Shown here in pieces: positions 1-64,000 of a stretch of DNA of 64,000 nt. Position 1 is the first letter of the stretch. Each line of letters starts with the position of its first letter. Made by a program: the position numbers and the translations under genes. This DNA is from Longimicrobiales bacterium. GTDB lineage: Bacteria; Gemmatimonadota; Gemmatimonadetes; Longimicrobiales; Gaopeijiaceae. The notes under the pieces were generated by a model. It was not told the origin of the DNA. It did not search any database and was given only the letters and a program-made list of their open reading frames with translations. The stretch lies in NCBI GenBank assembly GCA_963667485.2, contig CAXXDD010000001.1:913773-977772 (forward strand), in the 5' to 3' direction.

Positions 1-2
1 GC

Positions 3-626
3 ACGCAGACGATCAACGCACTGCGGGGCCACCTGGCCGAGTACGGCGTTGTGGCTCCGCAGGGCAGGGCCCGGATCCGGCAGCTGGTCGGGGAGCTCGA
101 GGCCGGGGACTGTGGCCTGCCGGGGGCGGTCGTCGAGTTGGGCTGGTTGCTGCTCCGGCAGATCGATGAGCTCGATGAGAAGATCGACGGACTCGGTCGC
201 GAGTTCCGGAAGAGCGCGCGGGCCGACGAGGAGACGGCACGCCTGATGACGATCCCTGGAATCGGGCCGATCACCGCGCTGGCCATCCAAGCTTTCGCCC
301 CACCGATGGAGAGCTTCCGGCGGGGGCGCGACTTCTCGGCTTGGCTCGGCTTGGTGCCGCGGCAACACACGACCGGGGGCAAACCCAGACTTGGCAGGAT
401 ATCAAAGATGGGTCAGCGCGACCTCAGGCGACTCTTGATCACGGGAGCCATGGCGGTTGTCCACCACGAGAGTCGACGCGGCGAGGCATCGGACCCATGG
501 CTGGCCAGGATGTTGGTACGCAAGCCCAAGATGCTGGTAGCGGTGGCGTTGGCCAACAGGACGGCACGGGTCGTCTGGGCGCTGACCACGAAGAAGGAGA
601 TCTACCGGGCTCGCGCCGCCGCCTGA
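3..626 (+). CDS. IS110-family (DEDD) transposase, C-terminal part; the 5' end lies outside the window
   Basis: Frame 3 is open from the window edge. The translation (TIPGIGPITALAIQAFAPP..FSAWLGLVPRQHTTGGKPRLGRISKMGQRDLRRLL) matches the conserved C-terminal domain of IS110/IS1111 transposases. Confidence 0.85.
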   Translation, partial: TQTINALRGHLAEYGVVAPQGRARIRQLVGELEAGDCGLPGAVVELGWLLLRQIDELDEKIDGLGREFRKSARADEETARLMTIPGIGPITALAIQAFAPPMESFRRGRDFSAWLGLVPRQHTTGGKPRLGRISKMGQRDLRRLLITGAMAVVHHESRRGEASDPWLARMLVRKPKMLVAVALANRTARVVWALTTKKEIYRARAAA

Positions 627-634
627 CCGGGCAG

Positions 635-679
635 CGAAAGGAGAGAAGCCGAAAGGAGAGAAGCCGAAAGGAGAGAAGC
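635..679. repeat. Perfect tandem repeat, 3 x 15 nt (cgaaaggagagaagc)
   Basis: Read directly from the sequence. It starts 9 nt after the IS110 transposase stop codon (624-626). Confidence 0.95.
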
Positions 680-1094
680 TGTCGGGAGATGATGTGGGCA
701 GGACGAACGAACGGGTAAGGGCAACGGTCAATGAGACGGGATCGGGAAAACCAGGGTATGTCCGAAGGCTCTCAAGCCTGCGAGGCCGATTTGGACCCGA
801 TCCGCGGATCTCCATACGGGCCAGCAGCCTCAGACACGACAGGCTGCACCAACAGGCCGGATAGACGACAGCACCTGACCACAGGCACCGAGCCGTTCAA
901 AGAAATGCTTGCGTTATCGGGGGCGTCCATAGACGGACATACGACAGTACTTGGCCAACTGCCACCAACTCGGTTCTGAATCCGCGCTTGCCCACTTAGG
1001 GGCGTCCACATACGATCCTGTGGCCCGTATCTACCCCGAGGTGTGCGTGGACCGCCGGGAAAACGGGCTCTGAGCTCTTCGCGGAGGCGGTCGC

Positions 1095-2241
1095 CTATCG
1101 CCGCGTGACGTACTCGCTCCACGCCTGCATGACCTCGGCGCGGCGCTCCAGCAGGTCGGAGCGCTGATACGCCTGAACGACCTGGCTGCGCGGGACGTGG
1201 GCGAGGCAGGCTTCGACGACCTCGGCGGGGACGCCCGACTCGGCCATCCACAACCGCGCGCTCGACCGGAACCCGTGAACCGTCGAAGCGATACCGGCTC
1301 GCCGAAGCACGCGCCCCGGCACGTTCCTCGGCAATACCCCGCCCTTTCTCGACGGAAACACCAGCGACGAGTCGGGAGACAGCGCCCGCGCCCGCTCAAG
1401 CACCGCCAGCGCGCCCGCACTCAACGGGACGGAGAACTCGCGCCCGGCCTTCATCCTCGACGCCGGGATCGTCCACCGCGCCGCCTCCAGGTCAATCTCG
1501 TCCCCACCGCGCCCCGCGCGCCTCTCCGGCCCGCACCGCCGTCAACACGATCATCTCGACGCATACCACCGCCGACGGGTGGATGTACCTGACCCCGCGG
1601 ATCGCCCCGAGCGCGACCGCGACCTCCCGATGCGGAAGCGCGCGGAAATGAGTCGGCGCGTTGCCGTTCGCCCTCGGCAGCGCCACGACCGCCCGGTCCA
1701 CCGGGTTGTCCGGGCGGAGGTTCTTCCCAATGCACCAGCGAAAGACGGCGGAGATCCGGTTGCGGGCCTTCCGCGCGGCGGCGGGCTTCGATGTCCAGAT
1801 CGGCGCGAGGCACGCCAGCACGTCCGCGCTCGTGATCCGGTCCACCGGCTTTTCCAGGAGCGGAGCGGCGTGGAGACGGAATGACGACTCCCACTGCTGG
1901 GGTAATGGGCTCCCCGCCTTCCAACCGTCCCGATGCAACTCGATGGTGCGTTCGACCGCGTCGGCGAACGTCGGGACGCCGCGCCCGCGCGGGTCGCCGC
2001 CGTGGACGACGGCGCGGCTGTTGTCCAGCGCCTTCCGGCGCGCCTCGGCGAGCGTGATTTCGGGATACGGCCCGAGCCCGACCGAAGTCAGCCGTCCCTC
2101 GATCCAAAGTCGCTGGCGCCACGTTTTGCTGATGCGGCCGGTCTTCGTCCGGTGCACCCGGAGGCTTAGTCCCCGCCCGCCTCGCCCGTCGCCGTAGACG
2201 CCCGGACGGTTGACCGTGCGCACGAAGGCGGCCATCAGCAC
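1095..2241 (-). pseudogene. P4-type tyrosine integrase, split by a frameshift near 1454-1495
   Basis: ORF 1492..2241 encodes the N-terminal and core-binding part (YGDGRGG.GLSLRV, LGPYPEITLAEARRKA). ORF 1095..1454 encodes the catalytic C-terminus (HGFRSS, AYQRSD Tyr) in another frame. The expected linker EIDLEAARWTIPASRMKAGREF is readable across the junction. Confidence 0.8.
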
Positions 2242-2370
2242 AGGGTCCCCGCGTTTGCGGGGTTTCGGAGGAGGTAGATGTGTTTACGTTTTCACGAAAA
2301 CCTCTGGCCCGGGGGGTATCCCCCGGACCCCCGCAACGACATTCCGCGCGCCACAAGGAGGCCGCGCGAC

Positions 2371-2620
2371 ATGGTCCGTCCCCGGAAGCCCGAGGCCGAA
2401 CGCAGGAGCCGCACGATCGGCGTGCGCGTCACGACCGCGGAGGCCGCGGAGATCGCCGAGCGAGCCGGAGCGGCCCGCATGACGAAGGGCGGCTAAATGC
2501 GCCGCAGGGCGCTGGGGCAGCCGGTCCGCGAGGCAGCGTTCACCGTCTCGGCGCCAGGGAACGGGTCGACTCCACCGGGCATCGGCGTGAACCTGAACCA
2601 GATCGCCCGCGCCCTAGCCT
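2371..2620 (+). pseudogene. MobC-like relaxosome accessory protein remnant with an in-frame TAA (2494-2496) and a lost C-terminus
   Basis: AAGGAG lies 10 nt upstream of ATG 2371. The translation has RSRTIGVRVTTAEAAEIAERA (RHH-like) and, after the TAA in the same frame, RRRALGQP....GVNLNQIARAL (the MobC NLNQIAR motif). Downstream sequence no longer resembles MobC. The 3' boundary is approximate. Confidence 0.6.
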
Positions 2621-2748
2621 GGCTTGCCTTCGGTCCGCACGGCAGGGTCGGCATCCGGGATGTCGTGGCCGGTAGCGTACGGTGGGCCGTGAGCTCTAGA
2701 TTCTGGTTCGTAGCAATTCGGCAGTCGAACACCCGAGGGGACGATACC

Positions 2749-3888
2749 ATGATCCAGAGATTCTACGCGGACAACTTCCGCTGTCTCGTGAACTTCGAAC
2801 TGAAGCTCGACGAGCTGAATGTCTTCTTGGGCTTGAATGGCACCGGCAAGAGCTCGGTGTTCGACGTGCTGCTGAAGATTCAGAGCCTCGTCTACCGAGG
2901 CAGAAGGGTCGACGAGGTCTTCCGGCGAAGGGACCTATCACAGCTTTACGCCGGCAACCACCAGGACAGCCCCGGCGACCACGAGGATGGTGGCGTGCGG
3001 CAGAAGCTCGAACTTGATCTCGACATCGCGGGTCACTCGTACCACTACCGGTTGAGCATCGGCCACCGCGAACCCAGGCTAATGCGAATTGACGAGGAAG
3101 TCCTTCTGTGCGACAAGAGACCCCTCTTCGAGTTCCGAATCGGCGAGGCTCAGCTCTACCGGGATGACGGGAGTCAAGGACCGAAGTACCCGTTCGATTG
3201 GACGCAATCTGGACTCGCTGCCCTGCATGAGCGGCACGACAACAAGAAACTGTCTCGCTTCAAGAGGGAGTTGGCGATGTGGACCATCGTCCAACCTTGC
3301 CCGCCGATCTTCGAGGAGGAAGCCAGGACGGAAGACGAGCTTCTGACACAGGCTATGACCAATTTTGTCGCGTGGTACCGCAGGGTCTCCCCTGAGCGGC
3401 TGGGCGCTGCCGTGGACTTACTGGGTGATCTCCGTGACGTGCTTCCCTCATTTGAGTCACTGAGTCTCATCGCCACTGGTGAAAATGCTCGTGCATTGGA
3501 GGCTGTGTTCAAGCGGCCTCACAAGCGTTCGCGGTACCGGCTCGGGCAGTTGTCGGACGGGCAGCGGGCGTTGATCGCCCTGTATTGCCTACTGCGATTC
3601 TGCGACGGAGGGGCGGCGAGGGCGTCGCTGTTCGTCGATGAGCCCGACAACTACATCTCGCTGCGTGAAGTGCAGCCGTGGGTCGTGGCGCTCTCCGAAG
3701 CCTTGGGAGACACTCTCGAACAGGCTGTCATCATCTCCCATCACCCCGTGACAATCGACTACCTGGGCGGGAAGGCCAAGTGGTTCTTCCGGGATGACGA
3801 CGGACTGGCGCGGGTGAAGTACGAACCACCTTCGTCGGTGGGGCCGGCATCCTATTCCGAAGTGGTCGCACGGGGTTGGGAGCGGTGA
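2749..3888 (+). CDS. ABC/SMC-like AAA ATPase (AAA_21/COG4637-like), first gene of a two-gene module
   Basis: Start is at MIQRFYADNFRCL. It has Walker A GLNGTGKSS, a signature-like LSDGQRALIAL, Walker B LFVDEPDNYIS and an H-loop ISHHP. The annotated ORF start (2497) is upstream MobC remnant read in the same frame. Confidence 0.8.
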   Translation: MIQRFYADNFRCLVNFELKLDELNVFLGLNGTGKSSVFDVLLKIQSLVYRGRRVDEVFRRRDLSQLYAGNHQDSPGDHEDGGVRQKLELDLDIAGHSYHYRLSIGHREPRLMRIDEEVLLCDKRPLFEFRIGEAQLYRDDGSQGPKYPFDWTQSGLAALHERHDNKKLSRFKRELAMWTIVQPCPPIFEEEARTEDELLTQAMTNFVAWYRRVSPERLGAAVDLLGDLRDVLPSFESLSLIATGENARALEAVFKRPHKRSRYRLGQLSDGQRALIALYCLLRFCDGGAARASLFVDEPDNYISLREVQPWVVALSEALGDTLEQAVIISHHPVTIDYLGGKAKWFFRDDDGLARVKYEPPSSVGPASYSEVVARGWER

Positions 3889-4433
3889 GCACGAGCGTGG
3901 TCCTGCTCTGTGAGGACTTGCAGACGGACATGTTCCTCCGTCGCTTCCTCCGTCGCCGGTTTGGACGCGGGTTCCGTCACCGGATTCACAGTGTTCCGTT
4001 TGCGGCTGGGAGTGGATCCGGTGAGCAGCGCGTGCGTGAGCAGTTCCCCGACCAGTTGGAGCTGATTCGGGGCCGGCGCGGGGTTGTCCTGATCGCGGTC
4101 ACAGATGCGGACAAGGAATCGACGGCAGCTCGTCGAATGCAGCTTCAACAGCAGTGCGCGGTACGGGGCATCGTGGCTCTTCGAGCTTCGGATCCGGTTC
4201 TCGTTGTGGTTCCGCGCCGCAGTATCGAGACGTGGTTCCAATACCTGAGCGGCCACGAGTTCGACGAGACGACCCGCTATCGGCACCTCCGGCGTGAAGC
4301 CGATTGCCAGCCACTGGCCGACCGGCTGTTCCACATGTGCCACAAGCAACAGAAGCTCGCGGAGCCGGCCCCGGCCTCGCTGGTGGAGGCGTGCGAGGCA
4401 TACCCGAGGCTGAAGCGCCTACTCAAACGTTGA
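3885..4433 (+). CDS. Toprim-like small protein (DUF4276/RloB-like), coupled to the ATPase
   Basis: A GTG start overlaps the ATPase TGA (GTGA); TTG 3876 is the alternative start. Motifs are VVLLCEDLQTD (Toprim Glu), IAVTDADKE (DxD) and VVVVPRRSIETWFQYL. Confidence 0.6.
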   Translation: MSTSVVLLCEDLQTDMFLRRFLRRRFGRGFRHRIHSVPFAAGSGSGEQRVREQFPDQLELIRGRRGVVLIAVTDADKESTAARRMQLQQQCAVRGIVALRASDPVLVVVPRRSIETWFQYLSGHEFDETTRYRHLRREADCQPLADRLFHMCHKQQKLAEPAPASLVEACEAYPRLKRLLKR

Positions 4434-4641
4434 TTGGATCGTAAGAGCGGCCACCTGGATGTAGATCCCACCCTTCGTTCGGCAGGCCCCGCCCCGCCCG
4501 ATCATCGACTGCTAGGTCATCTGCACCTGCCTACGATCGCTGAACTACCTGCGGCCGCCTGTGCCCTGCGATCCATGGGCATAGGACACCCGCTCCGGCG
4601 GGACACACCAATCCGGCGGGCTCACTGTGCCTTTCGTGCGG

Positions 4642-5430
4642 TCAGGAATGGCGCTGGGCGAGGAAAGCGCAAAGTGAGCCGGCGACGGACACGATCAGCT
4701 CGGCCTCTGTGGCGTCGATGGTCTGCTGTTCACGAATGTGGCGTCCCCGGTCGGACGCGTAGCCCCAGAGCTTATGGACCGCTTGATTGAGCGGTGCAGG
4801 CAAGCTCAGCCTGCTGACGAGCTTGCCGAGTGTCGGATTTGGCTGCCCGGTCACTTCGCGAGCAGTCGCTTCAAGCGCCGCCATGGCGTGCTGGATGGCG
4901 CCGGTAGAATCCGGGACAGGGCGCCGCGAAATGTCCCCCAAGGCTTCCCGCAGTTCGTTCGCTGCCGTTTGGAAGCCTGACTCCTTCAAGATACGAGGCG
5001 TGTCCTGGGTGCTCTTGACGAACGATTCAGAGCCCCTGTGGACGATCTTTCCATCGCAGAGCTCCCAACCGATTCCGTTTTCGACCAAGAACTCGTTCAA
5101 GCGACGAGCGAAGTTCGCAGTGACACTCGTACCGTAAATGCGGATACGAGCGTACAGGGATTCTGCGATATCGTAGACCCTGTACCACGGGGCGTACATC
5201 AAGTCCCGGTGAACCTCATCCCAGATGTTCGGGTATTCAGACCAGTTGTTGGAGTCAGGCGTCACCAACAAGACTTGGCATACCACATCGCGCATGCTGG
5301 ATGGGTTCATCCCTGCTTCCTGCGCGAGGATCAAAATGGCACCCCGCAACTCCGGTGGCGCTTCCTCGCGGACAGTGATCGGAGCGGCGGGTGGCCGGTA
5401 GCCCTCCCGGTCCGAGAAGCGTTCAGTCAT
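4642..5430 (-). CDS. AbiJ-NTD4-type N-terminal domain protein with a HEPN-like C-terminus
   Basis: The N-terminus MTERFSDREGYRPP...PPELRGAIL resembles the AbiJ N-terminal domain 4 signature (FS.R.GY). The C-terminus has TGAIQHAMAALEATARE...KLWGYASDRGRHIRE. Its ATG overlaps the hsdM stop by 8 nt (ATGACTGA). Confidence 0.6.
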   Translation of the reverse strand: MTERFSDREGYRPPAAPITVREEAPPELRGAILILAQEAGMNPSSMRDVVCQVLLVTPDSNNWSEYPNIWDEVHRDLMYAPWYRVYDIAESLYARIRIYGTSVTANFARRLNEFLVENGIGWELCDGKIVHRGSESFVKSTQDTPRILKESGFQTAANELREALGDISRRPVPDSTGAIQHAMAALEATAREVTGQPNPTLGKLVSRLSLPAPLNQAVHKLWGYASDRGRHIREQQTIDATEAELIVSVAGSLCAFLAQRHS

Positions 5431-6973
5431 GGGTTGCCTTCTCCTGTTGTTCCGGCGGGAGCCCAGTTCCTGGCATACCATTTCCTGCGGTTTCAAGCTC
5501 CCCTGCAACCGCCTGAAACGCCTCCAGCGCCGCCTCCAGGTCCTCCACTATCTCCGCCGCCAGCACCTCGGGCTCGGGCAGGTTCTCGCTGTCCTCAAGC
5601 GCGCTGTCCTTGAGCCAAAGCAAGTCCAGGTTCAGCTTTTCGCGCTTGGCCAGTTCGTCATACTCGAACGCCCGCCAGCGGCCGCCCTCGTGCTCCGCGC
5701 TCCACGTCGCCTCCCTCCTGTGGCGTTCCCCCGGCCGGTAGCAGGTAACGAAGTCGTCCAGGTCGGCGCGCCGGAGCGGCTTCATCTTGAGCGTGAAGTG
5801 CTTGTTGGTCCGCAGGTCGTAGACCCACAGCCGCTCCGTCCACGGCTTCTCTCGCGCGGGCTTCGCGTCGAAGAACAGGACGTTCGCCTTCACCCCCTGA
5901 GCGTAGAAGATCCCGGTCGGGAGCCGGAGAAGCGTGTGCACGTCGAACGCTTGGAGCAGGTTCCGCCGCACCGTCTCGCCCGCGCCGCCCTCGAACAGGA
6001 CGTTGTCGGGAACCACAATGGCGCAGGTGCCGTGCGGCCGGAGAAGCGTCTTCACGTGCTGGAGGAAGTTGAGTTGCTTGTTCTTGGTGCTCGTCCAGAA
6101 GTCCTGACGCTCGTAGGTGTCGGACTCCGTCTCCAGTTCGCCCTCCTCGTTCACGATCCGGACGCTGCTCTTCTTGCCGAACGGCGGGTTGGTGAGCACC
6201 ATCGAGAAACGCTCTCCGGGGTCGTTCGCCAAGCTGTCCACTCCCGACCGGATCGGGGGCTCGTCCGGGGCGACTCCGTGCAGGTACAGGTTCATGATGC
6301 AGAGCCGGGCGGTCGCGGGCACGATCTCCCAGCCGTGTACGAAGCTCGTCCGCAGGTGCGCCTTCTGGTCGGGGTCCAGCGTGCTCCCGTGCTCGCGGAC
6401 CACATGATCGTGTGCGGCGAGCAGGAAGCCGCCCGTGCCGCAGGCGGGATCGCACACGGTGTCGTCCGGCCCCGGACGAACGCAGTCCACGACGGCCTTG
6501 ATGAGTTCGCGGGGCGTGAAGTACTGGCCCGCGCCCTTCGGCGACTCCTGGGCCGACTTGGCCAGCAGGCCCTCGTAGATGTCGCCCTTCACGTCCGCGC
6601 GCATCGACATCCAGTCCTCGGGGTCGATCAGGTCGACGATCAGGCGCTTCAGCGTCGCCGGGTTCTGTATCTCCTGACGGGCCTTCTTGAAGATCTCGCC
6701 GAGCATCCCGCCCCGCTTGGGAAGCTCCGTCAGGATGCTTCGGTAATGCGTTTCAAGCTCCTCACCATCGCGGGCGAGGAGGCTCGGCCAGTCGAGTCCC
6801 TCCGGCACGATGGGAGGCCGGTTCCACGGCGGCTGGGTCCTCTGGTGCGCCATCTTCAGGAACAGCAGGAATGTGATCTGTTCCGTGTAGGCCATGTAGG
6901 ACAGGCCATCGTCGCGGAGCAGGTGCGCGAAGCTCCACGCCTTGTTGACGATCTGCCGGGTGTCGTTCGGCAT
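5423..6973 (-). CDS. hsdM: Type I restriction-modification system, N6-adenine DNA methyltransferase subunit
   Basis: It has an HsdM N-terminal domain (IVNKAWSFAHLLRDDGLSYMAYTEQITFLLFLKM), an AdoMet motif DPACGTGGF and the catalytic LTNPPFGKK. Confidence 0.93.
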   Translation of the reverse strand: MPNDTRQIVNKAWSFAHLLRDDGLSYMAYTEQITFLLFLKMAHQRTQPPWNRPPIVPEGLDWPSLLARDGEELETHYRSILTELPKRGGMLGEIFKKARQEIQNPATLKRLIVDLIDPEDWMSMRADVKGDIYEGLLAKSAQESPKGAGQYFTPRELIKAVVDCVRPGPDDTVCDPACGTGGFLLAAHDHVVREHGSTLDPDQKAHLRTSFVHGWEIVPATARLCIMNLYLHGVAPDEPPIRSGVDSLANDPGERFSMVLTNPPFGKKSSVRIVNEEGELETESDTYERQDFWTSTKNKQLNFLQHVKTLLRPHGTCAIVVPDNVLFEGGAGETVRRNLLQAFDVHTLLRLPTGIFYAQGVKANVLFFDAKPAREKPWTERLWVYDLRTNKHFTLKMKPLRRADLDDFVTCYRPGERHRREATWSAEHEGGRWRAFEYDELAKREKLNLDLLWLKDSALEDSENLPEPEVLAAEIVEDLEAALEAFQAVAGELETAGNGMPGTGLPPEQQEKATHD

Positions 6974-8490
6974 CAGGGGATTCGGCTCTTGAGTTGGAGT
7001 CTCGGCTTCGCCGGGCGGCGCTTTCTCCGCTTCCGTTCCGATTTCCGCTCGGCCCGGATGCGCTCCAGCAGGACGGACGCAGGTTCGTCGGTGGGATCCT
7101 GCGGTACCAGCCGGCCCTCGAACGCGCGCTTCAGGATGGACTGGCGGAGGGCAGTCGTTTGGTGCAGCAGATCGGCGATCGCGCCGGTCGAGCGCATGAC
7201 CGCATCGCTCGCGTCATCAGATCGGCGAATGATCTCGCCCAGCTCCGCCTCCGGGGGCAACGGGAACGGAAAACCGCGCAGCTTCGTCCCGTTCACGTTT
7301 GCTTGACCAACCTGCTGGGAGACCACTGAGGCGATCCATGCTCGTCCCCAAGATGAATTCAAAGCGTTGGCCACAACCGGAGACAGTCGCGCGCGCAGAA
7401 TCCTCACGCTGATGAGATAGGACGCGAAAGAACACGGATCTGGACGACCTCTGTAGACTGCCGTCTTACCCACCAGTTCGGCGCTATTCGTGCGATTGAA
7501 TAGCAGATCACCGTCCCTGAGCAGGAGCTTCGGAAACTCACGGTGATCGAATGGAAGGTACTTGAGATCTTGGAGATCGAGTGCGCCTTGCTGGATGTTC
7601 CCCATGCGCAGCACCGGTACGCCTTCTGGCTCTGGGGAAGTCTTCGCCGAAGATCCGTATTGCACGGTCAGGCTCACCTGATCCACCGTCGCCCAGCACC
7701 ACCCTTCCGGCAGTTCCGGCAACCCGCTCGCGTCCGGTGCCACCGGCTCCTTGTACTTCGCCTTCCAGTTGCGCGGCGGTTTCCTCCCCTGCGCCTCGAA
7801 CTTTGCGAGTTGCTCCGCCTCCCAGCGCTTCCGCCGTTCGGCCAGGATGCGGCGAAGCAGTTGCTCGCCGGTCTCCTCGGGCGGATTTTCTTTCCTCCAC
7901 TGTTCGGTCAGCCTGCCCTCGACCGCCGACTTGAGGACGGAAGCCCGGTAGCGCTCCAGATTGGCCTCCGCCCGCTTCAGCGCGGCGACGCCCTCGTCCA
8001 GTTCGGCGAACAAGGACTCTATCCTGGCGACGATTCGACGCTGCTCAGGAAGGGGGGCAAGCCCGAAGCGATACTTGCCAAGCCGCTGGGCGGAAACGCG
8101 AGGCAGGTTGACACCAGCCGAGTTGGCACTCGCATACGCGACGAGATCGCTGGACGACAACAGGTGCATCAGGAGCGCGTTTGCCAACGCGGAAGACTCC
8201 TTGAACACGAGGAACTCGGTCGAGCCGACGCCGGACTCGTGGGGGCGGACCACCTTGTTCAGGTAAGGCCGCAGTCGTCCGTACAGCACGTCGCCGGAGG
8301 AAAACGCGGCGACGGTGCTCTTCACTCCTTCGGAGCATCGGTGGCCGGTGATTCGGTTGGTACCGCTCGCGACATGTTCGAGGCCGATGTACTTGGTCGG
8401 GCCTATCGCCGCGGGCCGTACTCGGGCTCGTGACTCGCGCCACACCTCACCCAACTCCACCTCCGCCCAACCCGTCGGCAACGCGCTCAT
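6973..8490 (-). CDS. hsdS: Type I restriction-modification system, specificity subunit
   Basis: There are two target-recognition domains separated by coiled-coil conserved regions (LPEQRRIVARIESLFAELD; ALRQSILKRAFEGRLV). ATGA overlaps occur at both ends, with the hsdR stop and the hsdM start. Confidence 0.9.
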   Translation of the reverse strand: MSALPTGWAEVELGEVWRESRARVRPAAIGPTKYIGLEHVASGTNRITGHRCSEGVKSTVAAFSSGDVLYGRLRPYLNKVVRPHESGVGSTEFLVFKESSALANALLMHLLSSSDLVAYASANSAGVNLPRVSAQRLGKYRFGLAPLPEQRRIVARIESLFAELDEGVAALKRAEANLERYRASVLKSAVEGRLTEQWRKENPPEETGEQLLRRILAERRKRWEAEQLAKFEAQGRKPPRNWKAKYKEPVAPDASGLPELPEGWCWATVDQVSLTVQYGSSAKTSPEPEGVPVLRMGNIQQGALDLQDLKYLPFDHREFPKLLLRDGDLLFNRTNSAELVGKTAVYRGRPDPCSFASYLISVRILRARLSPVVANALNSSWGRAWIASVVSQQVGQANVNGTKLRGFPFPLPPEAELGEIIRRSDDASDAVMRSTGAIADLLHQTTALRQSILKRAFEGRLVPQDPTDEPASVLLERIRAERKSERKRRKRRPAKPRLQLKSRIP

Positions 8491-11291
8491 GCCGCCAGCC
8501 TCTCGTTCAACTCGGCCAGCACGCCGTCCAGATCCTTGCCGAACGCGCGCCATGCGCCACCGAGCCCGCCCCACTGGTTGAACGGCACGTCCTCGAAGTC
8601 CTCCCGTTCTATCGCAAGACTGGAAGCGATATGGTCCTTGATTGCGTCCAGCCACCGCCGCTGCTCGGCGGCGAACTCGTGCCCTCCGCGCGCCTTCTCC
8701 TCCAGCCATGCCTGGTAGCGCGCCTCCACCTGCTCGGCCACGGGAACGAGCGCCTCCTCGGGCTTGATCGCGTGCCTCACGATGGCGACCAGATCGACGA
8801 GCGCATTCCCGCCCCTGCCCGTGACCTTCTCCGGCTCCAGCGCCTCGTAGAGCCGCCACAGACCGTTGGCCGGGTCGTGAAGGCTGACCGGCGGATTCCG
8901 CAGCGCGTCCCTGAGCTCCTTGACGTGGCGGTAGCGAAGCCCGGCCCGGTACGGCTGGCTGTACAGGATCCGGAGCGCCTCGATCTCGTCCTTGTTGTCT
9001 TCGACGAACCGCTGGAAGTCGTCCAGCTTCGAGCGCGCGCTCTCGACCGCCGCCTCGCTGTGCCCGAAGTCGAGCAACACGTCGATGGCCGCCTCGTCGA
9101 TGATCTGGTAGAGGCTCTGATGGATCTCGATGATCGCCTTCCTGAGCCCCGGCTTGGTGAACGGCTTGAGGGCCTCGGCCATGCGCTCGCGCTCCACGGC
9201 GTCCAATTGCTGCGAGGTCGGATCGTCGTCTTCGGCCAGCCCGTACCGCTCCACCGCCGCGTCGTGGGTCAGGTGCGGGTCGATGCTGTCGAGCAGAGTC
9301 CCGGTCAGCGCCGCCAAGCTCAGTCCGTCCGCCTCCTTCGCGATCCGCGCCGCCTGCGTCTCGTCCACCCGCCTTCCCAGGCGCGCCAGACGCGACGCGA
9401 GACTCGACACCAGATCCGCGTGCGCCATCCCCATCGCGGCGCTCTGAAGCAACTTCTTCAAGCTGGCCGAAGGCTTTCGCTCCAGAGGAGGCGATAGCGT
9501 CTTGTCGCGCTCGCAGACGCCGACCGCATCGACGATCACGAAATGGGTCTTGTGCTCCGCGTCCGGGGTGACCTTCCGTAGATCGCCCGGCTTGATGACG
9601 CGCACGCCCCGGCCCTTCATCTGCTCGAAGTAGCCGGCCGAATTCACGTTGCGCATGAAGAGCAGGCATTCGAGCGGCTTCACGTCGGTGCCCGTCGCGA
9701 TCATGTCCACGGTGACCGCGATGCGCGGATGGTAGGAGTTGCGGAAACTGCTGAGCCGGTCCTCCGGCGACGCGCCCGTCGTCTTCGAGGTGATCTTTCG
9801 GCAGAACTCGTTGCCCTTGCCGAACTCCTCCTTGAGGATCTTCACGATGTCGTCGGCGTGGCTGTCGTTCTTCGCGAACACGAGCGTCTTGGGGACTTCC
9901 TTTCGGCCTGGGAAGATCTTCGTGAACAGATGGTCGCGGAAGGTGCGCGCGACGAGCCGGATCTGGTCCGGGGCAACCACGTCGCGGTCGAGTTGGTTCG
10001 CCGTGTACGTGAGGTCGGCCCCGAGCTCCGCGTGCGTCGTCTTGCGGGTCCGCCGGTCGCGCCGGGGCACGTACGCGTCGGCCTCGGCCAGCACGGCTCC
10101 GCCCTCCTCGGAGATTTTCGTCTTGATGCGGTAGATGTCGTAGCCGACGTTGATCCCGTCCGCCACCGCCCTGGTGTGCGAGTAGTCCTGCACGACGTTG
10201 TTGCGGAAGAACCCGATGGTCTGCGGACTCGGGGTCGCGGTCAGGCCGATGAGGAAAGCGTCGAAGTACTCGACGACCTGCCGCCAGACGTTGTAGATCG
10301 AGCGGTGGCACTCGTCGATGACGATGAAGTCGAAGTGCTCGATCGGGAGACCCGGCGTGTATTCGACCGGAACGGGCTCGCCGCCGAGCGGGCCGCTTGA
10401 CTCGAACAGCGACTCGTCTTCGTTGGCGGGGTCGTACTCGGGATCGCCCTTCAGCATCGAATAGAGGCGCTGGATGGTCGTGATGACCACCTTGCTGGAT
10501 ACCTTGATCGCGTTGCCGCGCAGCCGTTGGACCACGAACTCGTCGGCGAAGGCGTACGCGGAGCCGGTATCCCGGAACTCCTGGAACTCTCTCAAGGTCT
10601 GTTTGCCGAGGTTGTTGCGGTCCACGAGGAAGAGGATGCGCTCGGCCTTGGCGTGCTTGATGAGCCGGTGGCAGGCCGTGACCGACGTGAACGTCTTCCC
10701 GCTGCCCGTCGCCATCTGGATGAGGGCGCGTGGGCGGCCGTGGGCCAGCGACCGTTCAAGCTCCTGGATCGCCTCGTACTGCACGTCCCATAGGCGCCCC
10801 TTGGGGAGCTCCGGCATCTCTCGGAGCAAACCGCGCAACTGTGCCGGACCGAGGCCTTGCAGCCGCAGTAGTTCCTCCGGCCGGTGGAATGTAAAGATCT
10901 CCCGGCTGCGCGGTTCCGGATCGAGTCCGTTGGTGAACTGCGTGACCTCGCCGGTGGACTCGTAGGCGAACGGGAGCGGGCGGTTCCAGGCCGGGACCCA
11001 CTTGTCCAGTCCCTCCGTGTACTTCTCGGATTGCGTCAACACGCCCTGAAGCGTGTGCCCGGCGGGTTTGGCCTCGATCACGCCGATGGCCCGTCCGTCG
11101 GCGTAGAGCAGATAGTCGGCAAAGCCGGACTTGATCTCCGCGCCCTGCTTCCACTTCAGCGGATACTCCCGAACGGCCACGCCGCGCGCCGTGTGGATGT
11201 CCATGGACGCGAAGTCCTGAACCGCCCACCCGCAGGCATCGAGTTGCCCGTCGATCTTCTCGCGGGCTCGCTGTTCGGGCGTCAGGGGCAC
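8487..11291 (-). CDS. hsdR: Type I restriction enzyme, R (helicase/endonuclease) subunit
   Basis: The N-terminus reads EQRAREKIDGQLDACGW..FADYLLY..IGVIEAKP (a nuclease motif). Helicase motifs are MATGSGKT, a DEAH-like VIDECHRS and LTATP. It has a GTG start. Confidence 0.9.
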   Translation of the reverse strand: MPLTPEQRAREKIDGQLDACGWAVQDFASMDIHTARGVAVREYPLKWKQGAEIKSGFADYLLYADGRAIGVIEAKPAGHTLQGVLTQSEKYTEGLDKWVPAWNRPLPFAYESTGEVTQFTNGLDPEPRSREIFTFHRPEELLRLQGLGPAQLRGLLREMPELPKGRLWDVQYEAIQELERSLAHGRPRALIQMATGSGKTFTSVTACHRLIKHAKAERILFLVDRNNLGKQTLREFQEFRDTGSAYAFADEFVVQRLRGNAIKVSSKVVITTIQRLYSMLKGDPEYDPANEDESLFESSGPLGGEPVPVEYTPGLPIEHFDFIVIDECHRSIYNVWRQVVEYFDAFLIGLTATPSPQTIGFFRNNVVQDYSHTRAVADGINVGYDIYRIKTKISEEGGAVLAEADAYVPRRDRRTRKTTHAELGADLTYTANQLDRDVVAPDQIRLVARTFRDHLFTKIFPGRKEVPKTLVFAKNDSHADDIVKILKEEFGKGNEFCRKITSKTTGASPEDRLSSFRNSYHPRIAVTVDMIATGTDVKPLECLLFMRNVNSAGYFEQMKGRGVRVIKPGDLRKVTPDAEHKTHFVIVDAVGVCERDKTLSPPLERKPSASLKKLLQSAAMGMAHADLVSSLASRLARLGRRVDETQAARIAKEADGLSLAALTGTLLDSIDPHLTHDAAVERYGLAEDDDPTSQQLDAVERERMAEALKPFTKPGLRKAIIEIHQSLYQIIDEAAIDVLLDFGHSEAAVESARSKLDDFQRFVEDNKDEIEALRILYSQPYRAGLRYRHVKELRDALRNPPVSLHDPANGLWRLYEALEPEKVTGRGGNALVDLVAIVRHAIKPEEALVPVAEQVEARYQAWLEEKARGGHEFAAEQRRWLDAIKDHIASSLAIEREDFEDVPFNQWGGLGGAWRAFGKDLDGVLAELNERLAA

Positions 11292-11328
11292 GGTCGCATG
11301 TTCCAGTTCGAGTGCGGGGCGCGTTGCG

Positions 11329-11616
11329 TCAGGCCACCGCGAAGCGCTCGACGGCGATCTCCCCGGCGCGGCCTCGGGCCTGCCACAGATCGTACGCCAT
11401 CTGCATCCCGAGCCAGACTTCCGGCGTCGAGCCGAAGGCCTTCGACAGCCGGAGCGCCATCTCGACCGAGACCCCGGTGTGCCCGTTCAACAACTCCGAT
11501 AGCGCCTGCCGGCTGACGCCCAACCCCTCGGCGGCCCGCGTCACGGTCAGCCCCAACGGTTCGAGGCACTGCCGCCTCACGATGCCGCCCGGATGCGGCG
11601 GGTCGTGCATGGCCAT
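11329..11616 (-). CDS. higA: HigA-family antitoxin (XRE HTH)
   Basis: MAMHDPPHPGGIVRRQCLEPLGLTVTRAAEGLGVSRQALSELLNG...EVWLGMQMAYDLW is the typical HigA pattern. Confidence 0.85.
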   Translation of the reverse strand: MAMHDPPHPGGIVRRQCLEPLGLTVTRAAEGLGVSRQALSELLNGHTGVSVEMALRLSKAFGSTPEVWLGMQMAYDLWQARGRAGEIAVERFAVA

Positions 11617-11632
11617 GATCTTCGCTTCTCCT

Positions 11633-11915
11633 TCAATGGTAGTCCACGTAGTCGGCATCGGCCGCCGCGCCGTCCTCGAACCGGAAGGTAACCCGACAGT
11701 TGCCGGACACCGACACCGCGTAATGTCCCTTCAGCCGCCCCCTTGAGCGCGTGCAGCCGGAAGCCCGGAAGGTCCATGCCCTCCGACCCCCGGCTCAAGT
11801 CGAGCGCCGCCAGGATGTCCCGCAGCTTCGCCACATGCTCCGGCGCGACCCGCCGCGCCGTCCGGCCCTCGTAGAGCGCCTTCAGGCCACGGTGGCGGAA
11901 CGATGCGATCATCAT
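11633..11915 (-). pseudogene. higB: HigB (RelE/ParE-fold) toxin interrupted by a 1-nt frameshift in a C5/G5 run (11738-11742)
   Basis: The N-terminal 59 aa read MMIASFRHRGLKALYEGR...DLPGFRLHALKG. After removing one G, the frame reads RLKGHYAVSVSGNCRVTFRFEDGAAADADYVDYH-stop, the canonical HigB C-terminus. The span is 283 nt, which is 3n+1. Confidence 0.8.
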
Positions 11916-12066
11916 CGAAGTCTAGGCTGTCGCCCGCCGGACGACAACCGGCGACGCCTGGCAGCAGGCTGGAATCGGAGCGAACTTGACAAAGAGCCCG
12001 TGCGTAACCGCAAGTTGTTGGTGGACAACGACAAGACTTGGCCACACTTCGAGCGTGGAGAGCGAC

Positions 12067-12396
12067 ATGACCAAAGCCGATCTCGTTGCACAGGCCGCCG
12101 TTGTGGTCGGCCCGAGGGTTACCAAGAAGGACTGCGGGCTAGTGGTGGACGCTTTTCTCGACGCCGTGAAGGACGCGCTCGCACGGGGAGAGGGCATCGA
12201 GATCCGGGGATTCGGGACGTTCAAGGGGCGGCACCGCAAGGCCCGCGCCGCCCGCAACCCCAGGACCGGCGAACCGGTCGAAGTTGCCGCCTGCGCCGTG
12301 CCGGTGTTCCAGCCATCGAGACTCCTCCGCGACCGCGTGGCCCGGGGGCAGGGCTCCACGCCCACCGAGGGCCATCGGATTCTACTAAGCGGCTAG
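12067..12396 (+). CDS. HU/IHF-family DNA-binding protein
   Basis: MTKADLVAQAA...VDAFLDAVKDALARGEGIEIRGFGTFKGRHRKARAARNPRTGEPVEV is the HU/IHF beta-arm motif. GGAG lies upstream of ATG 12067. Confidence 0.85.
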   Translation: MTKADLVAQAAVVVGPRVTKKDCGLVVDAFLDAVKDALARGEGIEIRGFGTFKGRHRKARAARNPRTGEPVEVAACAVPVFQPSRLLRDRVARGQGSTPTEGHRILLSG

Positions 12397-15300
12397 CAGT
12401 CGTCAGTGTCGCGCCGGGAGTAGCCGTGTTTGATAGCCACTTGAACGAGAGCTTCCCGCTTTTCGGACGGTGCCCATCGGAGAGGAGCCAGATGCGCGTC
12501 CTTCGGTGCATGGCGGCGCAGGAGCACGGCGTATAGATCAGGATCGCCGACGACAAGATACCGAAACAACGTCGGGTTGGCGTCCTCCGGGATCGCGCTG
12601 ATCAAGTCTCGGCGATCTTCCAGGTCCAGACTGGCGCTCGCGGTGGAAAGCAATCCTTCGTCCAGCGAAGGTTCCTTGAGGCGTTGGTTGAAGCGAGCCT
12701 GCCATTCCGCAATGGTCAGGTTGGACGAGCCGGCGTCGGAAGCCAAATGCCGCCTTCTTCTGCGGACAGAACTCGCTCGGGCCTCCGACAGGATCCAAGC
12801 ACGCGCGATGCCCGCATTCGCGCGCAACACCTCAGACATCAACCGGTCGTTGCGCCAGGTCACAACGGCGTCCTCCCAAGCAGGGCCAAGCCGTCCACCC
12901 GGTCGGCGCTTTCCGTTGGCTGCCCAGATGCCGCCCGCAACAGCCCCGCGGACGGTTGGTTCCGGATGCCGCAGGAGGCGGTGCTTCCATTCGCGGGCTA
13001 CAGTGTTCCAGTCGATCGAGTGAGACAGCATATCCTCGGCCCAGCCTTGCACCTGCTGCATGATGCGATCGACGATCGCTGCGGGGAGCCCGGCAAAGCA
13101 CAAACCAACACGCACACACGGCACTGTGTATCGGTCATCCCTTGCAACGGCTTCCCAAGCCCGTTCGCTCGCTGCCGGGATCACGGCAGCGGCTTCCAGA
13201 AACGGACCGACCCACGCCGGCGGCGCTTCGCGATCCACCAGTTCTTCGAGCCACGGCCCTGGGTCGTTTACGCGCTGAGCAAGATGCATGGGAATGTGTT
13301 CCAGCACGCCTGGGTAGTTGTGCCCCATCAGTTCTCGTTGGCGTTCGTAGTGCATCAGGCGCGTGACCACAGCCGCTGGCCCTTCGGGTCGCCATTTCCG
13401 ACCAAATACGCGCGCGGCCGCATCGAGTGGACCTCGAGACCAGTTCCGCGAATCGAGTTCTGCCGGGTTGGGGAACAGCTGGCACAGAGTTGCATCACCG
13501 ACCTCAGGCAGCCTCACTTCCAGTCGGCGCTCGGTCGCGAGCCTATGCGCCCAGAGCAGGATGCCGGGTTCGTTTCCGGCCAGGTCGAGAACTGTGGGCA
13601 ACACCCGTCGGACCAGGTCGCGCGCCGCGAGCTTGGTCTCGTCCAACTCCTTGCCTGCGCGGGGTCCGATGAGCCAGTCGTGGACCACGTTCCGCGCACA
13701 AGACACGCCGGATCGGCCCAGACCGCGAAAAACAGGCAGCGCCAAGGCCCAGAGATCTTCAATCTCCCGGACTTCGGACGCCGAAAGCGAGCCGAAACCA
13801 ATTGAGATCTTGGTGATCTCTATCGGATCATCGCGCCACGTCTCGAAGGACAACGAGAAGGCAGCAGCGAGGAGTTCGGTTACCACCTCTCGACTTGCTT
13901 GGTTCAAATCAACGCTGGCGGTCCGTTCGGCCAGTGCGCGCACAAGGAACTCGCGGCGGTCCACGGCGTCACCGCCTGGCTGGCTGGCCAGGATCCATGT
14001 GCGGATCGATTTGGTAAGGGCATCGGCCTCGCCTGGATGGTCAAGAGCTCTGGAAACGAGTTCTCCCAGAAACCGGTCGGGCGCCTGTCTGAGCGCCGCG
14101 CCGGATATCAGAACCGTCCGGTCCGGATGTTTGTCCAGAATCCAGCTTGCTGCTTCTGCACCTGTGCGTGCGTACGATGACCACAGGGTGCTCCCGACGT
14201 GGGGGCTCTCCTGCTTCCTCAACCGCGTTCTTATCAAGTCATGTAGCTGCCTCTGGGTCTCATGGCCCAGCGATGGTCCCCCCCTCGCGAGTACGTCGAT
14301 CAGCGTCTCGGTACACGCTGCGGCATCTTGTACGCGGTCAATCGCCGGTTCAAGTGTCAGGCTGGATGCGCCCGAGAAGAAAGTGCGCTTCACGAGGGCA
14401 TGCCTCAGATGCCAGGGATGGATCGCAGCGGCGCCCCCTCGAATGTCGCGCAGGATACCGGTGCCGGATGCTTGCAGCAGAGATTGCCGCACGTTCGTTT
14501 CAGCCGTGTGCAACGCTTGAGCCGCCGCAGCAAGTCTCATGCCAGCGGTCCCCCCCAGCGCGAAGGCCGCCAGATGATCGAGCTCTGATCCGGCCAGCCG
14601 GGCGTCCTTCTTCACTTCGGAGAGCAACAGCTTGCCCGTGGCCAGATCGGCAAGGTCGCCCAGGCTGGCGTATCGGGCCAAAGTGACCGCCAGTCCCGGC
14701 CGAACATGCCCGCCCTGGTGGTATTCCGCAGTCAGTGGATCATCGGTCGGCACGTTGTCGACGCTCTGGTTGAGGATCTCGCCAACCAGATGGTCGGAGA
14801 ATCCGGGATGCACTTGCCGTACGATCTTTTCTGCCGTCTCTCGGTCGAGTCCTCTCACTGGCAAGACTCCTTCCGGCGGGCAATGAATTTCCCGCCTTAC
14901 TTCTCCTTCGCGGCTGGGCCAGGTTGTGGCGACGATCGAAAACTCCGCACCGATCTCGGCGCGCAGCCGGGTCAGGCTAAGGATGAGCGAGTCGCTCAGG
15001 TGGGCATCGTCTATGAAGATTCGGGGCGGGCGCTGCGCTCGATACGCGTCGGCGATCCGCCGCATGTTGCCGGGGGCCACGACCATCGCGCCCCCGGTGC
15101 AGCTCACGATCGAAAAAAGGCCGCCGCCCTCCCCAGCGAGCGCTTCGAGGAGCGCCGTTTTCCCGACCCCGGGTTGTCCGACGACGACAACGTCTCCGCT
15201 GGCTCGGCGGAGCCAGCCCATTTCCCGCTCTCGGCCCACGAGGTCGAGCGTCAGGCGAGATCCGGCCTTGCCTGGTAGAGCGGAGAGGGCTGGCGGGTCG

Positions 15301-15740
15301 CCGGTCAGGCCGAGGAGTTGCTTGCGCCACATCGAGTCCCGATACAAACGACCCACGAAGTCGTGGCGGTCATGGATGTTCCGGAGCGTGAAGCCGAGTT
15401 CGCGGGCGCGCTTCTCAAGATTGCGGCGCTTGGGTGGAGTGAGTGATCGAGGTGTGGCCAGGACCGCCTCGCGTGCCGACCCGCCGGTCCGCCCATAAGA
15501 ACTCAGGTTTCGTTTGAGGTTGCCCAGAACGTCCTCGCTGGTTGTGGCGATCAGGGGGAGGGGCGATCCCGTCCTAATCGAAATCGAACCGTCCATGCCA
15601 CCGTCGTGCCCGCCCGTGATCGGCACGATCCCCGGATAAACGTCCCGCAACAAATCCACGGCGCATCGTTCGAAGAGATCCGCATCAAGCCGCTCGCCCA
15701 AGCCCTCTTCTATGCTGCGGTACAGCGGATCCCTGACCAT
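12393..15740 (-). CDS. Large (1115 aa) protein: Mrr/PD-(D/E)xK-like N-terminus + P-loop NTPase + about 750-aa alpha-helical C-terminus (STAND/Avs-like architecture)
   Basis: The N-terminus reads LFERCAVDLLRDVYPGIVPITGGHDGGMDGS (Mrr-cat-like FE...DGGxDG). It has Walker A VVVVGQPGVGKTALL and Walker B PRIFIDDAH. The remainder is Leu/Ala/Arg-rich with no recognisable enzymatic motif. Confidence 0.65.
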   Translation of the reverse strand: MVRDPLYRSIEEGLGERLDADLFERCAVDLLRDVYPGIVPITGGHDGGMDGSISIRTGSPLPLIATTSEDVLGNLKRNLSSYGRTGGSAREAVLATPRSLTPPKRRNLEKRARELGFTLRNIHDRHDFVGRLYRDSMWRKQLLGLTGDPPALSALPGKAGSRLTLDLVGREREMGWLRRASGDVVVVGQPGVGKTALLEALAGEGGGLFSIVSCTGGAMVVAPGNMRRIADAYRAQRPPRIFIDDAHLSDSLILSLTRLRAEIGAEFSIVATTWPSREGEVRREIHCPPEGVLPVRGLDRETAEKIVRQVHPGFSDHLVGEILNQSVDNVPTDDPLTAEYHQGGHVRPGLAVTLARYASLGDLADLATGKLLLSEVKKDARLAGSELDHLAAFALGGTAGMRLAAAAQALHTAETNVRQSLLQASGTGILRDIRGGAAAIHPWHLRHALVKRTFFSGASSLTLEPAIDRVQDAAACTETLIDVLARGGPSLGHETQRQLHDLIRTRLRKQESPHVGSTLWSSYARTGAEAASWILDKHPDRTVLISGAALRQAPDRFLGELVSRALDHPGEADALTKSIRTWILASQPGGDAVDRREFLVRALAERTASVDLNQASREVVTELLAAAFSLSFETWRDDPIEITKISIGFGSLSASEVREIEDLWALALPVFRGLGRSGVSCARNVVHDWLIGPRAGKELDETKLAARDLVRRVLPTVLDLAGNEPGILLWAHRLATERRLEVRLPEVGDATLCQLFPNPAELDSRNWSRGPLDAAARVFGRKWRPEGPAAVVTRLMHYERQRELMGHNYPGVLEHIPMHLAQRVNDPGPWLEELVDREAPPAWVGPFLEAAAVIPAASERAWEAVARDDRYTVPCVRVGLCFAGLPAAIVDRIMQQVQGWAEDMLSHSIDWNTVAREWKHRLLRHPEPTVRGAVAGGIWAANGKRRPGGRLGPAWEDAVVTWRNDRLMSEVLRANAGIARAWILSEARASSVRRRRRHLASDAGSSNLTIAEWQARFNQRLKEPSLDEGLLSTASASLDLEDRRDLISAIPEDANPTLFRYLVVGDPDLYAVLLRRHAPKDAHLAPLRWAPSEKREALVQVAIKHGYSRRDTDDC

Positions 15741-15889
15741 CCTCAGCCTCCGATCAGCCAGGCCAGCAGGCCGGTTGGAACCGCAACGAGTTCGGGATCG
15801 TTCAAGTCCAACGCACTTCGTGTGGCCATTACTCCGCGCCGTCTTGACGCGGCCAAGGTGCGTTGTCCGCCGATCTCGGCGACGCAGTA

Positions 15890-17585
15890 GCCCGCATTTC
15901 TCACACAGGCCAGTCAGAGGCCTGAGGGGAGGGGTTGAGGGTGTGACCGGGGGTGGCCAAGCGTGTCGGAGTGAGGGACAGCAGGTCCCTGGCGGGTTTT
16001 TCGAAGCAGCGAACGAAGAGATTGACGGGCTGAAGAGGCCCTGATTGGTTCCAGGACGCAGTGGTCCTTGGAACGTGGTGGCTGGGAGGGTGCTCGGGAG
16101 CGGCCGGGGAGCCTACCCCGGTAGTCGAGCGTGGACCCGTGCGAAGGCTGCGGCGGAGGGGTGCGCGGAGTCCATGGCGACCTTGACCCGGCGAACCGAG
16201 ACCATGACGCGGGCACCGATCTTGAGGAGCCTGAGCCGGAGCGTTCCCGCGGTGGCGCGGGCGAGCGGGGTGCCGTGAAGCGCTTGCCTGATGGCATCGA
16301 AGAGGATCGACGCGAAGGCGGAGAAGAGGAGCCGGAGCTGGTTGGCGGCGAAGCAGGTGGCCGAGGTCCGGTCGGAGAAGAGATCGAGCTGCTGCTCCTT
16401 GATCGTGTTCTCCATGTTGCCCCGTGCGCAGTAGAGGCGCTCGTACACGGTCCGCGCCGAGAAGGTGTCGGCGGGCAGCGAAGTGACCACGAAGCGGGGG
16501 TTCGCCTTGTCCGCCAGATGCTCGGCCTTCGCCACGACGCGGCGCTTACAGGACCAACTGGTGAGGGTGGCGTAGGGGAACTCCGTGAACCGGCGGGCCG
16601 GCCGGCCTTTCTTCTCCGCTTCGGCCGCGGCGTCGTCGAGTAGCCATACGATGCGCTCGACGAGCCGCGAGTTCCTTGCCAGCCCGATGACATAGTCCAC
16701 GTCGTTGTCCTTGCACCACGCCATCAGTTCCTCGCGAGCATACGCGGAATCGGCACGGAGCAGGATCTTCAGCCAGGGCCACTCCTGGCGGAGCCGGGCG
16801 ACGATGCGGCCGAGCGGTCCGGTCACCCCTCCGGCCGGGTCGGCGTTGCCCGGCCTGAGCTGTGCGAAGAGCGGGCGTCCGCCACAGGTGATGTACAGCG
16901 GCAGGAAGCAGTAGTGGTTGTAGTAGCCGTGGTAGAACCGGCCCTCCTGGCTGCCGTGCACCGCAACGTCGGTCGAGTCGATGTCCACCACCAGCCGCGA
17001 CGGGGGCAGGCCCTGCCAGGAGTCGATGAACGACTCGACCAGCACGTCCTGAAGCTTCTCGGGGTCGTGGTCGATCTTGGCGTAGCGGCTCGGCTTGCCA
17101 CCGGCAGGTGCGTGCTCGAGCCGGCTCAGCGTGCTCTTGCCCGCCAGTGGTGCACACCCTTTCCGGCGTGCCTCGAGCTTGCCCGACAGCAGTGCCAGCA
17201 GCGGGTCGCGCCGCAGGTCGTCGTGGTCGTTGAGGTCGTCGTACCCCAGGGCAATGCCGGCGATGCGCTGTGCCACCAGTGTCCGCACCGAATGTTCCGT
17301 AAGGCGCGGATCGCGGTGGTCCGTGAAGCCTGCGGCAACCCGGTCGAAGAGCCCGGTGGAACGGTCCGCCTGGCGAAGGAGCAGCGCCCCGCCGTTCGAA
17401 GTGATCGATCCGCCGTCGAACGCGGCGGTCACCCTGCGGCCTTGGCACCCTTGAAATGCGAACGAAAGCGGTTTACACTGTGTCAGCATCGGTCCTCCTT
17501 GGGGAATCATGTCAAGTTCATGCCCTACATAAACTTAACACCCCTCGGAGGCCGGTGCTCTCTTATAGGTGTGAGAAATCCGGGC
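15890..17585 (-). mobile_element. IS1380-family insertion sequence (about 1.7 kb) with 17-bp terminal inverted repeats
   Basis: IRL is gcccgcatttctcacac (15890-15906). IRR is gtgtgagaaatccgggc (17569-17585), which matches 16/17 as a reverse complement. The repeats enclose a single DDE transposase gene. Exact ends and the target duplication are uncertain by 1-2 nt. Confidence 0.8.
16113..17489 (-). CDS. IS1380-family DDE transposase
   Basis: MLTQCKPLSFAFQGCQGRRVTAAFDGGSITSNGGALLLRQADR...LGYDDLNDHDDLR is the typical IS1380 N-terminus. AAGGAGG lies 4 nt upstream of ATG 17489. Confidence 0.88.
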   Translation of the reverse strand: MLTQCKPLSFAFQGCQGRRVTAAFDGGSITSNGGALLLRQADRSTGLFDRVAAGFTDHRDPRLTEHSVRTLVAQRIAGIALGYDDLNDHDDLRRDPLLALLSGKLEARRKGCAPLAGKSTLSRLEHAPAGGKPSRYAKIDHDPEKLQDVLVESFIDSWQGLPPSRLVVDIDSTDVAVHGSQEGRFYHGYYNHYCFLPLYITCGGRPLFAQLRPGNADPAGGVTGPLGRIVARLRQEWPWLKILLRADSAYAREELMAWCKDNDVDYVIGLARNSRLVERIVWLLDDAAAEAEKKGRPARRFTEFPYATLTSWSCKRRVVAKAEHLADKANPRFVVTSLPADTFSARTVYERLYCARGNMENTIKEQQLDLFSDRTSATCFAANQLRLLFSAFASILFDAIRQALHGTPLARATAGTLRLRLLKIGARVMVSVRRVKVAMDSAHPSAAAFARVHARLPG

Positions 17586-17926
17586 TAGGGCGTCACATGA
17601 TTGTGGTTCATGCCTGCAATGTAGCAGGTGGCCCGGCACCGGTCTTGCGCCCACAAGGAGTGCCAATCGCCTGCGGGCGCGGGTTCAGCAGGTCGGCGCG
17701 GTCATATCGTGGAACTACGATTTCCGCTCACCCGAGGAGCGGTAGACGTTACCGAGTAGAGAGATCGTCAATCGGCCTTGGCATGGCCGGGTTCCGCACG
17801 TTCGCGGCGGTGTCTTCTTGTCCGCGAGGTACCGCGGCAGCAACGGCTGAGATTTCCCGCCATTCAATAGCGGTTTTCTCGCTACTCGCAGTGGTCGGAG
17901 TCCGGCGCGGCCCAACGGCAGGAAAC

Positions 17927-17994
17927 GCAGATCGTGCAGTCCTGTAAGACTTTAGACCATTTCCTGCCGGGATTCGCGCCTCAGGCGATCCGCC
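17927..17994 (+). repeat. Copy 1 of a ~68-nt repeat (inverted partner at 24444-24511)
   Basis: About 56/68 identical to the reverse complement of 24444-24511. The first 18 nt (gcagatcgtgcagtcctg) are identical. Confidence 0.85.
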
Positions 17995-19050
17995 TACCCC
18001 GTGTAATACACCGGGGCTGGCGAGGGGTGGCCCTGCCCCCCTTCGATCCCCCCGAGAATCGCGCTCCCTTGGAGGTCGCGAATGAGGGCGCCGCCCCCTT
18101 TCCCCCGTGTCGGTGCGGCGTGATGCCTGAGCGCCGCGCCGCCCGTCGTCACCGCCCGCATATCGGCGGCCGAGTCCGCCACAGGGTTGTCGCCGAGGCG
18201 AAGGCGTACCCCGATGGCGTCTCTACCTCCAACGTCCTCCCCCGTGGTGGCGTTCGAGCCGTCTTTGTCGGCGGACCCGTTTTGAGCGCCGAATGTGGGT
18301 GTTGGTGGCAAGTCCTGCGTGTCCGGCTCACTTTGAGGGTCGCCGGACACGAAATCGCCGTTCGGCCGGACACGGCCCCGGCCGTCCATGTCGCTGGTGC
18401 GCTTGCGTTTGCACCACGGCCAGCGGAGCGCCGACGCCAGTCCGCGCTCCTTGGACGTGGCTGGGAGTGACCCCCATCTCGGCAAGACCTCGATTGGCGC
18501 CGGGGAGGATGGAGCCGGACAGCCCCATCCGCCCCGCCGCTGCGGGGTCACTCCCAGCCAACAGTCCTTCCCGGAAGGGTGTCGAGCGCCGCTTCGAGCT
18601 GGAGGACCCGTTGCCCGACCACTTGGCCGCCGGGCTGTCCGACATCGCCGGCCAAGACCGGGAACGCGCCCGTTCCGGCTCGCCGTTTGGCCTTCCCGCA
18701 CGGGATTGCTGGCCCGTAGCGACCTCCCGCGGAGGATGGCATGGCGTGTCCATGCCAATCCTCCCCCATGGCACGCCAGGTGCCCAAAGTGGGGGGTCGC
18801 TACGGCCACGCCCGCAAGCTCCCGCGCGACACGGCCGCGTCTGCGGCCATGTCGCAACCGAAAGGCGGGCCGCGACATGCGGAATCATGAGCGTGTCCGC
18901 TGAAGGGACGCTTTCGTGTCCGCCCACCTCCAACGTCGGACGGACACCCACGCTACGGCCCCGGCGACAGGGTTCCGGGCCGGGGACCTCCTTCCGGGCG
19001 ACTGACACACGCACTGGCGGAGACGGCTTCTCTCGGCGAAGTTTCCTTCG

Positions 19051-19067
19051 CGCAGATCGTGCAGTCC
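19051..19067 (+). repeat. Third copy of the 17-nt core motif cgcagatcgtgcagtcc, ending 17 nt upstream of the integrase ATG
   Basis: Exact 17-nt match to 17926-17942. The flanks are not similar. Confidence 0.85.
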
Positions 19068-19084
19068 ATCACGCGAGGAATCGA

Positions 19085-20239
19085 ATGATGGCACGCACGA
19101 AACGAAAGCGCCGGAGCTACGGCGCCGGTGAATGGGGCCGGAACCGGGTCCGGGTGTTTCCGGATCCGAAGACCGGCATGTTCCAGATCGAGTGGCGCGA
19201 CAACGGGCGAAGGCTGACCCGGTCGCTGCAACACCGTGACTGGCGGCGCGCGAAGAGGCAGGCGGATCAGTTCGCCGCCGGGTTCATCGACGCGCCCGAC
19301 GGCAATGCGGAGCCCGAGCCGCTCACGCTGGACAAGCTGTTTGAAATCTACGGTGAAGAGGTGACGCCCACCAAGGCGGAGGCGTCCCAGCGGGCCGACC
19401 GGGCCGCGACGAGGATGTTCCTCGGGTTCTTCGGACGAGACCGCAAGCCTTCAACGCTCTCCCGGCGCGACTGGGACCGGTTCATCCGGGCGCGGCGCGC
19501 GGGCAAGGTCGGTGCGAGCGGCAAACCGGTGTCCGACGCGACGATCGAACACGATCTGAAGTTCCTGATCGCCGTGTTCAACTGGGCCGGCAAGTCGAAG
19601 GACGAGGAGGGCCGGCTGCTCCTCGGCTCGAACCCGCTGAAGGGTCTGAAGACGCCCACGGAGAAGAACCCGACCCGGGTCGTGTTGTCCGAGGAGGAAT
19701 ACCAGGCGCTTCTCGGGGTGTCCCGGGAGGTGGACTGGCGCTTCCACGTCGCGCTCGTGCTGGCGCACGAGACCGGGCACCGAATCGGGGCCATCCGCCA
19801 CCTCAGGTGGCCGGATATCGACCTTGAAGCCCGAGCCATCCAGTGGAGGGCCGAACACGAGAAGACCGGCTACGAACACCGGACTCCGATGACGGCCGAG
19901 GCGGTCGCCGTCCTTGAGCAGGCGCGAGAGCGGAGCGCCGGGATTGAGGTTGCTCCGGTGCTCCCCGCACCACGAGATCCGTCGCGGTGCGCGGGCCGGA
20001 CGCTGGTGCGCCTCTGGTGGAACCGAGCCCAGAAGCTCGCGGGGCTCGAACCCAAGCGCGGACGGGGCTGGCACTCGTTGAGGCGCAAGTTCGCCAGCGA
20101 CCTCATGGACCAGCCGCTCAAGGTCCTCTGCGACCTCGGAGGCTGGAAGACCGCCAAGACGGTGCTCCAGTGTTATCAGCGAGCCGACGAGGGACAGCTT
20201 CGGAAGGCACTGGAAGCCCGCCCGAGACCTCGCGGCTGA
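19085..20239 (+). CDS. Tyrosine recombinase / phage-type integrase (apparently intact)
   Basis: It starts at MMARTKRKRRSYG. It has a SAM-like N-terminal domain and a catalytic region LAHETGHRIGAIRHLRW ... GWHSLRRKFASDL ... GGWKTAKTVLQCYQ (R..HxxR..Y). Confidence 0.88.
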   Translation: MMARTKRKRRSYGAGEWGRNRVRVFPDPKTGMFQIEWRDNGRRLTRSLQHRDWRRAKRQADQFAAGFIDAPDGNAEPEPLTLDKLFEIYGEEVTPTKAEASQRADRAATRMFLGFFGRDRKPSTLSRRDWDRFIRARRAGKVGASGKPVSDATIEHDLKFLIAVFNWAGKSKDEEGRLLLGSNPLKGLKTPTEKNPTRVVLSEEEYQALLGVSREVDWRFHVALVLAHETGHRIGAIRHLRWPDIDLEARAIQWRAEHEKTGYEHRTPMTAEAVAVLEQARERSAGIEVAPVLPAPRDPSRCAGRTLVRLWWNRAQKLAGLEPKRGRGWHSLRRKFASDLMDQPLKVLCDLGGWKTAKTVLQCYQRADEGQLRKALEARPRPRG

Positions 20240-20310
20240 GGCTCGCAATTCAGCGGGAGTCAAATAGCGGGAACCCGGCCTTCCAATTCCATAACTCTAA
20301 CGCTCACAGG

Positions 20311-20347
20311 AAGATACCAACCTGATGCCGCATGACGTAACGTCAGG
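20311..20347 (+). repeat. att-like repeat, copy A (20-nt identical core ccgcatgacgtaacgtcagg containing the palindrome TGACGT-A-ACGTCA)
   Basis: 33/37 identical to 30563-30599, and the last 20 nt are identical. Similarity stops abruptly at the 3' end of the core. It lies about 70 nt after the integrase stop. Confidence 0.8.
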
Positions 20348-20363
20348 CCTTACCTTCTCAGCC

Positions 20364-21143
20364 ATGGAAACCCAACAACTCCACACGGTCGGCCAGGTCG
20401 CCACCCTGGCCCGCGTCACCGTGCGCACCCTGCACCACTACGACCGCATCGGCCTGCTCGAGCCCTCGGGTCGTTCCGAGCAGGGCTACCGCCTCTACGA
20501 CTACGGCGACCTCGAGCGCCTGCGCCAGATCCGGCTGCTGCGCGAACTGCGCTTCAGCCTGGACGCCATCGGCCAGATGCTCGACGCCCCGGCCTACGAC
20601 CGGCGGAGCGCGCTGGAGGCGCAGCGGGAATTGCTCAGGGAGCGCCAGGAGAGGACAGACAGTATCATTCGCGGGGTCGACCGGGCCCTGACGGCGATGG
20701 AAGAGGAGACGGAAATGGACAGGACGGAGATGTTCGAAGGACTGGAAGAGTTCGACCACGAGCAGTACCAGGACGAGGCCGAGCGACGCTGGGGCCACAG
20801 CGACGAGTACAAGGAGTCGATGCGCCGCACCCGCCGCTACGGCAAGGGCGACTGGGCCCGGATCAAGAAAGAGGGCGAGGGCGTGGTGGCCAGGCTGGCC
20901 GACCTGCTGGCCGAGGGCGCCCAGGCCGCCGGCCGCGCCGCCATGGATCTGGCCGAGGAACACCGCTGTCATATCGACCGCTGGTTCTACCCCTGCAGCC
21001 ACGGCATGCACCGCAACCTGGCCGAGATGTACACGGCCGATCCGCGCTTCGAAGAGTACTTCGAGAAGCGGGCGAAGGGCCTGGCAGCGTTCGTCCAGGA
21101 CGCGATCCGGGCGAACGCGGCGCGCCGGAGAAACCGCCAGTGA
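20364..21143 (+). CDS. MerR-family transcriptional regulator with a TipAS-like C-terminal domain
   Basis: HTVGQVATLARVTVRTLHHYDRIGLLEPS is a MerR HTH. The C-terminus reads RWGHSDEYKES...WFYPCSHGMHRNLAEMYTADPRFEEYF (TipAS/Mta type). Confidence 0.88.
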   Translation: METQQLHTVGQVATLARVTVRTLHHYDRIGLLEPSGRSEQGYRLYDYGDLERLRQIRLLRELRFSLDAIGQMLDAPAYDRRSALEAQRELLRERQERTDSIIRGVDRALTAMEEETEMDRTEMFEGLEEFDHEQYQDEAERRWGHSDEYKESMRRTRRYGKGDWARIKKEGEGVVARLADLLAEGAQAAGRAAMDLAEEHRCHIDRWFYPCSHGMHRNLAEMYTADPRFEEYFEKRAKGLAAFVQDAIRANAARRRNRQ

Positions 21144-21274
21144 CTCCCGACGCGGGCCCGCCGGCCGATCGGGACCAGGGCACCCGCTTCCGCAAAACGC
21201 TGACGCGGGTGCTCCTGGTCCAGGTCATCACCCTCGCCCTGCTTTGGTTCCTGCAGGCCACATACCACGGCTGA
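21140..21274 (+). CDS. Possible 44-aa single-pass membrane protein between merR and the symporter
   Basis: GTG overlaps the merR TGA (GTGA). The translation VTPDAGPPADRDQGTRFRKTLTRVLLVQVITLALLWFLQATYHG has one hydrophobic helix. It is too short for the ORF track. Confidence 0.35.
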   Translation: MTPDAGPPADRDQGTRFRKTLTRVLLVQVITLALLWFLQATYHG

Positions 21275-21290
21275 GGCCGGGCCCACCCCC

Positions 21291-23057
21291 ATGCACCCCA
21301 TCAACTGGCTGATCGTCGGCGCCTACGTCGCGTACGTCCTCGTCGACGGCATCCGCCGCTCCCGTGGCACCCACGAGATCGAAGGCTACTTCCTGGCCAG
21401 CCGCAGCCTCCCGTGGTGGGCCGTCGGCCTCTCGGTCATGGCCACCCAGCTCTCCGCCGTCACCATGATCGGCACCACCGGACAGGGCGCCACCGACGGC
21501 CTCCGCTTCGTGCAGTTCTACTTCGGCCTGCCGCTCGCAATGGTCATCCTCGGCGTCACCCTCGTGCCGTTCCTGCGCGGCGCCGGCGTCTACACCGCGT
21601 ACGAGTACCTGGAACGCCGCTTCGACTCTCGCACCCGCGCCCTCACCGCGTTCCTCTTTCTGCTCTCGCGCGGGATGTCCTGCGGCGTCATCATCGCCGC
21701 TCCCGCCGTGGTCTTCTCGGCCATCTTCGGCTGGCCGCTCCTCTGGTGCGTCGCCCTGATCGGCATCCCGACCGTCGCCTACACCATGCTCGGCGGCATC
21801 CAGGCGGTCACGTGGGCCGACGTGAAACAGATGGTCCTCATCGTCTTCGCGCTGCTGGCGGTGATCGTCGTCCTCATCGTCCAGATGCCCGTCTCCCCGG
21901 GCGAAGCCCTCCACATCGCCGGTGCCACAGGCCGCCTCAAGGTCTTCGACTTCTCATTCAACATCAACGAGACGTACACGTTCTGGTCCGGCCTCATCGG
22001 CGGCACTTTCCTGATGTTGTCCTACTTCGGCACCGACCAGTCCCAGGTGCAGCGCTACCTGGCCGCCAAATCCGTCAACGCCGCCCGCACCTCACTCCTG
22101 ATGAGCGCCTACTGGAAGATCCCGCTCCAGGCGCTCGTCCTCCTCGTCGGCGTGATGGTCTTCGTCTACTACCAGTTCCAGGCCCCGCCGCTGCTGTACA
22201 ACCCCGCCCACGAAAGTGCGGTGGTGGATGCCCGGGGCGCCGAGTACCAGGCGCTCCAGGATCGCTACGGAGAGGCGTTGGAGTTGAGGGAGGGCGCCGC
22301 TCGCCGCGCGGCGGGGCTGGCCTCCCTCGATGCCGGCCCCTCGGCCCAGGGAGGAGCGGCTGCAGCGCCGCAAGCGGCGCCGACGCCGGTGCCGGCCGCC
22401 GCCGCGGACGATCCCGCCGCCCAGGACGCCGCCCGCCAGGCAGCCATGGAAGACTTCCTCTCCCGGGAAGCGTCCGTCCAGCTTATCCGCACCGAGGCGC
22501 TGGCCATGGCGGAGGACGTCACCGGCGAACCCTCCCGCGACGTCAACTATATCATCCCCCGCTTCGTCCTCAGCGAGCTGCCGATCGGACTGGCCGGCCT
22601 GTTCATCGCGGCCATCGTCGCCGCGGCCATGTCCAGCATCTCATCCGAGCTGAACTCGCTGTCGACGACCAGCATCATCGACTTCTACCGGCGCTGGTTC
22701 CGCCCAGAGGCGACCGACGCGCACTACCTCACGGTGTCCAAGGTCGCGACCGCGTTCTGGGGCGTGTTCGCGTGCTTCGTGGCGGTCTACGCCGTCAGCC
22801 TCGGCTCGCTCATCGAGGTCGTGAACCGCTTCGGCTCGTTCTTCTACGGCTCGATCCTGGGCGTCTTCCTGCTGGCCATGGTGCCGCGGGCTCGGGGGCT
22901 CGGGGCGTTCCTGGGCCTGCTCGCGGGGATGGGCGCGGTCGCGGCGGTCACGTTCGGCGCGCCGTCCGTGTCGTTCCTGTGGCACAACGTGATCGGGGCG
23001 GCGGTGGTGCTGCTGGTGGGTGTGGTCCTGTCCCGGGCCGGGCCCAACTCGGCGTAG
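21291..23057 (+). CDS. Sodium:solute symporter (SSS) family transporter with a long Ala/Pro-rich internal loop
   Basis: It has the N-terminal SSS signature (GYFLASRSLPWWAVGLSVMATQLSAVTMIGTTG) and multiple TM segments. An insert of about 100 aa covers roughly nt 22230-22540. Confidence 0.88.
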   Translation: MHPINWLIVGAYVAYVLVDGIRRSRGTHEIEGYFLASRSLPWWAVGLSVMATQLSAVTMIGTTGQGATDGLRFVQFYFGLPLAMVILGVTLVPFLRGAGVYTAYEYLERRFDSRTRALTAFLFLLSRGMSCGVIIAAPAVVFSAIFGWPLLWCVALIGIPTVAYTMLGGIQAVTWADVKQMVLIVFALLAVIVVLIVQMPVSPGEALHIAGATGRLKVFDFSFNINETYTFWSGLIGGTFLMLSYFGTDQSQVQRYLAAKSVNAARTSLLMSAYWKIPLQALVLLVGVMVFVYYQFQAPPLLYNPAHESAVVDARGAEYQALQDRYGEALELREGAARRAAGLASLDAGPSAQGGAAAAPQAAPTPVPAAAADDPAAQDAARQAAMEDFLSREASVQLIRTEALAMAEDVTGEPSRDVNYIIPRFVLSELPIGLAGLFIAAIVAAAMSSISSELNSLSTTSIIDFYRRWFRPEATDAHYLTVSKVATAFWGVFACFVAVYAVSLGSLIEVVNRFGSFFYGSILGVFLLAMVPRARGLGAFLGLLAGMGAVAAVTFGAPSVSFLWHNVIGAAVVLLVGVVLSRAGPNSA

Positions 23058-23108
23058 GGTGACCGGTAGCAGCCGCGGCGACCAGCGGCGGCGATTCCCT
23101 CCTGGCTT

Positions 23109-23639
23109 CTACGGGCCGGCCTTCTCCGCGAAACTCAGCGGCTGGACCAGCTCCACGGGGGCCGGAAACTCCTCGGTGGGAAGCCAGCGGTACCAGAGGT
23201 CGCCCGCCACGCGGGTCAGCGTCGCGTCGCCGCACGGAGACCCGGTTGACCGCTCGACCCCCAGCACGTCCACTCGACCCATCGCGTTCACCTTCAGGCG
23301 CACGCTGCCGCGAGCCACGTCCCCCGAACCCCGGATGATCGCCCGACAGGTGCCGGGGAGAAACACGAGTCTGTCCACCTCAAGCACCCGTTCTGGCGGT
23401 TCGACCGAGAATCCGCCGGTGGCGTTCGTGATCGCCGGCGGCCCGAAGAAGAGATCGAGCGGAATGGGTTTGCGGTCGGTGATCTCGACCGACTCGATGT
23501 CGTACTCCCGTTGCTCGACCGTGACCCGGGTCTGGCGCAGGACGAAGAACAGAACGACGTGAAGCACGGCCGCCAGCGACCAGCACAGCACGTAGAGCCT
23601 GCGCTCCGCCCTTTTCCGTCGTGCGATCGGGTCGCTCAT
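23109..23639 (-). CDS. Membrane-anchored TonB C-terminal-domain protein
   Basis: MSDPIARRKRAERRLYVLCWSLAAVLHVVLFFVL is an N-terminal anchor. The C-terminus reads GSVRLKVNAMGRVDVLGVERSTGSPCGDATL...PVELVQPLSF (TonB_C pattern). Confidence 0.5.
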   Translation of the reverse strand: MSDPIARRKRAERRLYVLCWSLAAVLHVVLFFVLRQTRVTVEQREYDIESVEITDRKPIPLDLFFGPPAITNATGGFSVEPPERVLEVDRLVFLPGTCRAIIRGSGDVARGSVRLKVNAMGRVDVLGVERSTGSPCGDATLTRVAGDLWYRWLPTEEFPAPVELVQPLSFAEKAGP

Positions 23640-23743
23640 GTCCTTTGCTACCCCCTGCGGCGATCGAGGTGCCGGTGGTACGCGCCGGTCTTGCAGCATA
23701 GCTTCCGCAACATATCGCTTCTCCGCTTCCGGGACACCAGCCC

Positions 23744-24385
23744 ATGACCTGCTGCCAGTGCCAGGGCATCGAGCAGATGTTCGATGACAAGATGGCGCGC
23801 CGCCAACTGCGCCACTACCGCCGCAAGGGTCCGGCCACGGCAACGCGGCGGCTCCTGGAGGCGATCTTCGCGGGCGGCATCGGTGGTCGCACCTTCATCG
23901 ACGTCGGGGGCGGCGTCGGAGCCATTCAGCACTACCTGATGGACCGGGGCGCGGCAGGCGGCACCAGCGCGGACGCCTCGCCGGCCTACCTCGCGGCGGC
24001 GCGCACCGAAGCCGAGGCGCGGGGCTACGCTGGCCGGATGCGCTATGTCGATGGCGACTTCGTGGAGCGGGCGTACGAGCTCGATGTGGCCGACATCGTC
24101 ACCCTCGACCGCGTGGTGTGCTGCTATCCCGACATGCCCGCGATGCTGGGCGCTGCGGCCTCTCTCGCCACCCGCACCGTGGGCCTGATCATTCCGCGCG
24201 GGACACGGCTGATGCGGTTCGGGGTCGGCGTCGCGAACCTGATCCAGCGACTGCGTAGGCATCCATTCCGCATATACGTGCACGACCCGGACGAGGTCGA
24301 GGCCGTGCTGGCAGAGCATGGATTGTCACGCCGCTACCTGCGCGACGGGCTGGTGTGGCGCGTGATGGTGTTCGGGCGGAGCTGA
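23744..24385 (+). CDS. Class I SAM-dependent methyltransferase
   Basis: It has an N-terminal CCQC motif, the AdoMet motif FIDVGGGVGAI and a post-I acidic region. The overall layout resembles Mg-protoporphyrin O-methyltransferase-like proteins. Confidence 0.75.
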   Translation: MTCCQCQGIEQMFDDKMARRQLRHYRRKGPATATRRLLEAIFAGGIGGRTFIDVGGGVGAIQHYLMDRGAAGGTSADASPAYLAAARTEAEARGYAGRMRYVDGDFVERAYELDVADIVTLDRVVCCYPDMPAMLGAAASLATRTVGLIIPRGTRLMRFGVGVANLIQRLRRHPFRIYVHDPDEVEAVLAEHGLSRRYLRDGLVWRVMVFGRS

Positions 24386-24443
24386 CGCATCGCGGCCCGA
24401 CCTGGCCGCATCGCAAACGGCGGGGGTCACGCCCTGACGTAAC

Positions 24444-24511
24444 GGCGGATCGCGGGCAACGCAAATCACGGCGGGAAATCGTCTAAAGTCAACCAGGACT
24501 GCACGATCTGC
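24444..24511 (-). repeat. Copy 2 (inverted) of the ~68-nt repeat; it abuts an att-core half site tgacgtaacg (24435-24444)
   Basis: The reverse complement aligns to 17927-17994 (about 56/68). Confidence 0.85.
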
Positions 24512-24961
24512 CCTTCTCACTTTTGCCTGACAGCTGACTGCACCGTGTCACGATGGCCGGAAACACGGGATCAATTGGCGGGTATCCTGGTGGGACTTGG
24601 CCTCATCCCACCTGTCCCGCCCCCTGACCGGCATCGGGCGGTGAGTGAGTAAGTCCCTTTTCCGAAATACGCTTGTACGGTCGGATGCGGCCCGCGCCCG
24701 CACCCTTCGAAGGCGCATCCTCAGTCCGGCGATGTCGTTCGCAGCGCCACCGACACTGCCGCCCTCGTCGGCCCGCTCGCTTGTGTCGTAGAGACGCGGC
24801 AAGAAAGGGGCGGCCACTTCATGTGCTCCGGGAGTCGGATACTCCTTTTGTTCCCGACATGCCCTTTGTGGGTTTGCGGTTTAGTCGCATTATATGCACG
24901 TTATCGTCGTCCTACCGCTCGGTACTCCATCCTTCTCTTCCCACGTTTGGCCTTGGCAGTA

Positions 24962-25369
24962 GTGAACCTAACCCACCGTATTCCAGATGGCCCGGAGCCG
25001 GCCGTCGCAGCCGCGGCGCTATTGCTGACGGTGCTCGGCGCTTGCGACGGCGGCCAGGTGGCGGAGCCGGAGGCGTCTCTGGAGATCGTGCCGGACTCGG
25101 TAACACTGACCCTGGTCCGAGTAAGTCAGGTCGCGGCCGCGCTGGAGCGGTTCGGGGAAGGACAGCGGGCGGCCCCCGGACTATCGCTGCTGGAGCCGGT
25201 GGGGGTGCGAGTGCTGGACGCTGGAGGCTCGCCGGTATCGGGGACGGCGGTGAGGTTCGAGCCCCGAAAGGTGGATAGTGACAGCGCTGGGGTAGCGGCG
25301 GTCGAGTGGACGCGGTCTTCTCAGTTCGGCCGCATCCCAGTTTCTGTGATTCCGAGCAGAAACGAATGA
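24962..25369 (+). CDS. Lipoprotein with an Ig-like (Big_1-like) domain, possibly the 5' part of a degraded larger gene
   Basis: It has a GTG start and the lipobox LLLTVLGAC. VRVLDAGGSPVSGTAVRFEP resembles invasin-type Ig repeats. The frame is closed by two stops before the PKD ORF, which is in the same frame. Confidence 0.4.
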   Translation: MNLTHRIPDGPEPAVAAAALLLTVLGACDGGQVAEPEASLEIVPDSVTLTLVRVSQVAAALERFGEGQRAAPGLSLLEPVGVRVLDAGGSPVSGTAVRFEPRKVDSDSAGVAAVEWTRSSQFGRIPVSVIPSRNE

Positions 25370-25414
25370 GCCTTGTCAACCACCTGATTCCAACCCGTCG
25401 GGTCGGCCCGCCGG

Positions 25415-25651
25415 TTGATCCCACGCACGCGCCGGTCCGGTCCGGCATGCACGTTCACCAGCACATCGACCGACGACACGGGGATCGAGTCGTACCTGTG
25501 GTCGACGGGCGACGGCGCACCGGCGGGCACCAAATCCGCGCATCAGCACACCTACGGAAGCGCTGGAACGTACACGGTAACGCTGGTGGTTCGGGACCGG
25601 CACGGCGGATTCGGCGCGGCGCTGTACCAGATCCAGGTCGGGGACCGTTGA
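25415..25651 (+). pseudogene. Isolated PKD-domain ORF (fragment)
   Basis: CTFTSTSTDDTGIESYLWSTGDGAPAGTKSAHQHTYGSAGTYTVTLVVRDRHGG is a canonical PKD signature. There is no signal peptide or credible start. It is in the same frame as 24962-25369, separated by stops at 25367 and 25388. Confidence 0.5.
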
Positions 25652-28600
25652 CACGCGCTCGGCGCTGGAACGTGCTGCTCGCACTGACCGTCACCTTCGC
25701 CTGCGGCGACGATCCGGCGGAGCCGGAGCCGGAGCCGCCACCCGTGAGCGTGGCGATCGAGCCGCCGCGCGCGCGAATTGCCATAGAAGGATCGGCCGAC
25801 CTGGAGTGGGTCGCGTTCGACGCGCAGGGCGAAAGACTGACGCGGCGCGCGGTGAGTTGGACGAACAGCGGCGATCCTAGAGTGGTGCGTCTGGACGTCG
25901 TGACCGGCGAAGGCACGTCATACGACGTGGCTCGCGTAACCGGCCAATTTCCTGGAACCACGACAATAACGGCTACCTGGCAAGGCACCACCGCCTCCGC
26001 GGAAATCGACGTGATCACAGTGTCGCGCGCACAACTGACTGCGTCGCCATCCACGCTCCGGGCCCTGGGGGACACGGTGCGCTTGGTCTTGGAGGCGTTC
26101 GACCAGTACGATCGTCCCATCGCGGCCGAGGAATTCGGCTGGGTATCGCGCAATAAGTCGGTGGTGGTCGTCGACATGACGGGTCTGGTGACGGCGGTGG
26201 GGAACGGGAGGACCGAGGTCGTTGCCACACTCGTGGAGGGCTTCGACGGGCCCGTTGTGAGCGTTGCGGTGGCGCAGCTAGCGACCGCTGTGAGCAGCGT
26301 GACGGTTGGGGACACGCTTCGGGCCTTGGGGGACACGCTCAAGCTGAGCGCGGAGGCCCGCGACGCGAACGGTCACTCCGTGCCGGCGGAGTTGCTCTCG
26401 TGGTCGTCGTCCGAAGACTCCGTGGTCGCCGTGGCCGGGCCGGGCCTTGTGACGGCCATCGGGCACGGGACCGCCGAGGTGTTCGCGGCCTCCAGCCTGG
26501 ACACGGCGAGCGCGGCCGTGACGGTCGAGCAGCGGGCGGTCGGCGTGCGCGTGGTGCCGTCGGCGGACACGCTCCGCGCCCTGCGCGACACCCTGAGGCT
26601 CGGAGCGGAGCAGTTGGACGCGAACGGCCACGCGCTTCCGGAGGACCGCGAGCCCGTGCGTGCCGTCTGGTCGTCGAGCGACGAGACCGTGGCAACGGTG
26701 GGCCCCGCCGGGCTGGTGACCGCCGTCGCCGAGGGAACGGTCGAGATCACGGCCAGACTGGTGGAAGCCGGCTTTGTCGCATCCACGTCAATTCGGGTCC
26801 TGTTCATCGGTGAGCGGGATGTGTTGGCGGCCCTCTACCGTTCGACGGGCGGCCCCGGCTGGACGCGCAACGACAACTGGCTGACGGACGCGCCGCTGGA
26901 CAGCTGGCACGGCGTCCATACCGACGCCCAGGGCCGGGTTGTCGCTCTGGCATTGACGTCCCTCCACGGCCGTGGCAACGGTCTGTCGGGATCGATTCCG
27001 CCGGAACTCGGATATCTTGACGAATTGCGCGAACTGAATTTCCGGGGCAACCAACTGACCGGCGCAATCCCGCGCCAACTCGGCCGGCTCGAGAATCTGA
27101 AGTCTCTCCGCATTGCCAGCAATCGTCTCACCGGCGCGATCCCCGCCGAGCTTGGCGCGCTCGCGAATCTGGAAGAACTGAACCTCTTCAACAACGCGCT
27201 TGAGACGATCCCCGCGGAACTCGGCAATCTCGGCAATCTCAGAATCCTCCACCTTTCCTACAACAAACTGACGGGTAGCATTCCTACACAGCTCTCTGGA
27301 CTCACCGAGCTGCGCGAGTTGAGGCTGGAAGAAAACCAGCTGACGGGCTCGGTCCCAGAGCTGGGCCGGCTCTCGAACCTGAGAGTTCTGGACCTTGGCC
27401 AGAATCGTCTGACGGGCGAGTTTCCGCGCGCACTCGTAGACCTTGCGAATCTTCGAGTGCTGAACCTGGGTGGCCGCCCAGGGTTCAACCAGTTCTCGGG
27501 CTCAATCCCGCCGGAGTTGGGCAGGCTGTCGAATCTCAGATCGCTTGGGTTGAGATCCCTCGGCCTGACGGGTGAGATCCCGCCGGAATTGGCAAATCTC
27601 AGCAATCTTGGAACGCTCTCTCTGGACGGCAACGAACTGACGGGTTCCATACCGGCGGGGCTCGGCGGCCTCTCCTTTCTCCGGAATCTGTATCTGAGCG
27701 GGAATCACCTGAGCGGGCCGATCCCGCCCGAGCTGGGGAAGCTTTCAGAGCTACGCCGGCTCTATCTTTGGGGGAACCGGCTCGAAGGCCGGTTACCGGT
27801 GGAACTCGCCAACCTGACGAACCTCGGGGAGCTCCTGTTGACCGACAACCCGCAGTTGGCAGGCCCGCTTCCGCCCGTGCTCGGCTCTCTGCCCGGGCTT
27901 TGGTCCCTGATCGTTGCGCGGACGGGTCTGTCGGGACCGATCCCCCTGGAATTCGTCAACCTGGGGCTCGGGCGGTTCGAGTGGTCCGAGTCGCAGCTGT
28001 GCGCGCCGGCCGACCCCGCATTCCAGGCGTGGCTGGAGACCATCCGCGCCCGGCTGGACGGCCCGCCCTGCTTCGCGGACGCGCTGGCCGCGCTCTACGA
28101 GTCGGCCGGCGGCGCTGGCTGGGCGAACGCCGGCAACTGGCTGACCGACGCGCCGGTGTCGGAGTGGCACGGGGTGACCGCCGGCGCGGACGGGCGCGTG
28201 ACGGCGCTCGACCTTCGTGGCAACGGGCTCGCGGGCACGGTGCCGCCCGAGATCGGTGTCCTCCTGGATCTCACCCGCCTCGACCTTCGGGACAACGCGC
28301 TGGCCGGCGAGTTGCCGGCCGAACTGGGCGAGCTTGGCGAGCTCCGTGAGCTGTATCTGTCGGACAATGGGTTCGAGGGCAGGCTGCCTGCCGAACTCGG
28401 CGGCCTGTCCGAGCTCACGACGCTGGACGTGGCCCGGAACCGGTTCACGGGCGCACTGCCCGGCTCGCTCGCCGGGCTTTCGGAGCTGGCCGACTTCCAG
28501 TGGAACGAGAGCGGGCTCTGCGCTTCGCCGGCCGCCTGGTTCCAGGAGTGGCTCGGGACGATCGCGAATCACGCCGGGGGGCCGAGCTGTTCGTCCCGGC

Positions 28601-30099
28601 TGCTGCTTGCGGTGCCGGCGGCGCATGTGAACCAGGCCGCGCAGAACCTTGAGGGCGCCGTGCCGCTGATCGCCGGAAGGACGGGGCTCCTGCGGGTGTT
28701 CGCCACGGCGGACCAGGCGAACGACCAGCGGCCCGGAGCGCGCGCGACGTTCTTCCTGAACGGCCGGGAAGTGCACCGCGCCGAAATGGAACTCGGTTCC
28801 GAGCGCGGCATCCCCGAGGATGCGGTCTCCGGCGAGCCGGGTCAGTACTTCGGCGCGCGGATTCCCGGAAGCGTCCTGGTGCCGGGGATCGAGATGGTGG
28901 TCGAGGTGGACCCCGACGGGGCGGTACCTCGGGCGCCGGGCAGCGTGGTGCGCTATCCGGAGCGGGGCCGGGCCGCGCTCGACGTGCGCGAGATGCCGCA
29001 CTGGGAGCTGACCGTGGTGCCCGTTCTGGCCGCCCAGGATCCGGACAGCACCGTGCTCGACTGGGTCGAGGGGATGGGACCGGGCCACCCGGCGATCGAA
29101 TACGTGACGAACGTACTCCCCGTCGGCGAGTATTCCGTGCGCTTGCGCGAACCGTTCGTCCGGTCGCCGGCTCCCTTGGAAGACGTGCTAGACTGGAGTT
29201 TCTTTCACCGTGAAATCGCGCTGCTCCGAGCGATCGAGGGCGGAACCGGTGCCTACTACGGGGTCATCGGCGGCCAATTGGGAGGGATCGAAGGCGTTGG
29301 GAGTCCACCCGTGGCCGTGGGCACGCTAAGACTGACTACAATGGCCCACGAACTCGGCCACACGATGGACTTGGGGCATTCGACGTGCGGGCTCAACTTC
29401 TTCACGGACCCGCTCTACCCGTATTCCGACGGCTCGATCGGCGTCTGGGGATACGACGCGCGAGGCGATACCCTGGTGCCGCCCACGACGCCCGACGTGA
29501 TGGGCTACTGCGGCCACCGGCCCAATTGGATCAGCGACTACTATTTCCACCAGGCGATGAGATACCGGCTCGAGACGGAGAGCGCCGCTCCCCGGAACGC
29601 CGCGCAGGTTGCACCCGCGGAGCGGGGCCGGCACCTGCTGCTCTGGGGCGGCGCGAATGCGGACGGCGAGCTGCGGCTGGATCCCGCCTTCACCCTCGAT
29701 ATGCCCGCGCAGCTTCCGGCCCGTCCAGGACCCTACCGCCTCGAAGGGTTCGGCCGCGGCGGTGCGTCCGAATTCTCGCTCGACTTCGCGATGGACGACA
29801 TCGGCCACGGCGGCGGTACATTTCTGTTCGCGATCCCATTCGACGAAGACTGGCAGGACTCGCTTCAGCGGATCGTGCTCACCGGACCGGACGGGACGGT
29901 CGAATTGAATGAGGCTAGCCGGGAACCCGTGGCGCTCGTGCTCGACGCCACCGGCCGCCTTCGGTCCGTGCTGCGGGGCGAGGATGCCGGTGCAGCTGTG
30001 GCCACCGTTGCCGCTGATGCGACAGATCAAGGCGGCTCCGTTACCGACACGCGCACGCTGGTCAGTTTCGGCCTGCCCGACAGGGCGCCGCCCAACTGA
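25648..30099 (+). CDS. Giant surface lipoprotein (1483 aa): Big_2 Ig-like repeats + two plant-type LRR modules + C-terminal HExxH(x5)H metalloprotease-like domain
   Basis: A TTG start gives MTRARRWNVLLALTVTFAC (lipobox). At least four repeats fit TLRALGDT.(R/K)L...WSSS..(S/T)V..V...GLVTAV..GT.E. The 24-residue LRRs read L..L..L.L..N.LTG.IP.ELG, each block preceded by an LRRNT-like cap (ALAALY...W...NWLTDAP...WHGV). HELGHTMDLGH lies at 29347-29379, followed by PDVMGYC. Confidence 0.8.
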   Translation: MTRARRWNVLLALTVTFACGDDPAEPEPEPPPVSVAIEPPRARIAIEGSADLEWVAFDAQGERLTRRAVSWTNSGDPRVVRLDVVTGEGTSYDVARVTGQFPGTTTITATWQGTTASAEIDVITVSRAQLTASPSTLRALGDTVRLVLEAFDQYDRPIAAEEFGWVSRNKSVVVVDMTGLVTAVGNGRTEVVATLVEGFDGPVVSVAVAQLATAVSSVTVGDTLRALGDTLKLSAEARDANGHSVPAELLSWSSSEDSVVAVAGPGLVTAIGHGTAEVFAASSLDTASAAVTVEQRAVGVRVVPSADTLRALRDTLRLGAEQLDANGHALPEDREPVRAVWSSSDETVATVGPAGLVTAVAEGTVEITARLVEAGFVASTSIRVLFIGERDVLAALYRSTGGPGWTRNDNWLTDAPLDSWHGVHTDAQGRVVALALTSLHGRGNGLSGSIPPELGYLDELRELNFRGNQLTGAIPRQLGRLENLKSLRIASNRLTGAIPAELGALANLEELNLFNNALETIPAELGNLGNLRILHLSYNKLTGSIPTQLSGLTELRELRLEENQLTGSVPELGRLSNLRVLDLGQNRLTGEFPRALVDLANLRVLNLGGRPGFNQFSGSIPPELGRLSNLRSLGLRSLGLTGEIPPELANLSNLGTLSLDGNELTGSIPAGLGGLSFLRNLYLSGNHLSGPIPPELGKLSELRRLYLWGNRLEGRLPVELANLTNLGELLLTDNPQLAGPLPPVLGSLPGLWSLIVARTGLSGPIPLEFVNLGLGRFEWSESQLCAPADPAFQAWLETIRARLDGPPCFADALAALYESAGGAGWANAGNWLTDAPVSEWHGVTAGADGRVTALDLRGNGLAGTVPPEIGVLLDLTRLDLRDNALAGELPAELGELGELRELYLSDNGFEGRLPAELGGLSELTTLDVARNRFTGALPGSLAGLSELADFQWNESGLCASPAAWFQEWLGTIANHAGGPSCSSRLLLAVPAAHVNQAAQNLEGAVPLIAGRTGLLRVFATADQANDQRPGARATFFLNGREVHRAEMELGSERGIPEDAVSGEPGQYFGARIPGSVLVPGIEMVVEVDPDGAVPRAPGSVVRYPERGRAALDVREMPHWELTVVPVLAAQDPDSTVLDWVEGMGPGHPAIEYVTNVLPVGEYSVRLREPFVRSPAPLEDVLDWSFFHREIALLRAIEGGTGAYYGVIGGQLGGIEGVGSPPVAVGTLRLTTMAHELGHTMDLGHSTCGLNFFTDPLYPYSDGSIGVWGYDARGDTLVPPTTPDVMGYCGHRPNWISDYYFHQAMRYRLETESAAPRNAAQVAPAERGRHLLLWGGANADGELRLDPAFTLDMPAQLPARPGPYRLEGFGRGGASEFSLDFAMDDIGHGGGTFLFAIPFDEDWQDSLQRIVLTGPDGTVELNEASREPVALVLDATGRLRSVLRGEDAGAAVATVAADATDQGGSVTDTRTLVSFGLPDRAPPN

Positions 30100-30269
30100 G
30101 CGGAGATCCCGAGGCTCCGAGAGCGGCAGACCCCTCCTACGCGGCTGGCTTGGCGGGCCGAGACCCGCGAGCAGGCGCTTGGAGCGGCGTTTCGGAATCG
30201 TCCGCTGGGCTGACTTGAGCCCCTCGCCAGCCCCTCTGTGCCCGCAAGGGCAGGTAGGCTCCCCGGCCA

Positions 30270-30562
30270 AGAACGGTCGGGAGCCAGTTCTTCGGACGGG
30301 GCCGGAGTCCCGCCACGCTCTCTCAGCGCGACTGGGACCGGTTCATCCGGGCACGGCGCGCGGGCAGGATCGGCCCGAGCGGCAGGCCGGTGTCCGACCG
30401 GACCATCGAAAGCGACCTGAAGTTCCTGATCGCCGTGCTCAACTGGGCCGCCAAGTCGAGGGACGCGCAGGGGCACCTGCTCCTTGACTCGAATCCCCTG
30501 AGAGGCCTGAAGACGCCCACGGAGAAGAACCCCACGCGAGTGGTGTTGTCCGAAGAGGAAGA
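30270..30562 (+). pseudogene. Integrase remnant, paralogous to 19085-20239, lacking the catalytic domain
   Basis: 30313-30560 aligns with 19452-19700 at about 85 percent nt identity by eye (RDWDRFIRARRAG...DLKFLIAV.NWA.KS.D..G.LLL.SNPL.GLKTPTEKNPTRVVLSEEE). The sequence then jumps directly to the att-like repeat. The left boundary is approximate. Confidence 0.8.
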
Positions 30563-30599
30563 AAGATACAAACATGACACCGCATGACGTAACGTCAGG
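30563..30599 (+). repeat. att-like repeat, copy B
   Basis: See copy A. The 20-nt core lies at 30580-30599 and the palindrome at 30585-30597. The right flank is the 3' end of the PQQ dehydrogenase gene. Confidence 0.8.
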
Positions 30600-30620
30600 G
30601 TCCCAAGTCGATTTGGCCCC

Positions 30621-32651
30621 CTACTCCGGCAATCGCAACGCCACGAGCCTCCCCGGACGTCCCACCTGCACCACCACGTGCTGCTGTCCTTCGTGGCTGT
30701 AGGTCATCATCCCGTACTGGCCGGCACCCGGCATCTCCACGGTGCCCACGCGCTCGCCCGTCATCTTGTCGAACGCGTTGAGGACCGGCGGTCCGTTGGC
30801 GCCCTCGGTCGTGTAGAGCAGGTCGCCCGCCACCATCTGGATCGAGAGGCCGCCGCCCCCGGCGCGTGACAGGTCCACGCCCTGCGCTGCCGGGTGATCG
30901 CGAATCGCCTCGGCGACCTCGCCGATGGGGATCCACCAGAGCCGCTCGCCGGTGTTCATGTCGTACGCGGAGAGGCGGTTGTACGGAGGTTTGGGGATCG
31001 GCAGCCCCTGCACGCGCGGCAGCCCGCCGCCCGCGCCCGCGACCCATTGGGAAATGGTGATGCCCGTGGTCGCGGGATTGTCGGGTTCGTCGGCGTCCGC
31101 GCCGGAACCGACCCGCCCGCCGCTGCAATTGCGCCGATGCGACGCGTACAGGATGCCCGTCGTGGGATCGAGGGTGGCCGGATGCGTGATGTTGAGCCCG
31201 CCGTAGCAGCGGATGTTCTCGGCGACCGGACCGTCGTAGCCCTCGTAGAGGCGCGGCACGAAGGGTCCGCCCACCCGGTAGCGGCTGATGATCTCCATCG
31301 CCTCGGCGCGCAGCTCGGGGGTGAAGTCGATGACGTCGTCGTCCGACAGGCCGATCGGCTCCATCGGCTCGGGCCACGTCGGCACGGGCTGCGTGGCCGC
31401 CGTCCAGTTGCCCGGCACCTCGGTCTGCACGACCTCCACCTCTTCGATCGGCCAGATCGGCTCGCCCGTCTCGCGGTTGAAGGCGAAGATCAGGCCGGTC
31501 TTCGTGGTCTGGATCACCGCAGGCACCGCCTGGCCGTCCACGGTCAGGTCCACGACGATGGGCACGTTGGGCAGGTCGTAGTTCCACTGGTCGTTGTGGA
31601 CGGTCTGATAGTGCCACACACGCTCGCCGGTCCCCGCGTCCAGCGCGATGACGCTGGTGCCGAACAGGTTGTGTCCCGGACGGAAGCCGCCGAAGTAGTC
31701 GATCGTGGGCGGGTTGGTGGGGATGTAGACGATTCCGCGCTCGTAGTCGGCCGACATCGGCGCCCACGAGGACACGTCACCCGTATACTCCCACGCGTCG
31801 TTCTCCCAGGTCTCGTGTCCGAACTCGCCCGGGCGGGGGATGACGTGGAACTTCCACCTGTGTTCGCCGGTGCGCGCGTCGAAGCCCAGGATGTCGCCCG
31901 GCACGTTCTCGATCCGCGTCTGGTAGTAGCCCTGCTCGGCCGAGTTGCCGACCACGACCACGCCGTCCACCACGATCGGCGGCGACGACGTCGTGATGTA
32001 CCCGAGTTCGCGCGGGATGCCGTAGTTCGGGTCGTAGTCGTCCTCGGTGCCCTCCCAGGGCCCCCAGCCGTCGAGAAGGGGCGGCAGCATGTCCACAACG
32101 CCCGTCTCCGGGAACCCCTCGATCGGCACCGGCTGTCCGAACCCTTCGACGTGGCGCCCGGTCTTCGCGTCCAGCGCATGCAGGAAGAACCCGGGCGACG
32201 TGTAGTAGATCACGCCGCGTCCATCGAGCTCGCCGTAGGCCACGCCCTTGCCGTAGTTCTGCCGCATCGAGCGCTCCCAGCGCATCGTATTCGGCTCGCG
32301 GTAGGTCCACACCGTTTCGCCGGTCGCAGGATCGATGGCCGCCACGGTCCGCCGCTCTCCTGCCACCGTGTACAGCATCCCGTCGATGTACGTCGGGGTC
32401 GACTTCATCTGCGGATCGACATCGGGCCCGAAGTTGTTCGCATGCCACACCCACGCCACCTCGAGATCCTCGAAGTTGCCCGCGTTGACCTGGTCGACGG
32501 GCGAAAACCGGGTGCCCCAGGCATCGGCGCTCTGAAAGCGCCACTCGCCGTCGGGGTTCTGGCGGTCCTGGGCGATAGCCGCGGCGGGCGCAGCGAGCAG
32601 CAGGGCGGGGACGATGACCAAAACGGGCCGCATGGGGGGACTCCTGTTCAT
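30621..32651 (-). CDS. PQQ-dependent dehydrogenase (quinoprotein, beta-propeller), secreted
   Basis: It has a signal peptide. W-motif propeller repeats (AIDPATGETVWTY, ALDAKTGR, GFDARTGEHRWKF, ALDAGTGERVWHY, AYDMNTGERLWW) are typical of the methanol/ethanol/glucose quinoprotein family. Confidence 0.85.
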   Translation of the reverse strand: MNRSPPMRPVLVIVPALLLAAPAAAIAQDRQNPDGEWRFQSADAWGTRFSPVDQVNAGNFEDLEVAWVWHANNFGPDVDPQMKSTPTYIDGMLYTVAGERRTVAAIDPATGETVWTYREPNTMRWERSMRQNYGKGVAYGELDGRGVIYYTSPGFFLHALDAKTGRHVEGFGQPVPIEGFPETGVVDMLPPLLDGWGPWEGTEDDYDPNYGIPRELGYITTSSPPIVVDGVVVVGNSAEQGYYQTRIENVPGDILGFDARTGEHRWKFHVIPRPGEFGHETWENDAWEYTGDVSSWAPMSADYERGIVYIPTNPPTIDYFGGFRPGHNLFGTSVIALDAGTGERVWHYQTVHNDQWNYDLPNVPIVVDLTVDGQAVPAVIQTTKTGLIFAFNRETGEPIWPIEEVEVVQTEVPGNWTAATQPVPTWPEPMEPIGLSDDDVIDFTPELRAEAMEIISRYRVGGPFVPRLYEGYDGPVAENIRCYGGLNITHPATLDPTTGILYASHRRNCSGGRVGSGADADEPDNPATTGITISQWVAGAGGGLPRVQGLPIPKPPYNRLSAYDMNTGERLWWIPIGEVAEAIRDHPAAQGVDLSRAGGGGLSIQMVAGDLLYTTEGANGPPVLNAFDKMTGERVGTVEMPGAGQYGMMTYSHEGQQHVVVQVGRPGRLVALRLPE

Positions 32652-32697
32652 GGGGATCGGATGTCACCCCAATGGTAGGGTGGCCCGGGGCTATGCG

Positions 32698-33060
32698 CTA
32701 TGTGGCCAGCGGCACCATGGACGACTTGCGGATCACCGAGTCCCGCGTGACGAGCGGAACACCGTGCACGACGCTCGTGGCCGCGATGATCTCGTCGGCC
32801 GGTTCACCCCGGAAATCCAGTCTGGTGGAGGCTCGGGCCACTGCCAGGTCGATCGGCCACCTGTGGATCCGGCTCAGGGTTCGCAGCACCTGCCGGTCAT
32901 CGAGATCCAACTCGATTCGTCCCAGTTGGACCAGCTTCGCGATCTCCCACAAGACAATTGCGGAGACCGACCACTGGTCCCGGGCGAGCAGTTCCACCTC
33001 GCTGGCCTTCAGTTCTCCCTGAAGGGCATAAACCAGGATGTGTGTATCGAGGTTCAGCAC
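32698..33060 (-). CDS. vapC: PIN-domain toxin, VapC family
   Basis: MLNLDTHILVYAL... followed by ADEIIAATSVVHGVPLVTRD is the PIN acidic residue pattern. It overlaps the upstream antitoxin gene. Confidence 0.8.
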   Translation of the reverse strand: MLNLDTHILVYALQGELKASEVELLARDQWSVSAIVLWEIAKLVQLGRIELDLDDRQVLRTLSRIHRWPIDLAVARASTRLDFRGEPADEIIAATSVVHGVPLVTRDSVIRKSSMVPLAT

Positions 33061-33311
33061 TCCGCGTCCCAGCGAATCCCGGTGGACATGATGTCTCCCT
33101 TGACTTTCATCTTATCCCGCAAGCTGCCGATCAGGCTGGCCGAATCCCGATCGTAGGGTAACACCCGCGCTACCGGCTTACCCCGCTTGGTGATCACCAA
33201 ACCATCAGGACCCAGCCGGTCCAGCAACGCCAGGCACTGCTCCTTGAATCGAGCGGCCCCTATCGTTTGCGGCTGCGCCGGGTCTTTCCCCGTTGTTGTC
33301 TGTGCCTTCAT
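33054..33311 (-). CDS. Phd/YefM-type antitoxin
   Basis: IGAARFKEQCLALLDRLGPDGLVITKRGKPVARVLPY is the Phd/YefM N-terminal fold pattern. It sits immediately upstream of vapC. Confidence 0.7.
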   Translation of the reverse strand: MKAQTTTGKDPAQPQTIGAARFKEQCLALLDRLGPDGLVITKRGKPVARVLPYDRDSASLIGSLRDKMKVKGDIMSTGIRWDAEC

Positions 33312-33373
33312 GATCCCAGGCTCCGATGAACTGGACACGTTAAATGTCTGGATATATTATATGACCAGACACT

Positions 33374-35800
33374 TCATCTGTCCAACTCCGCCAGCACCCG
33401 CTCCGGCCTGAGCGGCAGCCGCCGCATGCGAATCCCCGTCGCGTCGTGGATGGCATTCGCGATGGCCGCGGGGACCGTCCGGTGGGAAGGTTCGCCCGCG
33501 CCGTACGGGAGCAGGTCGGGGCGGTCGGGGTTCGGGTCGCCGTTGACGATCACGACGTCGATGCGCTCGGGGGTGTCGGTGTGGGTCAGCGTGGGGTGCG
33601 TGCGCCAGTCCACGCTGGTGACCTTCTCGTCGTCGAACTGCACTTCTTCATACAGCGTGCGGCTGATCCCGTGCAGCAGGTTGCCCTGGACGGTGCTTTC
33701 AAGCCCATCCGGGTTGATCACGAGTCCGCAGTCGTGGCCGCACACCATGCGCTTCACCCACACGCGCCCCGTCTCGCGGTCGACCTCGACCTCGGCGATC
33801 GTGGCGACCGTGGTGCGGGCCCGGTACGCGTACGCGATGCCGCGCCCGGTGAGGATGCGCTCGCTGCCGACCGCTCCGGGCGACGGGCGGGGATCCCAGC
33901 CGTAGGCTTCGGCGGCCGCCTCCACCACCGCGATCGATCGGGCCCGGCGGTGCGCGTCGTCGTCGTCGGTGGACCCGCGCAGGAGCCGCAACCGGAAGTC
34001 GACCGGGTCGGCGCCGCTGGCCGCAGCCAGTTCGTCGATGAAGGACTCGCCGGCGAAGGTCGTCTGCGGCCCGTTGGGATCGCGCAGGTTGCCGGTGCGG
34101 AGCGGCGTCTCGAATGCCTGCGGGAATCGGACCGGCAGGGTCTCCTGGCGCCGGTTCGGAATGTGGTACAAGTCGTCGGGCCCCCGGCCGCCGCCCGGGG
34201 AGGGCCGCTCGGGACGCAGCCCCATGAGCTGGGCGATCAGCACCGTACGGGCCTGGTTGTACCCGACGTGCGCGTAGTTGGCGATGCGGGCGCGGTAGTC
34301 CAGCGCGATCAGATTGCCGCCGGCGTCGAGTCCCCCGCGCAGATCGATGGCGAATGCGGGACCCTTGGTGTCCCACGCGGTCTCTTCATAACGCGACCAC
34401 TGCACGCGCACGGGGCGGCCGAGTTCCTTCGCCAGGAAGGCGGCCTCGAAGCCCGCGTCGTCGGCAGCCGTGCGGCCGTACAGCTGCGGCCCGTCCATCC
34501 AGATCACGCGCACGCGGTCCGGCGGCATGTCGAGGAACTCGGCGATCCCGGTGCGGTGGCTGTACGGCTTCATGTCGTTCGTGAAGATCGTCATTTGGCC
34601 GTCGGACGGGTCGGCCAGGGCGTGTGCGGGACCGATCGCGGTGTGCCCCTGGAACGGCACGTCGTAGGCGGCCTCGAGGACGGTCGCGGCGCCGGCCAAC
34701 GCCGCCTCCGGATCGCCCTGGGGCCGCGGGGGCGGACGGCCGCCGCCGGGCGCCGCCACCGGATCCGCGCTCCGCATGTAGTCGAACAGGTCGTCGGAGC
34801 GCGGGAAGGGCGACGCATCCGGCTTCTCCCATTGCACCACGAGCCGGTCCGCCGCCTCGATCGCCTGCTCCTCGCGCTCGCACACCACCGCGACGTAGTT
34901 GCCCCGGCTCACGACGCGGATGAACCCTGGAAGGCCGCTCACCGACGACTCGTCGATGCCGGCCAGCGTCGCGCCCACCACCGGGGGCCGCACGTTGCGC
35001 GCGTGCACCATCCCGGGCAGCGCCACGTCGACCGCCCAATCGAGCGATGCGTCGACCTTGCCGGGGATGTCGTACCGGGGGATCGACTGCCCGACCAGCT
35101 TGAGGTCCTGGACGGGCTTCACGCTCGCGACCCCGGTGGCCGCGTTGACGCTGCCGCCGGTCAGCGCGATGTCGAAGCGGCGTCCGCCGACCAGTTCCCC
35201 GTACGTCACCATTCGCGCGCGGTCGTCCCGCACCGAGATTACGCCATCACTCACGTCGAGGTCGCCCACGGGGACGCCGAAGCGCTCCGAGGCCATCTCG
35301 AGCAGCACCCGCCGCCCTTCCGCCGCCACGCGGCGGGACACCATCGCATCACGCTCGATCGCGTCGGACCCTCCCGACCCGCCCTGATCGACGGTCTTGT
35401 CGGTGCGGCCCATGACGAGGGTGGCCATGTCGTAGGCGATGTCGAGCTCGTCGCACATGATCTGGCGCGTGGCCGTCCCGGTGCCCTGGCCGCCGTCGGT
35501 CTTGCCGACGTAGAAGGTCGCGGTGCCGTCCTCGTGGACGACCAGCCAGGAGTCGAGCTGGAGGAAATCGGGATCGGGGTAGAGGGGAGGCTCGTTCGGG
35601 TCGGCGCCGGGGACCCCGCGGCGCATGCCGGCCGCGCCCAAGCCGCTGAATCCGAGGACAAACAGCCCCGAGGTCTTGACGAAGTCGCGGCGGGAGGAGG
35701 TGCCGTCCCAGGGCGCGAGGGCGCGGTCAACGTCGGCGGGGAGTTGGCGCTCGTCCGCCCGGGGTCCAGGGCGTGGTTGGTCCGTCCGCTGGCCGCTCAA
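33374..35800 (-). CDS. Molybdopterin-binding subunit of an aldehyde oxidase/xanthine dehydrogenase-family oxidoreductase (IorB-like), Tat-exported
   Basis: It has a Tat signal [18 protein letters not shown], is about 800 aa and resembles the IorB/membrane-bound aldehyde dehydrogenase large subunit. An ATGA overlap joins it to the upstream 2Fe-2S gene. Confidence 0.8.
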
Positions 35801-36279
35801 CGGTCCGCCCCCCCGTCAGCCATCGCCGCGGCCGCGCGCTTCACCGCAGCCTGGATCCGGTAGTAGGTCATGCAGCGGCAGAGAACGCGGTTCATCCCCT
35901 CGCGAATCTCGTCGTCGCCGGGGCTGGGGTTGTCGTCGAGCAGCGCCGCGGCCGTGAGGATCTGGCCGTTCTGGCAGTACCCGCACTGCGGCACCTGCTC
36001 GTCGATCCAGGCCTGCTGGACCGGGTGCAGGTCGCCGTCCGCGGACAGCCCCTCGAGCGTCGTGATCTCGGTGCCCTGGGCGCGCGAGACCGGCCGGGTG
36101 CACGAGCGCACCGCGGTGCCGTTCATGAGCACCGTGCACGTTCCGCACTGACTGAGGCCGCAGCCGAAGCGGGGCCCGCGCAGCCCGAGATCGTTGCGCA
36201 GCACGTAGAGGAGCGGCGTCGACGGATCGACGTCGACCGTATGCGTCTCGCCGTTGACCCTGAGCGTGATCTGGCTCAT
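35797..36279 (-). CDS. (2Fe-2S)-binding small subunit (IorA-like)
   Basis: [48 protein letters not shown]...[11 protein letters not shown]...LCRC shows two [2Fe-2S] cysteine clusters. Confidence 0.88.
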
Positions 36280-36387
36280 TGGCACATCCCTCCTGAAGCG
36301 AATGTCGCTATTGTGCCGCCCCGGCGACCCCACGGCAAGTCGAGTGACCGCGCGGGGCACCGGTTCATCCCGGCGCCCCGCGGACCG

Positions 36388-37848
36388 CTAGCTGCCCGAT
36401 CCCATCCTGTCGACCGGAATTCCGCTGGGCACCTCCGACGGCGTCACTGCGGAGAGATCGCGCGCGGATTCGTCCGTGAGCGCCTTGAGGAACTCGAGCA
36501 GGTTGTCGATCGTCTCCTCGTCCAGCCTGATGGGGAGGAGGAGGGTGTCCCGGGTGACAAGGATCTCGTCGTAGTTGTGCAGCATGGTCGGCTGCAGAAG
36601 GGGGTCGACCTGGGTCACATCGTACGCGTGCAGTGTGCTGTCGACGTTGTTGTAGTGCTCGACGAACCTCCGCAGCGTTGTGAACTGACCGACGTGTCCG
36701 TAGGGCGCGGTGAGCTCGACGTTGCGCAGCGGGGGCGTCTTGAAGCGGCGGCGGTCGGACGGATCGCCCGTCACGCGCTCACGCCCGAAGTCGTCGCGCC
36801 CATCGATTCCGTCTCCCTTTCCGGGACCGAACTGGGCCAGCGCATCGTTGTGGAACTCGTTGCCGGGCATGGCATCGAGGATGTCCGTCTGATGACAGTT
36901 GGTGCAGCCCACCGTCATGAAGTCGGACGCGCCCTGCAGTTGGCGGTCGGAGAGGCGGGCGTCGTTGCCCCGCAGGAAAAGATCCCAGGGTGAATCGTCG
37001 AATGAGAACTCCGAGATGATGAACCCCATGATGGCGTTCGAGGCATGCGCGTAGGTCATGTCGTCGAAGTCCGTACCCGGATAGGCGGACTCGAAGAGCT
37101 CGCGGTACTCCGGGATTGCCCCGATACGAAGCATCAGGCCCGACCAGAGTGCGGTGAAGTTGTGATCCTCCCCGAATCCCTCGGCGAGTTCGTTGCTTGT
37201 GCCGAGCATCTCCTCGGCCGCGCTGATGGGGAACATCGCCGGAGCGGATGAGATGCCGAATTCGAAGACATCCTTCATCTCCTCGGTCAGATGCGCCCCG
37301 GCCGGCGTGCTGATCCCACCGTCCGCCAGCGCCTCTATCTCGCCGCCCCACAGGAACTTGCGCACCCGATGCAGGTTGAAGAGGGCCATCGAGTGCCGGA
37401 GCGTGAAGTCGCCGTCCGGGTGCGAGCGCTCCGGCCCTAGACCCAAGGCCCCGGGCCCGATCGGCAACGACTTTCCATCGCCCGTCGACATCGCGGGCAG
37501 GTGACAGGTCATGCACGACACGTCGCGGTTGCCGCTCAGGATCTTGTCGAACGCCAGCGAGCGACCGAGTGTGGCGAGTTCGCCGCGCACGGACGGAGGA
37601 GCGACGACGGGCTGAAGGTCGTTCTCGCGCACCAGCTCGCGCACCGCATCGATCAGTTCGGCCCTTGGATCGACGGGAACGACGGGATCCACGGGCTCGG
37701 AGGGCGCCACGAACGGGTCATCGCCGCACGCCAGCAGCAGAGTCCCCGCGAGCATGCAGGCGGAGCAGAACAGGGTTGTAGCGTGTGGGAGTCTCCGCGG
37801 GGAAGAGGTGGTCCTGCCTGGTGATTTCAGCCGAGTCGAGGATGTCAT
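36388..37848 (-). CDS. Di-haem cytochrome c peroxidase (CCP/MauG family) lipoprotein
   Basis: It has two CxxCH motifs (CMTCH, CTNCH), a lipobox LLLAC and the conserved FKTPPLRNVELTAPYGH. Confidence 0.85.
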   Translation of the reverse strand: MTSSTRLKSPGRTTSSPRRLPHATTLFCSACMLAGTLLLACGDDPFVAPSEPVDPVVPVDPRAELIDAVRELVRENDLQPVVAPPSVRGELATLGRSLAFDKILSGNRDVSCMTCHLPAMSTGDGKSLPIGPGALGLGPERSHPDGDFTLRHSMALFNLHRVRKFLWGGEIEALADGGISTPAGAHLTEEMKDVFEFGISSAPAMFPISAAEEMLGTSNELAEGFGEDHNFTALWSGLMLRIGAIPEYRELFESAYPGTDFDDMTYAHASNAIMGFIISEFSFDDSPWDLFLRGNDARLSDRQLQGASDFMTVGCTNCHQTDILDAMPGNEFHNDALAQFGPGKGDGIDGRDDFGRERVTGDPSDRRRFKTPPLRNVELTAPYGHVGQFTTLRRFVEHYNNVDSTLHAYDVTQVDPLLQPTMLHNYDEILVTRDTLLLPIRLDEETIDNLLEFLKALTDESARDLSAVTPSEVPSGIPVDRMGSGS

Positions 37849-38186
37849 TGGGTCCTTGTTCGAGTGGGGCTCGGGTGCGAGGGTTGATCGCGGCGTTGGC
37901 CCGCACTTCGCCCACAAACCGATTGCAGGCGGAACGGCGCAGAAGGGTGCCAGGAGGAAGGCTCTGCCAGGCGCACGACAGAGAAGGGAGCGAGCGGCAC
38001 CGCGAAGGGAGTACGCTTTAGTGCGTTAGGTCGGTGCCTATGGATTGTGGGGTTTGTTCGATTCCCCGGAAGGGGACGAAGCCCAGCCAAGCATGCGAAC
38101 GCGCTCGGAAGATGGAGATCGAGCCCTGTTTGTCAATGGCAAATGACATTAGCACAGTGTGATAACAAACCTTTTCCGGAGATTCC

Positions 38187-40433
38187 ATGAAGCAGACCGA
38201 CATCCAATCGCGGGTTGTGGCCGGCGTCGCGGTCGCCCTCGCGGCCGTGCTTCCGGCTTCCTGCGGCCCCCCCGCGCCCGATGCCGTTTCCGCAGCCAGC
38301 CCGACCATCAGCCTCGCCGTCCTCGGCCAGGCCCTCATCGAGCACGACCCGCGGCAGTACCTCGACGCGCCGCTCGCGACCGTCGTGCCCATCCTGGGCG
38401 CCGCCGACGCCGTCTTCACCAACCTCGAGGTCGCGATCTCGGGACCCGGCTGCAACTGCCCGCCCACCCGCGACGACATCTTCTTCCACGGCGCCGGGCC
38501 CGAGGTGCTCGACTATCTGTCCGGGATCGGCGTGTCCCTGCTGTCTCTCGCCAACAACCACTCGTGGGACTACGGCGACCAGGGCATCGTGTCGGCGATC
38601 GAGGAGGCGGCCCGGCGCGGGTTCACCTATGCCGGGACCGGACGGACCCTGGCGCACGCGGTGGCGCCGGCGTACCGCGAGGTGGGCGGTCTGCGCGTGG
38701 GACTCGTGGCCGTAGCGACGGTGAACGCGCCGCCCGAGGCCGCGGCGACGGACACCGGGATCGGCGCCAACATGATGGCGCCCGGCGACGCCGCGGCCTG
38801 GGACCTGAACATCGGCGCGATCGAGAAGGCCGCCGAGAGCAGCGACATCCTCATCGCCTACCAGCACTTCCAGACCGATGCGCCGCAGGGCTGGCAGGAG
38901 CGCTGGGCGCACGCCGCCATCGACGCCGGGGCCGACCTCTACATCAGCCACGGCGAGCCGCGACTCGCGGGCGTCGAGGAGTACCGGGGCGGCCTGATCC
39001 TCCATGGCCTGGGCAATTTCATCTTCCACACCCGGACAGACATCGGGAACTACCCGGCGGACGCCTGGGAGAGCGTGGTCGCGACGCTGTCGGTGGGCGA
39101 GGACGGGGTGCGCGAGGCGGCCTTCACCCCGGTTGTGCTCGACGAGGGCGTCGCGGACGAGTTCTTCCTCGAAATGCGGGGATACCCCGAGGTGGCCGAG
39201 GGCGAGGCCGGCGCGGCGATTCTGGAGCGGTTGGCGGCGATGTCAGCGGCCTACGGGACGACCCTGGACGTGCGGGACGGGACCGCGCGCTGGCGGGCGG
39301 AACGCCCCGGCGGCGTCTTGCGGACCGCGGACGACTACATGGCGGCGGTCGAGGCCGTTCAGGACCCGGACTCCGACGGCCTTGCAGCTCACACCATCGA
39401 TAGCATGATGGACGAGTGGGGCGTGCCCGGGGTCAGCGTCGCAGTGATCCGCGACTTCGAGGTTCACTGGGCCAAAGGCTACGGGATCGCCGATGTGGAG
39501 ACGGGGGCGGCGGTGGACACGGAGACGCTCTTCCAGGCGGCATCGATCTCCAAGCCGGTGGCGGCCATGGCGGTGCTGCGGGCCGTGCAGGACGGCGCAT
39601 TCTCGCTGGACGATGACATCAACGGCATCCTCACGAGCTGGCAACTGGACGGCGGCGAGTTCGCCCGCGACCGCCCCGTCACCCCGCGGATGCTGACCAG
39701 CCACACCTCGGGCCTCGGCGACGGCTTCGGCTTCCCCGGCTACGACCCCGACGACCCGCTCCCCACGACGGTGCAGATCCTCGACGGCGACGACCCCTCC
39801 AACGTCGGCGACGTCTTCATGGAGCGCGCGCCCATGACCGCCATGAAGTACTCGGGCGGCGGCGTCACGGTCATGGAGCTGGCCCTCTCCGACGCCCTGG
39901 GCCGACCCTTCCGCGACATCGCCCGCGAGTACGTCCTCGAACCCGTCGGCATGGCGCACAGCACCTTCGAGCAGCCGCTACCGCCCGCCCGCGATGCGAA
40001 CGCGACCCGAGCCCACGACGCTGACGGCCGCGCCCGGGGTCCGAAGTGGCACGTCTACCCCGAGTTGGCCGCGGCGGGGCTCTGGACCACGCCCACCGAC
40101 CTGGCCCGCTTCGCGATCGAGGTGCAGAAGACCGCGCGGGGCGACCCGAACCGGGTGCTGACGCGCTCGTCGGTCCTCGAGATGCTGAGCCCGGTCGGTG
40201 TAGGCCCGTTCGCCGTCGGGTTCGTGATCGAGCAGGAGGGCGAGGGCTGGTACTTCAGCCACACGGGAGGGAACTGGGGTTTCCGGGCGATCCTCAAGGC
40301 CCACCGCGCCAAGGGCTACGGCGTCGCGGTCATGACGAACGCCGATCGGGGCGGTGAATTGATGATGGAGATCGCGGAGCGGGTGGCCGGCGCCTACGGG
40401 TGGGACTCGCTGGACGGGCCGGTGCCGCGGTAG
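38187..40433 (+). CDS. Fusion protein: CapA/PGA_cap metallophosphatase-like N-terminal domain + serine hydrolase (beta-lactamase family) C-terminal domain
   Basis: The N-terminal half has FTNLEVAIS...LLSLANNHSWDYG...LYISHGEP..HGLGNF (CapA pattern). The C-terminal half has FQAASISKPV (SxxK) and beta-lactamase-family blocks. The lipobox is LPASC. Confidence 0.75.
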   Translation: MKQTDIQSRVVAGVAVALAAVLPASCGPPAPDAVSAASPTISLAVLGQALIEHDPRQYLDAPLATVVPILGAADAVFTNLEVAISGPGCNCPPTRDDIFFHGAGPEVLDYLSGIGVSLLSLANNHSWDYGDQGIVSAIEEAARRGFTYAGTGRTLAHAVAPAYREVGGLRVGLVAVATVNAPPEAAATDTGIGANMMAPGDAAAWDLNIGAIEKAAESSDILIAYQHFQTDAPQGWQERWAHAAIDAGADLYISHGEPRLAGVEEYRGGLILHGLGNFIFHTRTDIGNYPADAWESVVATLSVGEDGVREAAFTPVVLDEGVADEFFLEMRGYPEVAEGEAGAAILERLAAMSAAYGTTLDVRDGTARWRAERPGGVLRTADDYMAAVEAVQDPDSDGLAAHTIDSMMDEWGVPGVSVAVIRDFEVHWAKGYGIADVETGAAVDTETLFQAASISKPVAAMAVLRAVQDGAFSLDDDINGILTSWQLDGGEFARDRPVTPRMLTSHTSGLGDGFGFPGYDPDDPLPTTVQILDGDDPSNVGDVFMERAPMTAMKYSGGGVTVMELALSDALGRPFRDIAREYVLEPVGMAHSTFEQPLPPARDANATRAHDADGRARGPKWHVYPELAAAGLWTTPTDLARFAIEVQKTARGDPNRVLTRSSVLEMLSPVGVGPFAVGFVIEQEGEGWYFSHTGGNWGFRAILKAHRAKGYGVAVMTNADRGGELMMEIAERVAGAYGWDSLDGPVPR

Positions 40434-40497
40434 GGGTCCAAAAGCGTCCGCATGACTGTCGAAACCGCTGCTCGCGATCCGCGGCCGGACCCTGCCT

Positions 40498-41307
40498 TCA
40501 TTCGCGACTCCCCCAATGCCGATCCCACCTGAAGTCCCTGGTGAAAAGGTATACCGCGCCACCAGCCCCCCGTCCCGCACCTCCCATGCCTACCGTGACG
40601 ACTGAGACAACAGACTCCATGTCGAAGGTATCAATGTGTTCGTTAGGGACCCACCTTCCGTCCACGTACAACTGGCCGCACTGGTCAAACAGGCTGAGCA
40701 CGCACACGCGCCGCCCGTGCGACACTGCGATGTACAGCCATCGCAATAGCTCCGTGTTGTCGTCGCTCTTGCCCTTCGCCTCTTCCAAGCGTGCGCCCTG
40801 GATCAATCGGTAGCCGCGAATCGAATTCGGATGCCTCCCAAATTGCCGCCTGAGCCAGTCGACACGCTTTTCGTTTTCCACCGTCACCTCGACACCTTCG
40901 AGAAGGAAGGGCTCGGGCTCGACCTCAAAATCAATGTCGTAACGCTTGCCGCCTGTAAGCATGACGAGGGGAGAGCTCATGTCCGTGTAGCCGATTCGCC
41001 GTATTACGACGTAATATCCGCCAGCCACAGGAGCCGTCAGGACAAAACGGCCGAAGCTGTTCGATGTTGTCGCGGCGACCCGGACATTGGCGCTGTCAAG
41101 GAGCTCGATCTCCGCCAGCGCAACGGGATTACCGTTTGCTGCGTCCAGTGCCCTCCCTGAGATCTCCTGCGCTGCGAGGCTGTCGGCTGGTGCGACTCCA
41201 GTGGCAGCCAAGGCGGTCCAGGCCGCCAGCCGACGGCAGCTGAGTTCAGGGGACAAAAGCTTTCCACCGAACAAACGCATCAATAGCCAGCCACGCGGCT
41301 TCACCAT
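40498..41307 (-). CDS. Carboxypeptidase-regulatory-like (CarboxypepD_reg) domain protein
   Basis: ISGRALDAANGNPVALAEIELLDSANVRVAATTSNSFGRFVLTAPVAGGYYVVIRRIGY is the typical CarboxypepD_reg beta-sandwich. The start is 41307 or 41280. Confidence 0.6.
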   Translation of the reverse strand: MVKPRGWLLMRLFGGKLLSPELSCRRLAAWTALAATGVAPADSLAAQEISGRALDAANGNPVALAEIELLDSANVRVAATTSNSFGRFVLTAPVAGGYYVVIRRIGYTDMSSPLVMLTGGKRYDIDFEVEPEPFLLEGVEVTVENEKRVDWLRRQFGRHPNSIRGYRLIQGARLEEAKGKSDDNTELLRWLYIAVSHGRRVCVLSLFDQCGQLYVDGRWVPNEHIDTFDMESVVSVVTVGMGGAGRGAGGAVYLFTRDFRWDRHWGSRE

Positions 41308-41789
41308 GCGCCAGCGGGAGATCGACCGCCCACGGCCAATCGTAGCGAGAGCCCGCCCGGAATGACTACCGGCTCCCAGATGTCGCTCTTGACCGCCGAG
41401 CCTATCAGCGCTCCGACCACACCCCCCACCACCCCATACACGGCACCGACTCCCAGGGCCGCTCCTACGACCTCGTGTAGTTTGCAGGCGCAGAAGAGTA
41501 CGCCCGTCGCGACCCCGACAGTTCCTCCGACAATGGACCCGTACTTGAACCCCCGCCACGGGCGACGCTTGGTACCGGCCCATAGTTCGAGACTCTGCAT
41601 CTCGGCGTAGGGTGCATACCCGAAAGACAGGAGCAGCCCGGCGCTGTCGGCTTCGACGACCACGCCGACCCGTTCGCTCGATACCCTGACCGTGTCGCCC
41701 GGTTGCTGAGCAGAAACGGAAGTCGCAGTTAGGAATAGGACTAACCCGGCTGGCCAGCACCACGGCTTCACGTTCCGCCTGCCGACCAC
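41301..41789 (-). CDS. Hypothetical secreted/membrane protein with a glycine-zipper segment
   Basis: It has a signal-like N-terminus and GGTVGVATGVLF...GAALGVGAVYGVVGGVVGALIG. No family is recognised. Confidence 0.4.
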   Translation of the reverse strand: MVGRRNVKPWCWPAGLVLFLTATSVSAQQPGDTVRVSSERVGVVVEADSAGLLLSFGYAPYAEMQSLELWAGTKRRPWRGFKYGSIVGGTVGVATGVLFCACKLHEVVGAALGVGAVYGVVGGVVGALIGSAVKSDIWEPVVIPGGLSLRLAVGGRSPAGAW

Positions 41790-41966
41790 AGGACAAGCGG
41801 GGGATCCCCCGACATCCTGGGATTCCTTGTCCTCATGATTCCAATCGTGTGTCGCAGACAGACGTTTTCCCCACGGGGGGCTCAGAACGAGACGTATCCG
41901 CCCCTTCGCCGCGATCGATCCTCTTAGAGTAAGTGATACGCCATATCGACGGCCATTGCCATGACG

Positions 41967-43145
41967 TCATCGCGACACCCCACACCACTCCCGCGCCGCC
42001 GCCACGACCCTCCCGACATCCTCCTCGTCGTTGTACACCCCCACGGAAAAGCGCAGCGTCCCGCTCCGGATCGCCAGCTGGATCCCCGCCGCGCGGAGGT
42101 GATCGTGCAGCGAATTCATCGCCGGATCGTCGGCCGCGTAGTGCCTGCCGCCGCCGCTCTTCCCGACGCAGACGATGTGCGCCAGGTGCGGTCCGGGCCG
42201 TCCGCCGACCACCGGTAGCCCCAAATCGAGCAGTTTGTCGGCCAAAAATGCCGCTAAGTGGCCGACAAACGCCTCAATGCGGCCGATTTGCCACTTTTCG
42301 AGCAGCTCCAGCGCCGCTTCAGCCGCCGCCGCGCCCAGGTAGTTGTAGTTGCCGACATCGAACCGCAGCGCGCCCGGCTGGTACCGCAGCTCCCCCTCGG
42401 TATAGGCGGTCTCGTGCGCGTCCAGGTCGACGCCGAAGCGCGCCAGGTGAATCGGCACCAGCGTCTCCGCGACCTCGCGCCGCACGTACAGGAAGCCGAA
42501 GCCGTACTCCGCCAGCAGGCACTTCTGCGTGGCGACCGCAAGCGCGTCGATCCCGAGTTCGCGCACGTCGGTCCGCAGCGCCCCGACCGACTGCGCCGCG
42601 TCGACAAGCGTCAGCGCGCCCACCCGCCGGGCCGCCGCCACGATCCCCTTCACGTCGGTCACGAACCCCGGCGCAAACGAGATGCTGGGGATCGTCACCA
42701 GCCGCGTCCGCTCGTCCATCGCGGCGCCCATCGCCGCCACGGGCATATGGCCGTCCTCGGACGTCACCGGCCGCACCTCGATCCCGTGCAGGCGCGCCAG
42801 GTTGTGCCACAGGTAGATGTTGTTGGGGTGCTCCAGAGCGGGACACAGCACCACGTTGTCACCCGCCTTCCACGGCAGGCTCGCGCCGAAGAGGTTCAGC
42901 CCCTCGGAGACGTTCTTCGTAATCGCCACCTCATCGCTCCGCGCCCCGATCAGCCCCGCGAACGCCGACCGGGTCCGCTCCACGACGGCGCGCATGGCGT
43001 CCTTGTCACCCCCGCGCAGCATCCGCATCCGCAGGTGATCGTCGACCGCCGCCCGCACCGGCTCCGCGATCAGCGCGCGCGCCGAGATGTCGAAGTAGGC
43101 CTGCTCGCTCGCGCCCGGAAACAGCGCTCGGATCTCAGGATTCAC
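41967..43145 (-). CDS. Class V (cysteine desulfurase-like) PLP-dependent aminotransferase
   Basis: It has the length and blocks typical of fold-type I class V enzymes (ITKNVSEGLN, DAAQSVG, ATQKCLL with the PLP lysine). Confidence 0.75.
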   Translation of the reverse strand: MNPEIRALFPGASEQAYFDISARALIAEPVRAAVDDHLRMRMLRGGDKDAMRAVVERTRSAFAGLIGARSDEVAITKNVSEGLNLFGASLPWKAGDNVVLCPALEHPNNIYLWHNLARLHGIEVRPVTSEDGHMPVAAMGAAMDERTRLVTIPSISFAPGFVTDVKGIVAAARRVGALTLVDAAQSVGALRTDVRELGIDALAVATQKCLLAEYGFGFLYVRREVAETLVPIHLARFGVDLDAHETAYTEGELRYQPGALRFDVGNYNYLGAAAAEAALELLEKWQIGRIEAFVGHLAAFLADKLLDLGLPVVGGRPGPHLAHIVCVGKSGGGRHYAADDPAMNSLHDHLRAAGIQLAIRSGTLRFSVGVYNDEEDVGRVVAAAREWCGVSR

Positions 43146-44356
43146 TCTCGCCTCGCCTCGGAACGGGCCACCAGCGATGTCCCCACCATGTCACCCATAA
43201 TATTAACAGTCGTGTTTCCGATATCGACCAGCCGGTAGATCCCGCCCACGATCGCCGCGACCTCGATCGGCAGATTGAACGCCTGCACATAGATCAGCGC
43301 GATCACCAGGCCGCCGCCGGGAATCCCCCCGGACGCCTCCGACAGCAGCAGCCCCAGCAGCAGAATCGTCACGAAATCGGCCGGCGTGAAGGTGACCCCG
43401 GCCGCCTGCGCGGTGAAGATCAGGACCGCGCCCAGCATGGCCGACGTCCCGTCCTTGTTGAGTTGGGCCCCAAGGGGGAGGGTGAACGAGTACACGCTGC
43501 GGGGCAGACCAATCCTCCGCGCCGTCTCCATTCCGACAGAAAGGGAGGCGAGGCTCGATGTCGTGGCTGCGGTCGTGGCCCACAGGGAACCCGTGTCGCG
43601 CAGGAAGCGGCCCGGGCGGAAATGGCTGAACAGCCGCAGCAGCACCATGTACCCGGCGAAAATCACCAACTGCGCCGCCCACAGACCGCCCAGAAAGCGC
43701 GCCATCGGCCCGAGAAGCTCGGCGCCGTAGCGCCCCACCGTCACCGCGATCAGCGCGCCGATCCCCACCGGCGCCGTCCAGATGATCATGTGCACGAGGC
43801 GCCGGAACAGGTTCGCGAGGTCCTCGTAGGCCGTGGCGAGGCGTTCCCGCGCGCCGCCCCGCAGCGCCATCGTCGCCACTCCGAGAAGCAGCGCGAGGAC
43901 CACCAGCTGCACCACGTTCCCGTCGCTGAACGCCCTGAAGACGTTCGTCGGGATCATCCCGAGCAGGATTTCCGCCACGCCCGGCACCTCGCCCACCGGC
44001 CCCGCGACCTGCTCGGTGAGCTGCATCCCCGCGCCGGGCTGCAGAAGCGCGGCGGCCCCGATCCCCAGCGACAGCGCGATCACGTCCGTCGTCAGGTAGT
44101 AGCCCACCGTCTTGCCGGCGAGCCTTCCCAGCGTGCGCACATCCGCCAGCGCGGTGAGGCCCGCGAGCAGGTTGAAGAACACCAGCGGCACGGCCGCCAG
44201 GATCAGCAGGTTGATGAAGAGGTCGCCGACCGGCTGCAGCACGGTGACGCGCTCGCCCATGACGGCGCCCACCACCACCCCGACGAGCATCCCGATGAGG
44301 ATGCGGGTGCCGGGGCCGGTGCGGCGGTTCGGGCCGCCGGGCTCGGCTTCGGTCAT
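43142..44356 (-). CDS. Dicarboxylate/amino acid:cation symporter (DAACS/GltP family)
   Basis: Multiple TM segments and conserved SSLASLSV / GAQLNKDGTSAM / IDIGNTTVNIMGD motifs. ATGA overlaps occur at both ends. Confidence 0.85.
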   Translation of the reverse strand: MTEAEPGGPNRRTGPGTRILIGMLVGVVVGAVMGERVTVLQPVGDLFINLLILAAVPLVFFNLLAGLTALADVRTLGRLAGKTVGYYLTTDVIALSLGIGAAALLQPGAGMQLTEQVAGPVGEVPGVAEILLGMIPTNVFRAFSDGNVVQLVVLALLLGVATMALRGGARERLATAYEDLANLFRRLVHMIIWTAPVGIGALIAVTVGRYGAELLGPMARFLGGLWAAQLVIFAGYMVLLRLFSHFRPGRFLRDTGSLWATTAATTSSLASLSVGMETARRIGLPRSVYSFTLPLGAQLNKDGTSAMLGAVLIFTAQAAGVTFTPADFVTILLLGLLLSEASGGIPGGGLVIALIYVQAFNLPIEVAAIVGGIYRLVDIGNTTVNIMGDMVGTSLVARSEARRE

Positions 44357-45996
44357 CGGTCCCCGCCCACCTCCATCAACTCCAGCACCCGCGCCAACAT
44401 TTCCTCGTAGTACGTCGTCACGTTCCCGGGCGTGAGCGGCATCCACTCGTCGACATCGACCGGGTTGCCTTCGGCGATCTCGCCGTTCGGGCGGATCGTG
44501 TGGCCGATGTTCCACATGAACCCGACGACGGGCTGGTCGGTCCCGGGGAAAGTCAGCACCTCGTCCCATTCCCATGTGTTGGAATAGCCGCCGGGCGGCA
44601 TGCCCACGACGGGGCCGAGTCCGTTGTCGACCACGATCGAGACGAACTGGTCGAGGTGAGAGCCGCCGTGGGGCCCCGAAATGATGCCAAAGGGGCCACG
44701 GAAATGCACGGCCGCCGGCTCCAGAACGCCGTCCGAGTCACGCGGAGCGTGCGCAAGCTTGAAGGGGACGTTGTTGCTGTACGCGTCGCCCCGCTCGAGC
44801 GCGCCGAGGACGTCGTCCTCCAGCCACTCCATCAGCCAGGTGCCGTCGTCGATCGTCTCCGGCACACCGCCATCGTTGATGTCGCGGGCGGCGAAATCGC
44901 GGCGCTTGTCCTCGATGAATGGGAGCGTGACGTCGCTGATGCGCAGGTTGCCGAAGGTGGTCCTGAAGGGGCGGGGCTGCAGCCGCTGCATGGCGTAGGC
45001 GCCGAGAGAGCCGCCGCGGCTGCGGGTGACGTCCATGACGAGGGCGTGGTCGAGGAGGCCGCGCTCCGACGCGAAGGCGATGAGGCGGTCGACGTCGGCG
45101 ACCATGGACTCGCGGAAACCGCGCCAGATGAGGACGAGGAAGGGGCGGCCGTCGTCGGGGGTGAGGAGGTCGAAGGTGGGCGTGTGGAGTGCGAGGGACA
45201 GGCCGGGGTAGTTGGGCTCGCCGATGCCGTTCCACTCGATGTCGACGGGCGGGAAGAAGGGGAGGTGGTAGGTGACCTCGAGGCTATCGCCGGCGGCGAT
45301 CAGGAGGGTGAGCGAATCGGCGCGGAGGTGAGGAGGGAAGGATGCGGTCGAAAGGGTCATTGCCTCGGCCAGCTTCCACCGCAGCTGGGCCTGCGTGGAG
45401 TGCCGGATGAACGCGGCGGCCGAGTCGTGCCACGCCTCGACGGGGATTCCGTTGACACTCACCACCCGACTACCGCTGAGCTCCACGGCCCAGTCGTCGT
45501 CCGTGGGATGGTATGCCTGCCAAGCCACATCGCCGAGAAAATAGTCGGTCGGCCCGGCGCCGTCCGAATAGTCCGGGAATACTCGAACCGGCGCGGCCTC
45601 GGGCGCCGCGGGATCCGGCCCGCCCGCAACATCCAGCCCCGAGCTGTCCGGAAGGGTCAGGCCGCCCGGCACGAGGAAGAGGTCGAGGTGGCGATCACGG
45701 CGAGCATGGCTCAGGCGCGCGAGCGCATAGTAGAGCGCTTCCTCGGTCTCGGCGGCGACCACATCGTCGCGCAGCGCCTTCATCGCGGCGATCGGGTCGA
45801 ACCCGAGGCGCTCGTTCTTGACGGGCGAAAAGGCCTCCCGCCGCTCGGTGCGCGCGACGATCGTGTCGAAGAGGGCAGCGCGCAGGGCGGGGGTGCCGGT
45901 GGGTCCGGGGGGTGTCTCGGTGGCGTTACATGCGGCGATCCCGACTGCGACCAGCGCAATCGCGCCGGTGCGAAACTGCTTTTGACGTTGTCTCAT
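44353..45996 (-). CDS. S41-like peptidase lipoprotein (tentative)
   Basis: The lipobox is VGIAAC. VMDVTRSRGGSLGAY resembles the S41 DxRxNxGG block. The assignment is tentative. Confidence 0.5.
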   Translation of the reverse strand: MRQRQKQFRTGAIALVAVGIAACNATETPPGPTGTPALRAALFDTIVARTERREAFSPVKNERLGFDPIAAMKALRDDVVAAETEEALYYALARLSHARRDRHLDLFLVPGGLTLPDSSGLDVAGGPDPAAPEAAPVRVFPDYSDGAGPTDYFLGDVAWQAYHPTDDDWAVELSGSRVVSVNGIPVEAWHDSAAAFIRHSTQAQLRWKLAEAMTLSTASFPPHLRADSLTLLIAAGDSLEVTYHLPFFPPVDIEWNGIGEPNYPGLSLALHTPTFDLLTPDDGRPFLVLIWRGFRESMVADVDRLIAFASERGLLDHALVMDVTRSRGGSLGAYAMQRLQPRPFRTTFGNLRISDVTLPFIEDKRRDFAARDINDGGVPETIDDGTWLMEWLEDDVLGALERGDAYSNNVPFKLAHAPRDSDGVLEPAAVHFRGPFGIISGPHGGSHLDQFVSIVVDNGLGPVVGMPPGGYSNTWEWDEVLTFPGTDQPVVGFMWNIGHTIRPNGEIAEGNPVDVDEWMPLTPGNVTTYYEEMLARVLELMEVGGDR

Positions 45997-46081
45997 CCCG
46001 ACAACTTGCGCCCTGGACGGGCTGCTGGCCAACTTCGTTCAGCATGCCCTGGACCGGGCACCCTGAAATCGAGGAGACGAG

Positions 46082-46813
46082 ATGACTCGGACTGTCCGAC
46101 TCGCCGCAGTTGCGAGCGCAATGTTCCTTGCGGCCGACGCCACCGCACAGTCGATCGAAGACGCCAATGCCGCCTACGCAGACGGACGTTTCGTCGAAGC
46201 GGCCGATATCGGCGAAGCGCTGGGCACCTCCGAGGGCTACGCCCTGGCGGCGAAGTCACTCGCGATTTACGCGCACTATGAGGCCTCCGAGGAGGAGTTC
46301 CGCGAGGTTGTCGATCGTGCGATGCGAATGGGCGAGGAGGCCATAAGCGCCGATCCGGCCAACCCCGAAGCGCACTACCAATCCGCCCACGCCGTCGGCC
46401 GGTACGCTCAGCGCGTCGGTGCCTTCACGGCGCTGCGCGAAGGACTTGCGGGCAAGATTCGCGATCTGCTCGAAGCGGCCCTCGCCATCGAACCCGACAA
46501 TGTCGACGCCATGCTGGCTCTGGGCGGATGGCACGCCGACCTCGACGCGGAGGGTTTCATCGCGCGCCGCATGTACGGTGGCAGCAAGGAGGAAGCCGTG
46601 ATCCTCTTCGACCGCGCCCTGGAACTGGCTCCGGAGTACAAGGTCGTGCTGCACGCCTACGCCATCAGGCTGCCCAGGCTCGACGAAGACAACGGTATGG
46701 AACGGGCCAGGGAAATGCTCGAAAGGGCGCTTGGGCTACCGGTGAGGGATGCCTTTGAGGAGTACGTTCATCTGGACGTGTTGGACGCCCTCGACGACCT
46801 GGGGACCGGATAG
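46082..46813 (+). CDS. Secreted helical-repeat (TPR-like) protein, function unknown
   Basis: It has a signal peptide MTRTVRLAAVASAMFLAADATAQS and an alpha-helical repeat composition. Confidence 0.5.
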   Translation: MTRTVRLAAVASAMFLAADATAQSIEDANAAYADGRFVEAADIGEALGTSEGYALAAKSLAIYAHYEASEEEFREVVDRAMRMGEEAISADPANPEAHYQSAHAVGRYAQRVGAFTALREGLAGKIRDLLEAALAIEPDNVDAMLALGGWHADLDAEGFIARRMYGGSKEEAVILFDRALELAPEYKVVLHAYAIRLPRLDEDNGMERAREMLERALGLPVRDAFEEYVHLDVLDALDDLGTG

Positions 46814-46870
46814 CGCCAAGCTGCCCGCGCCGCGGCCGTCGAAGCGCACCGCGGAGCCGGACTGCCCGCC

Positions 46871-47542
46871 TCAGTCGCCCACGATCGTCGCCCTCACCAC
46901 GTGATCGAGCTGCGGGAATTCGTCGTTCAGGTACGCGTTCCCGCGGTACTGGATCAGGCCCTGCATCGGCCCGTTGCCGTTCGGCGCGCCCTCGCCGTAC
47001 CCGGAATAGAGTGCGTCGACGACCTCCATCCCTTCGACGACCTGCCCGAAGGGCGAGAATCCCATGCCGTCCAGGCGGCTGTTGTCCACGAAGTTGATGA
47101 AGATCTGGGTTGTGCGCGTGTTCGGGCCGCCCATCGCGTAGCTGATGAACCCCCGGGCGTTGCTCTGCAGCACTTCGTCGTCGGGAATCCGCTGCTCCCG
47201 CCAGGCGGATGCCACCGCCGAGTCGCCGTGGATGCCGAACTGGGCCATGAACCCGTTGATCACCCGGAAAAACCGGACGTCGTCGTAGTACCCGTTGGAC
47301 ACCAGGTTGTAAAAGCGGTCGGCGCCGTTGGGCGACCAGTCGCGGTGGACCTCGATCACGAAGTCGCCCTTGCTGGTCTCGAAGCGGGCCTGGAAGACGT
47401 CGGGGGCGGTGGCGGTCAGTGCGTCGGGGGTGAGGAGCATGGGATTGTAGTCAGGTCCTGATTCACAGGCGGAGAGGTAGGCGGCCCCCGCGAGTGCGAG
47501 GACGGCTGCGAGGAAACGGGGTCTGGCCCCTGAGTTGGTCAC
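46871..47542 (-). CDS. Cyclophilin-type peptidyl-prolyl cis-trans isomerase, lipoprotein
   Basis: FETSKGDFVIEVHRDWSPNGADRFYNLV..GYYDDVRFFRVINGFMAQFG...GNGPMQ is the canonical cyclophilin core. The lipobox is YLSAC. Confidence 0.9.
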   Translation of the reverse strand: MTNSGARPRFLAAVLALAGAAYLSACESGPDYNPMLLTPDALTATAPDVFQARFETSKGDFVIEVHRDWSPNGADRFYNLVSNGYYDDVRFFRVINGFMAQFGIHGDSAVASAWREQRIPDDEVLQSNARGFISYAMGGPNTRTTQIFINFVDNSRLDGMGFSPFGQVVEGMEVVDALYSGYGEGAPNGNGPMQGLIQYRGNAYLNDEFPQLDHVVRATIVGD

Positions 47543-47762
47543 GTTGGCCTCCAGGTTGGTGTGCCGGTCCCGGGGTCGCTGCCCCGGTCGCGTAAGGACG
47601 ATTGCCGGATCGCGTACAAAACGACTGAATCAATAATGTCGGACAACCGGGTCGCACGGGTAGTGTATCCAAGTAAAGAGGCCGACCACCCAGGTGCGGC
47701 CACCGGCACAGTGATCACCCGCTTCCATCTCGCCCCGACAGACCTGCAGGAGACAAACCGCA

Positions 47763-49139
47763 ATGAACCCGGCCCGCTTGAGCGCAATTGTTCCGACCAC
47801 CATCGCACTCACCCTTGTCGCCACCGCCCTCTCCGCCCAGGAGGTGATCGAGCTTCCGGGCCGGGACCAGCGCATCGATCCCGACTTCGAGGAGGTGTAC
47901 CGGGTCGGCGTCCTCGACGGCGAGTCCTGGGAGATGCTCGGCCAAGTGGTCAAGCTGGCATTCGATGAACGGGGCAACCTCTACGTTTTCGATCGCTCCG
48001 GGAGCGTGGTGTCAGGAAACTTGCGCGTCCTCGTGTTCGACGCGTCCGGCGAGTTCGTCCGCGAGTTCGGCTCTTCGGGCGGTGGGCCCGGCGAGTTCAG
48101 CCGGCCCATGAGCTACGCCGTCCTGCGCGACGGTACCACGGTCGTCGGAGACATGGGTCACCAGGCCTACCAGATCTTCGACCCCTCGGGAGAGTTCGTG
48201 CGCATGGTTCGGGCCGATGCCGGCAACTCGGTGGCCGGGCTGACACAGGCGATCGCCGCAGTTACAACCCCCATACAACCGGATCCGCGGGGAGGTGCGG
48301 TGTACGCCGCCGCGACCGGAGGGAGTTTCAGCATCAGCAGTTCCGCGACGGAACAGGCACCCCCCACGGCCCGCCCGGTCACCCGCATGGCGCTCGGCGG
48401 CGAAGCCATTCAAACCGACACGGTCGCCCGTGGCTGGCTTCCCCCGCGCGTCGAGGAAGCAGATCCGTTCGAAGACATGACCACGTCCGATGGGCGCAGG
48501 GTGAGCATCGCCCGCGGGCCGGGCAGCGTGTCGGGCCTGTCGAGACCCTCGACCTTCGAACCGCCGCTCCTCGTAGGAGTCCTCCCCGATGGCGGCATCG
48601 CGTACTCGGATTCTTCCGCGTACGTGCTCAAGGTCACGGCGCCTGGAGCGGGAGACGTGAGTCGAGTTCTCACGCGACCCCTCCAGCCCGAGCCCGTGAC
48701 TCCGCGAATCGAGGAGAACTACCAGGAACTGCGGGAAGCCATGGGCGAGGAGGGGAGGGGCGGCCGACCGGCCGGCGGCACCGCCATCGTGCAATTCAAG
48801 AGCAGCTCGAGCAGCGGAGGGGCCGCGTCGACGGGCGCTGCGACGTCGATGACGCTGGCCATGGCGGACCCCCCCTTCTACCATGAGATCCCCGTCCTCC
48901 AGAGCCTCTACACCACATGGGAGGGCCGGATCTGGGTCATGCGTCAGGGCGACGAGCTTATCGGCGACGGGCCCATCGATGTCGTGTCCGCCGAGGGCGA
49001 GTACGTCGGCACCTACCGCACCGGCGCGACCGAGATGCCCGACGCATTCGGCCCGGGCGGACTGGCGGCGTTCATCGAACTGGACGAATATGACGTGGCC
49101 AGCGTGGTGGTGCGGAGGCTGCCGGCCGAGGTTCGCTGA
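47763..49139 (+). CDS. Secreted 6-bladed beta-propeller (NHL/TolB-like) protein
   Basis: It has a signal peptide and repeated G.GPGEF / VFD.SGEFVR blades. It is a paralogue of 61905-63026. Confidence 0.55.
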
Positions 49140-49251
49140 ACCCGGGCAGCGGCAGCCGCCGACCTGCGCCGGCTGATCCGGAAGCGCCGCCCACACCGGG
49201 GCCGCGCCGCCCACGCCATTCTGCCGCACGAAGCAGCCTGGAGAAACCGTC

Positions 49252-50505
49252 ATGCGCCGCACCGTCACGTCCCGCGCCCCCTTCCCGCACCGCGCGATCC
49301 TCTTCCTCTTCGTCCTCCTGGCCGCCGCGGCCCAAACGGTGGCCGCCCAGACGTACTTCCCCGGCCGCCATCCGGACTGGGAACGCCGCAGCCCCGAAGC
49401 GGCGGGCTTCGATCCTGCCGGGATCCAGCGCGCGATCGACATTGCGATAGCGGGGGAATCGCAGTCACCGCGCGACCTCTCCTTCAATCACCTTGGCACC
49501 TTCGGCCGCGAGCCCCTGGGCGACGCCGTCGGCCCCTTCACGGTCCGCGGTCCGCAGTCGGGCGTGATCGTGCACAAGGGCTACATCATTGCCGAGTGGG
49601 GTGACCCGTCCAAGGCCGACAACACCTTCAGCGTCTCGAAGAGCTTTCTTTCGACCACGGTCGGGCTGGCCTGGGACCACGGCCTGATCGGCGATGTCGA
49701 CGACCTGGTGCGCGACTACATCCCGCCCATCATCCTCGACACCGGCGACGGCGAGCCCGGCGACGAGAACGGCCGCCGGCCGAAGCTGCTGTTCGAGTCC
49801 GAGCACAACCGCAAGATCAGCTGGGACCACATGCTGAGGCAGACGAGCGACTGGGAGGGAACGCTGTGGGGCAAGCCCGAGTGGGCCGACCGTCCCGACC
49901 AGGACCGCTCGACCTGGGGCACGCGCCCGCGCAACGAGCCCGGAACCGCCTACGAGTACAACGACACGCGCGTCAACCTGCTGGCGCTGGCGGCCACGGC
50001 GGTGTGGCGGCGCCCGCTCCCCGAAGTCCTGCGCGAGCATGTCATGGACCCGATCGGAGCGTCCACGACCTGGGGCTGGCACGGCTACGACAACTCGTGG
50101 GTCATCCTGGACGGCCGCGAGGTCCAGGCCGTCAGCGGCGGCGCGCACTGGGGCGGCGGCATGATCCTCAGCGCCTACGACCAGGCCCGCTTCGGCCTCT
50201 TCACCATGCACAAGGGCAACTGGGACGGGAAGCAGCTCCTCTCCGAGGACTGGTTCGACATGGCGACCACCCCCGGCGAGGTCAACCAGAGTTACGGCTT
50301 CATGAATTTTTCGCTCAACACCGACCAGCGCCGCTACCCGAACGCGCCCGAGTACACCTGGACCCACACCGGCGCCGGCTCGAACCTGATCTACGTGGAC
50401 CCCGAGAACGAACTCGTGATCGTGTGCCGCTGGATCCGCGGCGGGGCGTTCACCGACGTGGTGCACACGGTGCTGGGGGCGATGGGCGAGGTGGCGGAGA
50501 ACTGA
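49252..50505 (+). CDS. Serine hydrolase (beta-lactamase family)
   Basis: It has a signal peptide, the SxxK motif FSVSKSF, and YEYNDTRVNLL and HTGAGSN blocks. Confidence 0.8.
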   Translation: MRRTVTSRAPFPHRAILFLFVLLAAAAQTVAAQTYFPGRHPDWERRSPEAAGFDPAGIQRAIDIAIAGESQSPRDLSFNHLGTFGREPLGDAVGPFTVRGPQSGVIVHKGYIIAEWGDPSKADNTFSVSKSFLSTTVGLAWDHGLIGDVDDLVRDYIPPIILDTGDGEPGDENGRRPKLLFESEHNRKISWDHMLRQTSDWEGTLWGKPEWADRPDQDRSTWGTRPRNEPGTAYEYNDTRVNLLALAATAVWRRPLPEVLREHVMDPIGASTTWGWHGYDNSWVILDGREVQAVSGGAHWGGGMILSAYDQARFGLFTMHKGNWDGKQLLSEDWFDMATTPGEVNQSYGFMNFSLNTDQRRYPNAPEYTWTHTGAGSNLIYVDPENELVIVCRWIRGGAFTDVVHTVLGAMGEVAEN

Positions 50506-50508
50506 CGG

Positions 50509-51264
50509 CTAGTTGTAACCGATCCGGCCTTGGGCCGCCGACCGCCAGACACCGAGGGTTCCGATCGTGATCCAGCCTAGGGCGTAGGCGAAGGTAATCA
50601 GGACCGGCTGCAGGCGAAACGGCAGGTCGCCGGTCAATCCCAAGCCGAATCGGAGGACATCCGGGACCGGAAACAGGACGAAGCGGGCGAGCAGTATCGG
50701 CCCGCCCCTGACCAGTTCCGGTTGGCTCACCTCCGGGTCAAAGATCGCTACGCCCATAATGATCAGGCCGAGAACGGCCGTCCGGCTGCCACGCGGTAGC
50801 CACGCCGCGGTGCCGAAGGCCATGGACGCGATGGTGAAGGACGCCAGTGCACCCACGGGCAGTGCCAGGACCGTGGGTCTCACCGGATCCCACCCCATCC
50901 CCTTGCCGAAGAGGACACATGCGGTACCGAAGAGGACGGATAGCCCCACGGTCGCCGCAAGGGTTTCGGCGAATTGCCTGAAGACGAATCGCACCTCGTG
51001 CACCGGTTTTTGGAACCACAGTGCCGCTTCAGATCCGATGAGGTTGCGGGGGTTGGCAGCCAGCACCAAAGGGATGGCGATGTAGCTGACCAGTATCCCC
51101 ATTGCCCAGTAGACGAAGTCGTCGCCGAGAAGGTCGTTGCTCCGGGCGCGGATAGTCAGAAGGAACATGACGGCCATAAGAGCGATCACACCGCCCAATC
51201 CCTTGGTCCGGGACCGGACCAACAAGGTGATGCGCCTATGAAAGGGGACCAGGGACCGCGTCAT
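50509..51264 (-). CDS. Multi-pass membrane protein, probable ABC-transporter permease partner
   Basis: About 6 hydrophobic segments. It overlaps the upstream ABC ATPase gene by 29 nt. Confidence 0.5.
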   Translation of the reverse strand: MTRSLVPFHRRITLLVRSRTKGLGGVIALMAVMFLLTIRARSNDLLGDDFVYWAMGILVSYIAIPLVLAANPRNLIGSEAALWFQKPVHEVRFVFRQFAETLAATVGLSVLFGTACVLFGKGMGWDPVRPTVLALPVGALASFTIASMAFGTAAWLPRGSRTAVLGLIIMGVAIFDPEVSQPELVRGGPILLARFVLFPVPDVLRFGLGLTGDLPFRLQPVLITFAYALGWITIGTLGVWRSAAQGRIGYN

Positions 51265-52021
51265 TGCTTCCTCCGAAGAACTCCCTTTCCAGTCCGGCAA
51301 CGGAAACGGCGTCGCCCGGTTCCAGCGTCTTGGTGGCTTTCGTACAACCACCCTCCAGAAACACGATCCTGTCGGCCAGGCGAGCAGTTTCTGCGAGGTC
51401 GTGGGTCGCGAGGAGCACGGCGGCTCCCCGTGCCCGGGCAGCACGCATCTGGTGCCGGAGCGCGCGCCGGGCGGGCGGATCGAGACCGGCGAAAGGCTCG
51501 TCGAGCACCACGACATCCGGGTCGCCGATCAAGGCGCAGGCCAGCCACAGCCTGCGCTGCGTGCCGTTGGAACACTTCCCGACCTCCTTCGCGAGAGAAC
51601 GTCGATCCAGTGCGGCTCTCTTCTGGGCAAGAGAGTACTCGCTTCGGCGGTCCCTGCGGCCAACGGCCAGATCTGCGCCCCGCCCCAGCACGTCCAGGCC
51701 TGTCCAGCCACGCGGGAGTTTCGCGGACTCCGGCAGGTATCCAATTCCGTGCCGCCGCCGGTACTCGGCGGGCGGGAGACCGCCCACCAGGCAATCGCCA
51801 CTGTCCGGACGCATGAACCCCAGCAACACCCGGAAGAGGGTCGTCTTTCCAGCGCCGTTCGGACCGACCACTGCGGTGATCTCGCCGGACCCGGCCCCAA
51901 AGGTGACGCCGCGGAGAACCGGGCGGCTTCCGAGGAACCGCCGGTACGACGCAACCAGGTCCTGCACCCGGATGCAGTGCTCGTCCGAGTTCACGATGCC
52001 GGGTTCGGGCGTTTTCGTCAT
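51236..52021 (-). CDS. ABC transporter ATP-binding protein
   Basis: Walker A GPNGAGKTT, a signature-like CSNGTQRRL, Walker B VVVLDEPFAGLD and an H-loop ATHD. Confidence 0.88.
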   Translation of the reverse strand: MTKTPEPGIVNSDEHCIRVQDLVASYRRFLGSRPVLRGVTFGAGSGEITAVVGPNGAGKTTLFRVLLGFMRPDSGDCLVGGLPPAEYRRRHGIGYLPESAKLPRGWTGLDVLGRGADLAVGRRDRRSEYSLAQKRAALDRRSLAKEVGKCSNGTQRRLWLACALIGDPDVVVLDEPFAGLDPPARRALRHQMRAARARGAAVLLATHDLAETARLADRIVFLEGGCTKATKTLEPGDAVSVAGLEREFFGGSNDAVPGPLS

Positions 52022-52172
52022 CCGATCCTGCTCGACCTTGGCTGTTGGCGAGTCACAGATAGCAATACGACTATCCGATACGCAATCAACATGTCGTCTC
52101 GGACGAGACGATGCGAGCTATGAAACTGTCGAGACGATCGCTAGCAGCCCGGAAAATCGCTCAAAGGAATCT

Positions 52173-53084
52173 CTACTTGTGCAGATCGTCCACCCGCAGC
52201 GACACCCCCGTCGCCGTCCGCACAATGTCCGGCTGGATCCGCGGGATGGCGCGCCCCCGGAAGTGCGCCAGCAACGCCTCGACGGTCGCGAAATCACCGA
52301 GATCCTCCAGCGTGCGAATCGTCGGGAAGATCATGGGCAGCCGCCCGCGCCGATGCCGCTGCAGCGCCGCGCGGGGCGTGAGCCACACCGCATCGGTCAT
52401 CTCGCGCCGGTCGTAGACGGCCCTCGACCCGGCGGGCACCCTGGCCGCGAAGAAGCGGGTATCGTAGCGGCGGGGTTCGACGGAGGGGGTGACCCAATGG
52501 GCGATGTACTCGATCGCGGCACCATCCAGGCGCGCATCCAGCCCCTCGAGCACGGCGGCGAATGATGCTCCGCCCCCCAGGAGGGCCTCCCGCGCTTCGC
52601 CCACAACCTCCCCATCCGGCAGCCCGTTCGCGGCGACCACCCCCGCCAGCAGCCCCGTCTCCTCGACGGCCTCCCGCAGCGCGGCCGCGTAGTACGCAAT
52701 CGCGGGAGGATCGGCGTCCGGCGGCAGCCCCAGCCGCTCGGCCGCGGCTTCGCGCGTCAGCCCGTCCCAGCACCGCGCCAGCGCGTCCTGCCCGTCGGCC
52801 GCGTCCACCCGCCCACCCGGGAACACGTACGCGCCCGGCACGAACCCGGTGGCGCGATTGCGGCGCAGCAGCAGCACCTCGGGCCCGTCCGCACCCTCGC
52901 GCATGACCACCACCGTCGCCGACGGGACGGCCGCGGCGGGCACGGCGGCAACGTTCTCAAGCGTATCGACGAACCCCGGCGGCAGCCGCTCCGCGGGGAT
53001 CTCGTAGGGCGGCGGGCTGCCTGCGGGGCTCGGCCGGTCGCCGTCGCCCGGCGCGGCCCCGCCCGCGTCAGTTGCCCGCGGCAT
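52173..53084 (-). CDS. NUDIX hydrolase
   Basis: The Nudix box reads FPGGRVD...AALREAVEETGLL. Confidence 0.75.
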   Translation of the reverse strand: MPRATDAGGAAPGDGDRPSPAGSPPPYEIPAERLPPGFVDTLENVAAVPAAAVPSATVVVMREGADGPEVLLLRRNRATGFVPGAYVFPGGRVDAADGQDALARCWDGLTREAAAERLGLPPDADPPAIAYYAAALREAVEETGLLAGVVAANGLPDGEVVGEAREALLGGGASFAAVLEGLDARLDGAAIEYIAHWVTPSVEPRRYDTRFFAARVPAGSRAVYDRREMTDAVWLTPRAALQRHRRGRLPMIFPTIRTLEDLGDFATVEALLAHFRGRAIPRIQPDIVRTATGVSLRVDDLHK

Positions 53085-54720
53085 GCCCGTCCTTCCTGGG
53101 CTCCGACGCCGCGGCCCACCCCTTCTCCAGCCGCAGGATCACCTGCGCGCCACCAAAGTCGGTACGCGTCCAGTCCGCCAGCTCATGCCCCCGCGCCTCC
53201 AGGTCCGCCGCCACCTCGTCGCTGATCCGCTCGATGGCGACCCGCGTGCCCGACAGGTGCCGGAACCGCGCCGCGTCGACCGCCTCCTGCGGGTCCATCC
53301 CGAAGACGAGCATGTTGAGGAGCAGCTGCGTGTGCCCCTGCGGCTGCATCGAGCCGCCCATGAGCCCGAAGGCAATGAGCGGATCGCCGTCCTTCGTGAC
53401 GAAACCCGGGATGATCGTGTGGAAGGGGCGTTTGCGCGGGCCGACCTGGTTGGGGTGGCCGTCGTCGAAGACGAAGCCGGCGCCGCGGTTCTGCAGAGCG
53501 AAGCCGAGCCCGGGGATCACGACCCCCGAGCCGAACCCCGAGTACACCGAGTTGATGAACGACACCATGTTGCCGTCGGAGTCGGCGACGGTGAGGTAGA
53601 TGGTCTCGGAGTCGGTGACGGCGCGGCCCGGACCCACCCGGTCGGCCGCGACGCGGGGGTCGATGAGGGCGCGCCGCGCGTCGATGTAGGACGGGTTGAG
53701 GAGCGACATGGGGTCGATCTCCATGTGGTCGGCGTCCGACACGTAGCGGTTCAGGTCGGCGAAGGCCAGCTTCTTCACCTCGATCAGGTGGTGGAGATAG
53801 TCGGCGGAGTTGTGGCCCATGCCCGCGAGGTCCATCGGCTCGAGGAGCTCGAGCATCTCCAGCGCCGCGATCCCCTGTCCCGCGGGCGGCAGCTCCCAGA
53901 CCGTGTAGCCGCGGAAGTCGGTGCTGAGGGGCTCGACCCAGCGCGGTTGATGGGTGGCGAGATCCTCCAGCGTCAGGAAGCCGCCCAATTCTTCGAGGCC
54001 GTCGACCAGTTCACGTCCCAGAGCGCCTCCGTAGAGGACGCCGGGCCCCTCGTCGGCGATCCTCTGAAAAGAACGGGCAATATCGGGATTCGTGTGCCAC
54101 TCACCGGCACGCGGCGCCCGCTCGCCGTCGACCAGGTAGGTGGCTCTGGCGCCGGCGTCGCGCGCGAGCTTCTCGGTTGCGCCGCCCCACTGCCGCGCGA
54201 TGACGGGGGTCACGGGGAAGCCCTCGCTCGCGATGCGGATGGCGGGCTGCAGGACCTCGCCGAGGGTTAGCTTGCCGAAACGCTCGACCAGGGCGTGCCA
54301 GCCGGAGACCGCACCCGGCACGGTGACCGCTTCGGGGCCGGACCCCGGAACCCGGTCGTGCCCGCGCGCCTTCAGCGCCTCGACGGTCATCCCGCTGCCG
54401 CTCCGCCCGCTGGCGTCGATCCCGAAGAGTTCGCCGGTCTCGGCCCACCACACGATCGAGAACGCGTCGCCGCCCATCCCGGTCATGTGCGGTTCGGTCA
54501 CGTTGAGCACGGCCGCGGCGGCCACGGCGCCGTCGATGGCGTTGCCGCCCTGCTGCATGATCTCGAGGGCAGCGGCGGTGGCGAGGGGCTGGCTTGTGGC
54601 CGCGGCCGCGCGCGGGGCGTAGACGGTGGAGCGCCGCCCCATGTCGGGCTGCTGGGAGTGGATATCCATGGGCAGGGTGGCCGTCACGGCGACGGCGAGG
54701 ACGAGGTGTCGGGTCGGCAT
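53068..54720 (-). CDS. ggt: Gamma-glutamyltransferase
   Basis: LEIMQQGGNAIDGAVAAAAVLNVTEPHMTGMGGDAF, and the autoprocessing Thr context DSETIYLTVADSDGNMVS...GSGVV.PG.GF.LQNRG. Confidence 0.9.
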   Translation of the reverse strand: MPTRHLVLAVAVTATLPMDIHSQQPDMGRRSTVYAPRAAAATSQPLATAAALEIMQQGGNAIDGAVAAAAVLNVTEPHMTGMGGDAFSIVWWAETGELFGIDASGRSGSGMTVEALKARGHDRVPGSGPEAVTVPGAVSGWHALVERFGKLTLGEVLQPAIRIASEGFPVTPVIARQWGGATEKLARDAGARATYLVDGERAPRAGEWHTNPDIARSFQRIADEGPGVLYGGALGRELVDGLEELGGFLTLEDLATHQPRWVEPLSTDFRGYTVWELPPAGQGIAALEMLELLEPMDLAGMGHNSADYLHHLIEVKKLAFADLNRYVSDADHMEIDPMSLLNPSYIDARRALIDPRVAADRVGPGRAVTDSETIYLTVADSDGNMVSFINSVYSGFGSGVVIPGLGFALQNRGAGFVFDDGHPNQVGPRKRPFHTIIPGFVTKDGDPLIAFGLMGGSMQPQGHTQLLLNMLVFGMDPQEAVDAARFRHLSGTRVAIERISDEVAADLEARGHELADWTRTDFGGAQVILRLEKGWAAASEPRKDGHAAGN

Positions 54721-54867
54721 CGCATGTGTCCTTGAAGGTGCTGGGGGGTGTCGGAGGCGTCGGGCGACGGTTCATCGCCGGCCCGCTCACCGCCTGAAGT
54801 TAGGGACCGGCGGGGGCGGGCGGCCAGCCGTTTCCACCCGTGATGGCTGCCTTCGACCCGCCAGTTT

Positions 54868-54945
54868 CTGCCAGAATGGCCGCTTTTCGTCCGGGCGTCC
54901 TGCCATTTTGGCCGACTTGATGATGTGTTTCTGCCAGTATGGCAG
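54868..54945. promoter_or_regulatory. Three phased copies of CTGCCA-N3-TGGC(A/C)G in the ggt/lon divergent intergenic region
   Basis: The sites are ctgccagaatggccg (starts 54868), ctgccattttggccg (starts 54900) and the perfect palindrome ctgccagtatggcag (54931-54945). Their starts are 32 and 31 bp apart, about 200-270 bp upstream of the lon ATG. Confidence 0.4.
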
Positions 54946-55139
54946 TACTATGACGGGTAACCAGGGGCCGGGCTTCCTCGTAGAGGTGGCAAGGTTCGTG
55001 CAGGTTCACGCGTTCTTCAGGTCGCGCGGATGAATCCTGCAGGCTGCAACGGTGTATGCCAGTGGGGTTCTGAAAGCGACAACCGAGATCGGGCGATGCC
55101 CGCCAAAGCGCCCCCCGGGGCGACGAGAGGTCATAGAAC

Positions 55140-57737
<2,598 letters not shown>

Positions 57738-57831
57738 GGGGTGGCGCCCGCCAGGCAGCGCCCCGCGAGTCCCATCCGAGCATCGTGGTGTCCCTGCTCG
57801 TTTCCGCGGGACCGCGGTGGGCGTGCCTGAG

Positions 57832-58893
57832 CTAGGCGACCACAATCTGTCCGGCGGGCCCTTCGACGGCCTTCCCCAACACGGCTCCCCGCTCACCCCT
57901 GGCTTCGAGCTCGGCGAGCAGGGCGGCGGTCTGTCCCGGCGGGCTGGCGATCACCAGACCACCAGATGTCTGCGCGTCGGCGAGCAGGATGCGGGTGGCG
58001 TCGTCCACCCCATCGGCGTAGCTCACCGCATCCGCCGCATCGGTCTGGTTGCGGCGCGTCCCGCCCGGCACGTGGCCGGCCTCGACCAACTCGACCACGC
58101 CATCGAGCACGGGAACGCTCGCCGAGGCGATCCGGGCCGACACGCCCGATGCGCGCAGCATGTTGCAGAGGTGGCCGATCAGTCCGTAGCCGGTGACGTC
58201 GGTGGCGGCCCGGGCGCCGGCAGCCAGCGCCGCTTCGGACGCGGCCCGGTTCAGGTGCGCCATCATCTCGACGGCCGCCCGCAGGACCGGTTCCGGACAC
58301 GCTCCCGCCTTGATCGCGGTGGCGACGATCCCTGAGCCGAGCGGCTTGGTCAGCACAAGATCGTCGGCGGCGCGGGCGCGGTCGTTGGTCAGCATGGTGT
58401 CCGGATCGACCTCGCCGACCGCGACCATCCCGTATTTCGGCTCGGCATCGTCGATGGAATGACCACCCAGCACCGAGATGCCGGCCTCGCGCGCCTTTTC
58501 GACGCCGCCGCGAACAATCTCCTCTGCCAGTCCCTCCGCGAGGAGATCCCGGGGAAAGGACAGCAGGTTGAGTGCGAAGAGCGGTCGCCCTCCCATTGCA
58601 TACACATCCGAAAGGGCGTTGGCGGCGGCGATTCGACCGAAATCGTACGGGTCGTCGACGATCGGGGTGAAGAAGTCGAGGGTGACGACCAGCGCGCGCC
58701 CGTCGGCAAGACGATACACGGCGGCGTCGTCCCTCTGGCTGGCGTCCACCAGAACCCGAGGGTCGTCGGAGGGAATCATGTGACGCAGCACCTGCGCCAG
58801 CTCGGCCTGGCCGAGCTTACACGCTCAGCCGGCGCCGTGCGACAGGGTGCTGAGCCGTATCCGCTCTCTCTGATCGCGGTCTTGACGGGTCAT
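57832..58893 (-). CDS. selD: Selenide, water dikinase (selenophosphate synthetase) with an in-frame UGA (58825-58827) at the catalytic Sec/Cys position
   Basis: The ORF track starts at 58791, but the frame continues upstream through one TGA to ATG 58893: MTRQDRDQRERIRLSTLSHGAG-U-ACKLGQAELAQVLRHM. G-x-G-(U/C)-x-C-K is the SelD N-terminal active-site loop. The rest (DAAVY..FFTPIVDDPYDFGRIAAANALSDVYAMGG) is canonical SelD. Confidence 0.85.
58799..58817 (-). promoter_or_regulatory. Candidate SECIS hairpin downstream of the selD UGA
   Basis: The mRNA reads UGA GCGUGUA AGCUCGGC-CAG-GCCGAGCU, a perfect 8-bp stem beginning 7 nt after the UGA. Confidence 0.5.
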
Positions 58894-58987
58894 GGTGAGA
58901 ATGTAAGCGAATGGTGCCGCGGCAGGGGGTTTACATTGACCGATTCGGTGCCCATCCTCATGACATGATGACTGCGGATTTCACCAC

Positions 58988-59836
58988 ATGAACGCACCAG
59001 CCTGGTCGGCCCGTCAGGAGTTCGCCCGCGAGGTGGAGCGCCCGGAAGAGGACCTGAACCTCGCGCGGGCGGCGCTCCTCGTGGCGCAGGAGGAGTACGT
59101 CCAGCTTCCGGTGGACCGCTACCTGGTGCGTTTCGATGTGCTCGCCGAGGAGGTTCGCGACCGCCTCGCGTCGGAGCGGGCGCAGCCGATCGTCCTGACC
59201 GAGACGCTCCGGCACCTCTTCGCGGTCCGCAAGATGCGCGGGAACCGCAACCACTATCACGACCCGCGCAACTCCTTTCTGAACGACGTTCTCGACCGCG
59301 GACTCGGGATCCCGCTGACGCTCGCCATCGTGTTGCTGGAAGTCGGATGGCGCCTCGATGTGCCGCTCGAAGGGGTGAACTTCCCGGGCCATTTCCTGGT
59401 GCGCTACCCGGGTGAGGCGGTCGAATTCCTGATCGATCCCTTCCACGGCGGCAAGGTCCGGCTTCGGTCGGAGGCGCAGAAGATCCTCGACCGGCAGCAC
59501 GGCGGTGTGGTGCGGCTGGACGACCGTCACCTCAAGACCGCCACCAAGCACGACATGATCGTGCGGCTCCTGCTCAACCTGAAGGGCATCTACCATCGCA
59601 CGAGGGATCATGGCCGGGCGCTGGCCGCGGTGGAGCGCATCCTGGTCCTGCGCCCGACGGCGCCGTCGCAGATCCGCGACCGTGGCTACCTGCTGGCGCA
59701 GCTGGGGCGGCCCGAAGAGGCGGTCACCCAGCTGGAGACGTACCTGACCTTCGCGCCGGCCGCGCGGGATGTGCAGCGGGTTGAGGCGCTGGTGCGGGAG
59801 CTGAGGGCGAACGGCAAGCCCGGCAGTCAGTGGTAG
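58988..59836 (+). CDS. SirB1/YchA-like protein (transglutaminase-like + TPR)
   Basis: NSFLNDVLDRGLGIPLTLAIVLLEVGWRLDVPLEGVNFPGHFLVRY...IDPFHGG is the SirB1-family core. The C-terminus is TPR-like. Confidence 0.7.
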   Translation: MNAPAWSARQEFAREVERPEEDLNLARAALLVAQEEYVQLPVDRYLVRFDVLAEEVRDRLASERAQPIVLTETLRHLFAVRKMRGNRNHYHDPRNSFLNDVLDRGLGIPLTLAIVLLEVGWRLDVPLEGVNFPGHFLVRYPGEAVEFLIDPFHGGKVRLRSEAQKILDRQHGGVVRLDDRHLKTATKHDMIVRLLLNLKGIYHRTRDHGRALAAVERILVLRPTAPSQIRDRGYLLAQLGRPEEAVTQLETYLTFAPAARDVQRVEALVRELRANGKPGSQW

Positions 59837-60843
59837 GGTCGCCGCCGCCGAAGCGCCACTATGGGGATCCCGCGGGGGAGTATCGGGCGGCGGTGGAGGG
59901 GTGCGGGGTCGTGGTGCGCGGGGACCGGCGGCTGTTGCGGGCACACGGCCGCGCGCCTGCGCAGATGCTGAACGGGATCCTGACGAGCCGGATTCCGGGG
60001 GCGCCGGTGGGCGGTGTCGGCGACGCCGTCTACGGCACCATCCTCACCGCCAAGGGACGCATGGTCAGCGACGTGGTGACCCTCTGGTTGGGCGCGGGAG
60101 AGGAGGAAGGGTTGGGGTTGAGTGTCGCGAATGCCGCGCATGAGGCGGTCATGACCCACTTCAGGCGGTTTCTCCCCCCCAGGCTTGCGCGATGCGAAGA
60201 GCTCGGCGAGGGGACGCGGTTGCTTACAGTGGTCGGCCCTGGCGCGGGCGAGACGGTTGCGGCGGTGTTTGGAGTTGTGCCGGAGAGCGGGTTTGCCCTG
60301 CTGGGTGATGGACCCCTCGGCGGCGGCACGGTGGTGGCGCGTGGGGTGCGCCAGGTGCCCTCTTGGGATGTGTGGGTTGGCGCGGACGCGCTTTCAGGCG
60401 TTTGGGCCCGGCTGCGAGAGCACGGTGCGGTTCCGGTCGGTGCGGGCACGTGGGATACGCTGCGCGTCGAGGCTGGCTTCCCGGAGTTCGGCATCGACAT
60501 GGACGACAGCACGATCCCCGTCGAGGCCGGGCTGGTCGACGTCGCGTTCGATCACGGCAAGGGCTGCTACACCGGGCAGGAAGTGATCGTACGGATCCGT
60601 CATCGCGGCCGGGTGAACTGGCATCTGCGGGCGCTGCGGTTCGGAGACTTTGCGGCGCGGCCGGGGGCCCAGCTGTTCGAGGCGGGTGGGACGAAGGTGC
60701 GAGGCCGGGTGACTTCGGTGGCGGATTCGCCGCGGTTTGGTCAGGTCATCGGGCTGGGATATGTGCGGCGAGAGGTGGAAGTGCCGGGGACGCTGAGGCT
60801 GGGGAGTGGGGAGGGGGTAGGGGTTGTGGTGGAGCCCGAGTAG
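59830..60843 (+). CDS. ygfZ: Folate-binding YgfZ/GcvT-family protein
   Basis: It has the signature KGCYTGQE, WDTLRVEAGFPEFG and a GcvT-like N-terminus. The GTG start overlaps the preceding stop by 7 nt. Confidence 0.75.
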   Translation: MVGSPPPKRHYGDPAGEYRAAVEGCGVVVRGDRRLLRAHGRAPAQMLNGILTSRIPGAPVGGVGDAVYGTILTAKGRMVSDVVTLWLGAGEEEGLGLSVANAAHEAVMTHFRRFLPPRLARCEELGEGTRLLTVVGPGAGETVAAVFGVVPESGFALLGDGPLGGGTVVARGVRQVPSWDVWVGADALSGVWARLREHGAVPVGAGTWDTLRVEAGFPEFGIDMDDSTIPVEAGLVDVAFDHGKGCYTGQEVIVRIRHRGRVNWHLRALRFGDFAARPGAQLFEAGGTKVRGRVTSVADSPRFGQVIGLGYVRREVEVPGTLRLGSGEGVGVVVEPE

Positions 60844-61049
60844 GAGCACGCTACAGATCGACCCGATCGTATCGGAATAGCACCGGGTCTTGCGTCTTGC
60901 CGGGCGTAGCCGTAGACGTGGTACCCTTCACGTCGCTTTTCCCAGCCGACCCACAGGATCACTGTGATAGTCCTTCACCTTTGCGCTGGCTTTGGTGCAG
61001 TCACAAAAGGGCGCGCGCCCATCTTCCGCCGACGCGCTTCGAGAGAACC

Positions 61050-61691
61050 GTGAAGCGGCAGTGGTGGCGAAACGGCAGTTGGTGGGCCGCGATGGCTGGC
61101 GGCGCGGTCGCCTTCCCCATATCAGTGGTGCTTCACGAACTCGGGCACTTTGGCGCATTTGTCGCGTTTGGATTCCCCGACCCGGTCCTGAGTTTCGCCT
61201 CCGCCGGCTGGACCGGTTCCGGGGAGTTCGCCAGGCTTTTCCGGGCAGGAGATGTCGAGGCCGCGGCAGCGATTGTCGAACCGTGGCAAGAGGCGGTTGG
61301 CGCAGCAGCGGGGCCGATTGTCTCCTACCTGATCATCATTGCTTGCACTCTTGCAGTGCGCCGATTCGGCCCTGGTCCCCTTTCCCTGATCTTCGCACTC
61401 GGGTTTGTGGCCCCGTGGCGCTGGACATGGGCATTTCCGATCCTTTTCCTGATCCTCCGTGGTGCCCGAGTCTCATGGGGCCCCGACGAAATGATCGTGT
61501 CGGCGCTCACGGGGATCCCCCAGTCCGTCGTGATTGTATTGGCCCTGGTGAGCCTCGTGCTCGGGTACTGGTTCATCGTGACCGCCCTTCCTCGCGGAAG
61601 AAGGGTGCATACCGTCGTTCCGACGTTGGTCGGCGGGGTCCTTGGTGGCGTCCTGTGGATCCTGGCTCTGGGGCCCCTGCTCCTTCCGTAA
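61050..61691 (+). CDS. Multi-pass membrane protein with an HExxH motif (putative intramembrane metalloprotease-like)
   Basis: VVLHELGHFGAF lies within TM1 and about 5 hydrophobic segments follow. The start is uncertain (GTG 61050 or ATG 61092). The upstream part of ORF 60363..61691 is an alternative-frame shadow of ygfZ. Confidence 0.45.
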   Translation: MKRQWWRNGSWWAAMAGGAVAFPISVVLHELGHFGAFVAFGFPDPVLSFASAGWTGSGEFARLFRAGDVEAAAAIVEPWQEAVGAAAGPIVSYLIIIACTLAVRRFGPGPLSLIFALGFVAPWRWTWAFPILFLILRGARVSWGPDEMIVSALTGIPQSVVIVLALVSLVLGYWFIVTALPRGRRVHTVVPTLVGGVLGGVLWILALGPLLLP

Positions 61692-61904
61692 GATCGCCGG
61701 TTGGTAAAGGGAGTTGCCAATAGGAGGTGGATCCCAGGCGCCAATCACCGATCTGCTTGTCGACTTTGGGGAGTTTGCGGCATCCGGCGCCAACGGCTTG
61801 GCAGCCGGTAGTGCGGGAAGCTAATCTAGGGACTCCTTCGGATTTTCGCCCGTTCGGCTCTTTCGATCATCCCATTTTCGCCACACCAGACCCTGAGATC
61901 ACCA

Positions 61905-63026
61905 GTGATTTTCGCACTTCGGGTTGTACGGCAGCACCTCGCCATCGTGCTGGCTCTGCTGCCGGGCTCCCTCGAGGCCCAGGAACGTCTGTTCGCCACC
62001 GATTCTGTGGGCAGCACCGCGGGCGATGATGCGTTCGGGCGTATCGTTCACGTCGCGCTCAGTCCAGAGGGCTCCCTCGCAGTAGCCCAATTTGGCCTAC
62101 GTGAGGTGTGGGTGTTTGACGCGGGGGGCAGGAAGCAGATCGTCGGGCGCCCTGGCGAGGGGCCTGGGGAATTCGGGTTGGTGTCTGCGGTGGCTTGGCG
62201 AAGTGATACTCTTGTGGTCATAGACGGCAGCCGGCAGCGTGTTTCTCTCATGGCGGGGGACGGCCGCTACCTTGGCGGCCACAACACCACCCGCATTCTA
62301 GCCGCCGTGAGGTACGGTCCCGTCGGATACCTGCGCTCCGGCCTCACCGTGGCAGCGCCTCGGGTCCTTTCGACCTCCACCGCTGCCGCCAAGCCCCTAC
62401 ACCTCGTCGACATCAACGGCCAAGTCGCAGCCTCTGTCGGAGAAGTGCGGCACCGGCGCGTATCGTCGAGGATAACACTCGCCGGCCGGCCGGCCGTCTT
62501 TCTACATCCCATGCCCAACGTCACGCGGACGGCGCTCAGTCCCGACGGCCGCTACTTTGCGACCGCGGACGAACACGAGAGTCGTAACGGCTCGGAACTC
62601 CAGTTCACCTTGTATGACGACAGCGGGAGAGAAGTCGGCAGGACCGCCGTGACCCTCGAAACCGATCCTGCGTCGGACGATGACGTGCTCCACCGCCTTG
62701 ACGAACACATCAAAGCATTGTCCCGGAACCACCCGGTTGCCAGCATCCGCCGCGCCATCTTGGAAGAGGTTCACCGACCCCACCGGTTGCCCGCCCTGTC
62801 GAGCTTTCTGCTCGACAATGCTGGCAACCTCTGGGTCGGTAGCATCGGCAAGGACGGCAGGGTCCTCTGGAGGGCTTGGAGTATCCAGGGCGATCTCGTA
62901 CGAACGTGGATCGTGGAGCCGACTCTAGACGTGAGACAGATCCATGACGGGAGAGTTGTCGCCATTCGTCACGACGACATGAAGGGATGGCGCGTGATCT
63001 TCCTGAGACCTCAAGCAGCAGAGTGA
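61905..63026 (+). CDS. Secreted 6-bladed beta-propeller protein (paralogue of 47763-49139)
   Basis: It has a signal-like N-terminus and GEGPGEFGLV / VWVFDAGGR blades. Confidence 0.5.
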   Translation: MIFALRVVRQHLAIVLALLPGSLEAQERLFATDSVGSTAGDDAFGRIVHVALSPEGSLAVAQFGLREVWVFDAGGRKQIVGRPGEGPGEFGLVSAVAWRSDTLVVIDGSRQRVSLMAGDGRYLGGHNTTRILAAVRYGPVGYLRSGLTVAAPRVLSTSTAAAKPLHLVDINGQVAASVGEVRHRRVSSRITLAGRPAVFLHPMPNVTRTALSPDGRYFATADEHESRNGSELQFTLYDDSGREVGRTAVTLETDPASDDDVLHRLDEHIKALSRNHPVASIRRAILEEVHRPHRLPALSSFLLDNAGNLWVGSIGKDGRVLWRAWSIQGDLVRTWIVEPTLDVRQIHDGRVVAIRHDDMKGWRVIFLRPQAAE

Positions 63027-63169
63027 AGGCCGCCATCGGTCCACGGTGAACTTGACGCGATGGCGGAAGTTGTCGAATGAGCCGCCAGCGCATAACGCAG
63101 GCGCGACCGCGACACCCAGCGCGAAGCGAACGCGCGCGCCCCGCGCCCCGCGAGAACCGCGCCGCACTC

Positions 63170-63997
63170 TCATCCCTCTGACTCCTGCGCCGGGAAGTAG
63201 TAGGTCATGTTGTCGAAGTCGATGGTCCAGGATCCGAGGGGCCAGAGGTACTGGTGGGACATGAGGGCGTCCATCATGAAGCCGCTGCGCCAGAAGAAGT
63301 CCTCCTCGACGAAGACGTTGCCCATGGCTTGCGTCGCGCCCTTCATGAGGCCGTTCAGGCCGTGGGACTCGATCGACGTCCAGTAGTATGGGGTGCCTTC
63401 GATGGCGTTGGTCTCGAGGCCCAGAAGCTCGACGGTTTCGTCGACGAGGATCATGGGCATGCTCATGGCGAGACCTGAATCGAGGAAGTAGTTGATGCCT
63501 TCGTGGCCGTTCAGGCTGCCCTTGGCCACCATGAGGTGGGTGCCGGTCATGTAGAAGGGGAGTCGGGCGGGCGGGGTGTCGCCGAGGGTTTCCATGACCT
63601 GGGCGAGGGCCTCGGGGGTGCGTTCGCGCAGGGTGATGCGGCTGTTGTCGTAGTCCATGGTGCTCAGGAACTGCTTGAGCATCTGGGTGGTGAGGACTCC
63701 GTCGCTGGTCTGGCCGAGCGCCTTCCAGGTGGCGCCGACGACGGGGACGTTGGTGAAGGTGACGTCGCCCATGGTGACCGTTTCGGCGACCCCGAGGGGC
63801 TCCTCGACCGTCTGGCCGCCGGTGTAGGCGTAGCTCGCCTCGCGGTTGGCGAGGGTCGTGAGGCCGAGGCTCGCGTAGATGTCCTTGTCGAGGTAGAGGC
63901 GGTCGCCGCCGGTGTCGAGGATGAGGGAGACGGTCTGGCCGTTGACTTCGAGGTCGACGATGGGAAGGGCGCCCGGCTGGGTGATGTCGTTGGTCAT
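63170..63997 (-). CDS. Retropepsin-like aspartyl protease domain protein; the N-terminus probably lies beyond the window edge
   Basis: VDLEVNGQTVSLILDTGGDRLYL has a DTG active-site motif. The ORF reaches within 3 nt of the window end. Confidence 0.5.
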   Translation of the reverse strand: MTNDITQPGALPIVDLEVNGQTVSLILDTGGDRLYLDKDIYASLGLTTLANREASYAYTGGQTVEEPLGVAETVTMGDVTFTNVPVVGATWKALGQTSDGVLTTQMLKQFLSTMDYDNSRITLRERTPEALAQVMETLGDTPPARLPFYMTGTHLMVAKGSLNGHEGINYFLDSGLAMSMPMILVDETVELLGLETNAIEGTPYYWTSIESHGLNGLMKGATQAMGNVFVEEDFFWRSGFMMDALMSHQYLWPLGSWTIDFDNMTYYFPAQESEG

Positions 63998-64000
63998 CGG

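Follow-up and report, generated by a model that had tools for sequence, protein, structure and literature searches.

Introduction

[quoted passage not shown] One branch of these pairs, comprising HEC-01 and Mad3/Mad4, uses a partner of the DUF4276 type; we know of no mechanism for this branch, and the experimental results obtained with it are mixed.

HEC-01, named "Hma-embedded candidate 01" in PADLOC, consists of the ABC ATPase HEC-01A and the DUF4276 TOPRIM protein HEC-01B (Payne et al., bioRxiv 10.1101/2024.01.29.577857). The same study identified the HEC candidates inside Hma systems; when it assayed a single HEC-01, that of P. agarici, no protection against phages was observed (bioRxiv 10.1101/2024.01.29.577857). 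A HEC-01 from a cold seep was protective against at least one of the phages T4, T5 and T7 (PMC12881386). DUF4276 has been assigned to the Toprim superfamily (PMC12065111), and HEC-01B can be superposed onto the metal-binding Toprim site in OLD of Burkholderia pseudomallei (bioRxiv 10.1101/2024.01.29.577857). Mad3 and Mad4 are part of the methylation-associated defence system MADS of Pseudomonas aeruginosa SMC4386. Deletions of Mad3 and Mad4 weaken MADS defence, and the MADS model treats MAD6, MAD7 and MAD8 as mandatory. For PARIS, the reported sizes are 55 kDa for AriA and 35 kDa for AriB.

Here we describe a two-gene locus in a stretch of 64,000 nucleotides of bacterial DNA (the window). An earlier sequence-only reading had implied that its combination of genes was novel. 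The pairing of an ABC ATPase with a DUF4276 TOPRIM protein has already been described, as HEC-01 and as Mad3/Mad4; the locus is therefore not a new kind of system, and its novelty is lower than that reading had it. What the locus does define is a sister family of large size, strictly paired and co-evolving, most of which escapes current domain models; it also supplies clean cassette boundaries (2642-4515) for cloning and an explicit list of predicted catalytic residues for mutation. This makes the DUF4276 branch easier to test without altering current views on the architecture of such systems.

Organization of the locus and pairing of the two genes

The two genes are located on the plus strand, within a segment shared with other genomes:

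2642 to 2748, plus strand: conserved 5' leader with a presumed promoter/operator and, before the ATG of gene 1, the ribosome binding site GAGGGGA; left edge of the shared segment
2749 to 3888, plus strand: gene 1, predicted 379-aa SMC/Rad50-type ABC ATPase without coiled coil (AAA_21/AAA_15)
3885 to 3888, plus strand: GTGA stop/start overlap (translational coupling), in which GTG (3885-3887) overlaps TGA (3886-3888)
3885 to 4433, plus strand: gene 2, 182-aa Toprim-like protein of the DUF4276/DUF3226 superfamily, presumed metal-dependent nuclease effector
4434 to 4515, plus strand: 3' edge of the shared cassette; homology to other loci stops between 4454 and 4515/4533

Reading of the sequence confirmed both open reading frames, including the start of gene 2 in the GTGA overlap as proposed in the sequence-only reading. 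Gene 1 starts with ATG and ends with WER-TGA. Gene 2 could also begin at an in-frame TTG (3876), but its relatives use the short overlap described below. As to the presumed promoter, the plus strand showed no sigma-70-type consensus. Comparison with close relatives yielded 52, 40 and 135 variable sites at codon positions one, two and three of gene 1, and 48, 33 and 62 in gene 2. Some public gene calls prefer an antisense ORF of 165 aa, which is ruled out since the variable sites concentrate at codon position 3.

Co-occurrence of the homologues had been named as a check on the earlier proposal. In 79 of the 80 related loci, gene 2 is immediately preceded by a gene 1 homologue in the same orientation; the remaining locus lies at a contig end. 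The genes overlap by 4 nt or 1 nt in 48 of the 67 intact pairs of relatives, and the protein distance matrices of gene 1 and gene 2 correlate with r = 0.89, a value reached by none of 999 Mantel permutations. The two genes are thus strictly paired and coupled, and the two proteins co-diverge. Clustering of the flanking ORFs from 79 loci revealed no conserved third gene; the largest clusters, found at 11 of the 79 loci, reflect lineage synteny and contain housekeeping genes (PQQ dehydrogenase, an Ogt-domain gene, HAD, thioesterase).

The pair is a mobile cassette in a defence island

The only segment that the window has in common with loci L001, L002, L004, L081 and L083-85 is about 93% identical at the nucleotide level, and upstream of it their sequences are unrelated. 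The shared cassette is about 1.8 kb long, reaching from 2642 to 4454/4515, with otherwise unrelated flanks. The pair is thus a discrete, horizontally mobile cassette. Its distribution is patchy: among 185,579 species genomes, the gene 2 family was detected at 227 loci (about 0.1%), which are spread over at least 10 phyla, and it falls into no fewer than 1,714 clusters at a 50% identity level. No gene 2 relatives were found on PLSDB plasmids or IMG/VR viral contigs.

Downstream of the cassette, two features outside the module are encoded on the opposite strand:

4642 to 5430, minus strand: AbiJ_NTD4/PDC-S32-like gene (Pfam AbiJ_NTD4 2.3e-24, PADLOC PDC-S32 6.7e-27)
5423 to 11291, minus strand: type I restriction-modification (R-M) operon with hsdR (8487-11291), hsdS (6973-8490) and hsdM (5423-6973)

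The pair had been described as lying tail-to-tail with a type I R-M operon in a patch of lower G+C. The G+C content is indeed 0.60-0.61 at the locus versus about 0.67 for the whole window, and the operon is present, with PADLOC matches to MTase_I (1.6e-181), Specificity_I (8e-132) and REase_I (2e-47); the immediate tail-to-tail neighbour of gene 2, however, is the AbiJ-like gene, the last of that operon. The AbiJ-like gene is absent from all 80 related loci. Integrases, IS elements and HigBA are also present in this genomic island, which abounds in defence genes. At sister loci, AbiEii, HEPN/MNT, PIN, GmrSD and type I R-M genes occur, and in L095 the pair is flanked by integrases and a KAP NTPase.

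This neighbourhood raises the question whether the pair could be an accessory or guard of the adjoining type I R-M system, sensing anti-restriction proteins or R-M failure instead of acting autonomously. Precedents for such guards are PARIS with its sensing of Ocr, PrrC as the guard of EcoprrI, and Mad3/Mad4 in MADS. Besides the tail-to-tail arrangement with hsdR-hsdS-hsdM-abiJ in the window, the close relatives L083-85 and L041 adjoin type I R-M genes, L084 and L085 encode an ABC-DUF4435 fusion within their hsd operon, and the HEC candidates were first found embedded in Hma systems. Yet relatives of the window hsdM or hsdR occur near the pair in only 3 of 80 related loci, and in L001, L002, L004 and L081 the shared cassette stops before the R-M genes. 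Many loci lie in housekeeping surroundings without R-M, and no conserved neighbour of the pair was found. We therefore consider a guard function unlikely. In about 10 Vicinamibacterales species the pair has a common syntenic context of housekeeping genes.

Loss and breakage of gene 2

Gene 2 is broken or missing more often than gene 1 (about 9 versus 3-4 of 79 loci). In L091, an in-frame deletion of 342 nt removes the catalytic core of gene 2 and leaves gene 1 intact, and a frameshift is present in L041. The 112-aa product annotated for gene 2 in L086, L087 and L090 is a gene-calling artefact, because the DNA is essentially identical to an intact 176-aa allele (one substitution, 3' of the stop codon); only the deletion in L091 is real.

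This pattern of loss would fit a selfish addiction module of the toxin-antitoxin type, in which a nuclease toxin is restrained by the ATPase and the pair stabilizes islands with no antiviral role. Toxin-antitoxin pairs are plentiful nearby, and the Pfam text for AAA_21 reads "putative AbiEii toxin, Type IV TA system" domain. An ABC ATPase of 379 aa whose hydrolysis motifs are all conserved would, however, be an atypical antitoxin, the related architectures of known function act in phage defence, and the cassette has persisted at conserved chromosomal sites where no mobile element is obvious. Taken together, we regard an addiction module as quite improbable.

Gene 1 encodes a predicted SMC/Rad50-like ABC ATPase

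Gene 1 matched the Pfam models AAA_21 (1.8e-8) and AAA_15 (3.2e-8), and SMC_N and ABC_tran matched as well. The complete set of ABC motifs is present in canonical order:

2830 to 2853, plus strand: Walker A/P-loop GLNGTGKS (G28-S35, Lys34); G28, N30, G31, G33 and K34 invariant in 27 relatives
3001 to 3003, plus strand: Q-loop glutamine Q85, invariant in 27 relatives
3547 to 3564, plus strand: ABC signature variant QLSDGQ (Q267-Q272); Q267, S269, D270, G271 and Q272 invariant in 27 relatives
3625 to 3648, plus strand: Walker B and D-loop SLFVDEPD (S293-D300); S293, L294, F295, D297 and P299 invariant in 27 relatives
3739 to 3744, plus strand: H-loop H331-H332, invariant in 27 relatives

In the same 27 relatives, E298 and D300 of the Walker B/D-loop are at least 90% conserved. 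Walker A, signature, Walker B and H-loop, all noticed in the sequence-only reading, are therefore near-invariant or invariant. The AlphaFold model of gene 1 is poor (pLDDT 61.7), and for that reason its Foldseek matches to Rad50 heads (E about 1e-6) are taken solely as support for a Rad50-like ABC head. Structural and sequence matches were obtained to Rad50/SMC and to PtuA. To judge from these comparisons, the gene 1 product is an SMC/Rad50-like ABC ATPase head without coiled coil.

Gene 2 encodes a Toprim-like protein

Relatives of gene 2 were represented by 150 sequences with 29-52% identity to it. The best conserved positions are the motifs LLCED, VTDAD and SIETW:

3912 to 3917, plus strand: E10-D11, after strand 1 (Toprim glutamate position, motif LLCED); 98% and 94% conserved in 150 representatives
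4023 to 4028, plus strand: E47-Q48 of GSGEQ, N-terminus of helix 46-61; 81% conserved, aligns with G-K-Q of DUF4276
4104 to 4112, plus strand: D74-A-D76 (DxD, motif VTDAD), after strand 3; 100% and 98% conserved in 150 representatives
4212 to 4235, plus strand: P110-R-R-S-I-E115-T-W117, after strand 4; P110 99%, E115 94% and W117 100% conserved, aligns with R-E-L-E-x-F of DUF4276

The early glutamate, the DxD and the later glutamate, proposed earlier as Toprim hallmarks, are hence present and 94-100% conserved among the representatives. The C-terminal helical half of the protein is family-specific, and the cysteines C9, C141, C152 and C170 form a partly conserved set.

The gene 2 protein itself did not match any Pfam model, DUF4276 (PF14103) and DUF3226 (PF11536) being absent even at E <= 10, and the PADLOC model HEC-01B matched residues 64-118 (55 residues) with E 9.5e-4. 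Among the 150 relatives, DUF3226 matched 28 (best 6.1e-8) and DUF4276 matched 18 (best 6.8e-6). The HEC-01B models matched 23 of 28 closer relatives and up to 28 of the 150 distant ones, the mad4 model matched 17 of the 28 closer ones, and PDC-M38B was also matched among the relatives; matches of relatives to OLD-like_TOPRIM, RloB and AbiLii were marginal. With hhalign, the gene 2 family aligned to 22 true DUF4276 proteins with E 5.8e-4 and a probability of only 29%, and the Glu, G-x-Q, DxD, Cys and E-x-aromatic positions were all in register. When gene 2 was aligned to the tested HEC-01B as a single sequence, hhalign gave a probability of 1% and no useful information. Since the protein lacks a match at the gathering threshold, the matches of its relatives and the hhalign figures indicate that gene 2 is a remote superfamily relative of DUF4276/DUF3226 and not a member of either family.

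The AF2 model of gene 2 (pLDDT 91.5) contains four strand-helix units in the order b1-a-b2-a-b3-a-b4-a. Its strands comprise residues 4-8, 34-36, 67-72 and 105-108, and E10/D11, D74xD76 and E115 are located in loops directly after strands. Foldseek searches of the PDB with this model yielded nothing at E <= 0.001; the best match was RadA (E 8e-3, TM about 0.3). Lumazine synthase was another weak, generic alpha/beta match. In BFVD an RloB-like protein came out on top, with a non-significant E of 0.052. PDB profile searches with profiles of 28 and 150 sequences gave chance-level matches or none. The Toprim nature claimed for gene 2 thus stands on profile homology and the predicted topology, because Foldseek gave no significant structural match. 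Sequence comparison and model together support the placement of gene 2 in the DUF4276/DUF3226 branch of Toprim-like proteins, and the earlier guess of an "AAA_21 + DUF4276" pair holds at this level, gene 1 matching AAA_21/AAA_15.

The weak and generic alpha/beta matches in Foldseek, the lack of matches in the PDB sequence searches and the low hhalign probability would fit a gene 2 product that has a generic Rossmann-like alpha/beta fold and serves as adaptor or regulator without being an enzyme, the effector activity residing elsewhere, for example in the ATPase. The near-invariant residues, however, correspond exactly to the acidic residues that a Toprim metal site should have, and they occupy the expected loop positions. 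Many independent weak matches converge only on Toprim-like families (DUF3226, DUF4276, HEC-01B, mad4, RloB/AbiLii, OLD-like_TOPRIM), and the top match in BFVD is likewise an RloB-like protein. We thus give little credence to a non-enzymatic gene 2.

Comparison with known defence systems

With PADLOC, gene 1 was matched best by PDC-M25A (6e-19), followed by mad3 (6.7e-16) and HEC-01A (8.7e-16); the AbiLi model matched with E 6.9e-11. PDC-M25 was rejected, as PDC-M25B matches neither gene 2 nor its relatives.

The locus resembles HEC-01 in gene order, with the ATPase followed on the same strand by a small Toprim-like protein (about 190 aa). Gene 1 aligns almost over its full length to the HEC-01A models, residues 2-357 corresponding to profile positions 4-373 of 406, and hhalign of gene 1 against the tested HEC-01A of P. 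agarici gave a probability of 85.6% (E 5.6e-6, 308 columns); both programs thus place gene 1 with the HEC-01A-type ABC ATPases. The Glu, G-x-Q, DxD and E-x-aromatic positions of the gene 2 family align with those of HEC-01B. In contrast to HEC-01, the homology is remote, the window gene 2 has no Pfam DUF4276 match, the pair lies outside any Hma system, and the best PADLOC model of gene 1 is not HEC-01A.

Mad3/Mad4 likewise combine an ABC ATPase, whose mad3 model covers gene 1 nearly full length, with a DUF4276-type partner, and both pairs adjoin an R-M-like methyltransferase. The difference is that the window pair is an autonomous cassette, whereas MADS is an eight-gene operon. Gene 1 is not a Mad3 equivalog, as NCBIfam antiphage_MADS3 scored 42.3 bits versus a cut-off of 420 and covered the N-terminal 69 residues only. 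MADS itself was rejected: mad6-8 are missing among the seven window neighbours searched with PADLOC, where apart from type I R-M models there was just a generic mad2 match on HsdM. By sequence comparison, the window pair is a distant relative of HEC-01 and Mad3/Mad4.

Membership in PARIS, AbiL and the OLD family was rejected because the matches to the respective partner domains are missing. PARIS, a class 4 OLD family system of the ABC ATPase AriA and the DUF4435 Toprim AriB, shares the split into ATPase and Toprim proteins encoded by adjacent genes, is often found with R-M as here, and probably shares the principle that an ATPase scaffold restrains a Toprim nuclease, which is released upon sensing a phage protein. 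The AriA models, however, fit only the P-loop and signature segments of gene 1 (residues 1-43 at 8.7e-9 and residues 265-337 at 2e-10 in PADLOC), and DUF4435/AriB matches neither gene 2 nor 178 relatives. The window proteins, with 379 and 182 aa, are also far smaller than AriA and AriB, which agrees with the earlier view that the pair is shorter than PARIS and unlike it in its partner.

AbiL is a two-gene pair of the ATPase AbiLi and the small RloB-like Toprim protein AbiLii. An RloB-like partner, considered in the sequence-only reading, was not borne out: AbiLii matched 3 of 28 and 1 of 150 relatives and RloB 1 of 150 (E 0.009), all marginally, and the window protein matched neither. The two domain types seen here also make up OLD classes 1-2 (P2 Old, Gabija GajA), and the N-terminal part of the ATPase is similar to OLD 6p74; in OLD, however, both domains are fused in one polypeptide, unlike the two ORFs with GTGA overlap found here. 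OLD-like_TOPRIM matched 1 of 150 relatives (E 0.0078), and no conserved helicase or RT partner accompanies the pair, whereas classes 2 and 3 have a UvrD or RT partner, so that OLD classes 1-3 were rejected.

A housekeeping DNA-repair or recombination pair resembling RecF-RecR or SbcCD (ABC ATPase with a Toprim or nuclease partner) is very unlikely: the nearest structures of gene 1 are Rad50/SMC heads, RecR is a Toprim protein, the Vicinamibacterales syntenic block of housekeeping genes includes the Ogt-domain gene, and in L092 and L093 genes for Fpg and HhH-GPD glycosylases are found no more than 9 kb away, but the pair occurs in about 0.1% of species genomes scattered over phyla, moves as a cassette between unrelated flanks, shows pseudogenes and deletions, has no coiled coil or DNA-clamp features and is matched best by profiles of defence systems.

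Proposed function

We propose, with a probability of about 0.6, that the locus is an autonomous mobile two-gene ABC-ATPase/Toprim module for defence against phages or other mobile elements, in which an ATPase sensor would control a metal-dependent nuclease; this reading draws on the sequence features described above and on analogy to known systems. Against it speak the negative phage test of the P. agarici HEC-01, the remoteness of the homology to DUF4276/HEC-01B, the lack of a significant Toprim match in Foldseek and the PDB profile searches, the housekeeping surroundings of many loci, and the failure to find copies on the plasmids and viral contigs searched. Gene 1 would act as sensor or regulator. 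Gene 2 would be a small Toprim-type nuclease, in which the acidic cluster E10/D11, D74, D76 and E115 may bind Mg2+ or Mn2+. By analogy to PARIS, OLD and Gabija, we infer that the two proteins interact physically and that the ATPase keeps the nuclease inactive. Upon detection of a trigger, possibly a phage or other mobile-element cue, the ATPase would release or activate the nuclease, which could then cut nucleic acid (tRNA or DNA) and thereby stop replication of the invader, by abortive infection or by direct interference.

As a tentative and rather doubtful extension of this module, the gene 2 family might form a distinct branch of autonomous ATPase-Toprim immunity with its own trigger or substrate, for example as a tRNase like AriB and P2 Old. 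The cysteines C9, C141, C152 and C170 might then bind a metal or sense redox state, and the 1.8-kb cassette might have spread among unrelated bacteria of one habitat. Pfam models miss the window gene 2 protein and match only a minority of its relatives. The names of many host MAGs would suggest marine sponge symbionts.

Gene anatomy and coding frame

The ORF listing and direct reading of the sequence both gave two co-directional genes joined by a GTGA overlap, which confirms the anatomy described in the sequence-only reading:

2749-3888 (+), gene 1, ABC ATPase, 379 aa, from ATG at 2749 to TGA at 3886-3888
3885-4433 (+), gene 2, Toprim-like protein, 182 aa, from a GTG at 3885 within the overlap

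The lower-G+C patch noticed at the same time was also recovered (0.60-0.61 for the pair, ~0.67 for the window). An in-frame TTG at 3876 is a possible upstream start of gene 2, but gene 2 homologues in other genomes start 3-4 residues ahead of the first strand. Stop and start overlap by 4 nt or 1 nt in 48 of 67 intact pairs. Among nine close relatives, the variable sites at codon positions 1/2/3 numbered 52/40/135 in gene 1 and 48/33/62 in gene 2; since they lie mostly at position 3, both plus-strand frames are under coding constraint. An antisense ORF of 165 aa within gene 2 (3852-4349, minus strand) was ruled out as the gene by the third-position variation in the plus frame. This ORF is annotated in place of gene 2 in some public assemblies (5223-5720 in the related locus L084), and other annotations give gene 2 a late start (112 aa) although the DNA is essentially identical to that of a full-length allele. 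Such gene calls are part of the reason for the family's under-annotation.

Gene 1 encodes an ABC ATPase

Gene 1 matched the Pfam families AAA_21 (1.8e-8) and AAA_15 (3.2e-8), with weaker matches to SMC_N and ABC_tran. Across 27 relatives the Walker A motif (G28xNGxGK34), Q85, the signature variant Q267-LSDGQ272, the Walker B aspartate D297 and H331-H332 are invariant, and E298 is at least 90% conserved. Profile searches against the PDB returned generic ABC heads only (ARB1, the N-terminus of OLD 6p74, Rad50 and PtuA, E ~1e-6). Despite its poor quality (pLDDT 61.7), the AlphaFold model still finds Rad50/SMC heads and the ATPase of a retron complex (E ~1e-6). The best PADLOC matches, near full length, were PDC-M25A (6e-19), mad3 (6.7e-16) and HEC-01A (8.7e-16). 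According to the PADLOC authors' table, one ATPase family (FAM_00005) is common to HEC-01, HEC-02, PDC-M25 and PDC-M38, each of which has a different second gene (bioRxiv 10.1101/2024.01.29.577857). Because the best matches of gene 1 are models of these cassettes, its sequence points to a place in this effector-swapping ATPase clade.

Gene 2 is Toprim-like by remote homology and topology

The window copy of gene 2 has no match in Pfam or NCBIfam, and its one PADLOC match is a weak one to HEC-01B (E 9.5e-4, residues 64-118). A family of 1,714 proteins at E <= 1e-3 (1,373 at E <= 1e-10) nevertheless emerged when 1.84 billion cluster representatives were searched with a profile. When relatives were scanned singly, in sets of 28 and 150, the repeated family matches were to Toprim-like families only: DUF3226 (6/28 and 28/150, best 6e-8), DUF4276 (6/28 and 18/150), HEC-01B models (23/28 and up to 28/150, some reaching E ~1e-8), mad4 (17/28) and PDC-M38B. 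OLD-like_TOPRIM, RloB and AbiLii each gave a single marginal match. We then compared the 150-member alignment with a set of 22 relatives, all DUF4276, of the experimentally tested HEC-01B of Pseudomonas agarici (sequence from the preprint supplement), itself a DUF4276 protein. The profile-profile match had an E value of 5.8e-4 over 108 columns, with LLCED/LLEE, G-x-G-E-Q/E-G-K-Q, DADxxS/DQDS, a conserved Cys and R-x-I-E-T-W/R-E-L-E-x-F in register. Together with the DUF4276-side matches of the relatives, this upholds the family that the sequence-only reading had guessed for gene 2.

The AlphaFold model of gene 2 is confident (pLDDT 91.5) and consists of four strand-helix units (strands 4-8, 34-36, 67-72 and 105-108) followed by a helical C-terminal half. 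E10/D11 lie past strand 1, D74xD76 past strand 3 and E115 past strand 4; they are the top conserved positions of the family (94-100%). DUF4276 has been placed in the Toprim superfamily (PMC12065111), and a published superposition matches HEC-01B to the metal site of the Burkholderia pseudomallei OLD protein (bioRxiv 10.1101/2024.01.29.577857). Structure is the weak side of the assignment: the Foldseek comparison proposed earlier gave gene 2 no significant match in the PDB (best RadA, E 8e-3, TM ~0.3) or in BFVD, where the suggestive top match was an RloB-like protein (E 0.052). Sequence-profile searches of the PDB with gene 2 were empty. Because these searches gave no significant match, we describe the protein as Toprim-like, on the grounds of distant homology and predicted topology, rather than as a structurally proven Toprim.

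Five cysteines of gene 2 (C9, C91, C141, C152 and C170; window 3909-4394), most of them in the helical C-terminal half that is specific to the family, are retained by 61-83% of the 150 diverse relatives. A site that binds metal or responds to redox state could be built from them.

Relation to known systems

The pairing of an AAA_21-type ABC ATPase with DUF4276 is already catalogued as HEC-01. Whether it acts in defence, left as a question by the sequence-only reading, has been tested elsewhere with mixed results: the group that discovered it obtained no protection in E. coli (bioRxiv 10.1101/2024.01.29.577857), and a HEC-01 from a cold seep was protective against one or more of T4, T5 and T7 (PMC12881386). 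Mad3/Mad4 of the methylation-associated defence system (MADS) are the same pairing, and their deletion lowers MADS defence. Membership in MADS was rejected, as gene 1 scores 42 bits against a MAD3 cut-off of 420 and none of mad6-8 was found in the seven window neighbours scanned. PARIS was rejected since gene 2 has no DUF4435 match, AbiL since it has no RloB match, and a fused OLD since the pair consists of two separate genes. For HEC-01, the A component matches and the B component does so only remotely. Since PADLOC groups many B-subfamilies under HEC-01, and some gene 2 relatives match these models at E ~1e-8, we place the locus as a divergent relative within an already known ATPase/Toprim kind rather than as a new variant.

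Proposed mechanism

The best-supported reading, to which we assign a probability of about 0.6, is that the gene 1 ATPase would act as a sensor or regulator and gene 2 as a metal-dependent Toprim-type nuclease under its control. In PARIS, the AriA cage releases the AriB tRNase (PMC11464382); OLD, Gabija and the HEC systems are further precedents. The analysis shows the domain identities, residue conservation, coupling, co-evolution, mobility and island context, and we infer a defence role, nuclease activity, its substrate, complex formation and a trigger. Among the less favoured readings are a repair pair of the RecF/RecR type, in line with the Rad50-like heads found with gene 1, and a non-catalytic gene 2, against which the conservation of its acidic positions speaks.

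The pair is a mobile cassette

Gene 2 relatives are encoded on 227 stretches of GTDB species genomes. Of the best 80 of these loci, 79 have a gene 1 homologue (34-96% identity) immediately ahead of gene 2 in the same orientation, and the remaining locus is cut by a contig end; the homologues thus co-occur. Pairwise distances of the two proteins correlate with r = 0.89 in 67 intact pairs, a value reached by 0 of 999 Mantel permutations. These data establish the coupling and co-evolution of the pair.

The neighbours do not recur. Neither the AbiJ-like gene nor the integrase, hsdS or 1115-aa ATPase of the window reappears in the best 80 loci, and clustering of all flanking ORFs gave families that span at most 11 of 79 loci, the largest clusters being Vicinamibacterales lineage synteny with housekeeping genes. 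A guard of the restriction-modification (R-M) system is a further, less probable reading; hsdM or hsdR relatives lie near the pair in only 3 of the best 80 loci. In nucleotide comparison, 2642-4454/4515 (both genes with 107 nt of leader and a short tail) is the only segment that the window shares with the loci L001, L002, L004 and L081, at ~93% identity. Because of the strict pairing, the lack of recurrent neighbours and the confinement of the shared segment, the module is, as judged by sequence comparison, a self-contained ~1.8 kb cassette that has spread across phyla and into unrelated contexts. Hosts include Gemmatimonadota, Acidobacteriota, Latescibacterota, Spirochaetia, Gamma- and Alphaproteobacteria, Cyanobacteria, Verrucomicrobia-type lineages and Acidimicrobiia; searches of PLSDB plasmids and IMG/VR contigs did not recover the cassette.

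Two related lineages have genes for a DUF6772 protein (~300 aa) and a small ORF (111-129 aa) directly before gene 1, in the same orientation (L086-L091:5646-6951, L094:7747-8986), which may be a lineage-specific operon extension or synteny only. In two syntenic loci the pair is followed downstream by another AAA_21/AAA_15 ATPase of shorter length (281-288 aa; L092:10670-11536, L093:13328-14173). There, 338-545 nt past gene 1 are without an annotated gene, and gene 2 may be uncalled or degraded.

Decay and divergence of gene 2

Gene 2 is partial or frameshifted in ~9 of 79 loci, compared to 3-4 for gene 1. In locus L041 a 1-nt deletion (equivalent to window 4165) frameshifts it. On a closed 4.1-Mb contig, an in-frame 342-nt deletion (L091:8080-8400, compared to L088:8080-8660) removes ~codons 5-118 with all predicted catalytic motifs, and a 1-nt insertion follows close to the 3' end. 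In this locus the protein encoded by gene 1 is identical to that of neighbouring populations having an intact gene 2. Among close relatives the mean distance is 0.151 for gene 2 and 0.094 for gene 1 (in most, 82-88% identity versus 95-97%). Decay and faster divergence, in small numbers, fit a costly or fast-evolving effector; an addiction module is a less favoured reading than the ATPase-controlled nuclease.

Genomic surroundings

The cassette lies within ~20 kb (window 1-20300) that looks like one genomic island bounded by integrases:

51-626, IS110-type transposase fragment, first island element
1095-1454 and 1492-2241 (-), split tyrosine integrase, two ORFs
2278-2748, frameshifted NikA/MobC-like remnants, two ORF fragments in different frames, directly upstream of the cassette
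after the pair, type I R-M operon hsdR-hsdS-hsdM-abiJ
4642-5430 (-), AbiJ_NTD4 / PDC-S32-like gene, closing this operon
11329-11915, HigA and a HigB-like gene whose C-terminus looks frameshifted
12393-15740, 1115-aa AAA-type protein without PADLOC match
16113-17510, DDE_Tnp_1_4 transposase
18293-20239, second integrase, last island element

No tRNA genes were found across the whole window. The remnants at 2278-2748 match NikA (E 2e-4) and MobC (E 1e-3, motif GVNLNQIARAL) weakly, which suggests a frameshifted mobilisation gene, i.e. a decayed integrative mobilisable element; homology of the cassette to other genomes begins within them, at 2642.

In close relatives the variable island instead holds RHH-PIN, a HATPase_c_4/Fic-like_C protein, AbiEii, MNT/HEPN, GmrSD, ThiF with AAA_21, or a type I R-M system with an embedded ABC-DUF4435 fusion. 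Locus L095 is surrounded by integrases, RusA, a KAP NTPase and ParA. Other loci lie in ordinary metabolic neighbourhoods, with a PIN-RHH pair nearby at most; the defence-island signal, judged from neighbour gene lists, is thus real for the window's lineage but not universal.

The embedded fusion (548 aa; L084:9846-11492, L085:9674-11320) joins an ABC ATPase (AAA_21/ABC_tran) to a DUF4435 Toprim, a merged PARIS-like protein, between hsdM and hsdS; these two loci thus have a second ATPase-Toprim system within a few kb of the pair. The AbiJ_NTD4 / PDC-S32-like gene of the window overlaps the hsdM end by 8 nt (its equivalent in locus L083 is annotated as fragments). As the apparent fourth gene of the R-M operon, it is a candidate defence gene attached to this system.

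The transposase element (window 15888-17588) is 99.94% identical over 1701 nt to L004:9411-11111, in opposite orientation, where it adjoins the pair in the Longimicrobiales MAG CBDDPN010000010.1; the copy in L001 is 80% identical. By this comparison it looks like a recently active IS common to these genomes. Further on, leucine-rich repeats occur together with Big_2 Ig-like domains and a segment of the Peptidase_M66 type in one ORF of 1597 aa (25306-30099). Eukaryote-like repeat proteins are often reported from host-associated bacteria, and many of the cassette-bearing MAGs have names (COS4, CAR3, RHO3, SB0662) that we take to be typical of marine sponge symbiont studies.

Follow-up and report, generated by a model that had tools for sequence, protein, structure and literature searches.

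A mobile defence island in a Longimicrobiales genome encodes a putative Avs-like STAND NTPase of an uncharacterised family

The window, a 64,000-nucleotide stretch of DNA from a Longimicrobiales bacterium, encodes a protein that we interpret as a single-chain, Avs-like antiviral STAND pattern-recognition NTPase of an uncharacterised family, a putative function to which we give a probability of roughly 0.68. This reading follows from the domain order of the protein, from the swapping of heads among its homologues, and from homologues that are embedded in restriction-modification (R-M) loci; the observations beneath it also include domain folds, conserved NTPase motifs, an acidic E24/D46/D50 cluster, and fast but constrained evolution. 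The sequence-only reading had proposed the same STAND/Avs-like architecture, namely a nuclease-type head, an NTPase switch, and a helical sensor, and each element that was tested held.

The STAND gene occupies positions 12393-15740 on the minus strand. It is complete: the ORF list and its translation give an intact frame of 1115 codons plus a stop, opening with ATG, in agreement with the single 1115-aa protein first described, and every motif quoted for it was found. LFERCAVDLL lies at residues 22-31 and GGHDGGMDGS at 43-52, as read earlier; the spacer between them is 11 residues, not 12. IATTSED falls at residues 64-70, the Walker A string VVVVGQPGVGKT at 184-195, and the Walker B string RIFIDDAH at 240-247. 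These motifs exceed chance, as their strong conservation in a 113-sequence family alignment attests: G188, G191, G193, K194, and D245 are invariant, and F23, E24, D46, G48, D50, G51, T66, T67, D244, and H247 are conserved in at least 90% of sequences. The window copy departs from the family at just three sites of at least 90% conservation; S97P is seen in this copy alone, and 98% of the other members have Ser there. The AF2 model of the 1115-aa protein has an overall mean pLDDT of 85.7.

The center of the protein is a P-loop nucleotide-binding domain (NBD; residues 165-297, positions 14850-15248, minus strand), delimited by motifs, profiles, and the AF2 model. It carries the motif set of STAND proteins: hhGRExE in the form LVGRERE at residues 167-173 (G169 conserved in 96%, R170 in 100%, and E173 in 94%), Walker A as GQPGVGKT at 188-195 (15156-15179, minus strand), and Walker B as FIDDAH, with two acidic residues, at 242-247 (15000-15017, minus strand). 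Immediately after it, as in STAND proteins, AF2 predicts a helical domain and a winged helix (residues 298-460, positions 14361-14849, minus strand): helices span 300-380, followed by 384-395, 403-409, and 414-424, and a β-hairpin at 430-440 completes the winged helix. A conserved RPGLA motif sits at 347-351 inside the helical domain. Foldseek matches of the whole model to STAND and NLR proteins support the assignment: they are led by the STAND-TPR protein 6mfv (E 1.2e-6) and EfAvs5 (9jap, 1e-4), with RPP1 and NAIP/NLRC4, plant and animal NLRs, at lower ranks (7dfv, 8fvu). Profile scores for the window protein fall below curated cut-offs (AAA_16, E 0.0012, 19.8 bits against 32.6; NACHT, 0.0088; nSTAND3, 0.052); across the family, AAA_16 matches 37 of 42 members (best 7.7e-7), nSTAND3 18 of 42, and NACHT 12 of 42. 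The NTPase switch that had been suggested is thus supported by its predicted helical and winged-helix domains and by the structural matches.

The remainder of the chain (residues 461-1115, positions 12396-14360, minus strand) is modelled by AF2 as an all-α solenoid, a putative sensor, broken by a single β-hairpin insertion at 631-651 and otherwise nearly all helix. Foldseek matches to TPR-STAND, importin, and HEAT proteins support the assignment. The AlphaFold and Foldseek check once advised, for a winged helix and TPR/HEAT repeats, thus predicted the former and a solenoid with TPR-STAND and HEAT matches. The composition of the region (Ala 12.8%, Leu 11.8%, and Arg 11.1%) likewise confirms the Leu/Ala/Arg-rich, helical C-terminus read from the letters.

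The N-terminal head (residues 1-145, positions 15306-15740, minus strand) is assigned as an Mrr-type restriction-endonuclease-like domain from AF2, Foldseek, PADLOC, Pfam, hhalign, and alignment evidence. Its predicted topology is α-α-β-loop-β-α-β-α-β-α, where the loop (44-57) carries GGHDGGMDG; the αβββαβ core of restriction endonucleases is recovered by AF2 topology, Foldseek, and the PADLOC profile, lines that agree at E values of 4e-7 to 0.09. The PADLOC Aga_REase-TIR profile matches 30 of 32 family members (best E 3.8e-7), the window protein itself at E 0.0024. Pfam Mrr_cat matches 14 of 32 members, all below the gathering cut-off (best member 8.2e-4), and the window head has no Pfam match at E ≤ 1. 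In the PDB, the top Foldseek match of the isolated head is chain 8dgf_B of the EcAvs4(Mrr)–portal complex (TMq 0.51, prob 0.98), for which Foldseek gives no aligned residue span within the chain; E values range from 0.012 to 0.09, EcoT38I is also among the matches, and the top BFVD matches include phage proteins annotated “Restriction endonuclease.” Weak but convergent, these sequence and structure lines, each below threshold, suggest that the head has an Mrr-type restriction-endonuclease fold, and they lend support to the Mrr-like resemblance originally noted.

The catalytic D…(Q/E)xK triad is incomplete: the Asp motif GGxDGGMDG is present, and the lysine is absent family-wide. An earlier caveat about the missing (Q/E)xK element was correct and extends to the whole family, in which the corresponding strand, L-I/V-x-T-T-x, conserves none of Lys, Gln, and Glu. 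Compared by inspection with EcoKMrr, Q217 corresponds to the invariant T66 and K219 to the variable residue 68; the gapped hhalign alignment moves this correspondence by one or two positions and still yields no conserved lysine. E24, D46, D50, T66, and N74 are invariant in the family alignment of the head. Because no (Q/E)xK lysine is conserved, the head may lack nuclease activity.

By analogy with Avs3, Avs4, and Avs7, the protein could act as follows. The C-terminal solenoid would bind a phage-derived ligand, lifting autoinhibition; the NBD, helical domain, and winged helix would bind ATP and oligomerise; and the oligomer would bring the Mrr-like domains together to act on DNA and abort infection. 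Mechanistic precedent for such a scheme is available (PMC13581612; bioRxiv 10.64898/2026.08.25.746987). Ligand sensing, oligomerisation, and nuclease activity are attributed to this family on that analogy, and nuclease activity is the weakest step, since the canonical catalytic lysine is missing.

The family is large and modular. At 50% identity it falls into 885 or more clusters, most of them from soil and marine phyla that have been little studied. With the full protein as query, PADLOC v2.0.0 returns no defence model at E ≤ 0.01 (the sole match is mad8, E 0.016), the HMMs of its Avs/AVAST families 1-5 do not match, and no Pfam family covers the protein. The sequence-only reading could not place the protein in a named Avs clade and thought it possibly a new family; given these PADLOC and Pfam results, that is a fair suggestion. 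A 2026 census (Lee et al.) describes 589 prokaryotic STAND clades, 684 sensor clusters, and Avs families 6-21 (PMC13581612), and may already include this family. Distant homologues, aligned over query residues 147/167-1111, retain the NTPase and solenoid under different heads: a TIR/SEFIR domain in one (PADLOC bSEFIR, 3.5e-53) and SMEK_N in another (2.3e-25). SMEK is a nuclease head of short-pAgo partner proteins (PMC10810196).

The window gene sits in a mobile defence island. On the minus strand lie a type I R-M operon (5423-11291), with hsdR at 8487-11291, hsdS at about 7051-8490, and hsdM at 5423-6973, and a higBA toxin-antitoxin pair (11332-11915), with higB, which is frameshifted, at 11636-11915 and higA at 11332-11616; the adjoining R-M system and TA module named in the sequence-only reading are thus real. 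An HU-like (Bac_DNA_binding) gene on the plus strand (12067-12372) is convergent with the STAND gene. The whole block of R-M, HigBA, HU, and STAND genes is shared with a second locus, L002. Elsewhere, one homologue lies between hsdS and hsdR (L037) and another abuts hsdR (L035), and further neighbours of the homologues or of the window gene include GmrSD, AbiEii, Schlafen/AlbA_2, resolvases, and an integrase. A defence and mobile-element setting, as claimed before, therefore holds for the window and for homologues alike.

Two features just upstream of the STAND gene are new relative to that first reading: a truncated partner gene and an insertion sequence (IS). The partner encodes an AAA_14–DUF4143 ATPase. 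In one clade of the family, with nine loci of which eight are distinct, it lies directly upstream of the STAND gene, which abuts it translationally with a gap of 1-4 nt; where named, these loci come from MAGs assigned to Longimicrobiales or elsewhere in Gemmatimonadota. The Walker A, Walker B, and D…ESK (canonical PD-(D/E)xK) motifs of the partner are invariant, and it matches PADLOC PDC-S01 models at 1e-20 to 1e-21. In the window, tblastn, DNA alignment, and inspection of the sequence find only its last ~45 codons (15746-15889, stop at 15743-15745, minus strand), which contain a GGAGG Shine-Dalgarno sequence (15747-15751) 6 nt before the STAND-gene ATG. The IS (15891-17585, minus strand; DDE_Tnp_1_4 transposase at 16113-17510) carries imperfect inverted ends of 17 nt, with CTA as its 3-bp target duplication, and it entered and split the remnant region after the partner was truncated. 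The window and L002 have the truncation in common, although they lie dS ≈ 0.31 apart, and in both the STAND ORF is intact: the partner was lost before these lineages split, and the STAND gene then persisted solo, as in other phyla. With its partner gone, a frameshifted higB nearby, and no σ70-like promoter found upstream of the STAND gene, the window copy could be silent or crippled.

This linkage raises the alternative that survives best: an obligate two-component system, in which the STAND protein is the sensor or adaptor, its lysine-less head serves as a non-catalytic docking, DNA-binding, or oligomerisation module, the AAA_14–DUF4143 protein is the executioner, and the window copy is a crippled relic. 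We regard it as unlikely overall, yet deserving of real weight. In its favour are the tight gene order in eight distinct loci, the invariant ATPase and D…ESK motifs and PDC-S01 matches of the partner, the missing lysine of the head, the unique S97P of the window copy with its frameshifted higB and IS neighbours, and a precedent in Avs2-trypsin-MBL, where a STAND protein activates a separate nuclease (bioRxiv 10.64898/2026.08.25.746987). Against an obligate pairing, Myxococcota, Chloroflexota, and metagenomic contigs contain homologues that have the same lysine-less head and no such partner, one of which lies inside a type I R-M operon; the invariance of E24, D46, and D50 is unexpected in a purely structural module; and the shared truncation is old, with ORFs intact and a dN/dS the same as in lineages that keep the partner. 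That ratio is 0.37 for the STAND gene against 0.07-0.16 for flanking genes at similar dS, a two- to fivefold excess, and 0.27-0.37 for the STAND gene in partner-keeping pairs. By these substitution rates, the gene evolves fast but under constraint.

A bolder version, speculative and in our view rather doubtful, makes the head a regulated adaptor rather than a nuclease. Through it the oligomerised STAND sensor would recruit or license the AAA_14–DUF4143 ATPase-nuclease, a separate protein. The pair would then amount to a new two-component “sensor STAND + PDC-S01 executioner” system, and solo copies would use either a PDC-S01-like gene elsewhere or a non-canonical E/D/D/T/N active site.

The gene might instead encode a signal-transduction STAND regulator with no immune role, of the MalT, AfsR, or LuxR type, whose degenerate REase-like domain would bind DNA to control neighbouring genes. 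AAA_16, the most consistent Pfam match, takes in many transcriptional regulators; the best whole-model match, 6mfv, is a generic STAND-TPR protein; and no catalytic lysine is present in the head. STAND clades with and without a defence role are, moreover, interspersed (PMC13581612). The idea is nonetheless distinctly improbable: no HTH or other known output domain was found in the window protein or its close relatives, domains of immune effector types, TIR/SEFIR or the SMEK nuclease, take the place of the head in homologues, and the genes keep company with R-M systems, Abi genes, Schlafen, and mobile elements and share no conserved target operon. That the protein is a housekeeping AAA+ ATPase, of a chaperone or protease type such as Clp, FtsH, or p97, is very unlikely. 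Pfam AAA (PF00004) does score 28.8 bits against a cut-off of 21.2 at residues 185-247, and PDB sequence matches are ClpB, ClpC, FtsH, and p97, but these matches span only ~40-65 residues from GRExE to Walker B (2-67 of the 131 profile positions). A full AAA+ module, with its second region of homology and α-helical lid, is thus not matched; a winged helix stands in the lid's place, with the solenoid beyond. The patchy distribution, varied contexts, two paralogues on one 2,001,787-bp contig, and raised dN/dS also speak against a housekeeping gene.

The reading as an Avs-like sensor, if true, would add a sizeable STAND immune-sensor family, of at least 885 clusters, missed by Pfam and PADLOC. An Mrr-like head that keeps its acidic residues and lacks the lysine would represent a new variant of the PD-(D/E)xK active site or else an adaptor made from a nuclease fold. 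The operon tie also bears on PDC-S01, a very abundant candidate: it has been reported to rank fourth in frequency among prokaryotic defence candidates, and it is described as a single-gene candidate without experimental validation (PMC12988326). Were the adaptor idea true, it would give PDC-S01 its first functional context. As a solo and possibly weakened allele from a Gemmatimonadota MAG, the window copy is of direct value chiefly in pointing to the family.

Among known systems, EcoKMrr and Mrr_cat (PF04471) share with the head the collinear motifs FE…G-x-D-G-G-x-D-G…V-x-x-T-(T/S); all scores are under the gathering threshold, Q217-x-K219 faces T66-T67-x68 by inspection, and the window protein lacks the N-terminal winged-helix DNA-reading domain of EcoKMrr. 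Short-pAgo REase-TIR-APAZ proteins (PADLOC Aga_REase-TIR-PNTD1-PNTD2) give the best sequence-profile match of the head (window residues 18-132 to profile 8-123); the head alone is in common, the window protein being without TIR, APAZ, or an Argonaute partner. PDC-S01 is matched by the upstream partner, invariant D…ESK included, in the eight distinct loci; whereas PDC-S01 is a single-gene candidate, the partner forms an operon with the STAND gene, and the window keeps only the last ~45 codons of the partner gene. Avs2-trypsin-MBL, a STAND sensor acting via a separately encoded nuclease, is a precedent for the paired form (bioRxiv 10.64898/2026.08.25.746987), although its head is a protease and its partner a metallo-β-lactamase nuclease, and no homology to either was detected in the window family. 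Avs4 (EcAvs4, PDB 8DGF) differs from the window protein, which has no PADLOC defence model match at E ≤ 0.01, lacks the (Q/E)xK lysine, is shorter (1115 aa against the 1534 residues of chain 8dgf_B), and belongs to a family in which an AAA_14–DUF4143 partner gene accompanies one clade. Yet no PDB structure matches the isolated head better than the EcAvs4–portal chain, both proteins are single-gene and found in defence islands, and they share one domain order, in which an Mrr-type head precedes a STAND NTPase with a winged helix and the chain closes with a large sensor of α-helical repeats, which are TPRs in Avs4.

The candidate STAND gene is one uninterrupted open reading frame of 1115 codons with an ATG start (12393-15740, minus strand). 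Every motif string quoted in the sequence-only reading recurs in the translated protein: LFERCAVDLL (residues 22-31), GGHDGGMDGS (43-52) and IATTSED (64-70) in the N-terminal head (residues 1-145), the Walker A VVVVGQPGVGKT (184-195), and the Walker B RIFIDDAH (240-247). The first two lie 11 residues apart, not the 12 originally counted. Because the frame is intact and a 113-sequence family alignment shows these motifs as invariant or conserved at 90% or more, the pattern is real and not a chance one. The protein has 172 detectable homologues in a collection of 5.8 billion proteins; those to which a source gives a name are all "hypothetical", and the organisms named are Candidatus Palauibacter and Longimicrobium, both Gemmatimonadota. 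Whole-protein scans with Pfam, NCBIfam, and PADLOC return a partial AAA match and nothing defence-specific. PDB sequence searches, run with the protein and with profiles of the family and of the head, return only noise (PDE5 and uL10, for example) and matches of the Walker A region to Clp, FtsH, and p97.

An AlphaFold2 model built from the family alignment (mean pLDDT 85.7, pTM 0.69) resolves four parts. The head is predicted to fold as α-α-β-[loop]-β-α-β-α-β-α, and its loop (residues 44-57), which bears GGHDGGMDG, is its sole low-confidence stretch. A P-loop nucleotide-binding domain follows (residues ~165-297; LVGRERE 167-173, GQPGVGKT 188-195, FIDDAH 242-247), then a region (298-460) that contains a helical domain with a conserved RPGLA motif (347-351) and a winged helix (384-440), modelled as a three-helix bundle plus β-hairpin in the position after the NTPase where one had been sought. 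The remainder (461-1115), described earlier as Leu/Ala/Arg-rich and indeed rich in all three residues, is modelled as an all-α solenoid with a single β-hairpin insertion.

Five independent tests, none strong alone, agree that the head has an Mrr-type restriction-endonuclease fold. The PADLOC profile Aga_REase-TIR-PNTD1-PNTD2, which describes the REase head of short-pAgo partner proteins, matches 30 of 32 head sequences (best E 3.8e-7); the window head itself aligns at E 0.0024, residues 18-132 on profile positions 8-123. PADLOC mREase_IV matches four of the 32, and Pfam Mrr_cat matches 14 below threshold (best E 8.2e-4). When the head is modelled in isolation (pLDDT 82), its closest Foldseek neighbour in the PDB is chain B of the EcAvs4-portal complex 8DGF (probability 0.98, TMq 0.51, 134 columns, E 0.034; the output does not give the aligned Avs4 residues), labelled "EcAvs4-Mrr-portal" in the depositors' later literature (bioRxiv 10.64898/2026.08.25.746987). 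EcoT38I and MUS81-EME1 rank lower, and the top matches among viral models include four phage "Restriction endonuclease" proteins (TMq 0.33-0.44, three of them at 0.42-0.44).

Profile alignment of the head with the catalytic half of EcoKMrr (hhalign, P 7.5e-4) places FE, G-x-D-G-G-x-D-G, and V-x-x-T-(T/S) in collinear order, and bears out the caveat that a clear (Q/E)xK element is missing. The position of V-Q217-A-K219 in Mrr is taken in this family by (I/V)-x-T66-T67-x: by inspection, the invariant T66 stands opposite Q217 and the variable residue 68 opposite K219, a register that the gapped hhalign alignment moves by one or two positions. Under no placement against EcoKMrr does the head profile show a conserved lysine in this strand. 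The strictly invariant polar residues across the 32 sequences, from four phyla, are E24, D46, D50, T66, and N74. On these alignments, the head family retains the metal-binding acidic set and lacks the canonical lysine, so catalysis through a variant site is possible, though the standard motif does not predict it.

In nine loci (eight distinct), whose STAND proteins are 35-76% identical to the window protein, a partner gene lies 1-4 nt upstream of the STAND gene; the titled records among them are MAGs of Longimicrobiales or other Gemmatimonadota. The partner (459-473 aa, AAA_14 plus DUF4143) matches PADLOC PDC-S01 at 1e-20 to 1e-21, shows invariant Walker A (GPRRxGK[ST]) and Walker B (WFxDE) motifs, and carries the canonical PD-(D/E)xK signature EIDFVG…(I/V)ESKYV. 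PDC-S01 is reported to be the fourth most common prokaryotic defence candidate and is not yet validated (PMC12988326). No AAA_14-DUF4143 partner stands beside relatives from other phyla and metagenomic contigs; because of this, a solo gene is the normal form in the wider family, and the pairing is a feature of one clade alone. At 21882-23348 in L002, a Longimicrobiales MAG locus, a second, divergent AAA_14 plus DUF4143 gene (430 aa) overlaps the start of a 1359-aa DUF8371 gene by 13 nt (23162-23174); PDC-S01-like ATPase-nucleases may thus be recurrently paired with differing giant proteins.

The window keeps only a remnant of the partner: its final ~45 codons at 15746-15889 (tblastn 63-68% identity, E about 1e-10), ending in …LIGG-TGA. 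The GGAGG at 15747-15751, 6 nt 5' of the STAND ATG, probably supplies the ribosome-binding site of the STAND gene, which could be why the remnant was retained. Next to it lies a 1695-bp insertion sequence (15891-17585) with a DDE_Tnp_1_4 transposase (16113-17510, minus strand), 17-nt imperfect inverted ends, and a 3-bp CTA target duplication. It entered a short palindrome at its centre; L002 has this palindrome uninterrupted, as the empty-site allele GACGCC-CTAC-GGCGTC, and the window reads GACGCC-CTA-[IS]-CTA-C-TGCGTC. Truncation of the partner by this element is ruled out, since the partner in L002 is cut at the same point, where it reads as a 56-aa frame, beside the intact empty site. The common truncation point and the empty site give the order of events: truncation of the partner, at the left edge of the block that the two loci share, came first, the window and L002 lineages then split (dS ≈ 0.31), and the element entered the window lineage last.

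Between the window and L002, dS is similar across the block. Amino acid identity and dN/dS are 94% and 0.16 for hsdR, 92% and 0.11 for hsdM, 96% and 0.07 for higA, and 80% and 0.37 for the STAND gene, in which dN/dS is roughly even across domains (0.32-0.40) and reaches 0.54 over the last ~215 residues. Fast yet constrained evolution is a property of the family and not decay after partner loss, because the range is no different in pairs that still have the partner (L008-L009, 0.37; L009-L010, 0.27); a decaying solo gene is unsupported for the same reason. The window protein departs from positions conserved at 90% or more at three sites only (P20A, S97P, and G586S); S97P lies in the head and is unique to this copy. 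A promoter scan found no σ70-like promoter upstream of the STAND gene, which, together with a frameshifted higB next door, counts against full function of the window copy.

These results bear on the main rival explanation, in which the head acts as an adaptor without catalysis and the role of executioner falls to the PDC-S01-type partner, as it does to MBL in the case of Avs2-trypsin. The lysine missing from the head and the canonical nuclease site in the partner both speak for it; many relatives, however, have no partner, the acidic residues of the head are invariant, and dN/dS is unchanged after partner loss. The remaining rivals, a regulatory STAND and a housekeeping AAA+ protein (the outcome that the sequence-only reading had named as refuting it), are poorly supported. 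The PF00004 AAA match passes its cut-off yet spans only profile positions 2-67 of 131, and the PDB sequence matches to ClpB, ClpC, FtsH, and p97 begin at the GRExE motif and reach Walker B, a stretch of ~40-65 residues. In Foldseek against the PDB, the whole model finds the STAND-TPR protein 6mfv (E 1.2e-6) and the SIR2-STAND EfAvs5 9jap (1e-4) first and the NLRs RPP1 and NAIP/NLRC4 lower down; by region, the tail resembles HEAT and importin solenoids, and the nucleotide-binding domain resembles AAA+ proteins. Pfam STAND profiles match the 42 family members below threshold but consistently (AAA_16 in 37, nSTAND3 in 18, NACHT in 12). From the model, the Foldseek and family Pfam matches, and the short span of the AAA matches, we conclude that the predicted core is a STAND-type module of nucleotide-binding, helical, and winged-helix domains and not a classical AAA+ module.

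The type I R-M and toxin-antitoxin neighbours noticed at first sight are present, in a block of hsdM, hsdS, hsdR, higA, higB, an HU-like gene, and the STAND gene. An AbiJ-NTD4 protein (4642-5508, minus strand) flanks one side; the insertion sequence, a 648-aa tyrosine integrase (18293-20239, plus strand), and a MerR/TipAS regulator (20325-21143, plus strand) flank the other. The block (5489-17644, minus the insertion sequence) is shared with the Longimicrobiales MAG L002/L007, where it adjoins GmrSD, and ends at ~17644 on the integrase side. A scan found no tRNA gene in the whole window, and hence no tRNA-anchored island boundary. HsdS (~7051-8490, minus strand) is only 46% identical to its L002 counterpart (17268-18812), while HsdR and HsdM reach 92-94%, which looks like a specificity-subunit swap in an otherwise conserved operon. 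The intact, 96%-identical higA is at 11332-11616; the frame at 11282-11569 is not higA but a wrong frame. In higB (11636-11915, minus strand) a frameshift lies near 11727-11743: its alignment with the L002 HigB breaks into two HSPs that differ in frame, and the Pfam match is confined to the first ~62 residues. The 147-aa frame at 11922-12365 (minus strand), considered as a downstream operon partner, is spurious, being antisense to the HU-like gene (12067-12372, plus strand).

Homologues elsewhere keep similar company. In L037 (1292-10594), a 31%-identical one lies within a type I R-M operon arranged as hsdM-hsdS-[gene]-hsdR, an embedding that is a nomination criterion for PADLOC defence candidates (bioRxiv 10.1101/2024.01.29.577857); the first 4 nt of this homologue overlap the 3' end of hsdS. 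Others abut hsdR (L035), adjoin AbiEii (L042), Schlafen/AlbA_2 (L016 and L054), or serine recombinases and GIY-YIG (L052), or lie among NERD-kinase, Fic, and further STAND genes (L004). Two paralogues, P0061 and P0096, share a single 2,001,787-bp contig. An accessory, island-borne gene has this kind of distribution.

Searched with the head profile, 1.84 billion cluster representatives gave 885 clusters at E ≤ 0.001, including 479 at E ≤ 1e-30. The best 150 matches all share one architecture, with no other among them; most are ~1000-1170 aa, and about a fifth are shorter (177-960 aa), maybe fragments. The family is thus large, uniform, and unnamed, with full-length relatives in Gemmatimonadota (Longimicrobiales), Myxococcota, and Chloroflexota from GTDB genomes and JGI metagenomes. 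The Dehalococcoidia homologue (L019, 5977-9411) comes as two separate frames, 574 aa and 555 aa long, which probably reflects either a frameshifted pseudogene or an assembly error. A Polyangiales homologue (L017, 3202-6900), with an IS66 transposase upstream, runs 124 codons further upstream, including an HTH_3 (E 4.7e-6) that may be a fused Xre-type regulator domain. The hallmark of immune STANDs is a conserved NTPase-sensor chassis whose effector heads are exchanged. Two more distant homologues align from the linker or nucleotide-binding domain to the C-terminus (query residues 147-1111 and 167-1111) and carry other heads instead: TIR/SEFIR in Chloroflexota (PADLOC bSEFIR, 3.5e-53) and SMEK_N in Planctomycetota (Pfam 2.3e-25; PADLOC Aga_REase 3.5e-18). 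SMEK is one of the nuclease heads among short-pAgo APAZ partners (PMC10810196).

The suggestion of a new family stands insofar as Pfam, NCBIfam, and PADLOC v2 do not capture it; it may, however, already be catalogued, without having been studied, among the 684 sensor clusters and the 589 prokaryotic STAND clades (198 defence-associated) of a 2026 census (PMC13581612). Two features make it worth pursuing: an Mrr-like head without the lysine, and an operon, found in one clade, with a PDC-S01-type ATPase-nuclease.

The Avs design, in which a STAND switch joins a nuclease head to a repeat sensor, is a well-known kind of system. The AlphaFold2 folds, motifs, Foldseek matches, head swapping, and genomic context support the proposed Avs-like order of nuclease-like head, NTPase switch, and helical sensor. 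With folds, motifs, modularity, context, and selection regime established, an Avs-like pattern-recognition receptor is the best-supported reading of the window protein. For its action we infer ligand sensing, oligomerisation, and, least firmly, DNA cleavage: the solenoid would bind a phage component, the NBD-HD-WHD module would oligomerise with ATP, and the Mrr-like heads, once clustered, would turn active on DNA. Avs3, Avs4, and Avs7 act in this way: their Cap4 or Mrr heads make up an active nuclease only once the tetramer has formed (PMC13581612; bioRxiv 10.64898/2026.08.25.746987).
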